Part shown: one piece after another, positions 1-64,000 of the stretch
Numbering within the stretch: position 1 is the stretch's first letter
How the letters are laid out: each line of letters begins with the position of its first letter
Source of the DNA: Podarcis gaigeae
Taxonomy: Eukaryota
Length of the DNA: 64,000 nucleotides
Reading direction: 5' to 3' (one strand)
Assembly (NCBI GenBank): GCA_964106915.2
Contig: OZ066922.1
Program-made: the position numbers and the translations under genes
The notes under the pieces: generated by a model
What the model saw: only the letters and a program-made list of their open reading frames with translations
What the model was told of the DNA's origin: nothing
The model's database searches: none

Positions 1-839
1 CAGGTGGAGGACCTGAGTAGATCTTGACTGTATGGACAAACTGTACTATATTTTCATTTTTTTAAATAGAAAAAGAGCACTAAAAAGAATAAATTTGTAA
101 GACTTCTTACTATATAATCCCAGGAATGGGGACACATATCCATGTGTGTGGATCTCTGGATTGAGATCTCTGTGGGGAAGCAGACCAGGAATATTGCTCT
201 GTTTTGCAGAAAGAAATGGGGAATTATAAATATCTAGAGTTGCAATTTTAGAAGCAAGGAAGGAAAAAAATGTACCCAAATAGTAATGTATCCTATTTTC
301 AGTGAAAAATAGTTCATGATCCACAACGTAACTATGTACATTCCGAGGCTTTGTGTTCTTATTGCGGCAGAAGTATTTTGCCTTTTTTATCTGCGCATAA
401 GGCTAAATCATATACCGTAGTGAATGGCACTACCTTTGTGATTAATATACATGCACACAAACAAAAGAGCACTTTCTTTCTAGGGAATAAAGACTATCGG
501 GAGAATGGCAAGATTAGATAATCTGATTATCTGTTTCAGGAGGGAGGGGAAGGAAACAGCGACACTTCTGTGTTATGTTTATAATTTGTTGAAAATAAAT
601 TAAAATTTCTATAAAACAAAGACCAGGAGTGGTTACATTCCTTCCATGTGATATGTATTAAATGAATGAGTTAAAGCGTGACTCAATTTAATCCTTTATA
701 GACAATCAATCCAAGAAAGTACTTTACCAATGAATGGCGAGAAAACAAGATGATGTTGATTATGAATTATGGTACATTCTAGGACATTTAATCCTGTGTG
801 GACAAACGAATAACATTATGCAATGAAGCCATAATAGAG

Positions 840-956
840 GAGACTCTTAATCTTAGGATTGTGGGTTCAAGCCCCACGCTGGGCAAAAGATTCCTGCATT
901 GTAGGGGCTTGGACTAGATGGCCCTCGTGGTCCCTTCCAACTCTGCAATGCCATGA
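840..956 (+). mobile_element. tRNA-Lys-derived SINE with CR1-like 3' tail, 5'-truncated
   Basis: GACTCTTAATCT anticodon arm and GGTTCAAGCCCC B-box followed by CR1-type tail GGACTAGATG...GGTCCCTTCCAACTCT; homologous to the full copy at 63221-63363. Confidence 0.8.
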
Positions 957-2174
957 ACAGGCTTCTATGAAAGAGGAAAGCATAAATGTGTAAAAGACAA
1001 AACCAAAGTAGGAGGCAAAATGGGTCTAGTGCCTTCTTGTCTCCTTCAAACTTTGAAAGTTTTAATTGCCCAGAATGTTTGCGACTACATCTCCAACCAT
1101 AAATATTTTATCTCCTACTATTACATCATAATAAATCACTTGATAATGTTTGTGTCTTTTGCTCAAATGTACCCATTATGGTAACTAAAGCATATATGAG
1201 GCTAACTCATTCACTCTTAGCAAAATTAAGGAGTACTGTGCTTGATAGCTGATCTCTAACAGTTTCCACTCAAGGGGTACATTATATTTTTGCATAACTT
1301 GATACAAAGGAATTCTAACTATGGCACTCATCCTCTGATTACTGACTAATGGACTTGTGCCCTATATTACAGATATACAGAAGCAACCACCTTCCTTCCC
1401 ACCCTGCCTCCACTAAAACCCCCCACTAACATTCAGTGGCCTTGGGAACAGAACAATATTTTGAGGTCTACAAAACTATTTTTGAATGCCTTGATTAATT
1501 CAAAGGTAAGTAAAGAATATAAGTTGACATATGGTATGTTACTAGAAACATGCAGTCATAGATTTAGCAGGGGAAATATAGCTGCCTTCATTTTCACCCA
1601 TCCCAGGTTGTCAAACATCATTCCAAGGATCCTAGAACAGGTGTGGATTTTTCTCAGCACACATTCTCCTTTCTGCATCTTCCAATTCCTTTTATGTCTC
1701 TGGGCATTGGGCCTTTGCCCTTAGTCAGTATGAGTCTCCAATCTGCCACCTGATTTGTCCCCCTTACTTCAGCAGCATTTTTCCTCATTGGAACATCTTT
1801 CTACTCAGATTCCTTGCAAATGCATCACATATTTTGCTTACTGAATCAGGATATTGATCTTCCTGTACCTGAGGTCCATTGTGAACTTTATACCCCTTAG
1901 ACATGGTACACTGTTTGTTAATATTCTGCATTCTATGGGCTATTCATCTGTCGGCAGTTACAGCATACAGTGATATTCTATCACAATACAGTAAATAACT
2001 ATGCAGAGCTGGCCTGAGTCAGTTTTCATTTCATTATTTATTTGTATTCCACTTTTCCCTCCTAAAGTGAGTCAAAGCTGATAGTGATATTATATCAAAA
2101 TGAATACAATAATATTAAAAGACGACATAATAGTAAAAGTATTACAATAACCGATCAATACCATTTCAATCCAA

Positions 2175-2720
2175 CATTTTTGCATTTGGACATGGATTGG
2201 AAAATGTAGCTAGTCCAGAATGTGGCTGCCAGGCTTCTGACTGGAACAGCCTAGTGAGAACACATTATACCAGATATCTGAAGCAGCGGCACTGGCTGCC
2301 AGTCAATTACTGAGTCAATTTCAAGATGCCGGTGTTGACATCTAAAGCCCTATACAGCTTAGGACATAGATACTTGAAGGGCTTTTAGTTTACATACTCT
2401 ATGATCAGCTGCAGATAACCACCTAAAAGAGCCATATTGGCCAAGTGTACATTACATGGCAGCACATGAGAGGCCATTCTCAGTCATGGCACTCTGATTA
2501 TGGAATGCCTTCATTGATTAAGGCACAAGTCTTTTCTGCTGCCTATTAAAAATATTTTTATTCTTCCAGGCTTTCAGTCAATTAGTGGAGAAATTGTTTG
2601 ACCCTCCTTGCAGACATGTTGATTTTGCTATTGTTATCCTGATGATGGCTTACTTATTGTTTCTTGTTTTATGATTTTGTTGTAATCCATTTTGGGATTT
2701 ATTTTAAATGAAGAGTGGCA
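2175..2720 (+). mobile_element. L2 LINE 3' fragment, degenerate
   Basis: Decayed L2 ORF2 C-terminal motifs LVQNVAARLLTG / HWLPV / FKMPVLTSKAL with stops. Confidence 0.7.
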
Positions 2721-2726
2721 CATAAA

Positions 2727-2736
2727 CTCCCTCCCT

Positions 2737-2800
<64 letters not shown>

Positions 2801-2810
2801 CTGTGTGTGT
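2727..2810. repeat. Compound (CTCC)n(CT)n(GT)n microsatellite
   Basis: Directly visible tandem repeats. Confidence 0.95.
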
Positions 2811-5102
2811 ATATAATTTAAGGGGTGGGATCACTTCAATTAACAAACAATACAGAATTTAGAAACAATAAATAAATAAGCAAGGGCATAATAAAACAAA
2901 CTTTAGCAACCCTCCCCCCCCCCCCCCCGCTATACCCTCTTCACTTCAATATTTGGTACACCAAAATACTGGGATAAATAATTGAATCTACTCTGGGTCT
3001 GCAGCCATCAAGAGGGGGCAAGCTATGACAAATCATCTAACCGGGTGCATATCTAGGAATTTTGAAATTGTGTATTGAAAATCACTATCCCCCAACACTA
3101 ATGTGAAACCTGCTCTCTCATCACAGATTACTACAGAATGGTTACTACACAAAATGAGGAAGCACCCCATGCTACTGAAAACCAACTCTCAATATTTGAA
3201 GAACACAAACATCCATCTTGTCTTCTCCATACTTTCTTTTACACTATCTTTCCTTTAATTTTTTTTGCCTTAAATAATAATAAAATACCAAGATTATGCC
3301 CTCCTGTGGACCTTATCTTTTTGTACTTTTTAATGGAAGGTGACCAAACCCAACATTTAAAAGTATAGGCGAGGAGTGCTATCAAGTTATATAAAGATAT
3401 TATAATATTTCCCATAGTATTCCCTAAGCAGCATAACATATTATGCACTTTCTTGACCTTTGCTACACATTAAGCAGATCTCATGATAGAACTGTCTGAA
3501 GTGATGTCTGGATCTTTGTCCAGAGAGGTTACATTTAAATCAAAACCTATAAATGTGTAAAGTCAACTTTTAAAATAGACTTAATCTGTATACTACATTC
3601 CTCTTGCTAATTCTGAATTTCCTTAGCCAAGGTGCTTTCTTTCTCCTTTGCCTTTTAGATTGTGGTGAAAGTATGTCCACCTATGTTACTATAAATTATT
3701 GCCATCTCATTACTCACTCATTTATTTATTCATTTAAAGAATTCATATACCAGTTAATTGCAAAAGTCTTGAAGCAGTGTATAAGAAATACAATAAAGGA
3801 AAGATAAAAATTGGTTAAAATAGGGAGGACCACTAACTGGCTTCCTCAAAGACCTCCATCAGCAGGCAGAGATATAAGGGATTAGGCGGTCCTTTGATAT
3901 ATTGGGGAGCCACTCATCTTCTTAAGATCTTGATCATTAGATAGCCTCCCCCTGAAGCTCCTCCTGCAACCCGCCCCCTACTCTGGATAGTTGGAGGACC
4001 TCCCAGAACCAATTTGGAGGCACAGGAGAGCTAGTGAAGAAGGGGAAGAAAGGAAATTACTATTATGTGAGCAGAATGCCACAAGTGCAACACTGGATGT
4101 CACCCACTGAAAGGTAATATTAATATCCACTGTGCTCCACCATTGCATTTCTTTATCCTCTGAAAGGGGGGCAAATTGTTTTAAGTTTATTATGTCTGTA
4201 CCTGATTTAAAAATATGATCCTGTTCAACTCAATTATTTGTGTTAATTAAGATGAGATGACCTTTGCTATTGACTCCCATTAGTAAAAATACCCTTAATT
4301 GCTGTATCTGCTTATTTATGTAAATAAAGGCATAAAATATATAGAGTGTTTTCTTTTGGCATTCTCTCCTGCATATGTTTCTCATTACTCTAAGATGGTG
4401 ACCATATCACCCCTTTTCATGGTAGTCATCTATCATTACAAACACACCTGCAGTGGAATTACTAGTGAGATATTAATAAAGAGGTAATTCCATTCATGAA
4501 AAGTCAGGTTGCCTCATTTGATTTTTTTTTCATCCTTTCAGAACCAAACATCTGTGTTGATCACTTATGAACAGGCACTTGGACCTAAGTCTTACTACGT
4601 TCTGGGAGAGGGGAAAAACAGAGAAATGACTTACAACTATAAACTGCAGGCATGTACTACCTGTGACTACTGTACCATGCTAAATGAAACCAACCAGCAA
4701 AGCCCGCTGTTTTTGTTTCCTGCCTGGAAGGAGGTGGCAGAGGAGGTGCATGTCTAATGTTTGGCAGGTCACAGTACAAGGCTGTTGGGCTGTATTCAGC
4801 TTTGTGGGCCACAAGCTGGCATCCTGTCTTGCTATGTTCCCTGACAATAAGCCTGCTCCAAGTACATAAAATAATATGTATCTTGATCTCAAGATGATCA
4901 AGGCACAGGCACTGAACAGATTTACACTTGGAACTGGGGCTTTGGGTTTACCATTTGGTAAACAATACATCCAGCGGATACCATTTTTAATTTTTAAAAG
5001 TCGAGTCTCTGGGCATTATGGTTGCAGACATAAACTTATTAAGATGGGGCTGACTATTTCAGGTTCATCATTTTCATTTCTCCCCACTATTTTGCCTTTT
5101 TA

Positions 5103-5115
5103 CCTTCCTTCCTTC

Positions 5116-5157
<42 letters not shown>
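5103..5157. repeat. (CCTT)n(TTTC)n microsatellite
   Basis: Directly visible. Confidence 0.95.
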
Positions 5158-5158
<1 letters not shown>

Positions 5159-5774
5159 ATGCCTCCTTTCTCCATATATATTCTCTGCCATTTTGAGCAC
5201 CTTGGCTCCAAAAACCTCTATTTAGGCTGAAAAAGATGTACTAAGCAGAAGTCAAGTCACACAGGACGGACTTTTCCAATTCAACAAAGGTGAGCAGCAG
5301 GACAATGTGTACTGGAATGTTGGGGGTCCCTGTGCACATGGCCCCATCTCCAGTCCACAAATGTTCAGACAAATGCCTGAGCACACTTTGTTTCTGATTA
5401 TAAAGGGTTAATTCTATACAGCATTAACAACAGTTACATATAAAATATGCTTTGTTGTGCTTTTGTATCACATTTAGAAAGAAAACCTCTCAAAATAGTG
5501 ACCTGAATTGGTCTATGGTCCTATTCACTTCAGAATCTTTCAGCAGAAATTACCTGTGCAACTGGTATGCATTTCATGACATGCCAATAAGAAAATGTTG
5601 AGCCTGTCAGAATAAGCAGTAATAATATATGGAACCATGCAACTATTACAGATTTCAGCCTCTATTCTTGTATTCCATTTAATAGCCTTCATATCTTTCT
5701 AGGTTATCCATTTTCTTCATGTTCTTTCTATATGTTTGAAGACTTTAAAAGTATGTGTAACGTTTTAAAAGAAT

Positions 5775-5980
5775 TATAATGAGCTTGACATGATACAGCC
5801 ATATATGGCCTAGTCCACTGATTTTCTTCTCTAAAACTCCTTTACTGTCAATCACTCTACAAGGTCTCTGTCAGAGGTCTTTCTCAGTTCTGGTACTGAA
5901 GTCCTTTAAAATTAGAATTCCAGGGATTAAACCTGGAATCATCTACATACATACAAAACCTTTACCTTTATGGCCCCTCT
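5775..5980 (-). mobile_element. Old tRNA-derived SINE (Squam3-like)
   Basis: B-box-like CCAGGTTTAATCCCTGG on minus strand and a decayed tail resembling the 8195 copy. Confidence 0.4.
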
Positions 5981-7147
5981 CAAGACAGGTTCATGTCAAG
6001 TGAGCATTTAAAGCAGTGTTTTACATTACTTACATTACATTAAGAGGATATTCATGCTAGCCTGAAGAGTTAAGCCACATGCCTGGTTAAGCAAGTTCCT
6101 TTTGCATAACAGGATTATTATGTGGCACAAAACAAGGGCTTTTCTCAGGTATAATAAGGCTATAGCATTTCTTATCTTCACACAGGGTCAAAGGATCTGT
6201 GAGAACTGGTGCAGAACAGCTGGAGTCCTGGACCTCTGCCTTTTTTCTGCTTCTTAGGGCACGAACACATTTTGTGCACTAAGCTCTGTCATCTCGACTA
6301 TTTAGTGACTGACCTCTGTCATTGTCATATCCGTAAACAGAGTGGTTGTTGAGTGCACTTTTATGTAGTATATATTTTGGCACACCATGTGGTCTGAATC
6401 TATTACCCAAGTGGCTGCTACAACAAAACCTGTTTCTTTGGCAGTCAAAGAAACAGCACATCCTCTATCAGGTTTTCTCCCAATGCTTGTGATTGGCTAG
6501 ACTTTAAAGGCCTCACCAAGAATGAGTGAATGCCAAGAGCCATGGGGGACTAGTGTATCATTGACAGACACAGATGGAATAAAGATGATATGGTAAGTAC
6601 TACTGCAGGCTCAAGCTGCAGGTGATGAAAAAAAGCTTGCAATATGTACTTCAAAACAGAAGAGGACTGGCAAGGATGGTACATGTCAGGATTTCTTCAA
6701 TGGTTCAACCTGTCTCCATGGGCTTTGCTATAGGAATATTAACAATATGAACAAAAATGAACAAAAATGGGGAGGCATCTTGTTTTTCACAATACACATG
6801 TAAACAGAGTATGATGCCACCAAGTCCCTGAAGATCCATCCTAAAATTTGTACAGAACTATTAGACTTTTATAAAAGTATTATAGTTACCATTTTAAACA
6901 CAGACACTAGTCCTGATAGTTGTTAGTGAAAAACAGACAAGTGTCTATTTCTGCTGTGTTTTGATGTGGTTCGAAGATGTTGAGTTTCTCAGAGTCCAAA
7001 GTCCAAATAAAAAATGCCTCATTGTTGATACAATGGGGGTAAGTTAATAGTTAAAAATATGAGAGACTAAATTAGGGGGCTAAGTGTAGGAGGTAAGTGT
7101 TACTGCCCTAGGAAAACTGTTCCATAATCTGGACAGCACAACTGACA

Positions 7148-7150
<3 letters not shown>

Positions 7151-7196
<46 letters not shown>
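7151..7196. repeat. (CT)n microsatellite
   Basis: Directly visible. Confidence 0.95.
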
Positions 7197-7201
<5 letters not shown>

Positions 7202-7219
7202 TCAAACAGTAGGGGAATA

Positions 7220-7505
7220 CAGAAGCTTCCAAACAGTAGGTATCTTTGACTATATACTCTGGTGCCAGGCAATTTGAAGGTTTAAAAGTCAACACCAGCA
7301 CCTTGAAGTAAGCCCAGAAACAAATTGGTAACTAGAACATTTGGGGTAGGATTTAGAAGTAATATGCTCCAACCTCCTGGTCTCTGTAAAAACTGTGGCA
7401 GCTGCATTTTGGACGAACTGAAGCTTCTGGACCCTATTCAAGGGTAGCCCCACACAGAGTACAGTAATCCAATTTGGCATACTAACCAGAGTTAGTAAAA
7501 ATGCA
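7220..7505 (-). mobile_element. L2 LINE fragment
   Basis: Minus translation GLPLNRVQKLQFVQNAAATVFTETRRLEHIT, typical of L2 ORF2 C-terminus. Confidence 0.75.
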
Positions 7506-8194
7506 CTCCTGGCCACAGCCCTCACCAAAGCATCAATAATTTTCTATAACCTCCAGTTTCATTAATCTTCAGAAAGAAAAAAAGACAGTAGTTCTGGGGA
7601 ATTCACACTAATTCTCAGCTCCAATTCTGTTTGTGAATTAATCCTTTATATATAAACAAACTTGAGTTCTCTTTGATTCTCGAAAAGAATGATTTCTTCA
7701 CATTTGAGAAAGATTTATAATCAATAAAAGTATATTTTAGTTAACAGATACAGTTCACATGCTGGTACTGCACCACATAAGAGCACAAACAATACACATT
7801 CTTGCTTTCAAATCCTAAACTAGTTTGAATTGGTGATCTGAGGAGTGAAAATTCATCTCTACTATGGAGTTACAAATACTGGTTTCCTTTATGGTGCTGT
7901 GGTAGAAATTATTAAAACTGTTTCACCAATGATTTGTTCTATATGATTCATGCTGAATTTGTGGTGTTCTATTATGTTCTGTCATGTTATTATTATTTAT
8001 TTTTGTAAGCTGCTTTGGGATTCATTTGAATGAAAAGCAGCATACAAATATAATAAATCAAATCAAAATAATGGACAGTATGCAGAGTTAAATGAGCAGT
8101 AGTCCATTTGGGCAATGAGGCAACTCTGCCCACTCCTCCCCAATGTAGCTCACTGTGTCTCCTGAAAACTCCCCAAGGAATGGCTTGGTATGTA

Positions 8195-8372
8195 GAGGAG
8201 GGACTTGCACTCAGTAGTTCAACACATGTTTTACATGTAAAAGATCCCAGGTCCAAAACCCCAACAACTCCTGCTGAAACTCTGCAGAGACACGGCCAGT
8301 CAGAGTATACAATCCTGAGGTAGATGCATCAATGTGTCAGACTTAGTATAAGGTAATTTCTTACGTTCCTCG
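8195..8372 (+). mobile_element. Squam3-like tRNA-derived SINE
   Basis: Decayed tRNA head (CTCAGTAG...TCCCAGGTCCAAAACCCC), body CTGAAACTCTGCAGAG...CCAGTCAGAGTA, tail AGTATAAGG...TTCTTACGTTCCT. Confidence 0.65.
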
Positions 8373-9841
8373 TATAACTTTGGATATATATAACTCATTG
8401 AATGCCAAACATCTCAAGCCTATAGCAAGTGCCTAAATACAAAGCATGACGTTAGCTTTTAAGAAATATCGGGGTAATCAGAATGCTAAAACCTGTGAAT
8501 TTTGCAACAGATTTTATTGAGGCAATAATGCGTAAAAGCCATGCCTAGAATCTATAATTTGCTGGCTCTGATTTGTAGTTCTGTTTCAGAATCAAGGCTG
8601 CTTGAATCTGCGGGCTCCACTGGTGCTTTTCTAGAGACCTTGTTATTGATGACAGAAGCTCCTAGCAAACAAGAAGCACATCTCTGTTAAATCAGCAAGT
8701 GATCTGTTACATATGCAGTGGCACACTATTATTAGTGTTGATCAATCATGGCACACACACATAAATGACAGTAAATAGCCTATTAGATCTTGAGCAGTTG
8801 TTTGTGTTACCCCTCATTATTAAATGTCACAACTGGAACTGGCTTTGTATGATAGCTTTGAGAGATAATCCATCGCCACTATGTAAACTACTTTTTAAAA
8901 CTGTGACACATCAATAACTGTGGCAAAGTTAATATACAGGAAGTATGCTAATAATGAGGGCTAGGCTTTAAAATTATGTTTAATCATTTAAAAAGAAGAA
9001 GAATCAGCATACAGCTGCAAGCAACTTTTTAAAAAAATACAACACAGATACTCCAGACGTTTGCAAATAGAGAAGATATCCAGGTTCAAAAATTCTAGCT
9101 AGGTCTGTTACAGTAAAATCTCTTTGAGTAGCTAATTCCTCAAATATGACTTCTAAGGAAGAAGACAGAGAATGGCTCCTTACTGCTGACAAATCCCAGG
9201 TTGCCCTGCCCTGGCCCACAGAGGAAGAAATAAGATAGATAGTCCGGTGCAACTCCTCAGACAAGGTACTAGTTTATGTAATTATTTAAGATTATTTAAA
9301 ATTGTTGTAAAGAAAGTCACTTTGAGTTTACTTTTTCTTTTAAAGTGACTACTAAGAACAACAATAATAGATCATATATTGATTTCTGTTATTAATATAC
9401 TGGCCAGAAACTGGAATAAGGACCACCTGCTGAAGGTGTTGGATCTTAAAAGCAAGGCTTAATATGAAAGTGACTTCTATAAAAGGCAGTGGGAAGAAAA
9501 GTCATCAAAATTACCCTTTGATGAATAAGGATTTGATGTTGGATTGACAGGAATACTTTCTTTTCTGTGAAGCCTTATGTTTTCTGATCATTTCTAAAAT
9601 CTGATATAAAAGCTTGCTTTTCACAATCCTTTAATAGGCCCATTAAGATTCAGTACCAGTTATTATTTTCTTTTTATTAAGTGCAGAAACAAACAGGTAT
9701 GAAGCTAAAGAGGGAGAGGCACTTTTTTAGTTTGAATTTCATGCCTCTGTTTCTGTTGTAAAATATGAGATAAAGTGTAAGATAATATAAAAGCAAAATA
9801 ATGAAACAAATGGGGAATATAGAGTAAAAGGGGGAGGGAAG

Positions 9842-10448
9842 TGTCAGGGCCAGCGTCAGATCAGCAAGAAAGGAAGCAGAGCTATTATGTCACTGAACTC
9901 TTTATTCAAGGAAACTAAATACAACTCAGCCTTGTAGTCTCAGCCTTGTAGACTCTCACTCAGCAACCCTTCCAGTAGGTCTTGCCCCTATAGAGGAGTT
10001 GCCAGGACTGAAGGTCCCTGCCTTCTACTACCCTTAAGGCCCTTCCCCTCCAGGATGTTTCCCAAGCACTTTCAAACTGTGTCTGCGCACCTCTGACCTC
10101 TGTTCTGCTCTTCTCAATACTCTGTGTGTTCTCGGAGACCAGGGAGGAGGGGAGCTTGTCGCAGCAGAAGGGGAAGACTCCCAGACTTCTTCAGCAGTCT
10201 CTTGCCCCTACTCCTCTGCTTCAGCCTTGGAATCTGAACTGCTCCCTGTCATAGGCTCTTCCTGCTCACTAAACTCTGTTACCTCTTCAGCTTCTGACCC
10301 CTCCTCCCACCAATATTCTCCTTCTGACCATTCCTCTGTGTCCCACCACTAAACCCCTGGCTCTAAGCCTTCCTCCTCTGGGGGTTCCCTTGAGGGTTCC
10401 CCAGCTGGTACCTCCCACCACTCCTCTTTGTCCAGCCAGTCCCTGACA
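9842..10448 (-). mobile_element. Solo LTR (Gypsy-like) with a decayed reading frame in U3
   Basis: Inverted termini TGTCAGGG...CCCTGACA, 5-bp TSD GGAAG (9837-9841 and 10449-10453), minus-strand AATAAA at 9901-9906. Confidence 0.8.
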
Positions 10449-11034
10449 GGAAGGAAATTGGTAAAGAGGGGGGAAAGTACGTAGTGGAATGTCTCCAAAC
10501 TACAAAATGTTGCAAGCTACAAATGAGGGCATGGACAAATTATAAGTGGTTTATTTATCAATCTAGCCTAATCTGCAGGGTATAATTATAAATAAGGTTG
10601 CAATTCTAAACAAACTTCCCCAGCAGTAAGCACCACTGAACACAGTGAAACTAGTTCCGAGTAAACATGCATAAGACTGTGCTGTAAATATATCACCCAA
10701 ACATAATTTTCTTTAAAACCTAATTAGCTGCATGCCTTTGAATGCTCTGAAGCATTTCTGTAGAAATTTCAGTACCCAAGTCATGCTGTATCACACTGAT
10801 TCAACTGAAGCATTCCCAAGCTGGCCTAGTGGAAATGATCCCACAATTCATAAATTGTTCTAATTGCTCCCATTAGCAGTACTACCTGTTTATGCTTATT
10901 CAGAATGCAGTGCTTAGACATAAATTATCCCAATGAGTGGTGCAGAGATAATATAATAACTTGTTGTGTTACGATAATTGTTGGCTAACTTATTCTTATA
11001 CTTGTACTGTACCCAGTGTCAACTTATGCTAATA

Positions 11035-11212
11035 TAGGCAACCCCCAATTTGTGTGGGGGTTGCATGCTGGGTCAACACGTGCAACAGCAGAGTGCATAT
11101 AAGCCCACCCTGCTTCCATTACACACTCTTTCCCTGCCACTTCCAGGTTCATGGCGATGCGTGTGTGCATGGTCATACGTGCTTTGAACACACGCAAAAT
11201 GGCCGTTGCCTG
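11035..11212. mobile_element. Tc1/mariner-type MITE, degenerate
   Basis: Termini TAGGCAAC...GTTGCCTG flanked by TA on both sides. Confidence 0.5.
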
Positions 11213-11840
11213 TACTGTATCAATCTAAGAAAGTACACTGAGTTAACACAGTTTGCTGGTTTAAGAGAAATAAATGTTGGAGAGTCTTATTCACCATGAT
11301 ACACCATGCTATCTTTTGTTATAGTTTCGGATAGTTTCTGATAAAAAAGGGTTAGGAAACAGTAGTAACCTTCCCCCGTTAACACCCCCCCCCAAAAAAA
11401 ATCAGCAACTGGCTGTCAGTAGTGCAGCCTGTCATTTTTCCACAGGCAAAACACAGACTGTCACAATAAGCAGCATTTATTCATTTCAGACTTGTAGCTT
11501 GAGGCTGGGGAAAGGGAGGTGTCATTTCTGGTAATTGTAGAACACAAATAATAATAGCAGCTTGCAGATCATGGATCGGGGAAACAGTGGGAGTTGTGAG
11601 AGAGGAAGTAAAATGCTTGGGTTCTTACAGCACAACCTAATTTACTGCCTTTGAAATATCTTTTCATTCATAACTGCAAAATGGAATGGTGCGTGCATGC
11701 CTTTTGTGTTGTGAGAAAATAAAAAGAAACATCCAAAAAATATCCACTTATTTCACAACAACCAGTATTACACATTTTGATCAACCTGTAAGTTTACAAA
11801 TGTAGTTTACACCTTAAAGTAGCCCCTTCCAGCTAATTAA

Positions 11841-12220
11841 AGGTAAAGGTACCCCTGACAGTTAAGTCCAATAGTGAACGACTCTGGGGATGCGGCACTC
11901 ATCTCGCATCCCCAGAGTCCCTCCCTCGTTGAGGGAGCTGGCGTTTGTCCGCTTCCACAGACAGTTTTTCCGGATCATGTGGCCAGCATGACTAAGCCGC
12001 TTCTGGCAAAGCCAGAGCAGCGCACAGAAATGCCGTTTACCTTCCCACCGAAGCGGTACCTATTTATCTACTTGCACTGCATGCTTTTGAACTGCTAAGT
12101 TGGCAGGAGCTGGGACCGAACAACGGGAGCTCACCCCGTTGCGGGGCCTCGAACCGCTGACCTTCCGATCGGCAAGTCCAAGTGGCACAGTGGTTTAAAC
12201 CACAGCGCCACTCGTGTCCC
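11841..12220 (-). mobile_element. Sauria SINE, full length
   Basis: (ACCTTT)n tail and GGGAC(A)CGAGTGGCGCTGTGG head on minus strand; TSD TTCCAGCTAATTAA (11827-11840, 12221-12234). Confidence 0.92.
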
Positions 12221-13351
12221 TTCCAGCTAATTAAGCAACATTTAACTGTAATTACAAGAGACTTATAAATTTATGTCCTAATGCTCTGTAACTCAGCAGT
12301 TTGCTAGAATTGATAACCATTAAAAAAAATATCTGTTTCCCATCTCTGCATTTCATAATGGACTATTTTATTTTCAAATAAAACAACACATACTTTGACC
12401 AACAACACTAAGATGAAAATCATGAAAAGCAAAATAATAGTTCAAGCAACAAGACCAAAAATAAGTTTCAGTGACTCAGAGTGGAAAGCAATATAAAAAA
12501 TGCCAACTATTTAACAGTGATGCAAGTATGTCGTTGATCTACACCCACACCCACACCCCAGATTTTATTAACAAATTAGATTTTAATGTTGTACAGACTG
12601 CTGGTACCCTTTCAACGAACATGTGTTAATTAGGCTCCTTTAAGTTAAATAGCCTCATAGAACTGAAGGCTTTATGTTACACAAGCAGGAAAACAACTAC
12701 AGCTCCATGCAACTGGAATCCCAGCACAATCTTATTTCCTATACCAAAGTACAAGGGTCAGTGGTAAAGAGGGCTAAACTCTACTTTTATTTGCTCATCT
12801 AGGTGAAGATTACCCTATGTACTCAAGTACAGAGAAGAATGAAGGCAAAAGAACAATATTGGCTCAGTCCGCATTGCTTTAACATCTTCATTCCCTAAAA
12901 AGTAAACAGAATTTAAAAGTTTGGCCACCGATGTCTGCTACAGATTTCACTACTGAGTTAGCTATTAAATCCATACACCCACTAACAGAGCTTAACAATA
13001 TTTGCATGAATGAGTAATTCAAAATACAAGCTATCCTTCAAATAGCATTTAAAATATGAAGTGCATTTTTTACATAAACCCAGAAAAAATTCCAGAATAC
13101 ATTAATTCTCTAGTGACTTGCAAGCACATATTTTCACTTTGTACTTAGTTTTATAGTTGCCCTGTAAGATGTGTGTGTGTGTGTGGTGGCCGCTGCTTAG
13201 TTTTACAACAACATAAAAAGAAAAAAAGTAATATTCATAAATGCAGAACAGAGTAGAAGAAAATATCCCACCATTAACAGCAGTCAACCAAAAGAGAAGA
13301 CAGAAGGGAGAGAAAGCTGCCCCCTAGAAATGAGTCCCAGTGTCTCCACAG

Positions 13352-13541
13352 CACAGAAGCCAACTCCTAGGAGCTGAGGTCCCTTCAGGGCCCCTAATAA
13401 AATATTTCAGGGGGCCAGGTCCTCCCCCCAAATAGATGAGCATTGCCATTCAAATGGTGTGTGTGCACTGCGTCTTGTGATTATGTGGAGCGGAGCTTAC
13501 CTCTCCCCCCACCCCATATTTTATTCAAGTTGGCACCCCTG
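13352..13541. mobile_element. hAT-type MITE
   Basis: Right TIR AGTTGGCACCCCTG, decayed left TIR CACAGAAGCCAACT, 8-bp TSD CTCCACAG. Confidence 0.7.
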
Positions 13542-16426
13542 CTCCACAGATGGATAAACGTTCTCAGCCAGTTCTGGTTCTACCCCAGGCGAGATGTGCA
13601 AATGTGCAACAGTTTTGTGGGTCTCCCCCAGTGCAGGGTGAGCCTGACGGGATCTCTTAGAGAGGATGGGGCATTTCTTGTAGAGTCAGACAGGTTCCTC
13701 TCATCCATTTGCTCTAGTATCTAACTTTCTTTCTAGGTGAGAGAACATATCCCTGCAAACAATTTGTGGATGGTGAAATTTGGGGCACAATTTTTCTAAT
13801 AAATATCCAAGCAAAGAGGTAATTCTCCAACAGTTTTTTAGGAGTGGAGCAAACTAGCAGAGGCACAGCCCCCCCCCCCCGCTTTTTTGTTTTTTGTTGC
13901 TGCTTTCACAAGTGGCAGGGATTGTGTGCACAATTCAGGTATTCTTTTATATGTACCATAATTCCCTGAATCTTATGGGGGTAGAAAGTGTGGCTGCCCC
14001 TTGCCAAAAGGTAGAGAATAATTAGCAAAGATCCCCCTTTGTTTCAGAGTGGGTAAGAATGTTTCCCCCCTGACACACCTTTTCTTTTGAAAAGAGCTTG
14101 GCTCTTCTTCGTATATCAAAGTTGGAGATAAGCGGAGAAAATATGTTTCCAGGAGAGTCAGACTATGCATTCTTTTCATTTCCCTCATCTACTAAACCAT
14201 CCTTGCTGCCTCACCCAACCTGGTTGCAAGCACACACACAAATACACCCAGTACTGTGAAGAAATCAGTCAGTCCAGGTCAGCTGAAACTTTATGACTGG
14301 ATTCCTTCAGTGGAAGATGAAGCAATCAATCAAAAATAAGTCAAAAGGGGGTGGGAAGAGATGTTCATGGTTCTGTATGCCCTCTGAACTGGCATGGTAG
14401 GCAACTACAAACACCGTCTTTCCAAGAGAGGCTTTCACTTTCAGTTCCTTCTAATATCCTTTCTGCTAAATTAAGAAAGAGGCATTTGAAGTGCTCGTGA
14501 CGCTAATGCCCTCTGTTCAATGACTAGATGCATACAGCTGAAATATGTGCCAGTCTTGTAACAGTATGACAAAACCTTGGCTTGAGACAGGGACATCGTT
14601 ACTTCCTGACAACCTGCCTATAATCGTTCCAAATAACAAGCAGGCACACCAATTACAAAGCAATGATAAGCTTTGCTTGAATTATAACTGAGTGGCAATA
14701 GCTTAAGACAGCTTTCTTCTAAAGAATGAACATGTTGCAAACACAATGCCTACACAGAACAGTTGTGTGCGTGTCACAAATTAACTACATGGCATGCACA
14801 TGTCAGTGGATACTAAATCAACCACAGTATATCACAACCCTGTTGCAGTTATTGCCTGTCACCATTTGTGGAGAAGTATATATAAATAGAATTTGCATTG
14901 TCTAGTAGTTGAAAACTTCCCTACTTGATAAATCTAACATTTTGCTTGTAATAACAGTTTTGACAGTACCTCTGCTCACAGCAAACTGCCACAGTCATTT
15001 GCTTTGCTCCAATGGTGCTTGGCTGTCACAGCCTGTCATGTGGGAAGAAAGCACCAGATCTAACCCCATGTGACAGGGTTTAATCATTCCCATTACTCCT
15101 GTTGGCTGTTTAGGCCACTTTGAAGGATGCAGCATATAGCTCTAACCCACAAAGTGTCCTTGATTTACAAACCAGAAATGCTATGTTATTGTGATGAAGG
15201 CTGGGCAGTCTGACCAAAGTGCAGAAATGCAGTTAGAGAGGCATGTGGGAAAGAAGACTGATTTCTAAATCTGTTTGGTAGGCAATATGTTCAAATGTTT
15301 TATCAAAATCAAATGGCACGGTACTGGTTTTCAAAGGTGCCAACAATTATTTAAATCCTTTGGATTACGGGTAAGAAATATGGAGTCAGAGAGGGGATTC
15401 ATATGACCTGGATGTTCCTGTTTGTTGTCACTTAAAACCTTACTACATGCCATCTTTAAGTGCGGTGTAACTACAGCCTGTACATGATTGATCCCAGTAG
15501 TTCCACTTCTGAATTCTACTTGTTTGTTAAGTCTCATCCAATCTGTAACAGTCCCCAGGTACTAATCCTGGATCTGCAACGATACCTAATACAAATTTTA
15601 AAAACTGAGCTGGAAGTCACTGGAATGCTGAAGACATTGTACAGCAAATCTTTAGACAATTTCTGTGACTGTCTTCATTTCTGGGGTGCAGCCACTTCTT
15701 CCCCCCTGTGCAAGTAATGGAGACAATGATATCTCCATTAACTTGTTTACAAGGAAAGAAGAGGCTGGATCCCCAGAAATGGCTAGGAAAGAAGCCTACA
15801 TGTTCTAGCAAGATCCACTGCATTGATTGGAAAACAAATCAATTGATTGGAAAACAACAAATAATGTGTTTGAGAGAACTAGACATTGGAATTAAATGTA
15901 CCTCTAGAACACTGGTTCATATAAATGAATATTATATTTCTTAACTCACCGAAAAGCTAAACTAACCGCTCTGTTGCTAGTGCTTTGGGGCCTTTCCCTA
16001 CAATTTCTCCTTCTTGTTCTGAAAACAGCTCTAGGGGCCAGAACAAACATCTAAAGGCACATGTCTTTGTGCCACTTCAGACCATCAAAGTCCTCAATGT
16101 AACCATGAATAACAATGTGTAAAAAAATAAGAGTGTTGACAAAGGATGCATTCACAGTAGGGTTTCTCTGTGATCATGTATTCTGTGTATATGACTGCAT
16201 CAGTGCATTAAGGCATTTGACGATATGAACTTTCCTTTTGTAAAATCAGAATGGTCAAGATCAATGTAATAAAAATGTTCAGTGAATAAAGTACCAATAG
16301 GTTTATTAAAAAATGAATCTTATTCTTGCACTTGTCCCTCTGATGTCACATATCTACAGTTTTCTGTTTGATTCCTACGTATGTTCAATGCAAAAAGCAC
16401 TCTAATACTGGAGGGTTTCCCCACTA

Positions 16427-16668
16427 CAGTGGTACTTCAGGTTAAGTACTTAATTCGTTCCAGAGGTCCGTACTTAACCTGAAACTGTTCTTAACCTGAA
16501 GCACCACTTTAGCTAATGGGGCCTCCTGCTGCCGCCACGCCACCAGAGCATGATTTCTGTTCTCATCCTGAAGCAAAGTTCTTAACCCAAGGTACTATTT
16601 CTGGGTTAGTGGAGTCTGTAACCTGAAGCATATGTAACCTGAAGCGTATGTAACCCGAGGTACCACTG
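16427..16668. mobile_element. Tc1/mariner (Tigger-like) MITE, family A
   Basis: TIR CAGTGGTAC...GTACCACTG, TA TSD; same family as 26788 and 52032, opposite orientation. Confidence 0.9.
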
Positions 16669-17149
16669 TATTCTATTCAATTTCAGTTCACCAACTCACC
16701 ATTACCAACTAGGCAACTAGTAAAGAAGCTGAAGATCAAATAATATGAAATATTCTATAGCTAATTGAAATGGAAGAAATTTCAGAATGGATGTAAAGAA
16801 TAATATTTTCCATATGGCACATGGTTGGCACCGGTGACTTAACATCTACAGTGGTCTACTACTGTCAGAGCTGAACTGCCAGAAGGGAACTAAAATTTGT
16901 GCCAGGAAGTCAGAGTTGAGAGACTAGGAGGGGCCAGATGTCAACCTGAGTTGTCAACCAATGATCCTTTGAATGCTTCACTACCCACTCCAAACATTAG
17001 CTCTGGGGGCTGAAAAAAGGTGGATGCTGCACACAGAATTGAGGATTTATTCTAGTTCTATCCCCAGTAGCTTCCGAGAACGACTTAGATTGTTGCCATC
17101 TGTATTGTCAACCTGCAGATACCACAAACATTAAATGGTTAAGTGTGCA

Positions 17150-17420
17150 AACCTACACAAACTTACTTCAACTCAATGGAATTATTTTTCAGCGCTTATG
17201 AATAGGATTGTGCTGCAAGAGGCTCTCCATACAATCTGTGTTATTAACTGCTCTATAACCACGGCAATAATCACTATTTCTGTGGCTTCAATCAGCTCAG
17301 CTCAGCGGCTTTTACCCATGTGGACTGTCCCCAAGCGATGAAAGCAGATTGACCATACAGCTGTCAATGTTTGACTGTCAAGTAAAGCAGTCTGAATAAT
17401 AACTATTTGATTATGCATTG
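17150..17420. promoter_or_regulatory. Candidate conserved non-coding element / enhancer
   Basis: Repeat-free, CpG-retaining block with clustered TALE (CTGTCA) and E-box (CAGCTG) motifs; conservation not verifiable here. Confidence 0.3.
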
Positions 17421-19639
17421 CTATTACATTTAAATATGAAATTTTGACCCAAAACCTTGAAAGGGCAAGGATGTATAAGTTGTACTATGGTTTTCTTTGC
17501 TGTCATGTTTCTGCAAAAGCAGGTTGGCTGTATGAGCTCTGACACTGTGCCAAAGCAGTGTTTCTACTACAATGCACTTTGGTTGCAAGGTTAGAAAAGC
17601 CAGCAATCATGCTGAACACAAAGACAGAGTGTTCCTTCTTTACCCATTGATGGGATGAACCACTTAAAAAGACTTTTGTCTAGATAGCTAAATTATAGTA
17701 ACTGTGACAGATGGTGCCACTTGTTCAGATCAGAATTTGACCACCATGAATTAGTCAGGGGTACAGGAATTGGGTGACAGAGGTGGCAGTGTGAGAATAT
17801 GGGGTGATGTACTACAAGTGCTGAGCTTTTTACGTTGTTTTAATTGCTGGTGCTAGAATATTACCAGTACTCTCATTCATGCATACATGTGACAATTTCT
17901 AGCAATAATTATATGTCTACTTAATGTGATCCTTGTTCATACTGTAGATAAAATGTACTGCTGGGTGGCTGGAGTCAGCAGTTAAAGAATTAAAGGTGCA
18001 TGTCTGATTTCACCCCTTCCTTCCACTGCCTAGGATTTAAAAATCCTTTTCCATTTAGTGTTACTCTTACAAATTCCTAAAAGGACTGCTTCACATTTCT
18101 TTAACTACGCAGCACAACCATATACATAAAAGGAGAAATTTCCTCTTTTCAGGGCAGAGCTACATATAAGCACTTCTTTCATTTGGTAAAGCAATGTCTG
18201 TATCTTTTTGCCTAGCAGAGTAATAACAGAGATAGGATTTTTAATGGATGGAAAAATCAGTCTATTTCATGTCATCTTTACATCTGATCACTCATAAATC
18301 TGATTCTACCTTAAAATGCATTTAAACAGTGGCAAAATTATGGTTTATTTCTCCTAGGTAAAAGACCCAGTTTGGCACACACACAGGCTGGGAGCCTCAA
18401 TGACTCCCCTCTGGAGGCTTCACACAGGGCAAAAACTTGGCTAGCACCCCCCATATAGCTATGGCTCTGATTTAAATATAGATAACATAAATGTAGAAAT
18501 TCATATTTTAAAATCAAAATGTTCATTTCCAAGCACATTTTGTGCTGAGAACTGCGTGGGAACATTCAGCAAGTGCAAAAGCCAGTGGATACTAAATCCT
18601 AATCTACACATTAATCCAGAAGGTGTAGATCAGTCGGTTCATAACAGAATTCCGAAGGATCAAATTAATTCAGCATCCCTAGATTTCCAGCAGAAACAAT
18701 ATTGTGTGAGAGAGGAGTTAAGATGGCTTTTTATTGTGGCTAGTATTGTGCTTCAGATTGAAACCCCAGTGGCTGCACTGCATGGGAAAATGATAATGTG
18801 CCATTCCACACTGTGTGCTTACATTGCAACGACACTTACAAGAAGCTGAAACAATTTGGGAGATACAAGGATTGTGTGGCTGTGTATAGTCATTACAATG
18901 CAGATCTTGCAGACTGAAGGCATAAAAGGATTTGCACTGACCTTCAGAGAGTGTGTTGTATGCAGACCCAGCTTAAGTAACAGCCAGATGCATGTAATTT
19001 ACAGAACAATCCTAACAATACCATTTTCAGGGTGGTGCTCAATTGCATCTCGACCACCATCCATCAGCACAAAGGGTGGCTCCTTTGTGGCAGAGGCTCT
19101 AGCTCCACCCAAATTACCTTTGTCCTCCTGCTAGCCAAGGCCAGCTGAAAACCCCTACATGGGGTATTTGGTGTGGTGCTAGTGGCTTTTGACTTGTTGG
19201 ATCTCTGCATTTCCCAAAGGGCCTAACTCTTGGGCCCCTCAGTTAAACCAGCCTGATATAGGTGTGGTGAAAACAGGAAAAAATGTCCATTCCTGTATCT
19301 TCCAATCTGGCTGGGATAGGTCAGCAGAACTTTGAATGATGCAGAGGATGCCGAGTCCCATGCCTCTACAGCCCCTTTAAAAAAATACTCTGCTATACAC
19401 TACTGGAGGTGGAATGATAGCAGCTGCTGGCATCAGACTTGCCCTCTGATGAGTCACTGTTAAAAAAAAAAAAAGAACTATATGTTGTGCCTCATGCTGA
19501 TTCCTAGTGAAATAATACTCTTTTCTCCTTCAAACCCTGGTAATCATGTTATGAAGCCAATCTTAATTCAAAAGCATGGCACTATGACAGGAAAGAATAT
19601 ATGTGCAATAAATGCATTTATTACGCTAATGCCAAAACA

Positions 19640-20680
19640 GGGAATTGACTTAACATCAGTCAAGAATTTGGATCACGGCAAAAAAATATGAATTTATTTA
19701 AGGCTAATTATGAGAGGATATGGAAAGAAATTAAGAAAGACATGGAAATTTGGAGCAGATTAAATTTGCCATTATGGGGAATAAGCTCTACTATAAAAAT
19801 GAATGTGTTACCCAAAATGTTATTCCTGTTTTAAATGATCCCCATTATAGGGGGACAGGATGCATTAAACATTGGCAGAAGGAGCTATCTAAATTTATCT
19901 GGCAAGGTAAGAAACCCCAAATTAGATATAAACTTCTAATGGATATAAAGGAAAAAGGGGGCTTCGCTTTGCCAAACCTAAAGCTTTATTACGAGGCATC
20001 ATGTTTGTGTTGGTTAAAAGAATTGATGACCCTGAAAAATACGGATATATTGGCTATAGAAGGATGGGATAACAGATTATGGAAGGCACACATATTTGGG
20101 TTACAATAAAGTGAAAGTACATAGGGGGTTCCTAAATCGTATAATTTGGAAATCCTGATACACAGTATGGGGCAGATATAGAAATTTGTTGGAACCAAAG
20201 ACACCTGGGTGGTTGTCACCGCTAGAGGCCTTCTTGATAAAGAAAAGAAATAGAATAAAATTGGGCAACTTATAAAGAAATCCTGTTTGAAGAACATAAT
20301 CATCTTAAATTTTAAAAATTTGAAGAGATAAGACATTGTGTATGGATTGGCTACTACAGTATCATCAACTGAATGATGTGTTTAAACTAGACAGAAAAAT
20401 TGGGTTTGAAAAAGAGATGTCGAAATTGGAAAAAGAATTAATATAAAATAAAATAAAAATTATCAAAAACTTAGATATTATTGTTGGATTGGGAACTAAA
20501 GGATGAAGTTATTAAAGATGTGATGGTTAAATGGGCAAAGGACTTTGGGTATTCAAACTAGATGGAAGATTGGGAAAGATTGTGGCAAAAAGATAAAAAA
20601 TTTATGGCCTGCTATATATTAAAAGAAAAATTTCTGAAAATGCTATATAGGTGGTATATGACCCCCCAGCAAGCTGACAG
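19640..20680 (+). mobile_element. L1 LINE ORF2 fragment (post-RT region), frameshifted
   Basis: IKMNVLPKMLFLF, WQKELSKFIWQGKKPQIRYKLLMDIKEKGGFALPNLKLYYEA and YRWYMTP motifs. Confidence 0.88.
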
Positions 20681-21429
20681 GAAAAAATATATGAATTCAG
20701 AACATCTAGTTTATGTATTTGGGGTATAAGGTAGCTCAGGTGGCCTGCCAAAATTGTGGTGTTGTTGATATGCAGCCAGGAAGAATATTATTGGTTCCCT
20801 TCTATGTGTGGCATTAATAATAAAGCAAAATAGACAAACATCCAATTCTTCTGCATAGACCGTTTTAAATAACCTCTTACAACTCACCGCACAAGGTAAT
20901 TGATATGAATCTTAGGAAATAAATGTAACATCTGACTTTATCATTGACTCTTTGATTTCATCACTGAAGAAGTCTTACATTTCCATAGTGTGAGTGGCAG
21001 CAGGAAATGGTTTTCAAATTCTTCTTGGCAGATGGAATAAAACCTGCCCAGTTATTAAATTAACATGTAACTATTTTTAGATTCCATATCCAAATCCTTT
21101 CCTTTCTTCTTTTGTGAGAAGATAGGTCACTGCAAATCAAATCTTAAACGCATTCCTATTTCGGAATGAAAGCATATACTACACACACTTTATCACCCAT
21201 TGTGTTCCATAACTTAATTTAATGGGGTGTTTTCCTGGTCATCATACAAACTCTATGACCAAGAGTGGAATCCCAGCATTATTGGCCTCAATAATGAAGC
21301 AACAAGGTAAGAACGGAGTTAGGTAGCAGGGCAAATTGGGCAGCAGGGAAAGGCCAGGCCAGATTATGCCCTCCTTGCTTCTGACCTAACATATCCCAAA
21401 CTTCAAAGTAAATTATCAACAACCAACAA

Positions 21430-21960
21430 TAACAGGGATGCAGGTAGAAATCCAGCAGGGGTGTGCAGGATGTCCAGTATGTTGTACAGAGTTGCACATG
21501 TACAGCTTCCTGCCTTTTGAACACTAGCTGTATGCTCTTCAGGGAACACAATTTCTTTCCTTGAGGCTAAGGTAACTGACTTGGTGAAGCTGAGAGAGGC
21601 AGGTAGATTGGTGGATGAAACCTTCAGGGATGTAGTAGCAGCTTTCCACTGCCAAGGTGGCATCTCCTCTGCTCTTATAGTGTGTCTTCGGGGAAGGATG
21701 GTAACAATCAGAAGAAGAAGGAAATAATCCTTTAGATGGAACCAATTATTTTTGGGATGAGCAGCTATGCTATTTGGGGGTGGAGGGCTTATTGTAGTAG
21801 ATAATTCAGTCATTAGGCACACTGATAGGTGAGTTTGTGAAATGCATGCTGACTGCATCATGACCTGCCTGCCTTGTATGAAAGCTACAGATATCATGTG
21901 ACATCTAGAAAACCTGACAGACAGAGCTGGGTAGGAGTAAGTGGTCATGAATAAATCAGT
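21430..21960 (-). mobile_element. Ancient L2/CR1-type endonuclease remnant
   Basis: ACISQTHL resembles the APE ACITETWL motif; heavily decayed. Confidence 0.3.
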
Positions 21961-23386
21961 GGTTATGATGCCCTGCCCTGCCCTACTGTCCTGGAAGAAA
22001 GAGTTGGGTTGCTAAATAAGAGGCTGAAAGCCAGGATGTTCAATGTAGTTTTGCCTGTACAGAACCAGCCTGACATGAATGGATCAGACAGTGGTGTCAG
22101 GAAGAGTTATTTGGATTTACTGGTACTGGGGAATGTTTTGCAACAAGACAGGCCTGTGCAAAAAAAGCAGGCTCCACTTGAACCAGAATGGAAGCAGGCT
22201 GTTGAGATAAAAAAAGAGAGAGAGCAGCTTTTAGGCTTATTGCTGGAGAAAAGCCAACAGGAGCTGAGGAGGGTCCAGTTTTGGATATATAATGTTAGGA
22301 TATATTGCGAAAATGTTTTTGCTTGTCCAAATGGAAGAGGAGGAGAATAAAGAAAGTACAGGGGCATATGATAACAATTCAAAGTAGCCCAAGTCCCATA
22401 GTGTACAATCCACGTGCCAGAGACCTCTGGAGGGAGATATTATAGGTGATGGTGATGGTGGTGGCACTGTAGAGCTTGGTTTCAAAGCAGAGCATAAATA
22501 TAGTGGGCATAATGGAACCTTGAATGGAGGGACCTAGTGAGACACTATTATCTCTAAAAATAGGAATGACAGGGAAGCGTGTGTGGTAAGTGGTGTCACG
22601 CTGCATGTCAAAGAGAGCATATCAGTCAACAAGTGAGAACCCCACAAAGGAGCAGACTCCTTCACAGAATTGTGGATGCCAGATGGTGATACCAGCCCAC
22701 CCTCCAAAGAGTGACCTTGAGATGAAGAATGAAATCAAAGTGGGATCCAATGCAGGAAATGTGATAATAGGTTAGTTCATAACAAAAAAGGTAAAATGTC
22801 TAGATATCCTAAATGATTGCGTGTAAATGAAAAAAGGTTGGTGTGCACCATACATGACAGGTGGGGTGGGGTGGGGGAAGAGAAGCTGCTTTGGGGTTGT
22901 CAGTCCTATCTGAGTAGAAGGAGACAAAACTATATCAACGCAAAACTTTTTTCAAAATGATTGCCTCCATTTGAAGTTTTACTGTCTTCAGGGCTCTGTA
23001 GCAGATAAAACCAGTAGGAACATTCTCTTTCCTGCTGTTCAGTTCTTTCCCCATTGACATCCCCTTTGATGCTGCTAGAAAGAGAGATTTTTAAAATGCA
23101 GGTTTTTAAAACAAGTTACTTTCTTTGTGACCTGAGATGAATTTTAAGGGCTTTACAAATGAGAGGCCTTCAAAGAGGTGTATGGGTGAACAATGAACCA
23201 CATAGTTTCAGTGAAAAATATAACCTATATAAATATTTCTTTACATTCTTATTTGAAAAAGATTTTTAAAAAAACATTTTTTATAATTGCAATATTGCAT
23301 TTAGATTACCGAGCAATAATTTATGCCACCCGCACTGAATGGCACTTGGCCTTTGGCCTCTTGCCTAACAATACCCTGAATAAAAA

Positions 23387-23598
23387 AAATTCCTTCCAGT
23401 AGCACCTTAAAGACCAACTAAGTCAGTTCTTGGTATGAGCTTTCGTGTGCATGCACACTTCTTCAGATACACTGAAACAGAAGTTTCCAGACCCTTCTAT
23501 ATAGTGAGAAGTTGGGGAGGGGTATTACTCAGAAGGGTGGTGGGAATGGGTGATTGGCAGATAGCTGTGATGAGCCTGTTGATGACTCTTAACGACTG
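23387..23598 (-). mobile_element. Penelope-like element 3' fragment
   Basis: Terminal GTTGGTCTTTAAGGTGCTACTGG plus hammerhead motif on minus strand; 18-bp TSD CAATACCCTGAATAAAAA (23369-23386, 23599-23616). Confidence 0.8.
23433..23470 (-). ncRNA. Minimal type I hammerhead ribozyme (Penelope-associated)
   Basis: Minus strand GUAU-CUGAAGA-A-GUGUG CAUG CACAC-GAAA-GCUC-AUAC: core boxes, stem I GUAU/AUAC, stem II, palindromic AGCU stem III. Confidence 0.75.
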
Positions 23599-24010
23599 CA
23601 ATACCCTGAATAAAAATGATTAGATTGTAATTCACACCTGTCATGTCTTATTGCTTAATTAAAGCAACCCCCTTATTAACATGACAAGCAATTGGACAGT
23701 TACCATAATAGATTGTTATCTGACTGGACATATTTTACCTTTGCAGCCTATTCTTCCTTTGGGTACACATGTTGTTCACTTGTGTGAAGAAAACCCAAGC
23801 TGCTTCCTGGCCTATAATCTGCACATCATGTACTTCAAGCAGTCTTCAAAATTCCTTTGAAATTAATGAGTGTTACTCAGCAACTACCCTGAAGTACACA
23901 TGAGCTGTGGTTTAGTTTTACAGTACAAATCAAAACACTACTCAAAATTCCCTCATTTGAACAGCCACCATTGGGAAGCATTGTTTGAGTTGAAGTAAGG
24001 TAATCTGAAA

Positions 24011-24529
24011 AGCAATGACAAACCTAGACAGCATCTTAAAAAGCAGAGACATCACCTTGCCAACAAAGGTCCGTATAGTTAAAGCTATGGTTTTCCCAGT
24101 AGTGATGTATGGAAGGGAGAGCTGGACCATAAAGAAGGCTGATCGCCAAAGAATTGATGCTTTTGAATTATGGTGCTGGAGGAGACTCTTGAGAGTCCCC
24201 TGGACTGCAAGAAGATCAAACCTATCCATTCTGAAGGAAATCAGCCCTGAGTGCTCACAGGAAGGACAGGTCCTGAAGCTGAGGCTCCAATACTTTGGCC
24301 ACCTCATGAGAAGAGAAGACTCCCTGGAAAAGACCCTGATGTTGGGAAAGATGGAGGGCACAAGGAGAAGGGGACGACAGAGGATGAGATGGTTGGATAG
24401 CGTTCTCGAAGCTACCAGCATGAGTTTGACCAAACTGCGGGAGGCAGTGGAAGACAGGAGTGCCTGGCGTGCTCTGGTCCATGGGGTCACGAAGAGTCGG
24501 ACATGATTAAACGACTAAACAACAATAAC
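24011..24529 (+). mobile_element. BovB (RTE clade) LINE, 5'-truncated young copy
   Basis: ORF 24015-24506 MTNLDSILKSRDITLPTKV...IDAFELWCWRRLLRVPWTARRSN...VHGVTKSRT; (CAA)n tail; TSD AATCTGAAA (24002-24010, 24530-24538). Confidence 0.95.
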
Positions 24530-24642
24530 AATCTGAAAGCATGGGTGTTTTATGTGTGGTCGATCTTACATATATATGTTTTGCAATTGGGATTTCGCCT
24601 GAAGTTTAAAATTCAGTGTGTTGCCAACAGTTAGTTAATAGC

Positions 24643-25339
24643 CCTTCATTTGATAAATGAGGAGTACAACAGATCCTGGTCAAAAACCATGGTGTGTAAG
24701 GCCTCCTCAATAGGTCTTTCACCATCTTTTCTTTCCCACCTGGGGTATGATACTGGCCTCAAAACTCTGAAACAGATGTTATGGGATACTGCCTTTAGTG
24801 ATTATGATCTTGCTCACATGTGACCTGTGGCCCATCTGTGTCAGGAATCCATTACCTACAAGGTTTCTGTTATCACCCTACCTTAAGAATTTGACCATAT
24901 CTAGCTATTGTCATCTGTTTTCTAAAACCAGATTAAATGTTTTACCATCTGAAGTGCTGAGGGGAAGATTGGCTGGTGTCCCATATCAAGATAGGCTATG
25001 CCCATGTTCCCAGGATGTTGAATGTATGAAACAAATTTTATTACACTGTTGTCTGTATAATCAGGTTGGGCAGCATCTAATCAATCCAATATTAACAGAA
25101 TAACCTGGAATTGCTGATACTTTTCATATCAAGGTTCTCACTGAGGATAAGATTGATACTATTACATTGGCTATAGCGAGATTCTTCTCAGAGGCAGTAA
25201 AAATCAGAAATCAGTAGGCACAGACTAAAAGCTCCCCTGCTGGCTAGCAAGGCCAAACTTACACCTTAATAACTGTTAATATAGTCTATTATTGTACTGT
25301 GTATTTTGGGTCTATGGACCACAATAAAGCTGTGTGTGT
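24643..25339 (+). mobile_element. Non-LTR retrotransposon 3' fragment with C-terminal CCHC motif (RTE-X-like; clade uncertain)
   Basis: RLNVLPSEVLRGR...RLCPCSQDVE..KQILLHCCLY; AATAAA plus (TG)n tail; TSD GTTAATAGC (24634-24642, 25340-25348). Confidence 0.7.
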
Positions 25340-25570
25340 GTTAATAGCTGTAGAAAAAAGGAACCATAACTTTATATATGGTTCCCCTATAGCTTGCATT
25401 TTTATGGACTTTTAGGCATTTAAAAGTTAGCTGAAACCTGTAATGCCAGAGAAAGACTGAACCCCCAACACCACTGGCTGACAGGATTTTGACATCATAA
25501 CTTAATTTCCCCATTTTTAAAATCTATTTTCAGGTTATTTCATTTGATTTTTCACTCAGTTTTTTTTGCC

Positions 25571-25895
25571 TTTATTGACAGCTCCGTAATAAGAACTCCA
25601 TATGCTGCTAGGGTATTCATGGGGGAAAACCTGAAGTCTTTTAGATGACGGAAAGGTGATTGCCCTTTGAACTGGTACTGGTTTCAAACTGGACTTTCAG
25701 TGTCTCTTCCTCCTGACTTTGCTGATCTATCTGCCATCACTTTTTTGCAGGCCTCAAAATTATTTGACACAGCAGGTGTCTTGTGGATAAGAACACTGTG
25801 GTCCTTATTTAGGTGGGAAATTGGAGTGGAGGCTCTGGGGGATGTTCTGTTCTCCCCACCTCCAACGTCAGTGACCCTGGAAAGAGGTTGGAGTG
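25571..25895 (-). other. Candidate alternative terminal exon of an unidentified host gene
   Basis: Acceptor CCTGCCTTCTGCTTTCTAG, 69 open codons ending ESPV-stop (25684), AATAAA about 110 nt downstream. Confidence 0.25.
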
Positions 25896-26787
25896 CTAGA
25901 AAGCAGAAGGCAGGTTACATCATTCAGAGAGATGGAATACTAGATTTGAATGAAAGGAAAAGTGATGGAAGATTGTGATGTGATGTCAGGATTGTTTCCA
26001 ATGTTGCAAGGCAAATGTATACTATGGAAATTTGAAAAGTCCTACTGAGGCAAAAAAATCTGAAGTCATTTCAAAGGCAGCTTTTCTTTTCTTTTCCTTT
26101 CTTTTTAAAAACAGGGTTTCAATTCTTTGAAGCTTTTCATACATCTCTATATAATTCTTTTCTTGATCTTATAAGCATTGGCTGGCACCATGCTCTGGTG
26201 TTTAAGCGAATCACAACATGTCTGTGACATGATTCACTGTTTGCAGAACTATGCTCTGCGTCTTTATGAGACATTGTAGTAGGTGTGGTGAATTCCACTT
26301 AGGGTCTGGTCTGACATGTGCTGTATCTCCTTTTTGCGTCAGGCCAATTCAGGCAGAGATTTCCCTTTTGCTTTCTCAGAAATAACAAGGGTCAGTTACA
26401 GTCTTAGGCTGACATACCAGGCATCACTATAGTGATCCATTTGTTTTGTGATATACACAGTTGTTCTCACACAGAACAACTTTGGTCACAGAAAGTCAAT
26501 TCATATGATGAATGAAAGCACCCTAAAAAATTACAGTGAAGGAACAAAATTTCACCAAAGTTAAACATATCAGAAAAGGTGCTACTGGACAATTTTTTTA
26601 TGTCAGAAAAATAATTATGAAAGTAAAAGTGTTCTTATAGTTCACTATATATTGTTGCACACCACCCCAATCTCTGAGCAGTGCAATATTCCAGGGGTTC
26701 TGGGCGCTTACCTGGGGTTCAGTTTCCTAAGAATGAGGGACAGCAGAGACTATGGTGTCCCTATGACATATGATTTATTTACACATA

Positions 26788-27010
26788 CAGTGGTACATCG
26801 GGTTACATATGCTTCAGGTTACAGACTCCGCTAACCCGCTTAACCCTCAGGTTAAGAACTTTGCTTCAGGATGAGAACAGAAATTGTGTTCCTGCGGTGT
26901 GGTGACAGCAGGAGGCCCCATTAGCTAAAGTGGTGCTTCAGGTTAAGAACAGTTTCAGGTTAAGAACGGACCTCCGGAACGAATTAAGTACTTAACCCGA
27001 GGTACCACTG
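26788..27010. mobile_element. Tc1/mariner MITE, family A
   Basis: TIRs CAGTGGTAC / GTACCACTG, TA TSD. Confidence 0.9.
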
Positions 27011-27425
27011 TATATACAACATGAGCCTATGATGGAGGGCCTCACAGGATTAACACCCCTGATGGCTGAAAGATACCATTCCAGGCAATTCTGAATTACC
27101 TGGGTTCCTTGGACTCCCATTTGTCCCCTTCAGGGTCACAGGAGCAGAGGAGACTGTGAGGCAGGCAGAAGCTTCATGGCCACTGACAAAGTGTACATGA
27201 GAGGCTACATGGGAGGAGGAGGAATTAAATGTAAGTATCTGCCCAGATCAAGACCTGGCAGAGAGCCAGGAAGGGCTATAGTCTCCAGCTGTCAGTCCAA
27301 GCTGTTTCACTGCTGAAGGAACAGATCCCTTGGCCACCCAAGCTCCAATAGCAAAGCCTGGATAAAACAAGAAAACAGAACATGGTCCCATAATCCTAGG
27401 TGTACTGGGGTACAATGTCTTAACT

Positions 27426-27493
27426 TGTTGTTGTTGTTTAGTCGTTTAGTCATGTCCGACTCTTCGTGACCCCATGGACCACAGCACGCCAGG
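27426..27493 (-). mobile_element. BovB extreme 3' end (68 bp)
   Basis: Reverse complement of the 3' end of the 24011-24529 copy with (CAA)n tail; TSD CTTAACT. Confidence 0.88.
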
Positions 27494-29025
27494 CTTAACT
27501 AGCGGTGAATAAAATACTGTCTGAATATATTCATTGGCACTCTGTTTTTATTGCTTCACATGGGCAAGCATTCAGCCCTGGCATTTAAAACTAAATTCAA
27601 AACTGAAATCTGGAAAGTTGTGACTCAGGTTGGCTCTCTATGCACTTTTGATGAAATTTCTGATCTAATTGGCACATTCAGGTTGTCATATCTCACTGTC
27701 GGCCCAGCTCTCCAGTTTCATAAAATACTTGCATTGCTATTAGTGTAAATACTTTAGTTGCTTATTTTGAAAGAGTAAGAATTATCTACCTAGATGGACA
27801 GATTATGTTTTTTGTAGCTCAACTACAAAATATTATTTATGAATTAATGCAATATGCTTTAACTACAGGCAACAACATCTGAGTTTAAAGCTAAACTAGC
27901 TGCCAACATAATGAGCATATGCTTAATTTTCCTACTAATAAATAATTCCACAAGACACAGAGTCTAATGAATCTCACAGACTAGGTAATTGTCATTTCAT
28001 AGGGGTAAAAATAAAGGCTCTCAGGAAATGCAAAAACAAAACTGGATCATTTCAGAGTATGACAAAATAATACAGAAATAAACGCAAACAAAAAATTAAT
28101 AGAACACAAATGAGTGATAACCATTTGGTGTTGCAAATATTCAAATAGCTTCTGTGTTATATATTAGTTAATGGAAATAGGTTTTAGAGTAGAAATAATA
28201 CGAATTTTCTTTCTTTAGCTGAAAATATCCTTGCTTTTTTAGAAATACATACATATACAAAACATAAACAGCGGGCATAGAGCAACATCTTATTCTTCTA
28301 ACTTCAAATATGTTATACCTTTATAAATCTTGTATAGATGCAGGTGAACATTGAATATCAATATGTAGGCCATGTTGGTCTGCAAGACCAAACTGCACGG
28401 TTTTGATCAAATGGTCTATGACAAAAGGGGCTGCTGTGTACCAAAACTTGATAGTTTCTAGTTGCAATCACTAGAATGCCGGTAAGGAACGTAAAACATT
28501 AAAAAAACAAACTGCCCACCAGCTGTGAATAACGACACAGGCACAGTGATTTTGACAGATTAGGTCAGAACAAATCTGTCATCGGTGAAAATATTCACTC
28601 TGCCTAGCCATGACAGATGCCAAACTTTGCAATCTTCTTCACAGGCTGTACATCTGATTCTACTTTGCTTGATGCTTCAGGTACAATGCAGCTGGAGAGA
28701 CAAATATGTGTGAAGTGACATTTACCTGGCTGCCATGACATTGTATAATGATTTTCTTGCCCTCCAGTGACAATATTGCAGAACTAACTGTGATTATCTA
28801 TGTGAGGGATGGGGAACCTCAGACCTGGGGGCTGAATGCCATCCTCCATGACTGTGTATCCTGCCCTCTGGAATCTTCTCAGGCCACACTCACTTTCCCC
28901 AGTTCATCTCTCTCACTCATTCTGCTTTGCACCCTCAAATACTTTGCTTGGCTGCAGTGTGTCAGTTAACTGTGATAATGCATCTTGTTTGCCTGGATAC
29001 AGGGCAGAAAGATGTACTGGTTCTA

Positions 29026-29057
<32 letters not shown>
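29026..29057. repeat. (TAG)n microsatellite
   Basis: Directly visible. Confidence 0.95.
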
Positions 29058-32000
29058 ATTTATTTATACCCTGCCCTATAGAAACTGCTGACACTTGTGT
29101 GGCTGGAATAATAGCCAACTGTACAAAAGTAAAAGTCACATTCAAAACTCTGCCTCCTTTTGCCTGCATATCCTCACCCAGTTTTGCTCTGGCTCCATTT
29201 ACCATTAGCATGCACTGTACGAAACTTTCTGTTTCATTGTGGCTCTTGTGTTTACATTTTACCTATCTGAAAAGTGATGCCACCGTTTAATTCTAAAAAT
29301 CATTGTTGTTAGGAAAAATAAGAAAATGTTTTCTTAGCCTTTTAATGTATATTATATAATTTAGCAGAGCAGCTTGTAAAATTCTGAAGGCTGAAAAAAT
29401 TCTGAGAATCTTGTTAATGAATTATGAATTCATCTATAAATTGAACTGAAAAAGGATTAATTCCATTTTGGAGAGGGTGAAATATAACTAATTTCTTTTT
29501 TAAATGATCCCTCTAAATACCGCTCCCTATGCACAGAAGTATGTTCATATGCTTTTTTTTTAACACATTGACTTATGGTGTTAATTTACCTGCATTAAAT
29601 GGTCTGAGAAAGTGCCCAAATTCATTAGTGAGTATGAAGACAGAGCAAAAGGTAATGATAATGTCAGACTAATTAATTCAGAGTAAAATAATGTGAGGTT
29701 GTCAACAACCCTTTAGAGAGTAGACGGTCAAAACATGGATACACTAGAAGAGAGCACTAACTGGGTAGAACCTCGTCACCTCCAAATATTATAATTTCCA
29801 GCATTATATGTAGTTTATCACTGAATCAAGTGAGATAGCACTGCATTGATTTGACATTTGGAGGATTACATTTATGCTGAGAAGGCTCACAACTATTGTC
29901 ATATTAATGGCTGCATAAATGCTAAACAATTATATGCTGCCACGGGAGTTTTGAGAATGCATGTGCTGCAGTGCCAGCTTATGGGAATTTGGCACAATGT
30001 TACAATTCCAACTCTCCACCTGAGAATAGTACCAATTTCTGTATAACCACAGATTCCCTAAACGAGGGCATATGCACTGGGAAATCATTTAGAACTTGCT
30101 TGATATATAGCCAACAAAACAAATAACTGGCTTTTTCAGCCTCTGGACATTAAAATCTTTCTTATCAAACTAGAAGCAAACAATGATGCTTCTTTCTGAT
30201 CTGGATATAGGTAAACCTCATACCCATAATCTTTTCACAGATACTAGTGTACTTTTAACACACTGTTGCCTCACCAAGATCCAATATTACAAACTTATGA
30301 AGTCTCATCTCTGTCTGCTATGCTGCTTCTTTAACAGTGGCTTCATCACAGCCCATTTCTGATCATTGCAGATTACACTGCTGAAAAAGGCACAACCATA
30401 GAGGCCAACTGGAAAGTTGGCAAGCCAAGCTGTAGGTTTTAATCTTCTTTTGTAAAGGGTGTTGTGCTCTGGTTTCTGAAAGAGGATATATTAGTAAACT
30501 GCCCATAGTAATTCATTTTAATTGTCAGTTTGCTTAACATAGTGAAAAGAAAGCTGGTGAATCCTAATTTTTTATTCAAAACTGGTCTTTAAGAGGCAAA
30601 ACAGGTACAAAGATTTATCAGTGACAGCTTCCAGAACTACCTCTGATAAATAGGAACACTCATATGGTATGAATTCTCAGTTAATCTGTATACTTGCATT
30701 TTTCAGATTCCTAAAGATTTCTCTTGAAGGAAACATCATATTTGTATCCTTCAAGTGTTGGTCCCACAGTTCTCTTGATGTGCATTAAAAAAAAATCATT
30801 TGGCAAAGCATAGATTCTCTTAACTAAAATACTTCCTTCGTGTGCTTGTTCAAAGCTGCCAGCACAGAAAAGCATCAAGCCCAGAGTCCTACTAACCAAA
30901 ATAAATGTTCTCTTAAATAACAAACAGCAACATTTCCTTAACTAATTTACAGGGGCAAAGGAGCTCAAATCTCACTGTGAAGGTAGTGTGATGTCGCTAT
31001 GGGGCTATGAGTTATAGGGGGGGGGGGTAATTCTTCATTACTGCTAATGGGGACTCCTCTCCCCAAGGCTCATATCAGGGTTGTGTACTGAAGATACTCA
31101 CTCCTATCTCAGCGCGGGGAGTGAAGCAATAAGCCTCTCCATACCACATGCATTCACAGTGATACACGTTTCCCTGCACGCTAATGAAAGATAAGTTACG
31201 TAGGAACAAAGTCTTCTTGCCTTCTCCCTCCCATTTAAGGTCTGGCTTGCCATCTCTTTCATCAGAGCTAGGTTTCTCAAGCATCACTTCAGATCAGATT
31301 TTCCAAACTACGTACATTCTTCCCCCAGGCCAGATTAGGAAAATGATTCCCCCACCCACACTCTCAAAATTTTCTGATATGAGCTGAACCATTCAGTCCT
31401 GTCTTGGTTGCAGAATCTGGGGTGCATAGTTATTTTTAATGTGAAAGAGTGTGAGTCAGGCAGGAAAGCGCAAGCCAAATATATGAATTAGAGCTCAATT
31501 CAATATTCAATTATTGTTAGTGTCTTCTATAGGATTTCAAAGGGATAAATATTCTGCCCTCCCCTCCCCTGCACTGAACACATCACACTTAAATTCTTCC
31601 CTTCTGGTACCTCTAAAAAAAAGACCCCAATTTTTGTAATTTATCAAGAACAAGAAACATTCTAGGAAATCACAATCTCATCAGTGGAATGCTATAAGGA
31701 CAGAAGTTCAAAGTGCCAAACTGGCACTGAAATTCTACCAGTTAGACATGCTTATCACTGAGAATGTAACATAAGGCACTGGGAAAATTTTTAGTGAATG
31801 AAAAGAAATGTCAAAACAGAGGAAAGCAAACACCGCTTTTAAGATGATCTTAAGTTATTTAGACAAAAGCACAAAACTGGACAAAAGCCATTTTCCCAGA
31901 CCAAACAGATTATCTTTATAGCTGGAGCTGTTGCTTAAGCCACAGAGAAAGTTTTAAGTAGGCATGTTTTGGATTCCATCCATTTTCATTCTTGATTGCT

Positions 32001-32641
32001 TCCAGCACTCACCAAACTCCTTTTACAAATTTTCTTTTCTACCAAGTATTGCCTTGATACAACACAGCTCGCTCTATCATATCTTTTAAACTACTGTGTT
32101 CCAGCTGGTATAATGATTTCATCCTCACTGCATTGCACCACAGTCTTAATCTTATGTCTAGTTAAATTTAATGAATGCCACCCAAACATTCTTTAAACAA
32201 CATTTACAACAAGAAGATCAAAGTGCACTATAAAACTGGACAGTTGGTCCAAAACGAAAAGGGAGAATATTATGCAAATACACTTTATAGACATTTCAAG
32301 CAATTCATCCTTAGGTATTTTTTGAATTATTCATCAGAAACAGACTAAATATTTCGCAGATTTAGACAAACTTATCTAGCCAAAAAAGAAGATGTTAGAG
32401 AGCTAGAAACATATGTGGCACTGCCAAACACATGGGGAATAGTTTAGTGCCAAGAAGCCCCACATGCCACAGAGCTTCTCCTACAAACGTATCATCTGGC
32501 TGTAGAATCTCACACCATAATGGATTCCCAATTAAGCCTGCACACCTCAGGGTTATACTGCAGGCAGTGTTTCTACCCAGGAAAGACTACACTGCTCTTG
32601 GGCTCCAACTGGATGAGCATGTGAGGGGACAGTACTTGGGA

Positions 32642-32654
32642 GTTGCCTAGCAAT
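32642..32654. promoter_or_regulatory. RFX X-box-like motif
   Basis: GTTGCCTAGCAAT, near-palindromic match to the RFX consensus. Confidence 0.35.
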
Positions 32655-33110
32655 TGCATCATATCCACTCTTTCCTATACTTCCGGCATCTTGCTTAGCG
32701 TGCTCATCTGGCAATTTCAAGAACGAAAATCATCTTCTCCCTTTTGCTCTGAAGAATTTGTCTTTTGTACGGTAAATTATCCTGAGAGTCTTGAATAGAC
32801 TTTGGCCACATAAGTACTGCTCTTGTCTGTGGCCATGAGGCAGATACCAAATAACAACCAGGCCAAAACAGAGCAAGAGCCGAGGGGGCCTACTCAGAAT
32901 TCCCTTGGGAGAGGCAAAGGGACCCTTTGGTAAAGATTATTGAAAGTGTGTGTGTGTGTGTGTGTTTTGAAATGGGACCTATATTTTCGACTTGACCAGG
33001 GCCTATTACCACCTTTGCACAGCCATGATAACACCAGCTATTACATGACCAAAATGATCTATGTCATATGACCTCCATACCACCTAGATAATTTTATGAG
33101 GTGATTAATA

Positions 33111-33160
33111 AATATTATAATTATAATAATAATAATAATAACAACAACAACAACAATAAT
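33111..33160. repeat. (AAT)n(AAC)n microsatellite
   Basis: Directly visible. Confidence 0.9.
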
Positions 33161-33859
33161 GCTGTTTTGTAAATCATCCAGGTGGGATATGCAGGCATGT
33201 GAAAGTGACACTCTGCAGGGTCTAATGAGGTAGCAATTTGTTATTGCACCAATAGTACCCCACATTTCTGCCATTTTGGGGGGTTCACATAGCTGGATGC
33301 TAAGCTTACCACTGTTCTTCAAATGTGTCCTTACACACCAAGTTGCAAAAGATGATCTACATCCAGCAAGCACTCTAAGTTATGTCAGTGAATGTATGAA
33401 CATAACTCTTTGGGCCCGAAAGAAAAGTACTTTTAAATATATATCTAGACTCATTTAATCTGTGTCGTTTTGGGTGATTTCAGCAGGACCTTTGAGGCAA
33501 ATGACATGGCCTCTAAACTCTGACAGAGATTATCTGTAGTTAAGACCAATTTTTATCCCCACCTAGTTAGATAAAGAAATGATTCAATACAATTTAAAAT
33601 CAACTAGTGTTGCCAAGTGATTATTTGTATAATGTCACTGATTTGTAACATTTTGCTGCCAGCAGTCGTGATATGTGTGGTGAGTAAGTGGCTGTATTAA
33701 GATGCTAATATTTTTAAATAAAAAGTAAAGTGAAGAGAAAGTGAAGATAAAATCTGTCTTCTGTAGAAACATATGTTCAGTAATCTGGAAATATTTCCCC
33801 CCAAAGGGAAAGCACACAGGCATGCTGAAGTAACTTTTTATGCTGGTCTGCTCACTTAC

Positions 33860-34018
33860 CTCCTCTGTTGAGTCAGTTGTGGAAAGATTGCGTAGATGCA
33901 AAGCTCAATTAGTGTAATTTATGTATCCTTGGATGTCAATCACTGCTGTTGAGAGGTGGGACTCGCAGGGACCCTGTGCATTAATTAAGAGCTCATCTCT
34001 GCAGAGTTCTCTTTCCAC
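33860..34018 (-). other. Candidate 159-nt cassette exon with stops in all frames
   Basis: Acceptor CTTTTTCGTCCTTAG|G and donor GAG|GTAAGT, in non-repetitive sequence. Confidence 0.35.
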
Positions 34019-37000
34019 CTAAGGACGAAAAAGTAGGTTTTAATTAGATTCGAAAAGACAGCATGTCACAAGCAAAATAATAAAATTATTTAGCTGAAAC
34101 TTCAATAAGGATGAGAAAGAAAACATTATTAACACAAATACCATGTTAATGCAATGAATCTCCTGCTCATATTCAAGTGCAATAGCTAAAGAAGTAGTTT
34201 CTTCATATGAAGTTAATTTTGCCTGAAAGCATTTGTGTCTAAGTTCTATAGTAGTACTCATGTTTTCACTGGCTAGCCTAGATGCCAGCTTTATTATTGG
34301 GCCCCTGCCTAATTATTGATGCTAAGCTGATGCTGATTGAGTGCAATTACACTGCTGTAGTTTGAGGGTATTTCTCTCTGATGGCCAGCTTTTTCTTTCA
34401 ATGCTACCCTGAGGCTGAATATGCAATGGGCAAAACAATGCAAACTCAGCAAAGGGGAGTGAAGAGACTTACACAACACATCCTTTTCATTGGCTGAGTG
34501 ATGAACGAAATGTGCAATTGCTGGCTGGCCCTCAAAACTCTGGCACTCAAGAGAGGTTGGAAACTAGCTGGGCTCACCAGTGTCAGCTGCTTCAGAGACG
34601 CCTGTCTCTTCGAATGGCCTGTGTGAGGGCTATCAACTATTCTGCTTAGGACTCACATGGGAAATGATAGCTAAATAATTGATTATAACATTTATAAATT
34701 GAAGGAGGCAAAACAAATTTTAAAAGCTGGTCCAGACTCTAGAAAATAAACATGTCAGCTAATAGCTCATATGTAGCAAACAAGAGGGGTGGGGGGAGAA
34801 ATTAAAATGCATTTACATTTGGAAAGAGAGGAACAAATTATTTAGTCACTGGCCAAAACCAAACTAAACCAGGGGCATTAAAAGACCTTAAAAACAAGAA
34901 GAGCAGTAAGAGTAAAATTCAGGAATAATAATCTGGTAGTTAGAAGTAAAAGAGGATTTCAGCCCTGAAATATTACAGACAGCTGAGAACAGAAGCCAAA
35001 GTACACAGTGTACCCTTTACATGACATAATTAATAATAATTATAAAGGCAGTTGTTTCAGGGAGACATAGCACAATAGGAAGATGCGTCAGAATGTGGAA
35101 TAGATTAACTAGCTGCCCTAAAATAACAGAATACAAGTTCTTCATTGCCATTGTATTTCACAGTCACACTATTAAAAAGCAAGGATGTTTTGGGAAACAT
35201 GACCATTGTGTACGTTATAAATTTACTACCTAAAGAGTGTACCAGATATATACCGAATAACAGCTGCAGAGCTGACAGAACAAAATGCAGGTACTCTGTA
35301 ACAACTCCTTCTACCCCGATAGTAAGGGTCAGGCCGAAAAGTTTGTCCATCCCCAACCTCACTCACAACCCCCACCTTTCCCCAAGTCACTACTAGGGCA
35401 ACTATGGAACAGGTCTTTCTAAATACATTTTCAGAGATGTGAATGTTTTCTTGGGGACACTTTTATATTATTTATTTATTTCATTAAAATTTATACACTG
35501 CTTGATTGTAAAAACCTCAAAGAGGTTAACAAAAGATAAAACAAGAAAGATTTGCAAATTCATTCTAAACTAGATACAGTTGGCTTTGGGAATCTTCAGG
35601 GATGGTTCAGAATGAGCTTTCCCAGTATCATCTATCCCTCCCTGTCTCCATTTGAACAGGCATTACTTCCATGTATATAGCTTGGATATCTGCATGAGGT
35701 TTAATAGAGTCGTATGTGGCTAAGATCCCTCTGAATACTAGGGGATCTGTGTTTCGCTATTGAGTTTTGGGCATGGAGCTTTTAAGCATGGAACTGCACC
35801 TGGAAAGAGAGGGGCAAACAGTAAGTATGGATAAGCCCTGACACACCCACAGTTTGTTATGAGTAGTTAGCATCCGGCACCTGGTTCCCTATTGCAGTTC
35901 CGTGTTGTGTTAAAATTAATAAATGTGGTCCAGTTCATCCAACCTTTGTGTCTAGCATCCTTATTTCTATGTGAGGTCACAGAAAGGATGTGGCTATTGG
36001 GAATCAGTATCCCAGGTAAGTGAGATAGGAAATGGCACACTGCGTTTAGCTCACTAGCAGTTTATAAGCATAACTCTGGATAAGACCAAATGTCCTGATC
36101 AGGAAAGTATCTTAATGTTAGTACATGTCCAGAGTGCTTCAGCTCTGGAAATAAAGGCACAAATTAAATGCAGTTTTTAACAACTGATCTAGTCCTGATC
36201 TAGTCACAATTACCAACAAAGAACAAAACCTTGTTTACAGCTATATCTTGATTTGTTCACGATAATCATGCACTGATTAATACAGGTGAATACAGGGGGT
36301 TATAGTACAGTTTGAGAAAGCTCTAAATCTCAAAGACTTAAGAGGGCTTCAGATGGTTTCATCCCAGGAGTGGTCACATTCAAAACAGAGAGTGCTTCTG
36401 AATAATTAAGGCCAACTGGGGAGAAAAGTCAACCACAGGAGCAGCCTTTCGGAGCCAAATGGAGTTTCTGTAACCTGAAAGATTTAGTAATCCACAGCCT
36501 TGTTGTTCCTTACATAGGCAAACAATGTGGTGGAAACATCCAATGATCCTGGTACATAGCAACCAAATGTATGCCTTACTTCCACACTATTTCTTGACTG
36601 CAACAAACTCAGTGACACATACCACCACTGGTAACAAAATGGGGCAGGGAAAAACAGAAGGGTAGCTCTCTCTAAAATGTTTTTGTGTACCCAATATCCC
36701 TTTCTCTATCGCCTGTGATTTTCTTTACACACAGACACGGTAGGTGGTTTTTATTTCAACGTGGAAAGGTGTGCCAGTGGTTTGTCATTTTAACTTATAT
36801 TGAGAGCCTTGTTATCTGCAGCTTCCTGCTAGTAATATTTAGCACAATTCATGTCAGTTGTATCCCTTGATTAAGAGTATGACAAGAATGAGAAACACAT
36901 CAACCTGCAGAACCGACAGAAAATCTTTGTTCTTCTAAACAAAGATATGAATTTTATAACCATTTAAACTGCTGTCATTCCACAGGGGACAATGTCAACG

Positions 37001-37936
37001 TCGGAACCAAGTTACGAATTACACATTAGCAGCAGGTTGCCTTTTCAGCCCTTCCCTTCATGTTTCCTTCTGAACCCACACTCTGAGTTTTGGCTTTGGA
37101 AGCAAGCCAGAAAAACAGAACTAACTTAAACAATAAAATCTCGATGATCTACTGAACTGTAACTGAGATTTGCGACCTGCTTTGAGGCGAATCAAATCCA
37201 GCAACAAAACTCCTTACACACGGCTATCAGCAAGTGCCTGGCAGAATGTCAACACAGTGGTACTAAATATTCTAAATGACTCATGCTGGGAACCATTGGA
37301 CATCATGTGCTGCCATGAAATAATTATAAGAAGTAGATGGATTCATCTCAATGTACTTTTGTCACATGAAAGAAATATGCCTACTAGCCTGATATGTGTC
37401 TTGACCACAGAAATTCCTTGTGTGGTACAATAGATATTGTAAATCCTTTCATACAAAAATAAGGAACATTGAGAGATTTGATAAAGCAATGGTTGCCATT
37501 CAGAAGTATTTGAATACATGAATGAAACATTTTTTGGGGATGATTACTGTCATGCTCTTCTCATTATATCATTTTACTAGGAATTCTCCTTCTCAGTTTT
37601 TTATTGGAGATCACAGTATTCTATTCATTCCTATCTTCCTGAAACTCACTAGCATAGCCTGACACACCTTTAGGAAACATTGCTTTTAATGACATTTAGA
37701 AAGAAATGCCACAGTGTGTTGCACTTTTTCATGCAAGACATTTCCACCCTTGGTACTGTGATGGCTTGCCCTGCTCATACATGATTGACTTGGGGCAGTA
37801 ATGAGCAGTCTGAGCTGAGGCAAAAGTGGAGATGCAGTGGGAGGAGGAACAAAGTGAAGGCATTTGTGCAAATCTCTCTTTATTGCTCACTGGTGAGCAA
37901 ACCGGACATAAAAGTACTTTAAAAGAGCAGGAAGCA

Positions 37937-40052
37937 ACTTCCGGGGTGGCGCCTTCGGCAATGGCTGCCTCCCTCTGAACTGGAGGGATCCGCGAAACGG
38001 GTCGCATCCGCTACGGCGAAGCGGGGACCCCTTAAAAAATCACAGGTGGACAAAGCCTGTGACCATGGGACTCGGTGGGCACCTTTAGCGCCCCCCCAAC
38101 CCGCAAAGGAACCCATTAACGGGCTCCGAAGTGAAGAGGGGGAGGAGGCGCGGTGCTGTGAGTCTACTGCTTTTTCCGTGGAGCGAAGCCGCATTGTCGT
38201 TGCCGGAGAGTGCTGCTTTTTTCCTGGACAATTTGGCATCTAAAGAATCATCCGTGAGTACTTAAAATTCGAACAACTGGATCTTAAATAAGGACTGGCC
38301 AGTAGAGAAGAATTGGACTCAAAATTTATTTCAATTTGGTACTGAAACGGGAAGGTCTATACAGGAAGTCAGCCTTCCATTTCTTTGTAGTCAGAACAAA
38401 GCAAAGACAACGTAAACTAGAGCTCAGAAAATTACCTTTAAAGGATTGACTTTCATCATTTAAAATTGTGGAACCCCCCCTTCGGTGGCAGGAAAAGAAG
38501 GGGGATTCTTTTTGGGACTGTTTAAACCTGCAGAAGTGAGTTTAAAGTAAAGTAACTTTCCACCGTCCTGATCCTGGAGCGGAGTGTCAGGACTGACGTT
38601 TGAAGCTCATTGACCAGAGACAAATGCTATTGACAGATAGTTAAAAGAAAAGTAACATAGGGATTCCATTGTTTCTTTTCGCATTTTAAAGGAACAATAT
38701 TATCTTAAAAAAGAAACTTTGTTGCTATTGTTCTTAAAAGTAAGAAGATTTCCCCCTAGAGGGAGACTGTGAAATTGTAACCAACTTCAGGAGCTTGCAG
38801 CTGTTACAGATTACAATCGTGGGAAAGGACTTGTGACCTTGTAGAACAATGTCTCCAGAAGCGCGGTTGGGCGCTCTCTACAAAATAAATGCCCTGCTGG
38901 ACCAGTTAGGGCAGAAGATGGATATGGTGACTAACGTGGTTAGAAACTTCGAACAGGCAATTGGAAAGTATGCGGAGCCTACCCAGGAACTAAAACAGGA
39001 GTGTGATATGACAGCACAGATGAGAGAAGAGGATATTGCTGAATCCGGGGTGTCAGAAATGGAGGGAGTTATGGCCCTGCAGGATTATGAGCCTTTGGAT
39101 TTGATAAATGAATTTGGAAAAAATCAGATTTGGAAAAATAAAGTTTGGTTTGGTTTGGAAATGGGGGGTTGGATTGACCCTCCCATGCAGGAATATTTGG
39201 ACTCTCTGAGTCTGGAAATGGGCCGTCAGATGTGTGGACTGGTGGGGGCTCTTAATTTTGGAGGGAATCTGAAACAGGTGTTTAAACATTACATGGAGTT
39301 TTGTCCGGATTATGGAAATGGGGCTGATCTGCTGAAAAGGGTCAAAAATATTATTAAGCTGGAGTTCTCACGAGTGAAAGGAAAATATGAAGAAGAATCG
39401 TGGTGGGGACATGGAAGAGGCTTGAGGGCCTCTGACATAAGGGCACCAGGTTAATGCGCTAGGTTAATGGGACAAAAAGGACTGACAAAATCCGGGGCCA
39501 GGAGGAAGGACGCTGGGTGAAGATTGGACTTTTCTATATTCCTTTTTTTTCCCCTTTTGTTATTAAGATTGCTTTAAAAATAATTGATGAATGTTAGAAA
39601 AATGTTGAAATGGAATTATTTGGCTCTAGTAAAAATGTTTTAAAGAATTAGGTTAATGATATGGCTATGAGAAGTTGATAAAAATAAGATTTAAATTTTA
39701 AGTTTTAAGGCCTGCTATAAGATAAGATGAAAATAGATTAAGATAATGTAAGAAAATATAAGGATAAGGGATAATGTAAGGGTAAGGATTTGCTGTATCT
39801 GATTGGGTAAAGAGGAATACAAAAAAGGGAGGCGGAGGAAGTCAAGAAAGAAAGTTAATTAAGTATGAATTTGAAAGCTGGAGTTTTTATTTTCCTTTTT
39901 GTCGGGTGGAATTTTATCTTTCTTGTATTTTGTTTTTCGGACCTGTTTTATGTGTATTTTTGATTATGTTTTCTTTTTCTTTTCTTTTTTTGGTTGTTAT
40001 GTGTTTTTTCTTTTATAAAAGCTTAATAAATATATTTAAAAAATAAATAAAT
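37937..40052 (+). mobile_element. Non-autonomous L1-dependent retroelement (HAL1-like), apparently full length and young
   Basis: TTT/AAAA insertion site, TSD AAAAGAGCAGGAAG, CpG-rich 5' end with ACTTCCGG (ETS) and ATGGCTGCC (YY1-like) motifs, single long sense ORF, T-rich 3' UTR, AATAAA and (AAAT)n tail, no EN/RT. Confidence 0.75.
38849..39454 (+). CDS. 201-aa ORF of the HAL1-like element (N-terminal coiled-coil-like region; possible divergent ORF1p)
   Basis: Uninterrupted ATG-to-TAA ORF, the longest in the window; heptad-like LYKINALLDQLGQKMDMVTNVVRNFEQAI. Confidence 0.55.
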   Translation: MSPEARLGALYKINALLDQLGQKMDMVTNVVRNFEQAIGKYAEPTQELKQECDMTAQMREEDIAESGVSEMEGVMALQDYEPLDLINEFGKNQIWKNKVWFGLEMGGWIDPPMQEYLDSLSLEMGRQMCGLVGALNFGGNLKQVFKHYMEFCPDYGNGADLLKRVKNIIKLEFSRVKGKYEEESWWGHGRGLRASDIRAPG

Positions 40053-40068
40053 AAAAGAGCAGGAAGTA

Positions 40069-41160
40069 GTCCTTTCCTCGCTAAGATGGCAGTGGCCGGG
40101 ACTCTTTACACCTACCCCGAGAACTGGCGGGCATTCAAAGCCCTCATAGCTGCCCAGTACAGTGGCGCCAAGATCAAGGTCCTCTCCACCCCAACACAAT
40201 TCCACTTTGGGCAGACCAACAATTCCTGAAGAAATTCCCAGCTGGGAAGGTTCCAGACTTTGAAGGAGATGATGGATTCTGCATGTTTGAGAGCAATGCC
40301 ATTGCACACTATGTCAGTAATGAGGAGCTGCGAGGACCCACCAAGGAGGCAGCTGCCCAGGTCATCCAGTGGGTGAGTGTTGCGGACAGCTACATTGTCC
40401 CTCCTGCCAGCACGTGGGGTCTTCCCCACACTGGGCATCATGCATTACAACAAACAGACTACAGAGTATGCCAAGGTGCTAATAAAGCAGATTCTTGCCC
40501 TCCTCGGTGCCCATTTGAAGACCAGGACATTCCTGGTGGGGGAATGCACCACACTGGCTGACATCACGATTGTCTGCACACTTATCTGGCTTTATAAGCA
40601 GGTTTTGGAGCCATCCTTCCACCAGCCGTACAAAAACGTCAGCCACTGGTTTGTGACCTGCATAAATCAGCCTCAGTTCAAGGCTGTCTTGGGAGAGGTG
40701 AAACTGTGCGAGAAGATGGCACAGTTTGATGCCAAGAAGTTTGCTGAGAACTTGGCACCAACAATGCCAGGTGCATCTCTGGCATCTGGGTCTTCCATGG
40801 GCAGGAGCTAACCTTTCTGCTGAGCCCTGACTGGCAGGTGGATTACGAATCCTACACTTGGCAGAAGCTGGACATGGAGAGCAAGGAGAGCAAGATGATG
40901 GTGAAGGAGTATTTCCTGTGGGAGGGTGAGTTTAAACACTATGGCAAAGCCTTCAACCAGGGAAAGATCTTCAAGTGATGCCGCCAGAGAGCTGGCGAGG
41001 GGGGCAGGACTGTTCCCAAAACCATGGACCTAAGGAAGGGCGTTGTAGTCTCCAAAGGAGTGGTGAGAGCTCCTGCCACCATTAGAAACAACTCAGCAGG
41101 GAGAGATGTCGTGACATTCAAAGATGTGAATTTAAAAACCTGAGTGTGCTAGTAAAAAAA
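40069..41160 (+). pseudogene. EEF1G: Processed pseudogene of elongation factor 1-gamma
   Basis: 5' TOP CCTTTCC, ATG at 40086 [27 protein letters not shown]...[10 protein letters not shown] joined to ...[14 protein letters not shown]...[11 protein letters not shown] (40978); intronless, poly(A), 16-bp TSD AAAAGAGCAGGAAGTA; frameshifts near 40221 and 40418. Confidence 0.97.
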
Positions 41161-43819
41161 AAAAGAGCAGGAAGTATCTTCTGACTTGCTCTGGCCTATC
41201 AAGGTCACTTCCATAGGTGGTGAGATTTGTCCCCTGAATTTCTGTCCTTGGTCTGAACTAGACAGCACAGTCCCTCCTATATATCCCTATGGGAAAATCC
41301 TGGCAACTAGCCTTGGGCATAAATGTACATCTTTGCCCTGCTCTTTTGACACTTGAGAGGTATATTTCAGAACCCACCCTATTCTTGTGATTGTAAATTG
41401 CTTTGAACAGTTTTTAATATTCTATTTTGAAACTGCTGTTACGTGCCCTGTGACCTTACAGTGAAAGGTGGGTAAGAGATTGAATTAATAATTATAATGA
41501 TAATAATATTGCTTTATGATGTCTGAGATGTTAAAGCTCATTCACATAACTAATTGGGTGCTTGAAGAATTACCATGTTGCACTTAAAATCCATCTGATA
41601 ATCAAATATAAAGAGCTCTCACTGTAATACAATGAGTGGTAACTAAGTCATAGAGTAGGTTCATTTATTTCAATGGGTCTACTCTGAGTATATCTAACAT
41701 TGGTTACTGTTGAATCACTATCCATGTATCTGGGGGGAAATGCTGAAAATCTGAAATACAACAAACATATCCTATTTCTAAACAAGACACTAATGGCTTC
41801 TATAGACTTGACAGCAACATACACAGAGAATGAGAGAAAATATAGTTAGCTGGCTTGTGTACAGGTGAAAATTATGCTGCATATTACATGTGGAAATGTC
41901 TTATGGACAACAATTCTGGGATAAACAAAGACAGCTCCTGAATTTATCAGTACTGAAACTACTTTGTATATGATTCTTTGGCAATCAAGAGCACCCACAT
42001 GGTGGCTGGAAATCATTAATCAGGCAACTGAAGCTCAGTGTTTTGTGCTTGTCAGACAACAACCGCTGCTGACTCTAATGAACAAAGAAAGAGGATGCTC
42101 ACTTTAAAATAAGGATGCACCTGTATGTGATAACTTCAGCTTCAGCATTTTGCTGTCCCAGACTTCCCAATTATCCTTTCCATTTGTCACACATTCCTCA
42201 CCTATCCCACTTTTATATTGTAACTTAATTTGTTTTGGTTGTGCAGACATTCTAACTCCTGATTAGAAAAAGAAAGGCAAAATAATAACTGTGGAACAAT
42301 ATTGCCTTACTTGCATGATTAAGAAAAAAATAGATTTTATGTAGTTAACTCTATAGAGTCCAGTTCAGTGTCAAGTCTGAGTGGTCTTTCCTCATCCTTC
42401 CACTCCTTCCATTACTTGTCATATCCAGTGCAAAGTTCCCAGCTTGAATTAAGCCATAGTTCCCTGTTGTGACTGTTTCTCCCATTGCCACATGTCAAAC
42501 TTCACCTGACAACAAGGCTAGTGCTACAATGAGACAAAGGAGTAGCAAATTGGTGCCCTCCTTAAGCCCAGATCTCATTATCACTGCTGGGAAAGTAAAC
42601 TAGGAAAAAGGAGATCACTGTGGGGAAGCTATCCCTTCCGGGAAGAGTTGAAGTTAGTGAACCTGTTGCTAGTAAGGAACTCTGTACCTGGGCCTCTAGA
42701 AACAATGCTTGTCTCAGAAGTATTTCCAAGCTATGAAGATGCTCTTTCAAGAGGAGCACAACTATCATCCACTGAAAAGGACATGTCCTTTTCAGTATAT
42801 GCAATGTTCTAGGAAAAGATTCATGGATTGCACACCTCACAAGTCATCTCTGCAAATTCAGAATGAATATGGGTGTTACTTGGGCCAGGACTCTTTCCTA
42901 TATAACATTCATATTAACCTCAAAAAGAAAAAAAAAAACCAACCCTGCTTTACGCAGACATTAAGAAATACAGAACTATGGAAATATAAAAATAGGGGAA
43001 CGACTAAGAAATTGAAGGAAGGTCACGTGTGTGCTTTAAACAAGGAACAAAGTGTTAGATTCCAAGCATAAGAAGCCAGTTACAAACACATATCTCATCA
43101 TAGGCTACTATCCAGTGAGACTTAACGTTTTCCAATTTCTAACTTCAACACTTTCATTAAACTAGTGCCAAATACCAGAGAAGGTTGGTGCCCCTCCCTT
43201 TTTACCCAGACATAGCAATGGTAACCGTGGAGTCCAGTTTGAGAGGGCTGGCAGGAAGCACAGTGAGCAGAAAAATGGATAGTGCAAAGGGTAGATACCC
43301 TGCAGCTGTGTACCTCACCTCTATACATGGTTTTGCTTGTCTATCCCATGGCAACTCATTTGTCTGAGTGTGGCATGAAAAAAGCTGTTGACAACTGTTG
43401 TGAAATGGCCTATCCAAGGCACAGATCAGGGTACAGAGCACAAAGGAAGCAAATTACCACTCAGTAGGCAGGTTCCCGCACATAACCTGGCTGCTGGCCA
43501 AGTCTCCTTTTATTAGTATAAGGGTCAGGTTTATTTCAGATGTACAGTGAGGCATCTAGTAGGAAAAAAATAGCCTTTAAGATGTGGGCTGCTGGCTCAA
43601 GCAGAAAGGGATACAATGCAGGTGCCATAAACTCATAAACTTTTTTATTTCAGACGATGAACAATACAGATAGGAATAAGAAGAATAAGGGATACTGGTA
43701 AAAATGTTAAGGAAGTACATTAATGAATACTTACATAATATACATCAATATAAATCTACAAGGAAATTATTTCACAAATTATAAGGAAAAGCCTTGGAAA
43801 TCTCAGAATCAAGTAGAGG

Positions 43820-44260
43820 GGAAGCATGGTGTACTGACTAGAATATTAGACTAAGATTAGAAAGACCTATAGAGTTGTACCTCCGGCTACGAACTTAATT
43901 GTTCCGGAGGTTCTTTCTTAACCTGAAACCATTCTTAACATGAGGCACGCTTTTGCTAATGGGGCCTCCCACTACCACCGTGCCGCCGGTGCGTGACTTC
44001 CGCTCACATCCTGGAGCAAAGTTTGCTACCAGAAGCATCTACTTCCAGGTTAGCGGAGCTCATTGCCCAAACCGTTCGTAAGGAGGACGGTGTGTAACCC
44101 GAGGTTCCACTGTATTGGAATTTCCACTTAGCCAGGAAGCTCACTGGAGGACCTTAGACAAGTCTATCTGAACAGGCTACCTCATAGAGTTGTTGTGAAT
44201 ATGAAATAGAGGTAACTATATGTATGCCAACTTGATTACCTCAGAAGAAGGAAAGAAGGA
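43820..44260 (+). mobile_element. MIR/CORE-type SINE split by a MITE
   Basis: Decayed tRNA head at 43820-43870; CORE-like AAGCTCACTGG..GACCTTAGACAAGTC...CTACCTCATAGAGTTGTTGTGA resumes at 44115. Confidence 0.55.
43872..44112. mobile_element. Tc1/mariner MITE, family A-related and diverged
   Basis: GAGTTGTACCTC...GAGGTTCCACTG with TA flanks; internal GCTAATGGGGCCTCC shared with family A. Confidence 0.8.
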
Positions 44261-44329
44261 AGACACTCAAAGACTAATAAATGTATCATTTTCAAGTAGT
44301 AAATAAATAGTAAGGATCAATTGGTTTGG

Positions 44330-44500
44330 TACTGTTCTTCATCTACACACAAATGACCTAGATGAAGTAGATTCACAAAATTTGCAAATGATACAAAGCT
44401 GAAAGTAATTACTAACAACTTTGAAAATAGCCTAAAAATCCAACAAGATCCTGACAGATTTGAAAACTGAGTTGGGAACTTCAAATATAAGAAGGACAAA
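44330..44500 (+). mobile_element. CR1 RT fragment
   Basis: KFANDTKL...IQQDPDRFEN motif (decayed FADDTKL). Confidence 0.6.
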
Positions 44501-45009
44501 TGTCCAATCTACATTTACATTTAGAAGCACAGCTTCAAACAGGTGGAAAAGCAGTATAAAATATTTATATAAATAAGCAGAATCTAACAAGATGTAAAGA
44601 GGGACTTAATGCACGACTTGTTCTATGTCATTCAGAAGCCATAAGAAAATACAACTTAGAGAACTGCCCAGGACTAAGGTATTAAATCACTCTGAATTAA
44701 GACAAGTATTTAACTATATCCATTGGAATGATTAAAAGAAGAAGAAACTGCTTTGAAGAATGCATTTCTTTCAAGTCAGTTTTGAGACTGTTTGGGGTGT
44801 AATGTATTCTCCTTAAATAATTTAAAGATTATTGTCACTAAATGGCAGGGGAGGTCCCTCTTATGGGCAAAGTGGGGCATAACCTTGCCAGGTTTCTGAC
44901 CCCCCACAATCCAAATCTCCAAAGCCAAGGTTTAGTCTTTTTCTCCAGCTTCTTTCTCTCTCAAAAAGTAAAACAGGGCAAGCCCTTTGTTTTTATTGTT
45001 CCAGTCTGC

Positions 45010-45164
45010 GAACGTTTTTTAGAAGCCAAACATCTGGACGCGGCATCTGATTGAGTGCAGGAAGCTCCTGCAGCCAATCAGAAGCTGCACCTTGATTTTC
45101 AAATGGTTTCAGGAGCTGAACGGACTCCCAGAATGGATTAAGTTCAAGAACCAAGGTACCACTG
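45010..45164. mobile_element. Tc1/mariner MITE, right half of a distinct family
   Basis: Ends in CCAAGGTACCACTG-TA; left TIR absent. Confidence 0.6.
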
Positions 45165-45779
45165 TACTGCCATATCCCCAAGTGAATCACAACTTGGATT
45201 TGTGGGGGTTTTTTACCTGCTGACAACAGAAGCAGATGCTTTGATTTAACCCCTTTCGCAAAATTTCAAAATGCTTTTGCAAGTATTCAGAGTGTAATCC
45301 TGCATATATCATGGAACAATCCCCATGAAATTCAATGGGGTTTATTTCTGAGTAATGTATTTCTGAGTTTTTTTGGCATGAACCTACAATTGTGGTTCAT
45401 GCCTTCTGAACCAAGGTGAGATACTTAAATGCTAAGTGTTAACAAAATTGCAATGTTTACGATTCCACTGTGTCTTTGCAGAGGAGGATAGGGACAGAAC
45501 CAGAACATGCAGGGCCACATCTGTTTCTCCCAGCAGAGTAGCAACTGTAGCAGCAGAAACCCCTTCGGAACAAGGGAAATACACTTTGGGTGCTAAATAC
45601 TTCTACAACTGTATCCCTTATGTACCCACTGTTACTTTTTCAAGGGAAAAGGATGGAGACCTCCTTGCAGCCACACCAAGTTTAGGGTCCACCAGCCTCT
45701 ACTGCTTAATGAAAGACAATGGATCTGGAACCTAAGGTTTCATTGATATTGTTAGGCTCTCTAAGTTATGGCTGTTCTA

Positions 45780-46150
45780 TTTGTTGTTGTTAATTTTATT
45801 TTATTGAAATATTTTTTACGAACATTTGATGAGCTTTAACTGGACTATTTCAACAAAGTATGCAAAGAGAAAAAGAACAAATAAAAAGTTGCCTTTTATT
45901 CTAAAGAAAAAAGAAAATGTAGATGAAAGATACATAACCAATGCAATTATTTTGCTTAGAAACCCAAACCATACCTCTGTAGTAAGTGTAGATTTCCCCA
46001 AGGTGTTAATATCTCTTATTGTTTCATTCTGTTTGTTAATTGTTCTTTTAGGAGCCATTAAATTGTAGTTGTTAAGAGTACCAACTGTTCATTAACCAAA
46101 GAAACAACTCTGGACTTCTTCCTAGTTGAAAATATGTATAATGCTGCCAA
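45780..46150 (-). mobile_element. L1 3' end remnant
   Basis: Minus-strand AATAAA/A-rich tail and T-rich UTR; decayed ORF2 end. Confidence 0.4.
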
Positions 46151-46673
46151 GTCTGAATGTTTTTGCTAAAATCAATGCAACATAAATTTCTATATTATTT
46201 TCTGGCCAATTGTATTTTTAGAGGCTTACAGCACAGTGGATCACAGAAACTGCATTTCCAGAACTTTGTGTGAAACATGAGTTTTCATCAAATCTATACC
46301 CTGCACATTCATTCTCATTGAACTTTGCATAGTGCTGTATCCTGTTTCCACTGGCTTATTAGCACTACATGTGCTGCAGCTAGCACAGAGACATTCATGA
46401 ATAGCTCAATCTTAAGGCACAGGATCCAGATAAACAAATAAAAGCTTTCCTGTAGCTCCATTGTTCCTTGCCTTCAGTACCTTCACAGAGTACTGTTTCT
46501 TAAATTTACCCCTGTTTGGATGAACTTGTGTACTGCCCACCATGTTCCACCCAAGAGCATTAATTTCATGCAACTTCTAAACACTTCTCCTAATATACAG
46601 CATGAGTTGTATTTCATGATGCAAGACTCTAATTCACTGAAGCTAGCTTCCTGTTAGTGTTTCCAACATACAC

Positions 46674-47049
46674 ATCAAGCCTTCTGAAGAATGGTTGAGG
46701 GAGTTGAGTATGTTTAGCCTGGAAAAGAGAAGACCAATAGGAGATATGATAGCCATCTTCAAATATCTAAAGGTCTGTCACATGGAAGATGGAGCAAGCT
46801 TGTTTTCTCCTATTTCAGAGAGTAGACTTCAGGTTACAAGAAAAGGGACTCTGACTAAACATCAGGAAGAACTTATTGATGGTAAGAGCTGTTTGACAGA
46901 AAAATTAGCTACCTTGGGAGGTGGTGGACTCTCCTTCACTGAAGGTTTTTTAAAGCAGAGGTTGGATGGTCATCTGTCCTGGATAATTTAGTTGAGATTC
47001 CTGCATTGCACCTTGGGGTTCCTTCCAACCCCACAATTCTGATTCTATT
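46674..47049 (+). mobile_element. CR1 LINE 3' fragment
   Basis: LRELSMFSLEKRRPIGDMIAIFKYLK motif and CCTTCCAACC...ATTCTGATTCTAT tail. Confidence 0.88.
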
Positions 47050-47612
47050 ACACCCTTTTTGTTTGTCTGCAGATGCAGCAAAACTACAATCAAGCCCGGA
47101 CTCTGCCACTGATAGAAATATAACATTCGATCTTCATCCACAGCTTTCTATGCCAAACTACAACTTTTTCAAGACTGTTATATAAGGTAGCTGTTCTGAA
47201 ATCACAATAATCCATTTTGATTTTTCTCATACTCACTGTTAAAATGATTTACTAATAAAATTGTTATTTACTGAAGTGTGCCTTGGCATCTTTTAAGTGG
47301 TAAGAACATTGATATGTGAATTTGAACAGTTTGTTATCAATGGGTAACTAACATTTTATGGTTCTTTACAGGAATGTAACTCAATGAACTATCTATATTT
47401 TTCATAGCCTAATTTGAAAGAACGTGCAAAAAGGGACTGTGCAATCATTACACAGTAATAGTTGAAATTCCTCTTCTCTAAACAATATATACCAACATTA
47501 TGACAAATCTTTTATTTTCTCTTTTAAGGACATGTCAGAATCAATAGGGTTTCTTTGGGGGGGGTGGATTTACAAGCTCAGCGGTAAACTTGACAGGGCA
47601 AGTTCAACATTA

Positions 47613-47975
47613 AAGGTAAAGGTAAAGGTACCCCTGCCCGTACGGGCCAGTCTTGACAGACTCTGGGGTTGTGCGCCCATCTCACTCAAGAGGCCAGGGG
47701 CCAGCGCTGTCCGGAGACACTTCCAGGTCACGTGGCCAGTGTGACATCGCTGCTCTGGCGAGCCAGAGCCACACACGGAAACGCCGTTTACCTTCCCGCT
47801 GGTAAGCGGTCCCTATTTATCTACTTGCACCCGGAGGTGCTTTCGAACTGCTAGGTTGGCAGGCGCTGGGACCGAGCAGCGGGAGCGCACCCCGCCGCAG
47901 GGATTCGAACCGCGACCTTTTGATCAGCAAGTCCTAGGCACTGAGGCTTTAACCCACAGCGCCACCTGCGTCCCT
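47613..47975 (-). mobile_element. Sauria SINE, young subfamily
   Basis: (ACCTTT)n tail, CpG-rich body, TSD AAGTTCAACATTA. Confidence 0.93.
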
Positions 47976-49285
47976 AAGTTCAACATTATTAACCCACAAA
48001 CCATTGCCTATTTCCTGAAGATAGCTCTGAAAACAGAAAGCTGAACAATTTATCCCCTCCCCTATCACCTGTGGTGAATGAGCACCTGAATCCTTCACTG
48101 TGTTGTACAAGTCAAACTTTTGCTGTCCACAATACATACTCCATGTAGAAAGAACATAGCTTTAATCAAAATGGCACCTGGTGTTCATGGTGAATTATTC
48201 AGAAAATTAATTTGTCATGAGCCTTGTTCACCATGAAGTGGAAGATCATAGGGAGAGCAGTTATGTGGAGCAGTCTCAATTATTGCAGCATAATTAATAG
48301 GGGTTTTTTGTTTTTTCCCCCCAAGCTTCACCAAACCTCCTGATTGCCATATCTGAAGATTTAAATTCATTTCTAGAGTGTCCTTTCAGTTTCTACACCT
48401 ATGCATGGAAATTCTTTTTGATCAGATAGATAAAAGGCAAACAGGTATCAGTCTTTAAATCTTTTAAGCTATTGAAACAGAGCATGCATAGTTTTTACAG
48501 TTGGAGAAGTCTGAATCTTCTCAATTTGGCACCTCAGTTCTGAATCAGAGACTACCACAGCTCTGAGTCATGTCTGGGGATCATATAGCTGTGATCACTG
48601 TTGCAAATTAGCAATGTGACCAGAAAATATGTATTCTGAGGCTACTTCTTTTCATGTCGCTTTCACACTATTTCCTTCTCTGGCTTCTGTAACAAACTAT
48701 CTGGAACAGATTAAGTAGGGACACCCACTAGTTTTGATCACTGGGCATCAAAACTTACAGCTGTTTCTCACATAAATTAATATTTATCTTCAAGGAATTC
48801 CCCTCTGGTTAAAAACTGGCCTTTTCTCATAAAGTTTTGAAGAGGAAGGAATATTGCACTGTTTCCCCAATGCTTATGAAATGTATATTTAACCCAGGTA
48901 ATGAGTGTCAATCCAAACAAAAAGAGAGATCTACAATTTGCAAATCATTCATATTGTAATAGAAAAAATAAGTAAAAACCACATTCTACATTCCACTTGG
49001 CTTCACTTGTAAAGATACTTCACTGACGTCTGTTCCACTGAAGTGAAAGATGCTTGCATCTGCCAAGAACTTGGAGCAGTGGGCTGCCCCTTGCCAATAT
49101 TATGCATCAGAAAAGTTCATTCTGACATGGTTGATTGCTATTTTAAAATAAATCAGTTATTAGCTAGTGATCTACTTTTGGGGGAAAGAGCCCCAAAGCC
49201 TGGCATAATTGGGTCCATTCCAAGATTCTGACTAATCCTATTCAACTGCAACACATGAGTTAAGAGGTGTTCCCACTTCCCTGTA

Positions 49286-49520
49286 CAGTGGTACCTCTAC
49301 TTACAGACGCAATCCATTCCGGGGCGCCATTCGCAACCTGAAAAGTCCATAAGTAGAGTGCCACCTCTGTGCGTGCGCGTGACGCAATAGAGCACTCCTG
49401 CGCATGCACGAAGAACGCTTCTGCGTGTGTGGAGAAACCCGGGAGTATACACTTCGGGGTTTGCCGCGTTCGCAACAGAAAATCCGCAAAATGAACCTAA
49501 TGCAACTAGAAGTAAGACTG
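49286..49520. mobile_element. Tc1/mariner MITE, family B
   Basis: CAGTGGTACCTCTACTTAC left TIR, imperfect right TIR ending GACTG, TA flanks. Confidence 0.7.
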
Positions 49521-49621
49521 TACAACTATTGTTACTCAAGATACTTGTATGCTATTTAGGATGGCATGTTATGGAGGAATAGTGGTAAGCTTCTCGATTA
49601 CATTACCATTATTTGTTAGAG

Positions 49622-49757
49622 CAGGCATAGGCAAACTTGGCCCTCCAGATATTTTGGGACTACAACTACCATCATCCCTGACCACTGGTCCTGTTAGCTA
49701 GGGATGGTGGGAGTTGCAGTCCCAAAACATCTGGAGGACCAAGTTTGCCTATGCCTG
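49622..49757. mobile_element. Palindromic hAT MITE
   Basis: TIR CAGGCATAGGCAAACTTGG, near-complete fold-back, 8-bp TSD TGTTAGAG. Confidence 0.92.
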
Positions 49758-51299
49758 TGTTAGAGAAATCAGAGTCATTCAATAAACTAGACCCTAAACA
49801 AGTGATGAACATATCTTATGCTGGCCTCTACTAACAGGGCAGGGGAGCTTTACACCATGGGTTGACAAAGGCACCACAAAGTGAATACCTGGCATAGAAG
49901 GAATCTGCTATATGATTGCTAGCTTTTGATCCACCATTTCCTAGGGAAAATCTACAGCAATAAGCAAAACAAATAAGCTAAAGGAATTCAGTTTTCGCCA
50001 TGTATGTTTAAATAAATAATACATATAAAATACAAACCACATAAATCAGAACTTCTAACACTGAATTGTGCTGAACCTGGACCAAAGAATACTGATGGTG
50101 GCTAGGTCATCCCTACATCATACATTTATAGCACTCTTAAAACATTTGAACAGTCATGGAGAACTGGGAATTATATTTTGTAAAGGGTCCTGGAAATTCT
50201 AGCTCTATGAGGTCAGCACCCTTCACAAACTACGGTTTCCAGGATTCTTCAGTGGAAGTAGTAACTCTTGAAAGTGGTGTAAGAGTGCTTGTGGTGCAAA
50301 TAGTATTAGACTGGTGTAGCTATAGCAGTAGTAAAAAGTCTGATTTAACGTGCAAGAACCACATTAATCTAAGCACACATATGAATAAAACAATTATATT
50401 ATGACTGTATTACTATTTTATAGTGTCTTAATTATATGGTGCCTCCTATATCAACAATATTTTACAAAACATAAGATTTTCTCAGTTTAAAACTGAGAAT
50501 CAAATTGTGCAATTCTCTTTCTCAAAATTCTTCACAATAAAATCTAATTAGAGAACAAGCTGCCATTACAACTGTTCTGTTAAAAAGACACTGAAAGAAC
50601 TTAGGCTGCAATTCCTATACCCACTTTCCTTGGAGTAGGCCAACATGTTCCCTCAGTGGGACATACTGAGTGCATATTTATAGGATTGTGAGGTCACTAC
50701 TTCTTTTCAAACACTAGAGAATTACACAATGTTTCTGAAAGTTGGTGATTTTGACCCTGGAATTCCAAGGAATATGGGGGTAAGTCTTGGCTAACTAACA
50801 TAATATGACCACCAACATGTTACCTCTCAGAATCTGCAAGGCTTAATAACTTGGGACTTTTGGAATGCTCTGAATCAGTTAAAAATGCATGCTCTGAAGG
50901 AGATGGAGTTTTGGTCACAAGACCCATGGGGTTACCATCATGCCCATGATAACAGGGTGTGAACACACAAGCTTATATTCTGTGAGAACATGATCTGTGT
51001 GAACAGCACCATCTGGTGAGAGAACAATACTAATACACAAAATGAATTTTCATTAGTACTGTGATCATTTCCATCTGATTCAAGTTTTGTACCAAATCAA
51101 TGCAATAATAATACTGAGAACTTTAAATAAAGGAACAATTGAAAAAATTGATAAAATATCCTCTTTGCTAATATTGTTCTTTAATCCATAAGCCATTGCC
51201 ACACCAAACACTAAAGAGAACACTGGAATCTAGTCTTTAATGCCATCACAGATAGTCTCTTTTTTCTTCTAAGCAACTGTTCAAACTGCAAATGTAGGA

Positions 51300-51750
51300 T
51301 CTTTTTACATTGCATAAAACTTAAGTAAAAACATGCATCAAAAACCTTCAAAACAAGTGAAATATTGACCAAATTGCGAAGCTACTCAAACATTAACAAG
51401 CCCTGTGTGTACCAATTTGACATGCTCTCAGCATTACTTTGTATAATTCAGCTACAAATGCTAAATGTTATCACCAATACATTTTTCTGCGCTGCAGAAT
51501 AAAAGGCTTAGTGATTTATTTTACAGCTTGTAATGAATTAGCAAGCAGGAGAGTAAATAATGCAAGCTGAAAAGTTAGTAATTGGCGATGACATTAATGA
51601 CACTCCTGCATGTTCTGACTCATTTCAACTGCTTTTCTTAAATTAGCAAAATAGTTTTAGAGGCAGGCAAAGGTTATGCGCAAAAGTAAACTTATTATTT
51701 AAGGCTTGTGCATCCATTTTTACCACATCAGTAAGGTGCTTTCTTCAAAT
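51300..51750. promoter_or_regulatory. Candidate conserved non-coding element
   Basis: Repeat-free; PBX-HOX-like TGATTTAT, FOX GTAAATA/GTAAAC, AP-1 TGACTCA, multiple TAAT cores. Confidence 0.3.
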
Positions 51751-52031
51751 GGAACTGGGCATTTTACATGTATGTCCAGATGCAAGTAGGACAGAACTCC
51801 TTTACCGTTCTTTGTTGGAATAAGTAGTTCTGCTAAAGTAAACATTTTATCCTTGCTATTCAAATTAAAGGAGATCTGCTCTCTCTGTTTGATCATCCTA
51901 TCAATCCTCCCACTGTACAGGTAATTTAAAAAAAAAATTACATTAATTACATGAAAGCAATCAATGCAACTAAAATAATAATTAAATAGCCACTACAGAA
52001 CCCTTTCCCCAAGCAGGGGTTTATTAAAATA

Positions 52032-52196
52032 CAGTGGTACCTCAGGTTACAGACGCTTCACGTTACAGATTCGCTAACCCAGAAATAGTACCTTGGGTTA
52101 AGAACTTTGCTTCAGGATGAGAACAGAAATCGCGCAGCAGCAGCGTGGCGGCAGCAGGAGGCCCCATTAGTTAAAGTGGTACCCGAGGTACCACTG
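52032..52196. mobile_element. Tc1/mariner MITE family A with internal deletion
   Basis: Intact TIRs and TA TSD; lacks about 60 bp present in the 26788 copy. Confidence 0.88.
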
Positions 52197-54333
52197 TATT
52201 TATATGCTGTCTGTTATGCAGGCATTTCAAAACTGTGTACAACAATCTCATAAAATACAGTACAAATGGAAAAAAAACTACGTTAACCCAGTAAAACAGA
52301 CCCCACAAAACCCCCAGTAAAACAATGATCAGGCAGACAGTTAAACATATGCTTAAAATCTCCAAACAGCTTGCATCAGTAGCCAGCAAAATATATTATA
52401 AACAAGTAAGATTTCAATCTGCGCTAGAATTGCATTACTGGTGTGCATGCCTCATTTTTAGAGAGAGACCATTGATTGGTGACCCCTGGTGCAGGGGAAA
52501 CAACGTTCACAGCACTTTCCCACTATGGGATGGGTCACTCTACTTTCCCCTGGGGCAGGGTTTATGCAGGATAGTTCCAGAAGGTTTTGCTACTGTGGTA
52601 GGCATAAGAAGAAACATTAATATCTTGCAGCAAATTGCTTTGAGCTTTACAAATATTGTAAATAAATGAAAATTCTGGAAATTCTGAATATTCTGATGAA
52701 TGTCCCTGTCATCCTGGGAAATATTTAGTCTTATTTGCATGACTTCTTTAGTAAGGTTTCTGCTTTCAGCAACTCACTTATTCCTGCCTTGACAGTTCTG
52801 AACCTTATTTAGAGAGTGCATGAAGCCATCAGCCTGGAACTAAAATTCACTAGTTTTCTTAAGACTTTACAGATAGCTTATTAAGATTTTACCAGTCAAT
52901 TTTTATATTAGCAGAGCCAACATAAATAACGAGCTTTCTAATGAAATAATGAGCCTCCTTACCATCATTTATTTAAGCCCTCTCTTACATGTGGATATGA
53001 AAGAATGCATGAATTAACTGTGCTCCTCTTCCTGCGCCCAACAAATGGTTGGTTTGTGGGGAGAAGCAATGATTTTGTTCTCAATTTTTTCCACCAGAAT
53101 AAAAATCCCTCGTAAAGCAGACATCTTTTCACAAGATCAACAATGCTGGTATTCAGCTATTGCCAACGAACCTTTTCCTTTCCTTTTTTTTATTTTAGAG
53201 GAACTAAAGATTACCATTCACTGGGACAGATTCTACCCTGTAACACTAAATAAGGTAGCACTGCTCTGGTCTTTTTTAATTATTAAAGGTCTTTTAAGTT
53301 AAACTGAAAAGACTACACAGGTATTCAGTGAAGATAGCTACAAGATGGAAAGGTACAAAAATCAAAGACTTGCCTGCAGGCACCAAGGGCCCTTGTTACA
53401 GCGGCTCTTTTTTCTCTCACAATTAGAATACTTGCCTGAGCTTGATAAGATTTCAGTGCATTTGGCATTTATTTTTATTTCATATTTATATCCCGTGACG
53501 GGGCGTCACTATTCAAGTGGAATGTGCACGGCTAATTTGCTGACATCCTAACAGGAACACATTGCTTGATGTCCCTTGTGATAAACTGTAATGCATTAGA
53601 ATTCTTCACCTTGTATGAGGTTATAATTGTTACAATGAGAAAGGACATTGCTCATATTGTTATATGAGCAGAGGAGTTTACTCCTCTGGAGCGTGCTCTG
53701 AGGGAGATAGGATTTTTCAAGTGGAGACGGGAGAGAAGTACAGAAGTTAAAGGAACTGGAGAATTTATTTTATTAAAATACAAATGCAGGACTATGACCT
53801 TCAGTGGAGCACTATTCCAGCGTGTAATAAAATAGGCTTATTTTTATGCCACATGCAGCACTTACCTACTAAAGAATATTCAGTATTGTCCTAGTCCTGA
53901 TATAAATATAGGAAACTTCTTTTTTTAAAAAAAAAAAAGGCAAAAGAACTATATAACATTTTTTGCTGCTTCTTAAATCTGGCCAAAAGTTTTTATACTT
54001 TTAAGACTAATATGTGTGGCATGTGCTGCACACCCTCACCAAACTGCAGTTGCCACTGGCACAAGGTATGAAGGACCCACAACCTCAATTTTGTAGGTAC
54101 TACTCTGGAGGGCTTCTACTACAATTTTGATTGTGATCCCCAAACCAGAAACTTCAAAGTGTCCTATACAGAGGCACTTCAGAATTATAGAGTACTGTAG
54201 TAATCTCAGATGTCTACACTTTTTTTAAAAAATGATGTGAAACATTAATACATGGAGTCACTAAGGAGCCTGCCAGATATGAAGGATGAAAGTGTGGTTG
54301 CCAACTGCCAGCAAATTTTACTTACAGGGAGAA

Positions 54334-54362
<29 letters not shown>
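54334..54362. repeat. (TG)n microsatellite
   Basis: Directly visible. Confidence 0.95.
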
Positions 54363-54364
<2 letters not shown>

Positions 54365-54550
54365 AAAAGAGCTGCTATCTATGAAATAAGTAAACTGAGC
54401 TGACTGTCAGCACAAAATGTAGTCTTAACCTGCCATCTGTGAGAATTGCTAGAGGTGATTTTATCTGACCTTTGAAACAAATTGCCCACACAAAATGGAA
54501 CATGCAAATGTATGTAGGAAAAACTAACAATGAAACTATACCTGGCATAA

Positions 54551-54611
54551 TATATAAAAAAAATTTAAAAAATTGTCCAGTAGCACCTTAGAGACCAACT
54601 AAGTTTGTTCT
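54551..54611 (-). mobile_element. Penelope-like element terminal fragment
   Basis: TCCAGTAGCACCTTAGAGACCAACTAAG matches the 23387 copy; flanking TGGCATAA duplication. Confidence 0.7.
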
Positions 54612-54734
54612 TGGCATAAGCAGGCATGTTTGCTGTTATATTATTTTTATGGTCTTCTTAATTTGTTTTGTACTTCACCCAAAGCTTCACTAAAATACTG
54701 ATAAAACCTCAGGCCAGTTTGATATTTTCCATCC

Positions 54735-55430
54735 AAGGTTTCCTGAATGGTGTGGAACCACCCTGTTGGTGCTCTTTGATACTGTATTTCAGTGCCTTTC
54801 AACATCATTTATCATGCTGTCCCTTCTGGATGTGTGTTGGAGGCATTGTATTGCAGTGGTTTTACTCCTACCTGAAGAGCCATTACCAGAAATTAGCACT
54901 AGGGGACTTCTGATCAGCCCTATAGCTTCAAACTGTGGGGTTCCACAGGAGTCCATTTTGTCTCATACTATTCAACATCTATATGAAACAGTTGGATGCT
55001 GCCATTCAGAGATTTGGAGCACAGTGTCATCAGAATGCTGATGACATGCAGCTCTATGTCTTCAGTCGTTTTGAATCAGGAGAGGCTCTGAAGGTATAGA
55101 ACCAGTACCTGGAAAGAATTATGCATTGGATGGGAGTCCATAAACTGAATCTGAATCTGAAAAGACATAATTGCTGTGAGAGGGAAGTTTGCATGGCGGG
55201 GAATTAGATGGATTACCTGTTCTGGCAGCAATTGCAGTCTCCTTAAAGGAATAGTCAGGGAAGCTCTTGAATTCTAACCTATTACTGCAGTTCAAAGTGG
55301 CTTCTGTGGCCAGAAGTTCCTATATACAGCTTAAGCTGGGTTGCCAGGTATAGCTGTTTCTGGGCCAGAGATAATTTGGCCTCAGTTACCCATGCTCTAG
55401 TGACCTTCCATCTGGACTACTACAATGTGC
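54735..55430 (+). mobile_element. L2 LINE RT fragment
   Basis: LQWFYSYL, CGVPQESILS, ADDMQLY, KLNLN and LDYYN motifs, frameshifted. Confidence 0.8.
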
Positions 55431-56023
55431 TCTAGATTTTGTGCAGCTAATTGTGCACAAAATGGGAGCAAAGAAAAAAGTGTTGTCACCACTATAGAAA
55501 TTGTGACAGCCATATTATATGTAATAGTGCCAATTGATATAAACAGCGTTTCCATATGAGTTTGGCTGAGATAACTGCTCAACATAGTCACTAGGTTCTT
55601 CCAAGCTGCCACCTCCTAAATGTCCTGCTTACATCCATATTAGACTTATTGTCTCTGGGCTCTACACCTATGCTGCAGAGACCCTTTCTGTAATTATATA
55701 AATGAACATTTTCCTGCCTAAGGTGAGGGATGAGATTTCCCCCTGCAGTCCATGTACAGAAGCCAAGCAGGCAGTTGAATCTTACTTCAATACTGGCAGT
55801 GGGATTCCACTGCATCCGAGAGCACAGATCACATGCCATACCCAGCTTTCTCCTCCATTAGAAGGGTATAGCTAATGGACTCAGAAAGATGCCCACCACA
55901 ATGTGTCATCTGAGGCAGTCACCTCATTCTGCCTAGTAGTAGGGCCAACATTCAATATGAATAGAAGATTTCTACTATCTAGAATTCATCCAGAATACAA
56001 CAGGAAGTATTAGAGAGAGTGGT

Positions 56024-57147
56024 TAGGGATGGAATAAAGATTTGATTCAATTAATATTTACAGATTAATTTACCTAATTCACACTTTATGAAACAGTGTG
56101 AAACTTGAAGGACAATCATCCTTTAAATTCACACTTCTCCAATTTTTGTGATGTATATCTCAAGCCAAGTAATGTGGACATAAATCCATATGCTAGAGTG
56201 ACCTTGGTATGGATATAGAGAAATCAGCTTTGAAGGCATTAAGTAGGAAACACCTGATCTGATCTATTTCTGCAAAAGTTCAAGAATCCATGCTGATAGT
56301 ACTTCACTGGTACTGAACACTAGGTTGAATAAATGGGGCTTTGCCTATCAAGTGGTGGGGATGTGGTATGATAGGCTCTTATAATCACACATGGTGGTTA
56401 TGTGTGATCATGTCAGCATTTCAGGAAATTTCAGCCACTGTCCTGCAACTTCTACCACAGGACCCACTGTTGGCTTTGCTGTGGATGCTCCAGAAATGTA
56501 TGATACAAGTGTCCCATAAGAATTTAATACTCTTCCATCTGACTGCTGCAAAACTCAAAATAAGCGATCACTGAAGACACACATCTTCATTTACTTTGGA
56601 GGGATGGTGGGGAGAAGGTACAACAATTAGCAGTGCTGGAGAAACTGTCACAGAAAACAGGCTATGCCATGGTTGTGTATGTGACATAAACTGACAAATT
56701 TGCAAAAACCTGGTGGGCCATCATTCTGATTTTAACAAGGAAGTCTGCACCAGGAGGCTACTGGATTTTCACCTTCATTTTTGGACTGACTTTTGTTGTT
56801 GCTTGATGGGATTAGTGTAATCACCTTTGTCATAATAGGGTGATGTTGATAGTGGGTTCTACACATTCTGATAATGATGATTGACTATAGTCCACCAGTT
56901 TGTTTATAGTGTTAAGGTTTATTAATGCTCAAAATTCTACATTAAAATGCATATACTAGGATAAAGTGCATATTAGGGGAAATTGCATTACAACACGAAT
57001 ATTAGGAAGAAATCAGAGTCAAATGCTAATGAATTTTTCTGACTTTTAAAAAAGTGCAAACTGATGTGGAAATGTGGAAAACTGAATTTAAGATTTGAAA
57101 AATTAGAAACTGAGAGAAAATGCAATTGACATATTGGCCCATCCCTA
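56024..57147. mobile_element. hAT (Ac-like TIR) non-autonomous element carrying a nested L1
   Basis: TIR TAGGGATGG/CCATCCCTA; 8-bp TSD AGAGTGGT/AGGGTGGT. Confidence 0.7.
56197..56944 (+). mobile_element. L1 3' fragment nested in the hAT element
   Basis: Decayed zinc-knuckle WWGCGMIGSYNHTWWLC...PQDPLLALL; 15-bp TSD AAAT(C/G)CATAT(G/A)CTAG at 56182 and 56945. Confidence 0.6.
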
Positions 57148-59640
57148 AGGGTGGTCAAGATTTATTCTAAATGACATCTATTAAATCTACTGGGGTTATC
57201 ACTGCTAGGCCCAAAGTAAGGCAGAGATAATAGGAGTGATCTTCTAAGGCAGGGGTAGCCAGTGTGGTTCCATCCATGATCACTGGCCATGCACGTAGTA
57301 TAAAATCATAAGGGCACCATACTGGTTACTCATTCTCTAAGTGACAAAATGCCATCACAGTCATTGTGGTGTTAAGATGTTAGCTAAGTTAAATGTTCCT
57401 TATCTGTCCCTTGAAGTTATACTAAAGTTGTGGCCCACTGTAAAATTTATTTACCTTCTAGTGTTTTCATCCCTCGGTGTGGGGGCAGTTTGGTACTGCA
57501 GAGTGAAACAGCCCATTTGATTAATAAAGAAAAGGCTATTGCATATAACTGAAATGCACTGCAGTTGCCTTGACTGTCACACAATCTCAGTGTAAAACCT
57601 GTTCCTGTCCAAAAAAACAAGTGCTCAACTATGCATAAATGCTGATAACTTTGCACACAAACCTGCGCGCTAGAATCACTCAGTGTGCTCCGAAGGTATG
57701 ATACAGTAAGATACCTTACAATGGAATAATTATAAGAAAGCTGTTGCCTGCATAAATTCCTATTTACTTAGAAGTCAGCAGGCAACCTCCAAAATTCAAA
57801 TGTACACATCCCTGAACACATAATGTGTGGTGAGGGATCAGAATCAAATCAAAGCTCTAAGACTCAGTATCAAGAATAGCTAACATGCTGGTATGCTCTC
57901 TGAGTCTGTTTATCCACCAAAGTTAGGAAGAACACGTGTGAATAATCCAACACCCCCAAGGGAACATAATAGCTTTTGTTGGGGGGGGGGTGGAGTTTTA
58001 CGTGGAATTATATCAGCTGCTGAGAAGGATATTTTTGTTATCATTCTAATGCTTATACAATCTGGCTTTACATATTTTACAGTTGCTTTTCTGCAAAGCA
58101 GCAAATGAATAAAATATACATGATTATTACAAGGAAGGCTTCCTAAATCACCATAGGCCTACAAGAATGTTAAGAGCAAAATGGAATATAGATGTTCAGT
58201 TCTTTTATTTACAGTGCTTTAATTAGAGCATTTCTTGTACTTGGTACAGTAGTATAGCCATTTTTGGTGTAATAGCAGTGGTGAGATCTTAGACTAATAG
58301 ACTCTAGCCACTGCCCAGAATGGGAATACATAATTTATTTCACAAAGGTGGTTGGAGATCTTCTAATTTATGAGGGGGGTGAAGCAAATCCACAAGGGAG
58401 TAACTAATGGATGTCAATAAAGAATAGAAATAAATAATATATCCAGGTTGACCATAAACCAATACAGTATTAGCTTTATACAGTAGTTAAATATGTAAGT
58501 TTCGTTTTAGATATTCTTCTTACCCTAAATCTCTAATGAGCTCCATTCCCCATTTGTTTCCCCATTCAGCCTCATAAAATGTAAAGTATTTGCACCAAAC
58601 ACTCCTTCTATCAGAGTGTTTTGAATATTTGCCTTATTATTTGCCTTATTATTATACTGCAGCTTCTTAAAAGGTTCATAGCTGAAGGAAAGGCCCTGAT
58701 TCTACTTTTCATAAACAGTTTCACGTCTGGGATATAAACTTTAAACCAAGCCATGATGGTAGATGTTATCATGTAGTATCTCTGTGTATGCAAGTATGAA
58801 ATGGTTAAGCTGCCATGACGACCAAATATATGGCTAAAGATGTGAACAGTAGTGGCCTGTGGGGGGTGGGGTGTCACCTCCTGGCACTGGTATTGTTGCA
58901 GCTTACTTGCATAGGGCTTGGGAGAGGCAGTGTAGCTATGAAGTCAGGGCTATGCAGGCATACTGGGGGAGCCAATCTGTGCAGACTTGACCTCATCTCA
59001 TCTCAGCCTCACCCTGCCCCAGTTCTGTTCAGGTAAGCTGCAGTGGTGTTGCTCTTGGAAGGTTAGCTCTGCAACTCTGCCCCACCATTCAAGCCACTAC
59101 TAGATGGGGTAGAAATGAATGGATGATGGAAAGTAAAAGGGAGGACTCTCTCTTCATCTATTAAGTGCCTTGGAAACAACAACTGGAAAACCAGTTTGGA
59201 AGAGATATATTGTGAGCTTCCTGGACACATCTGGTTGGCCACTGTGGGAAACTGGACGTCATGGACCTTTGCTATGATCCAGAGGGATTCTTAGTATGTT
59301 CTTATAGTGGTGGGTGAGCTTGTGAGGGCTTGTCTGAAACACCCACTTGTAATATTTAACAAAAAATATACATTTGCCAAATAGGATATGAGATGGAGAG
59401 ATAGTATTGTATACTATATACTTAGTATCACGAGAACATGTTAATTACCAATACTCTCCTTTAGATGGGAACTTGGCACAGGTAATAGAAGAATTGTGAC
59501 CAAATTCCCATCTAAAAGAGAACATAATTCTGGTAGCCTGACTAGTATGCAGTGCATAAAATTCAAACAGGACACTACAGAACAGAAGTTGCCTCTTCAG
59601 CTTTTGTAGCTGGAGTCAGTCAGGCTATTACGTATAATAG

Positions 59641-60003
59641 GTAAAGGTAAAGGTACCCCTGCCCGTACGGGCCAGTCTTGACAGACTCTGGGGTTGTGCG
59701 CCCATCTCACTTAAGAGGCCAGGGGCCAGCGCTGTCCGGAGACACTTCCGGGTCACGTGGCCAGCGTGACATCGCTGCTCTGGCGAGCCAGAGCCGCACA
59801 CGGAAACGCCGTTTACCTTCCCACTGGTAAGCGGTCCCTATTTATCTACTTGCACTCGGAGGTGCTTTCGAACTGCTAGGTTGGCAGGCGCTGGGACCGA
59901 GCAGCGGGAGCGCACCCCGCCGCAGGGATTCGAACCGCCGACCTTTCGATCGGCAAGTCCTAGGTGCTGAGGCTTTAACCCACAGCGCCACCTGCGTCCC
60001 CAC
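59641..60003 (-). mobile_element. Sauria SINE, young subfamily
   Basis: About 97% identical to the 47613 copy; TSD ATTACGTATAATAG. Confidence 0.93.
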
Positions 60004-63000
60004 ATTACGTATAATAGGGTTCCTTTATTTATCATACAAGGATGTGGCAGCACTTGGTTAGGCACAAAGGCAGAGCTGCAGTGTTTAGATACATTATCTA
60101 TCAGATACTGCCACCCTCCCATCCCCTACTCCAGCTAGAAAGAAACACACAGTAAGCTTAGAAATACAGTTATATTTAGATCCCATGTCAGATACAAAGT
60201 ATTATCATAGAGTTACTATGGAATGCTTCTCATATTGGAATAGTATGTGACTTTCTCTCAATACAAATTCTGTTTGAAAAACTGCAAAACATCTTTTTTT
60301 TGTTATTGTTTACATCCTCCACAAAAATTTGCAAAGCACATTCTTCATACAATATTTATCCAAAGTAAACTTAAACTACTTGAAAACAAATTTCTGAGTG
60401 CAAATGCAACTGTTTTATAAGATGCACTTTGTGCTGCCTTATAGCAGTGATGCTATTTACCGTTATCATAAGAACTGATAGATTTCAATATCAAGCAATT
60501 TATATAGGATGCAACCTTACTAGGCAGGTAACACTACTTGCCCTTGGCTATTATTTAGCCTGACCACAGGGCTTTCTGGAAACAGCAAAAGCTTTATAAG
60601 TGTCAGCTCATGGCTAAATCAATGTTTATGCATGATGTACCTTTGAATAGCAAACACTTGCTGCCTGCAAGCTAAACAATGTTTTTATCTGTTTGCCTAT
60701 TTCTGGCCCTTCAACCACAGCCCAGGGTGTTGCAAATCGCATTTAGTAACAATTATCAGCTGGCATTTCATGAACAGGAAAGTAGTGTGATTAATGAAAA
60801 GTGACACACCAAGATTACTTTGCTCTGCCAGTCTTCTTGGTGAATGGGCAACTCTGCTGAACCAAATCATGACCTTTGTTACCTTCAGTGGGGTCAGTGT
60901 GAATGCTAAGTGTTTAGAAGATTAGCTACTACAAATGTTCCAATATTATTTAATGAAGCTTCTACTAATGAACTGCAGGTAGCCAATTAAATATAATGAT
61001 ACAGTTTTCACCTCTCCAGTAAAGGTTGTGTGAAAAACCAAAACGATTACATTTTATTGTAAAAATGTATTTTAAAAAAGCTACCCTAGACCTCTGCTGC
61101 CATAGGTTTTCACCCACCTTCAAAATCTGCCCAAACTTCTCATACATCATTCTTGACTATCTTAAAAACAACAACTTTGTTTCCAATTCACATTTGATTT
61201 CTTGCTCTGCAGCTGTAGCAGTTTCATACATTTTCATTCTAGATCAATGCCATAGCTTGCAGTTAAAGCAGCTACTGATCTTATTACCCACCATGAAGTT
61301 TTTAAGTAACTTTATTGTACCCGTAGTAGCGACAGATTGCTTGGCACAGAGTTGAGAGAGAATGTGGCATAAAACAAAAGGGAGTACGTGGGCAGAATAG
61401 ACACATCTTATAAAATGAATGATTTCATCTGGAAGTGTTCTGGGAACTCCCCCTCTCCTTCTTGTCCTTAAGAGGCCAGAAGAGTAAGCAAGTGAAACTG
61501 AGAGAGAGAGAGGATTGTAGGCAGTTTTGGCTCATGAAGAGCTTGTATATTGTAGATTTCAATACTAGGTATTATGCAAGCCATGAGCATGCTGTATCAT
61601 ACTGAATCACATATTATTCTATGTGATGTTATAGTCCAGTGGATTTGGTATACAGACAACAGGGTCTGCCAGTGGAGAGAGTAGTGTCTGTATGATATAT
61701 GGTTTATTTACACACATATAAAACCTGAGCATCAGCACCTCATAGCCCCAGCCTCGGATTTCAGGAGAAATCAGCTATGGCTCATTCTCTGCTTTTTCCA
61801 GCCTGCAACCATTTTTTCTCTAGGTCACATCACATACACTTTTTACTTTAAACTCTAGCATTGTATTTCTAACTATTCCCACCCATTTGTCCTCTGGCAC
61901 AAAGCCCCCTCTCCTTGCTTTCTTAATGGTCCATCACATTTTCTTTGTTTTCTTAATGGCTCATCACCCCAGGTGATTGCCCCTTCATGAAACTAGCCTG
62001 GCCTATATTTTAACACTTGCTGATTCGAGGAGTTCAGGGTCTGGCACCCAGTTTAACACTCCAAGCCTTGATTGAATTCTAACACTTACTGGATCTAGGA
62101 ATTATAGGTGTCTGGAACCCCCAAACTCATAACAGGCATGTTTCTGCTCAGACTTTGAGCCTGAATGGGTTGGATCAGTATACTCTACAGTACATAAGTC
62201 AGGTTAAAAAGCATTTGGGTTAACAGTTGTTGCACTGGACAGGTGTCAGCTAATATATTGTCCAAAAACATGACACACATATACACACAAAGGTTTTGCT
62301 TTTGAAGAGCAGGGTATGCCCAGTCATTTGTGTGGTTGGCATCCTGAGCTACAGGACTAGGCAAGCAAGTGGGCAATCCTCTGACTGGGTTGGGTTTCCT
62401 TAATCTGTTCATGCTGGCACAATCATCTCTGCATCCTTGGTGATGATGGCTTAGTTGATAGGGTTAGCATTCTGCCCCTTGACAATCTAATCAGCCCTTA
62501 TTAAATAACTGGATTGGTGCCTTCTACCCTGCTAGGCCCCTCTCCAGAATCCAATTCCTTTATTCCACATTCTCTTCTCATTCCTTCTCCCACTCTGTCC
62601 CACCAATACATCTCTGCAGGGTTCGTAACAATGAGGAGAAAGAGAAAGGGTGGGTTGGGAGGGCCTGAGTGGAATTCCAGCTAAACCAAAGCCCAGTAGG
62701 AAGAAGGTGCTGATGAGGCTGGTAAGTCACAGGGTAAGGCCTTAAACTATACCTAACTGATGTCCCAACAAGGAACTGCTGGATTGTATATGGGCAGCGG
62801 GGGTAGAGTGTGATGTAATTCCATCTCCCTAATAAATGACTGAATAGAAAAATCTAATGGTTAAAGCTATTTGTGTGAAGGAAGAGAAGTGCCAGGGGCA
62901 CAGACACAGGGCTTTTGATGTACTCCTGACCATGGAACTCCAACAACAAGTATTAGCATCTGTTGCATTATATGGAAATGGTTGTATCTAACATATCACT

Positions 63001-63220
63001 ATCAGCTTTCTGTTTGTGCAACAGGATATCCCCTTCCTCTCCTTCCCCCTTCCGTCTCCATGTACCCCAACCCTCCGGATAAGATCTCTGAGGCTGTATG
63101 GGGCACTACAGGGGAAGGAGAGGAAGGAGATGTCCTGCTGTAGAAGCTGTTCTACTCATGTAACCACAACATTGGATACAACCTGAAGATTTTATTTCAG
63201 ACAGTGTCAGTACCTTAACA

Positions 63221-63363
63221 CATAGAATCGTAGTATCGTAGAGTTGGAATGGCCCACAAGGGTCATCTAGTCCCTTGCAATACAGGAATCTTCTGCTCAG
63301 TGTGGGGCTTGAACCCACAATCCTGAGATTAAGAGTCTCATGCTCTACTGACTGAGCTATCCC
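63221..63363 (-). mobile_element. tRNA-Lys(CTT)-derived SINE with CR1-like tail, full length
   Basis: Minus strand GGGATAGCTCAGTCAGTAGAGCATGAGACTCTTAATCTCAGG...GGTTCAAGCCCC followed by CR1 3' end ...TTCCAACTCTACGAT...ATTCTATG. Confidence 0.88.
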
Positions 63364-63680
63364 TTGCAAACTGTTCTCAAATATGGAAACAGTTAAATTA
63401 GCACCACCATGCAACCATATTGACTTTATCTCTCAGGTGAAAATCACTGGTTAGTGATATTTTCTGATAGCATCTCATTAGAATAAATTAGAACATATGA
63501 ATAATTTAGGGAGGAAATATATTCATTCATAAAAACTGCAACTATTCCCCATTGTTCACAACAATTTAATACTGCATACTGTTACAGGGCAAAACACATA
63601 GCTGGATTGGTAATAAAAATCAACTGTGTATGGAAAACACTTATTCAACAATTACTCCTTTTTGAATATGCTTACTGTGG

Positions 63681-63704
63681 ATATATATATATATATATAT
63701 ATAT
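63681..63704. repeat. (TA)n microsatellite
   Basis: Directly visible. Confidence 0.95.
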
Positions 63705-64000
63705 AGCCGTGATTATAAATATGATCACTTACTTCTAAATGCTATCTTGCAATTTACACATAATGGTTCCAAGGGAACCTGTACAGCACAGTAAATCATA
63801 AAATTCATTTTGTTTTGCATCAGGTCATTTATCCATTCTACAACTAATCACCCCATTCCAAAATTCAATAAACCTAAATACTTGGATTTATGATGCTTTG
63901 TCACAATTGAAAAGGGAATATCAACAATGTGCAATTAGAAGGCTATTGCAACTTAAAGACAAGCACCTAGTTGAAAACAATTAAAAAGACTCTGCAGCAA

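Follow-up and report, generated by a model that had tools for sequence, protein, structure and literature searches.

An EEF1G retrocopy and a later HAL1 insertion at a shared, probably re-used L1 cleavage site in the Podarcis gaigeae genome

Introduction

How can one short target sequence come to flank two different retroposed RNAs three times over, and which of the two arrived first? The question is raised by a 64,000-nucleotide stretch of the lizard Podarcis gaigeae (assembly GCA_964106915.2, contig OZ066922.1; hereafter the window), in which a target repeat, a 2.1-kb HAL1 (half-L1), a second target repeat, a processed EEF1G pseudogene and a third target repeat follow one another (Table 1). 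A first-pass annotation of these letters had proposed that a single nick was used twice, the decayed EEF1G copy coming first and the element later entering its 5′ target duplication, with consecutive priming in one event as the alternative.

Table 1. Features of the compound locus (window coordinates)
Feature	Position	Strand	Basis or remark
L1 endonuclease-type site TTT/AAAA, original nick site, surviving 5′ of an insertion	37918..37924	+	sequence
5′ target duplication copy of the element, probably 14 nt, AAAAGAGCAGGAAG	37921..37934	+	repeat match; element-free relatives
Full-length HAL1, non-autonomous ORF1-only L1 derivative, ~2.1 kb, A-rich tail; younger insertion	37935..40052	+	
CpG-rich 5′ end of the element, putative internal promoter	37935..38270	+	CpG content
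Open 201-codon ORF, shortened and diverged L1 ORF1p homologue (predicted)	38849..39454	+	hhalign
AATAAA polyadenylation signal of the element	40025..40030	+	further AATAAA in tail at 40042 and 40050
Middle repeat: original 16-nt 5′ duplication of the retrocopy; first 14 nt double as 3′ duplication of the element	40053..40068	+	
Extra G (T in the parent)	40069..40069	+	parent comparison
Processed EEF1G pseudogene, 5′-complete; older insertion	40070..41154	+	parent-exon alignment
10-nt deletion, giving a stop at 40227	after 40222		EEF1G retrocopy
1-nt insertions	40416 and 41131		EEF1G retrocopy
397-nt deletion, beginning inside exon 7 and ending inside exon 9	after 40751		EEF1G retrocopy
Poly(A)-tail remnant of the retrocopy, continuing into A4 of the 3′ repeat	41155..41160	+	sequence
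16-nt target duplication of the retrocopy, 3′ copy	41161..41176	+	junction bridged by contigs in 4/4 runs

Results

The repeat AAAAGAGCAGGAAGYA was confirmed at 37921, 40053 and 41161, in each case on the + strand, and no additional match was found anywhere in the window with up to two mismatches permitted; at that tolerance the chance mean is 0.20, and three matches arose in 1 of 100 shuffles. The TTT/AAAA site is present where the annotation placed it, the L1 endonuclease consensus being TT/AAAA (PMC3783187). The description of the repeats as three copies of one target duplication stood in part: they are real, but only 14 nt are identical across all three, and the best reading is of a pair of duplications, one nested in the other, of 16 nt and probably 14 nt. 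Relatives that do not carry the element match the window as far as 37934 (37933 in one of them) and then enter the retrocopy junction. The CA that ends the first repeat copy probably belongs to the element, since a near sister copy (L041/L161) likewise starts CA-ACTTCC directly after its own duplication. The nicks of the two insertions coincide to the base.

The downstream insert is the EEF1G retrocopy that had been annotated, matching all ten exons of an intron-bearing EEF1G gene (G000:C29:16067233-16082319, minus strand) with the introns absent; exons that span 15 kb in the parent are united here in 1085 nt. It differs from the parent by 66 substitutions in 1083 aligned nucleotides, its frameshifted reading frame meets a stop after 47 codons, and a comparison with nine outgroup proteins puts the derived state of all 28 amino-acid differences on the retrocopy side. 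Processed pseudogenes are made in trans by L1, and the hallmarks of that origin are present, namely an A run at 41154-41164 that ends the copy, the 16-nt repeats at 40053 and 41161, and a flanking TTT/AAAA joined directly to it in relatives; the extra 5′ G was presumably copied from the mRNA cap. With its introns gone, L1 hallmarks in place, its coding capacity lost and its changes free of any protein constraint, the copy is a processed pseudogene. It shares the absent introns, poly(A) remnant, target duplication, TT/AAAA site and extra 5′ G of L1-made pseudogenes and shows no difference in kind from them, having afterwards lost 397 nt internally.

The upstream insert (37935-40052) is a dispersed element, other copies of which carry their own duplications. 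Full-length L1s of the same genome match it at the two ends alone, with 71-76% identity over the 5′ ~320 nt and 88% over the 3′ ~260 nt; the 3′ end held in common (88%) may be an indirect sign of trans mobilisation by L1 ORF2p. The 2.1-kb element has no ORF longer than 205 aa and hence no ORF2 (endonuclease/reverse transcriptase). Its own ORF matches the L1 ORF1 profile of this genome in hhalign (probability 97.1%, E 5e-11, 194 columns), and the N- and C-terminal halves each match alone (87.5% and 85.8%), against values of 1.85% or less for three reversed and 30 block-shuffled controls, which bears out the earlier label "HAL1-like". The reference profile sits upstream of ORF2 in full-length L1s and weakly matches human ORF1p (2ldy, E 0.006). 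Other searches with this ORF were less telling: Pfam returned nothing beyond a sub-threshold LAM_C match, pairwise BLASTP against L1 ORF1 was negative, a PDB profile search gave no meaningful match, the best ESM Atlas score (0.82) was uninformative, a protein database search found a single unnamed relative, and the AlphaFold model (mean pLDDT 40.1, pTM 0.24) is too weak a basis for assessing the coiled coil, RRM and CTD of an ORF1p fold or its trimer. Going by the profile match, the ORF is a shrunken, diverged homologue of L1 ORF1p. At about 200 aa, and unlike the full ORF1s that were aligned (344-389 aa), it is missing some 60 residues at the N-terminus and around 55 from the C-terminal half. 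HAL1 is described, in a passage that concerns mammalian HAL1s, as a non-autonomous L1 derivative encoding ORF1p alone (PMC5753468), and the lizard element agrees with that passage in its one L1 ORF1p homologue, absent ORF2, L1-like ends, A-rich tail and variable target duplications. The CpG-rich 5′ end noted in the first-pass annotation was found again: 37935-38270 holds 24 CpG (observed/expected 0.88, GC 57%, the window as a whole having a CpG observed/expected of 0.2), only 3 of the 27 CpG of the element's island have decayed, and this segment is likely its internal promoter.

Among 34 other 5′-intact matches to the element, 22 are flanked by a perfect repeat, 10-21 nt long and mostly at a spacing of 1.9-2.2 kb; a few of the short calls may be spurious. 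The family has been mobilised as a unit, its copies being bounded by their own duplications and A-rich tails. The annotation had suggested surveying such copies for re-use of target duplications; a third repeat was found in none of the 22 with a callable duplication (~3.5 kb upstream and 4.3 kb downstream scanned), in a scan that recovered the third copy of the window itself as positive control. Judged by these 22 copies, re-use of a cut site is not a habit of this HAL1 family.

The order of the two insertions was read from the alleles of related organisms, a comparison that the annotation had also proposed. In all four of the more distant runs (X7, X9, X11 and X17; organisms E-H, four studies) the left flank is joined straight to the retrocopy, one contig per run leading out of the flank, across the repeat and on into EEF1G at its 5′ end, and reaching 63-98 nt beyond the point of departure from the window. 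In three closer organisms, A (run X2, from a second study), B (X4) and C (X5), the left flank runs into the 5′ end of the element. Contigs extend past this junction for 41 nt in X5 and for 30 nt each in X2 and X4; among them, X5 alone satisfies the bridging rule of 31 nt. The 3′ end of the retrocopy is bridged into the right flank in X2, X4, X5 and X7. Both outer junctions are therefore seen in independent data, and the junction of element tail and retrocopy is known from this assembly alone. No element-only allele occurred in the seven runs compared, and the 397-nt deletion of the retrocopy is already present in an organism without the element. The typing covers these seven of the 23 listed runs, with X1, X3 and X6 (organism D) among those left out, and junctions were read from assembled contigs, not from individual reads.

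Two sequence clocks agree with the alleles. Decay has affected 33 of 52 CpG sites in the retrocopy and 9 of 53 in the element (p 1e-6), or 6 of 26 when the element body alone is taken (p 0.0015). Changes outside CpG number 30/979 in the retrocopy and 12/1908 in the element (about 1.8-3.1% vs 0.6%), and 18/974 against 11/1908 with clustered changes collapsed (p 0.002), so that the two parts differ in divergence about 3-5-fold, as the annotation's order would have them differ. The CpG contrast is weaker at sites whose decay alters an amino acid (11/45 vs 9/106, p 0.016, or vs 6/52 for the element body alone, p 0.11), and the untranslated parts of the retrocopy show non-CpG changes at 0 of 166 sites. 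Change in the parent EEF1G does not account for the gap, because all of the amino-acid differences fall on the retrocopy side. The element has diverged by 0.63% (0.33-1.1%), which lies between half the flank distances to B and C (0.4-0.45%) and those to E, G and H (0.8-1.0%); this age bracket is loose, since organism F is without the element and yet its flank differs at just 3 of 375 sites (half-distance 0.4%, with a wide interval).

Since relatives hold an EEF1G-only allele and both clocks agree, EEF1G came first and the element later entered its 5′ duplication.

Discussion

We consider it highly probable that this order reflects two separate rounds of L1 target-primed reverse transcription, both begun at one TT/AAAA site, whose double use had been annotated first. 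Judging by the hallmarks, L1 ORF2p would have nicked TTT/AAAA and, priming at its poly(A) tail, copied a full-length EEF1G mRNA, leaving a retrocopy flanked by a 16-nt duplication. That the retrocopy then decayed can be followed in the alleles, its 397-nt deletion predating the element. The 5′ duplication, with TT/AAAA still intact, would afterwards have been cut again, and HAL1 RNA presumably copied in with a second duplication, probably of 14 nt; the order of these steps is observed, and their chemistry is deduced. With TT/AAAA sites at a density of about 2.1 per kb, and under assumed insertion numbers, 0.1-6 stacks headed by a retrocopy are expected by chance per genome, and the re-use is likely a chance encounter with a good consensus site.

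The same order of events could also have been directed, through a true hot spot or a HAL1 preference for old insertion junctions. Two nicks identical to the base would suit such a process, as would the independent double use of single sites in NF1, APC, F9 and BTK (PMC3219598); we nevertheless hold it unlikely, since other callable copies lack a third repeat, the chance arithmetic permits a few such loci per genome, and new Alus, according to PMC3783187, were not enriched at old Alu heads once nick-site preference was corrected (6/961).

Three readings were rejected on alleles, divergence and unbroken contigs. Consecutive priming in a single event, in which the reverse transcriptase copied EEF1G mRNA, jumped to the target overhang and re-primed on HAL1 RNA, would place both inserts in one orientation from one nick, and, granted a single T-to-C change, the first repeat could itself be a 16-nt copy. 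It is very improbable, for the two parts have diverged to different degrees, the CA start of the sister copy favours two unequal duplication lengths, and organisms E-H would all have had to lose the element by exact short-repeat recombination. Still less credible is an element-first order, with the EEF1G copy entering at the junction of the element tail and 3′ duplication: the final sequence would be identical and the structure by itself is silent on order, T/AAAA at the tail junction comes close to the consensus, and insertion at old element tails is common for Alu (20/961; PMC3783187), but the allele found in the four distant runs is EEF1G-only, which refutes this order short of a precise loss of the element, none of the seven runs is element-only and the retrocopy is the more diverged part. 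An assembly artefact fusing two alternative alleles, each with one insert, has as little to recommend it: the element-retrocopy junction lacks independent coverage, but in X2, from organism A in another study, one unbroken contig passes through the left repeat and enters the element, and a second, also unbroken, leaves the retrocopy through the right repeat. X4 and X5 give the same picture, whereas contigs from a sample that held both alternative alleles should break off at these repeats.

Re-use of an L1 cut site is already known as a mechanism, of which the lizard locus is probably a further case. Tandem Alus have been attributed to re-use of an L1 endonuclease site (El-Sawy and Deininger 2005, as summarised in PMC3783187), and as in that summary the cut site survived at the 5′ end of the earlier insertion, where a later retroposon entered in the same orientation. 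The lizard stack departs from tandem Alus in pairing a 2.1-kb HAL1 with the retrocopy of a cellular mRNA, and in that relatives still show the intermediate state with one insert. Sites in NF1, APC, F9 and BTK were each used twice independently, which likewise gives a single site two L1-mediated insertions; according to PMC3219598, these lie on separate alleles in different people, whereas in the lizard both are on one chromosome and successive in time. A literature search, mostly without subscription papers, found nothing specific on a retrocopy/HAL1 stack or "three TSDs". The locus is valuable as a cleanly ordered example, with retrocopy-only and two-insert states both present in living relatives, two duplication lengths that probably differ and two clocks that agree, and it cautions that three flanking repeats need not mean a single template-jumping event.

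The stack was also annotated as a route to chimeric transcripts or 3′ transduction. A 3′-transduced or chimeric retroposon was rejected: a genome search with the retrocopy gave eight matches, all itself or parent exons, a search with its end plus flank gave two, itself and the parent, and no second locus combines the element with downstream sequence; the retrocopy is, moreover, frameshifted. Of the other ORFs in the window, 32 reach 95 aa or more, and Pfam found no host gene among them. The compound locus is probably inert and without function, as far as its sequence can tell. Since the ORF is open and the CpG island nearly intact, one may also imagine a live HAL1 copy whose transcripts run past the polyA signal of the element into the dead retrocopy. 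A promoter would then have been captured because a target duplication was re-used exactly, and the chimeric RNA could be re-mobilised by a lizard HAL1 family in which selection maintains a mini-ORF1p of ~200 aa. We regard this as improbable; if true, the chimeric RNA could become a new composite retroposon, and the stack would have biological importance only if read-through transcription were shown.

The two insertions also provide a nested pair of presence/absence markers that separates organisms A-C from E-H. To repeat annotators the stack itself may be outweighed in value by the HAL1 family, which, with its much shortened ORF1p, escapes standard domain searches.

Results

The locus holds two inserts of unequal age, of which the processed EEF1G pseudogene (retrocopy) arrived first and the HAL1 (half-L1) element later. 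A scan of the window for the 16-nt target pattern recovered three occurrences and no further match at up to two mismatches (shuffle mean 0.20), and the three-repeat layout and TTT/AAAA site of the first-pass annotation were accurate. Its "three copies of the same TSD" are real repeats, but we read them as two duplications: no more than 14 nt agree in all three, repeat 1 continues as CA-ACTTCC, and a sister copy of the element (L041/L161) has its own duplication followed by the same CA-ACTTCC start, most other copies starting with G-rich bases. Most simply, the retrocopy made a duplication of 16 nt and the element one of 14 nt; a less likely possibility is that repeat 1 was a full 16-nt copy that has undergone a single T-to-C change. 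Since the final sequence is identical under either insertion order, outside evidence was needed to establish it.

Features of the compound locus and its surroundings
Position	Strand	Feature	Remark
11801-12300, 47501-48100, 59501-60200		Other CpG-rich islands	Putative young repeats or promoters
37888		Two extra bases (AG) in 6/7 runs compared	Private 2-nt loss in the window or assembly slip
37918-37924		TTT/AAAA	L1-type cut site
37921, 40053, 41161	+	16-nt pattern	Target repeats 1-3
37935-40052	+	HAL1 element	Member of a dispersed family
38849-39454		Element ORF	Single, 201 aa, open in the window copy
40025		AATAAA	Element polyadenylation signal
40070-41154	+	EEF1G retrocopy	
40477-40484		Cluster of 5-6 substitutions within 8 nt	Gives rise to AATAAA at 40481, probably in a single multi-base change
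41656-41690		~35 nt with depth raised thousands-fold and numerous loose ends, 4/4 runs (X2, X4, X5, X7)	Belongs to a short repeat of very high copy number

Seven of 23 sequencing runs, as assembled contigs, were compared (X2, X4, X5, X7, X9, X11, X17). The EEF1G-only allele envisaged in the first-pass annotation was found in X7, X9, X11 and X17 (organisms E-H, four studies), which carry a retrocopy-only allele: in each, one contig matched the flank to 37934 (37933 in X17) and then, for 63-98 nt, read through the final two bases of the repeat into the 5' end of EEF1G. Single contigs joined the left flank to the element in X2 (organism A, second study; to 37964), X4 (B; to 37964) and X5 (C; to 37975). 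Contigs of X2, X4, X5 and X7 bridged the retrocopy 3' end and right flank, and one from X7 spanned the junction of the retrocopy's 397-nt deletion. No element-only or empty allele was present among the seven runs. The contigs cover both outer junctions, the element's simple-repeat tail, and with it the middle junction, being skipped; in three organisms contigs cross each outer junction without a break, which argues against an assembly merge of two alternative alleles. The extra AG at 37888 also occurs in the second individual of organism A.

Sequence decay gave the same order, the retrocopy being further from its source than the element: 33/52 parent CpGs were decayed against 9/53 source CpGs (6/26 outside the 5' island), and 30/979 non-CpG sites differed (3.1%) against private changes at 12/1908 (0.63%). 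The retrocopy value fell to 18/974 (1.8%) when CpG masking was tightened and clustered changes were collapsed, but remained higher than that of the element (p 0.002). However, at amino-acid-altering CpG positions the contrast was weaker (p 0.016; p 0.11 against the element body), and the untranslated parts of the retrocopy had 0/166 non-CpG changes. The element's age is bracketed by half the flank distances, 0.4-0.45% for B and C on one side and 0.8-1.0% for E, G and H on the other, organism F being an exception (0.4%, over only 375 nt). The unequal ages speak against insertion of both in a single event, the alternative previously offered.

The retrocopy matches one intron-bearing gene (G000:C29:16067233-16082319, minus strand), whose ten exons encode a 432-aa EEF1G; Pfam detected GST_N and GST_C in the copy, and several squamate proteins were among the top-scoring homologues, which places the host with lizards or their close kin. 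The retrocopy starts with a pyrimidine run 5' of the ATG; the single G in front of this run is absent from the parent and was presumably copied from the mRNA cap. Besides 66 substitutions in 1083 aligned nt, it has two 1-nt insertions, a deletion of 397 nt that reaches from inside exon 7 to inside exon 9 and shows no microhomology, and a 10-nt deletion that closes the reading frame after 47 codons; it cannot produce EEF1G. Comparison with nine outgroup EEF1G proteins shows that its 28 amino-acid differences from the parent all arose in the retrocopy. The database protein P0086, named EEF1G of Podarcis lilfordi, has seven of these derived residues, many further changes and the middle part deleted here; it is probably the same retrocopy prior to the 397-nt deletion, and probably a retrocopy annotated as the gene.

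The element differs from its nearest four copies by 3.5-4.4%. At the start of the copies a few variable bases precede ACTTCCGGGGTGGCGCC, and 22/34 other 5'-intact matches are flanked by an exact repeat 10-21 nt long. Compared with full-length two-ORF L1s of the same genome, the element shows 71-76% similarity to their 5' ends over its first ~320 nt and 88% to their 3' ends over its final ~260 nt. The ORF had no ORF1 match by Pfam, pairwise BLAST or ESM Atlas, and its predicted structure is a low-confidence model (pLDDT 40), but a profile of 13 family ORFs matched a profile of four L1 ORF1s from this genome at 97.1% (E 5e-11, 194 columns), each ORF half matching separately and reversed and shuffled controls staying below 2%. 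The more distant subfamily, taken alone, has no direct match to ORF1 (1.4%) and is linked to it only via the window's subfamily (93.9%). HAL1s are described in PMC5753468 as non-autonomous L1 derivatives with ORF1p only; by this definition the element, "HAL1-like" at first pass, is a HAL1. Within the family at least two subfamilies can be told apart, their ~200-aa ORFs sharing only 22-23% identity but keeping length and both ends, and pN/pS was below 1 in 13/13 comparisons of the window copy with others (0.34-0.96, not CpG-corrected), a hint that the mini-ORF1p may be under selection (set: window ORF, L165, L169, L171, L172, L176, L181, L183, L186, L191, L192, L194).

Among the best 40 matches to the element's 5' end, 15 lie on G000:C32 (29.5 Mb, ~2% of the genome), one guess being a repeat-dense sex chromosome; four of these 15 have identical flanks and are segmental duplicates. 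Three copies with the same flanks (L051-L053, G000:C8:104.4-104.7 Mb) form a local segmental triplication. In 4/34 element 5' ends (L177, L185, L188, L193) internal L1 sequence lies directly upstream, so these copies are nested in or beside older L1 fragments.

Discussion

The locus is explained by a known process, whose mechanism is already published. Judging from established L1 biology, ORF2p would have made both insertions, each time cutting the lower strand at TT/AAAA and using a poly(A) tail for priming. The cut site would have survived the first insertion unchanged because the upstream duplication keeps its flank, as El-Sawy and Deininger (2005) described upstream of older inserts, according to PMC3783187. 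Nicked a second time, the site would receive the new element 5' of the older insert and in the same orientation, leaving three repeats. No report of the exact HAL1/EEF1G pairing was found in our incomplete coverage of the literature.

Chance is sufficient to account for the re-use. TT/AAAA occurs ~2.1 times per kb, at some 3 million sites, and 0.1-6 such stacks per genome are expected if 200-1000 retrocopies and 2,000-20,000 later insertions are assumed. A hot spot is less likely. PMC3219598 reports some single sites used twice, whereas PMC3783187 reports no enrichment of new human Alus at the heads of old ones after correction for nick preference. Nor does TSD re-use appear to be a habit of other copies: a scan covering ~3.5 kb on the 5' side and 4.3 kb on the 3' side, which recovered the window's own third repeat, found none in 22 other element copies (six 5'-truncated loci set aside). 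Five of the 22 had one-mismatch matches to a 10-12-nt core, none exact, as the window does once by chance.

The 3' transduction suggested at first pass found no support, as a genome search for the retrocopy and its 3' flank turned up no further copy of either. The element could be transcribed, given that its 5' CpG island (observed/expected 0.88) is mostly undecayed (3/27 CpGs lost) and its ORF open; the compound locus is most likely inert.
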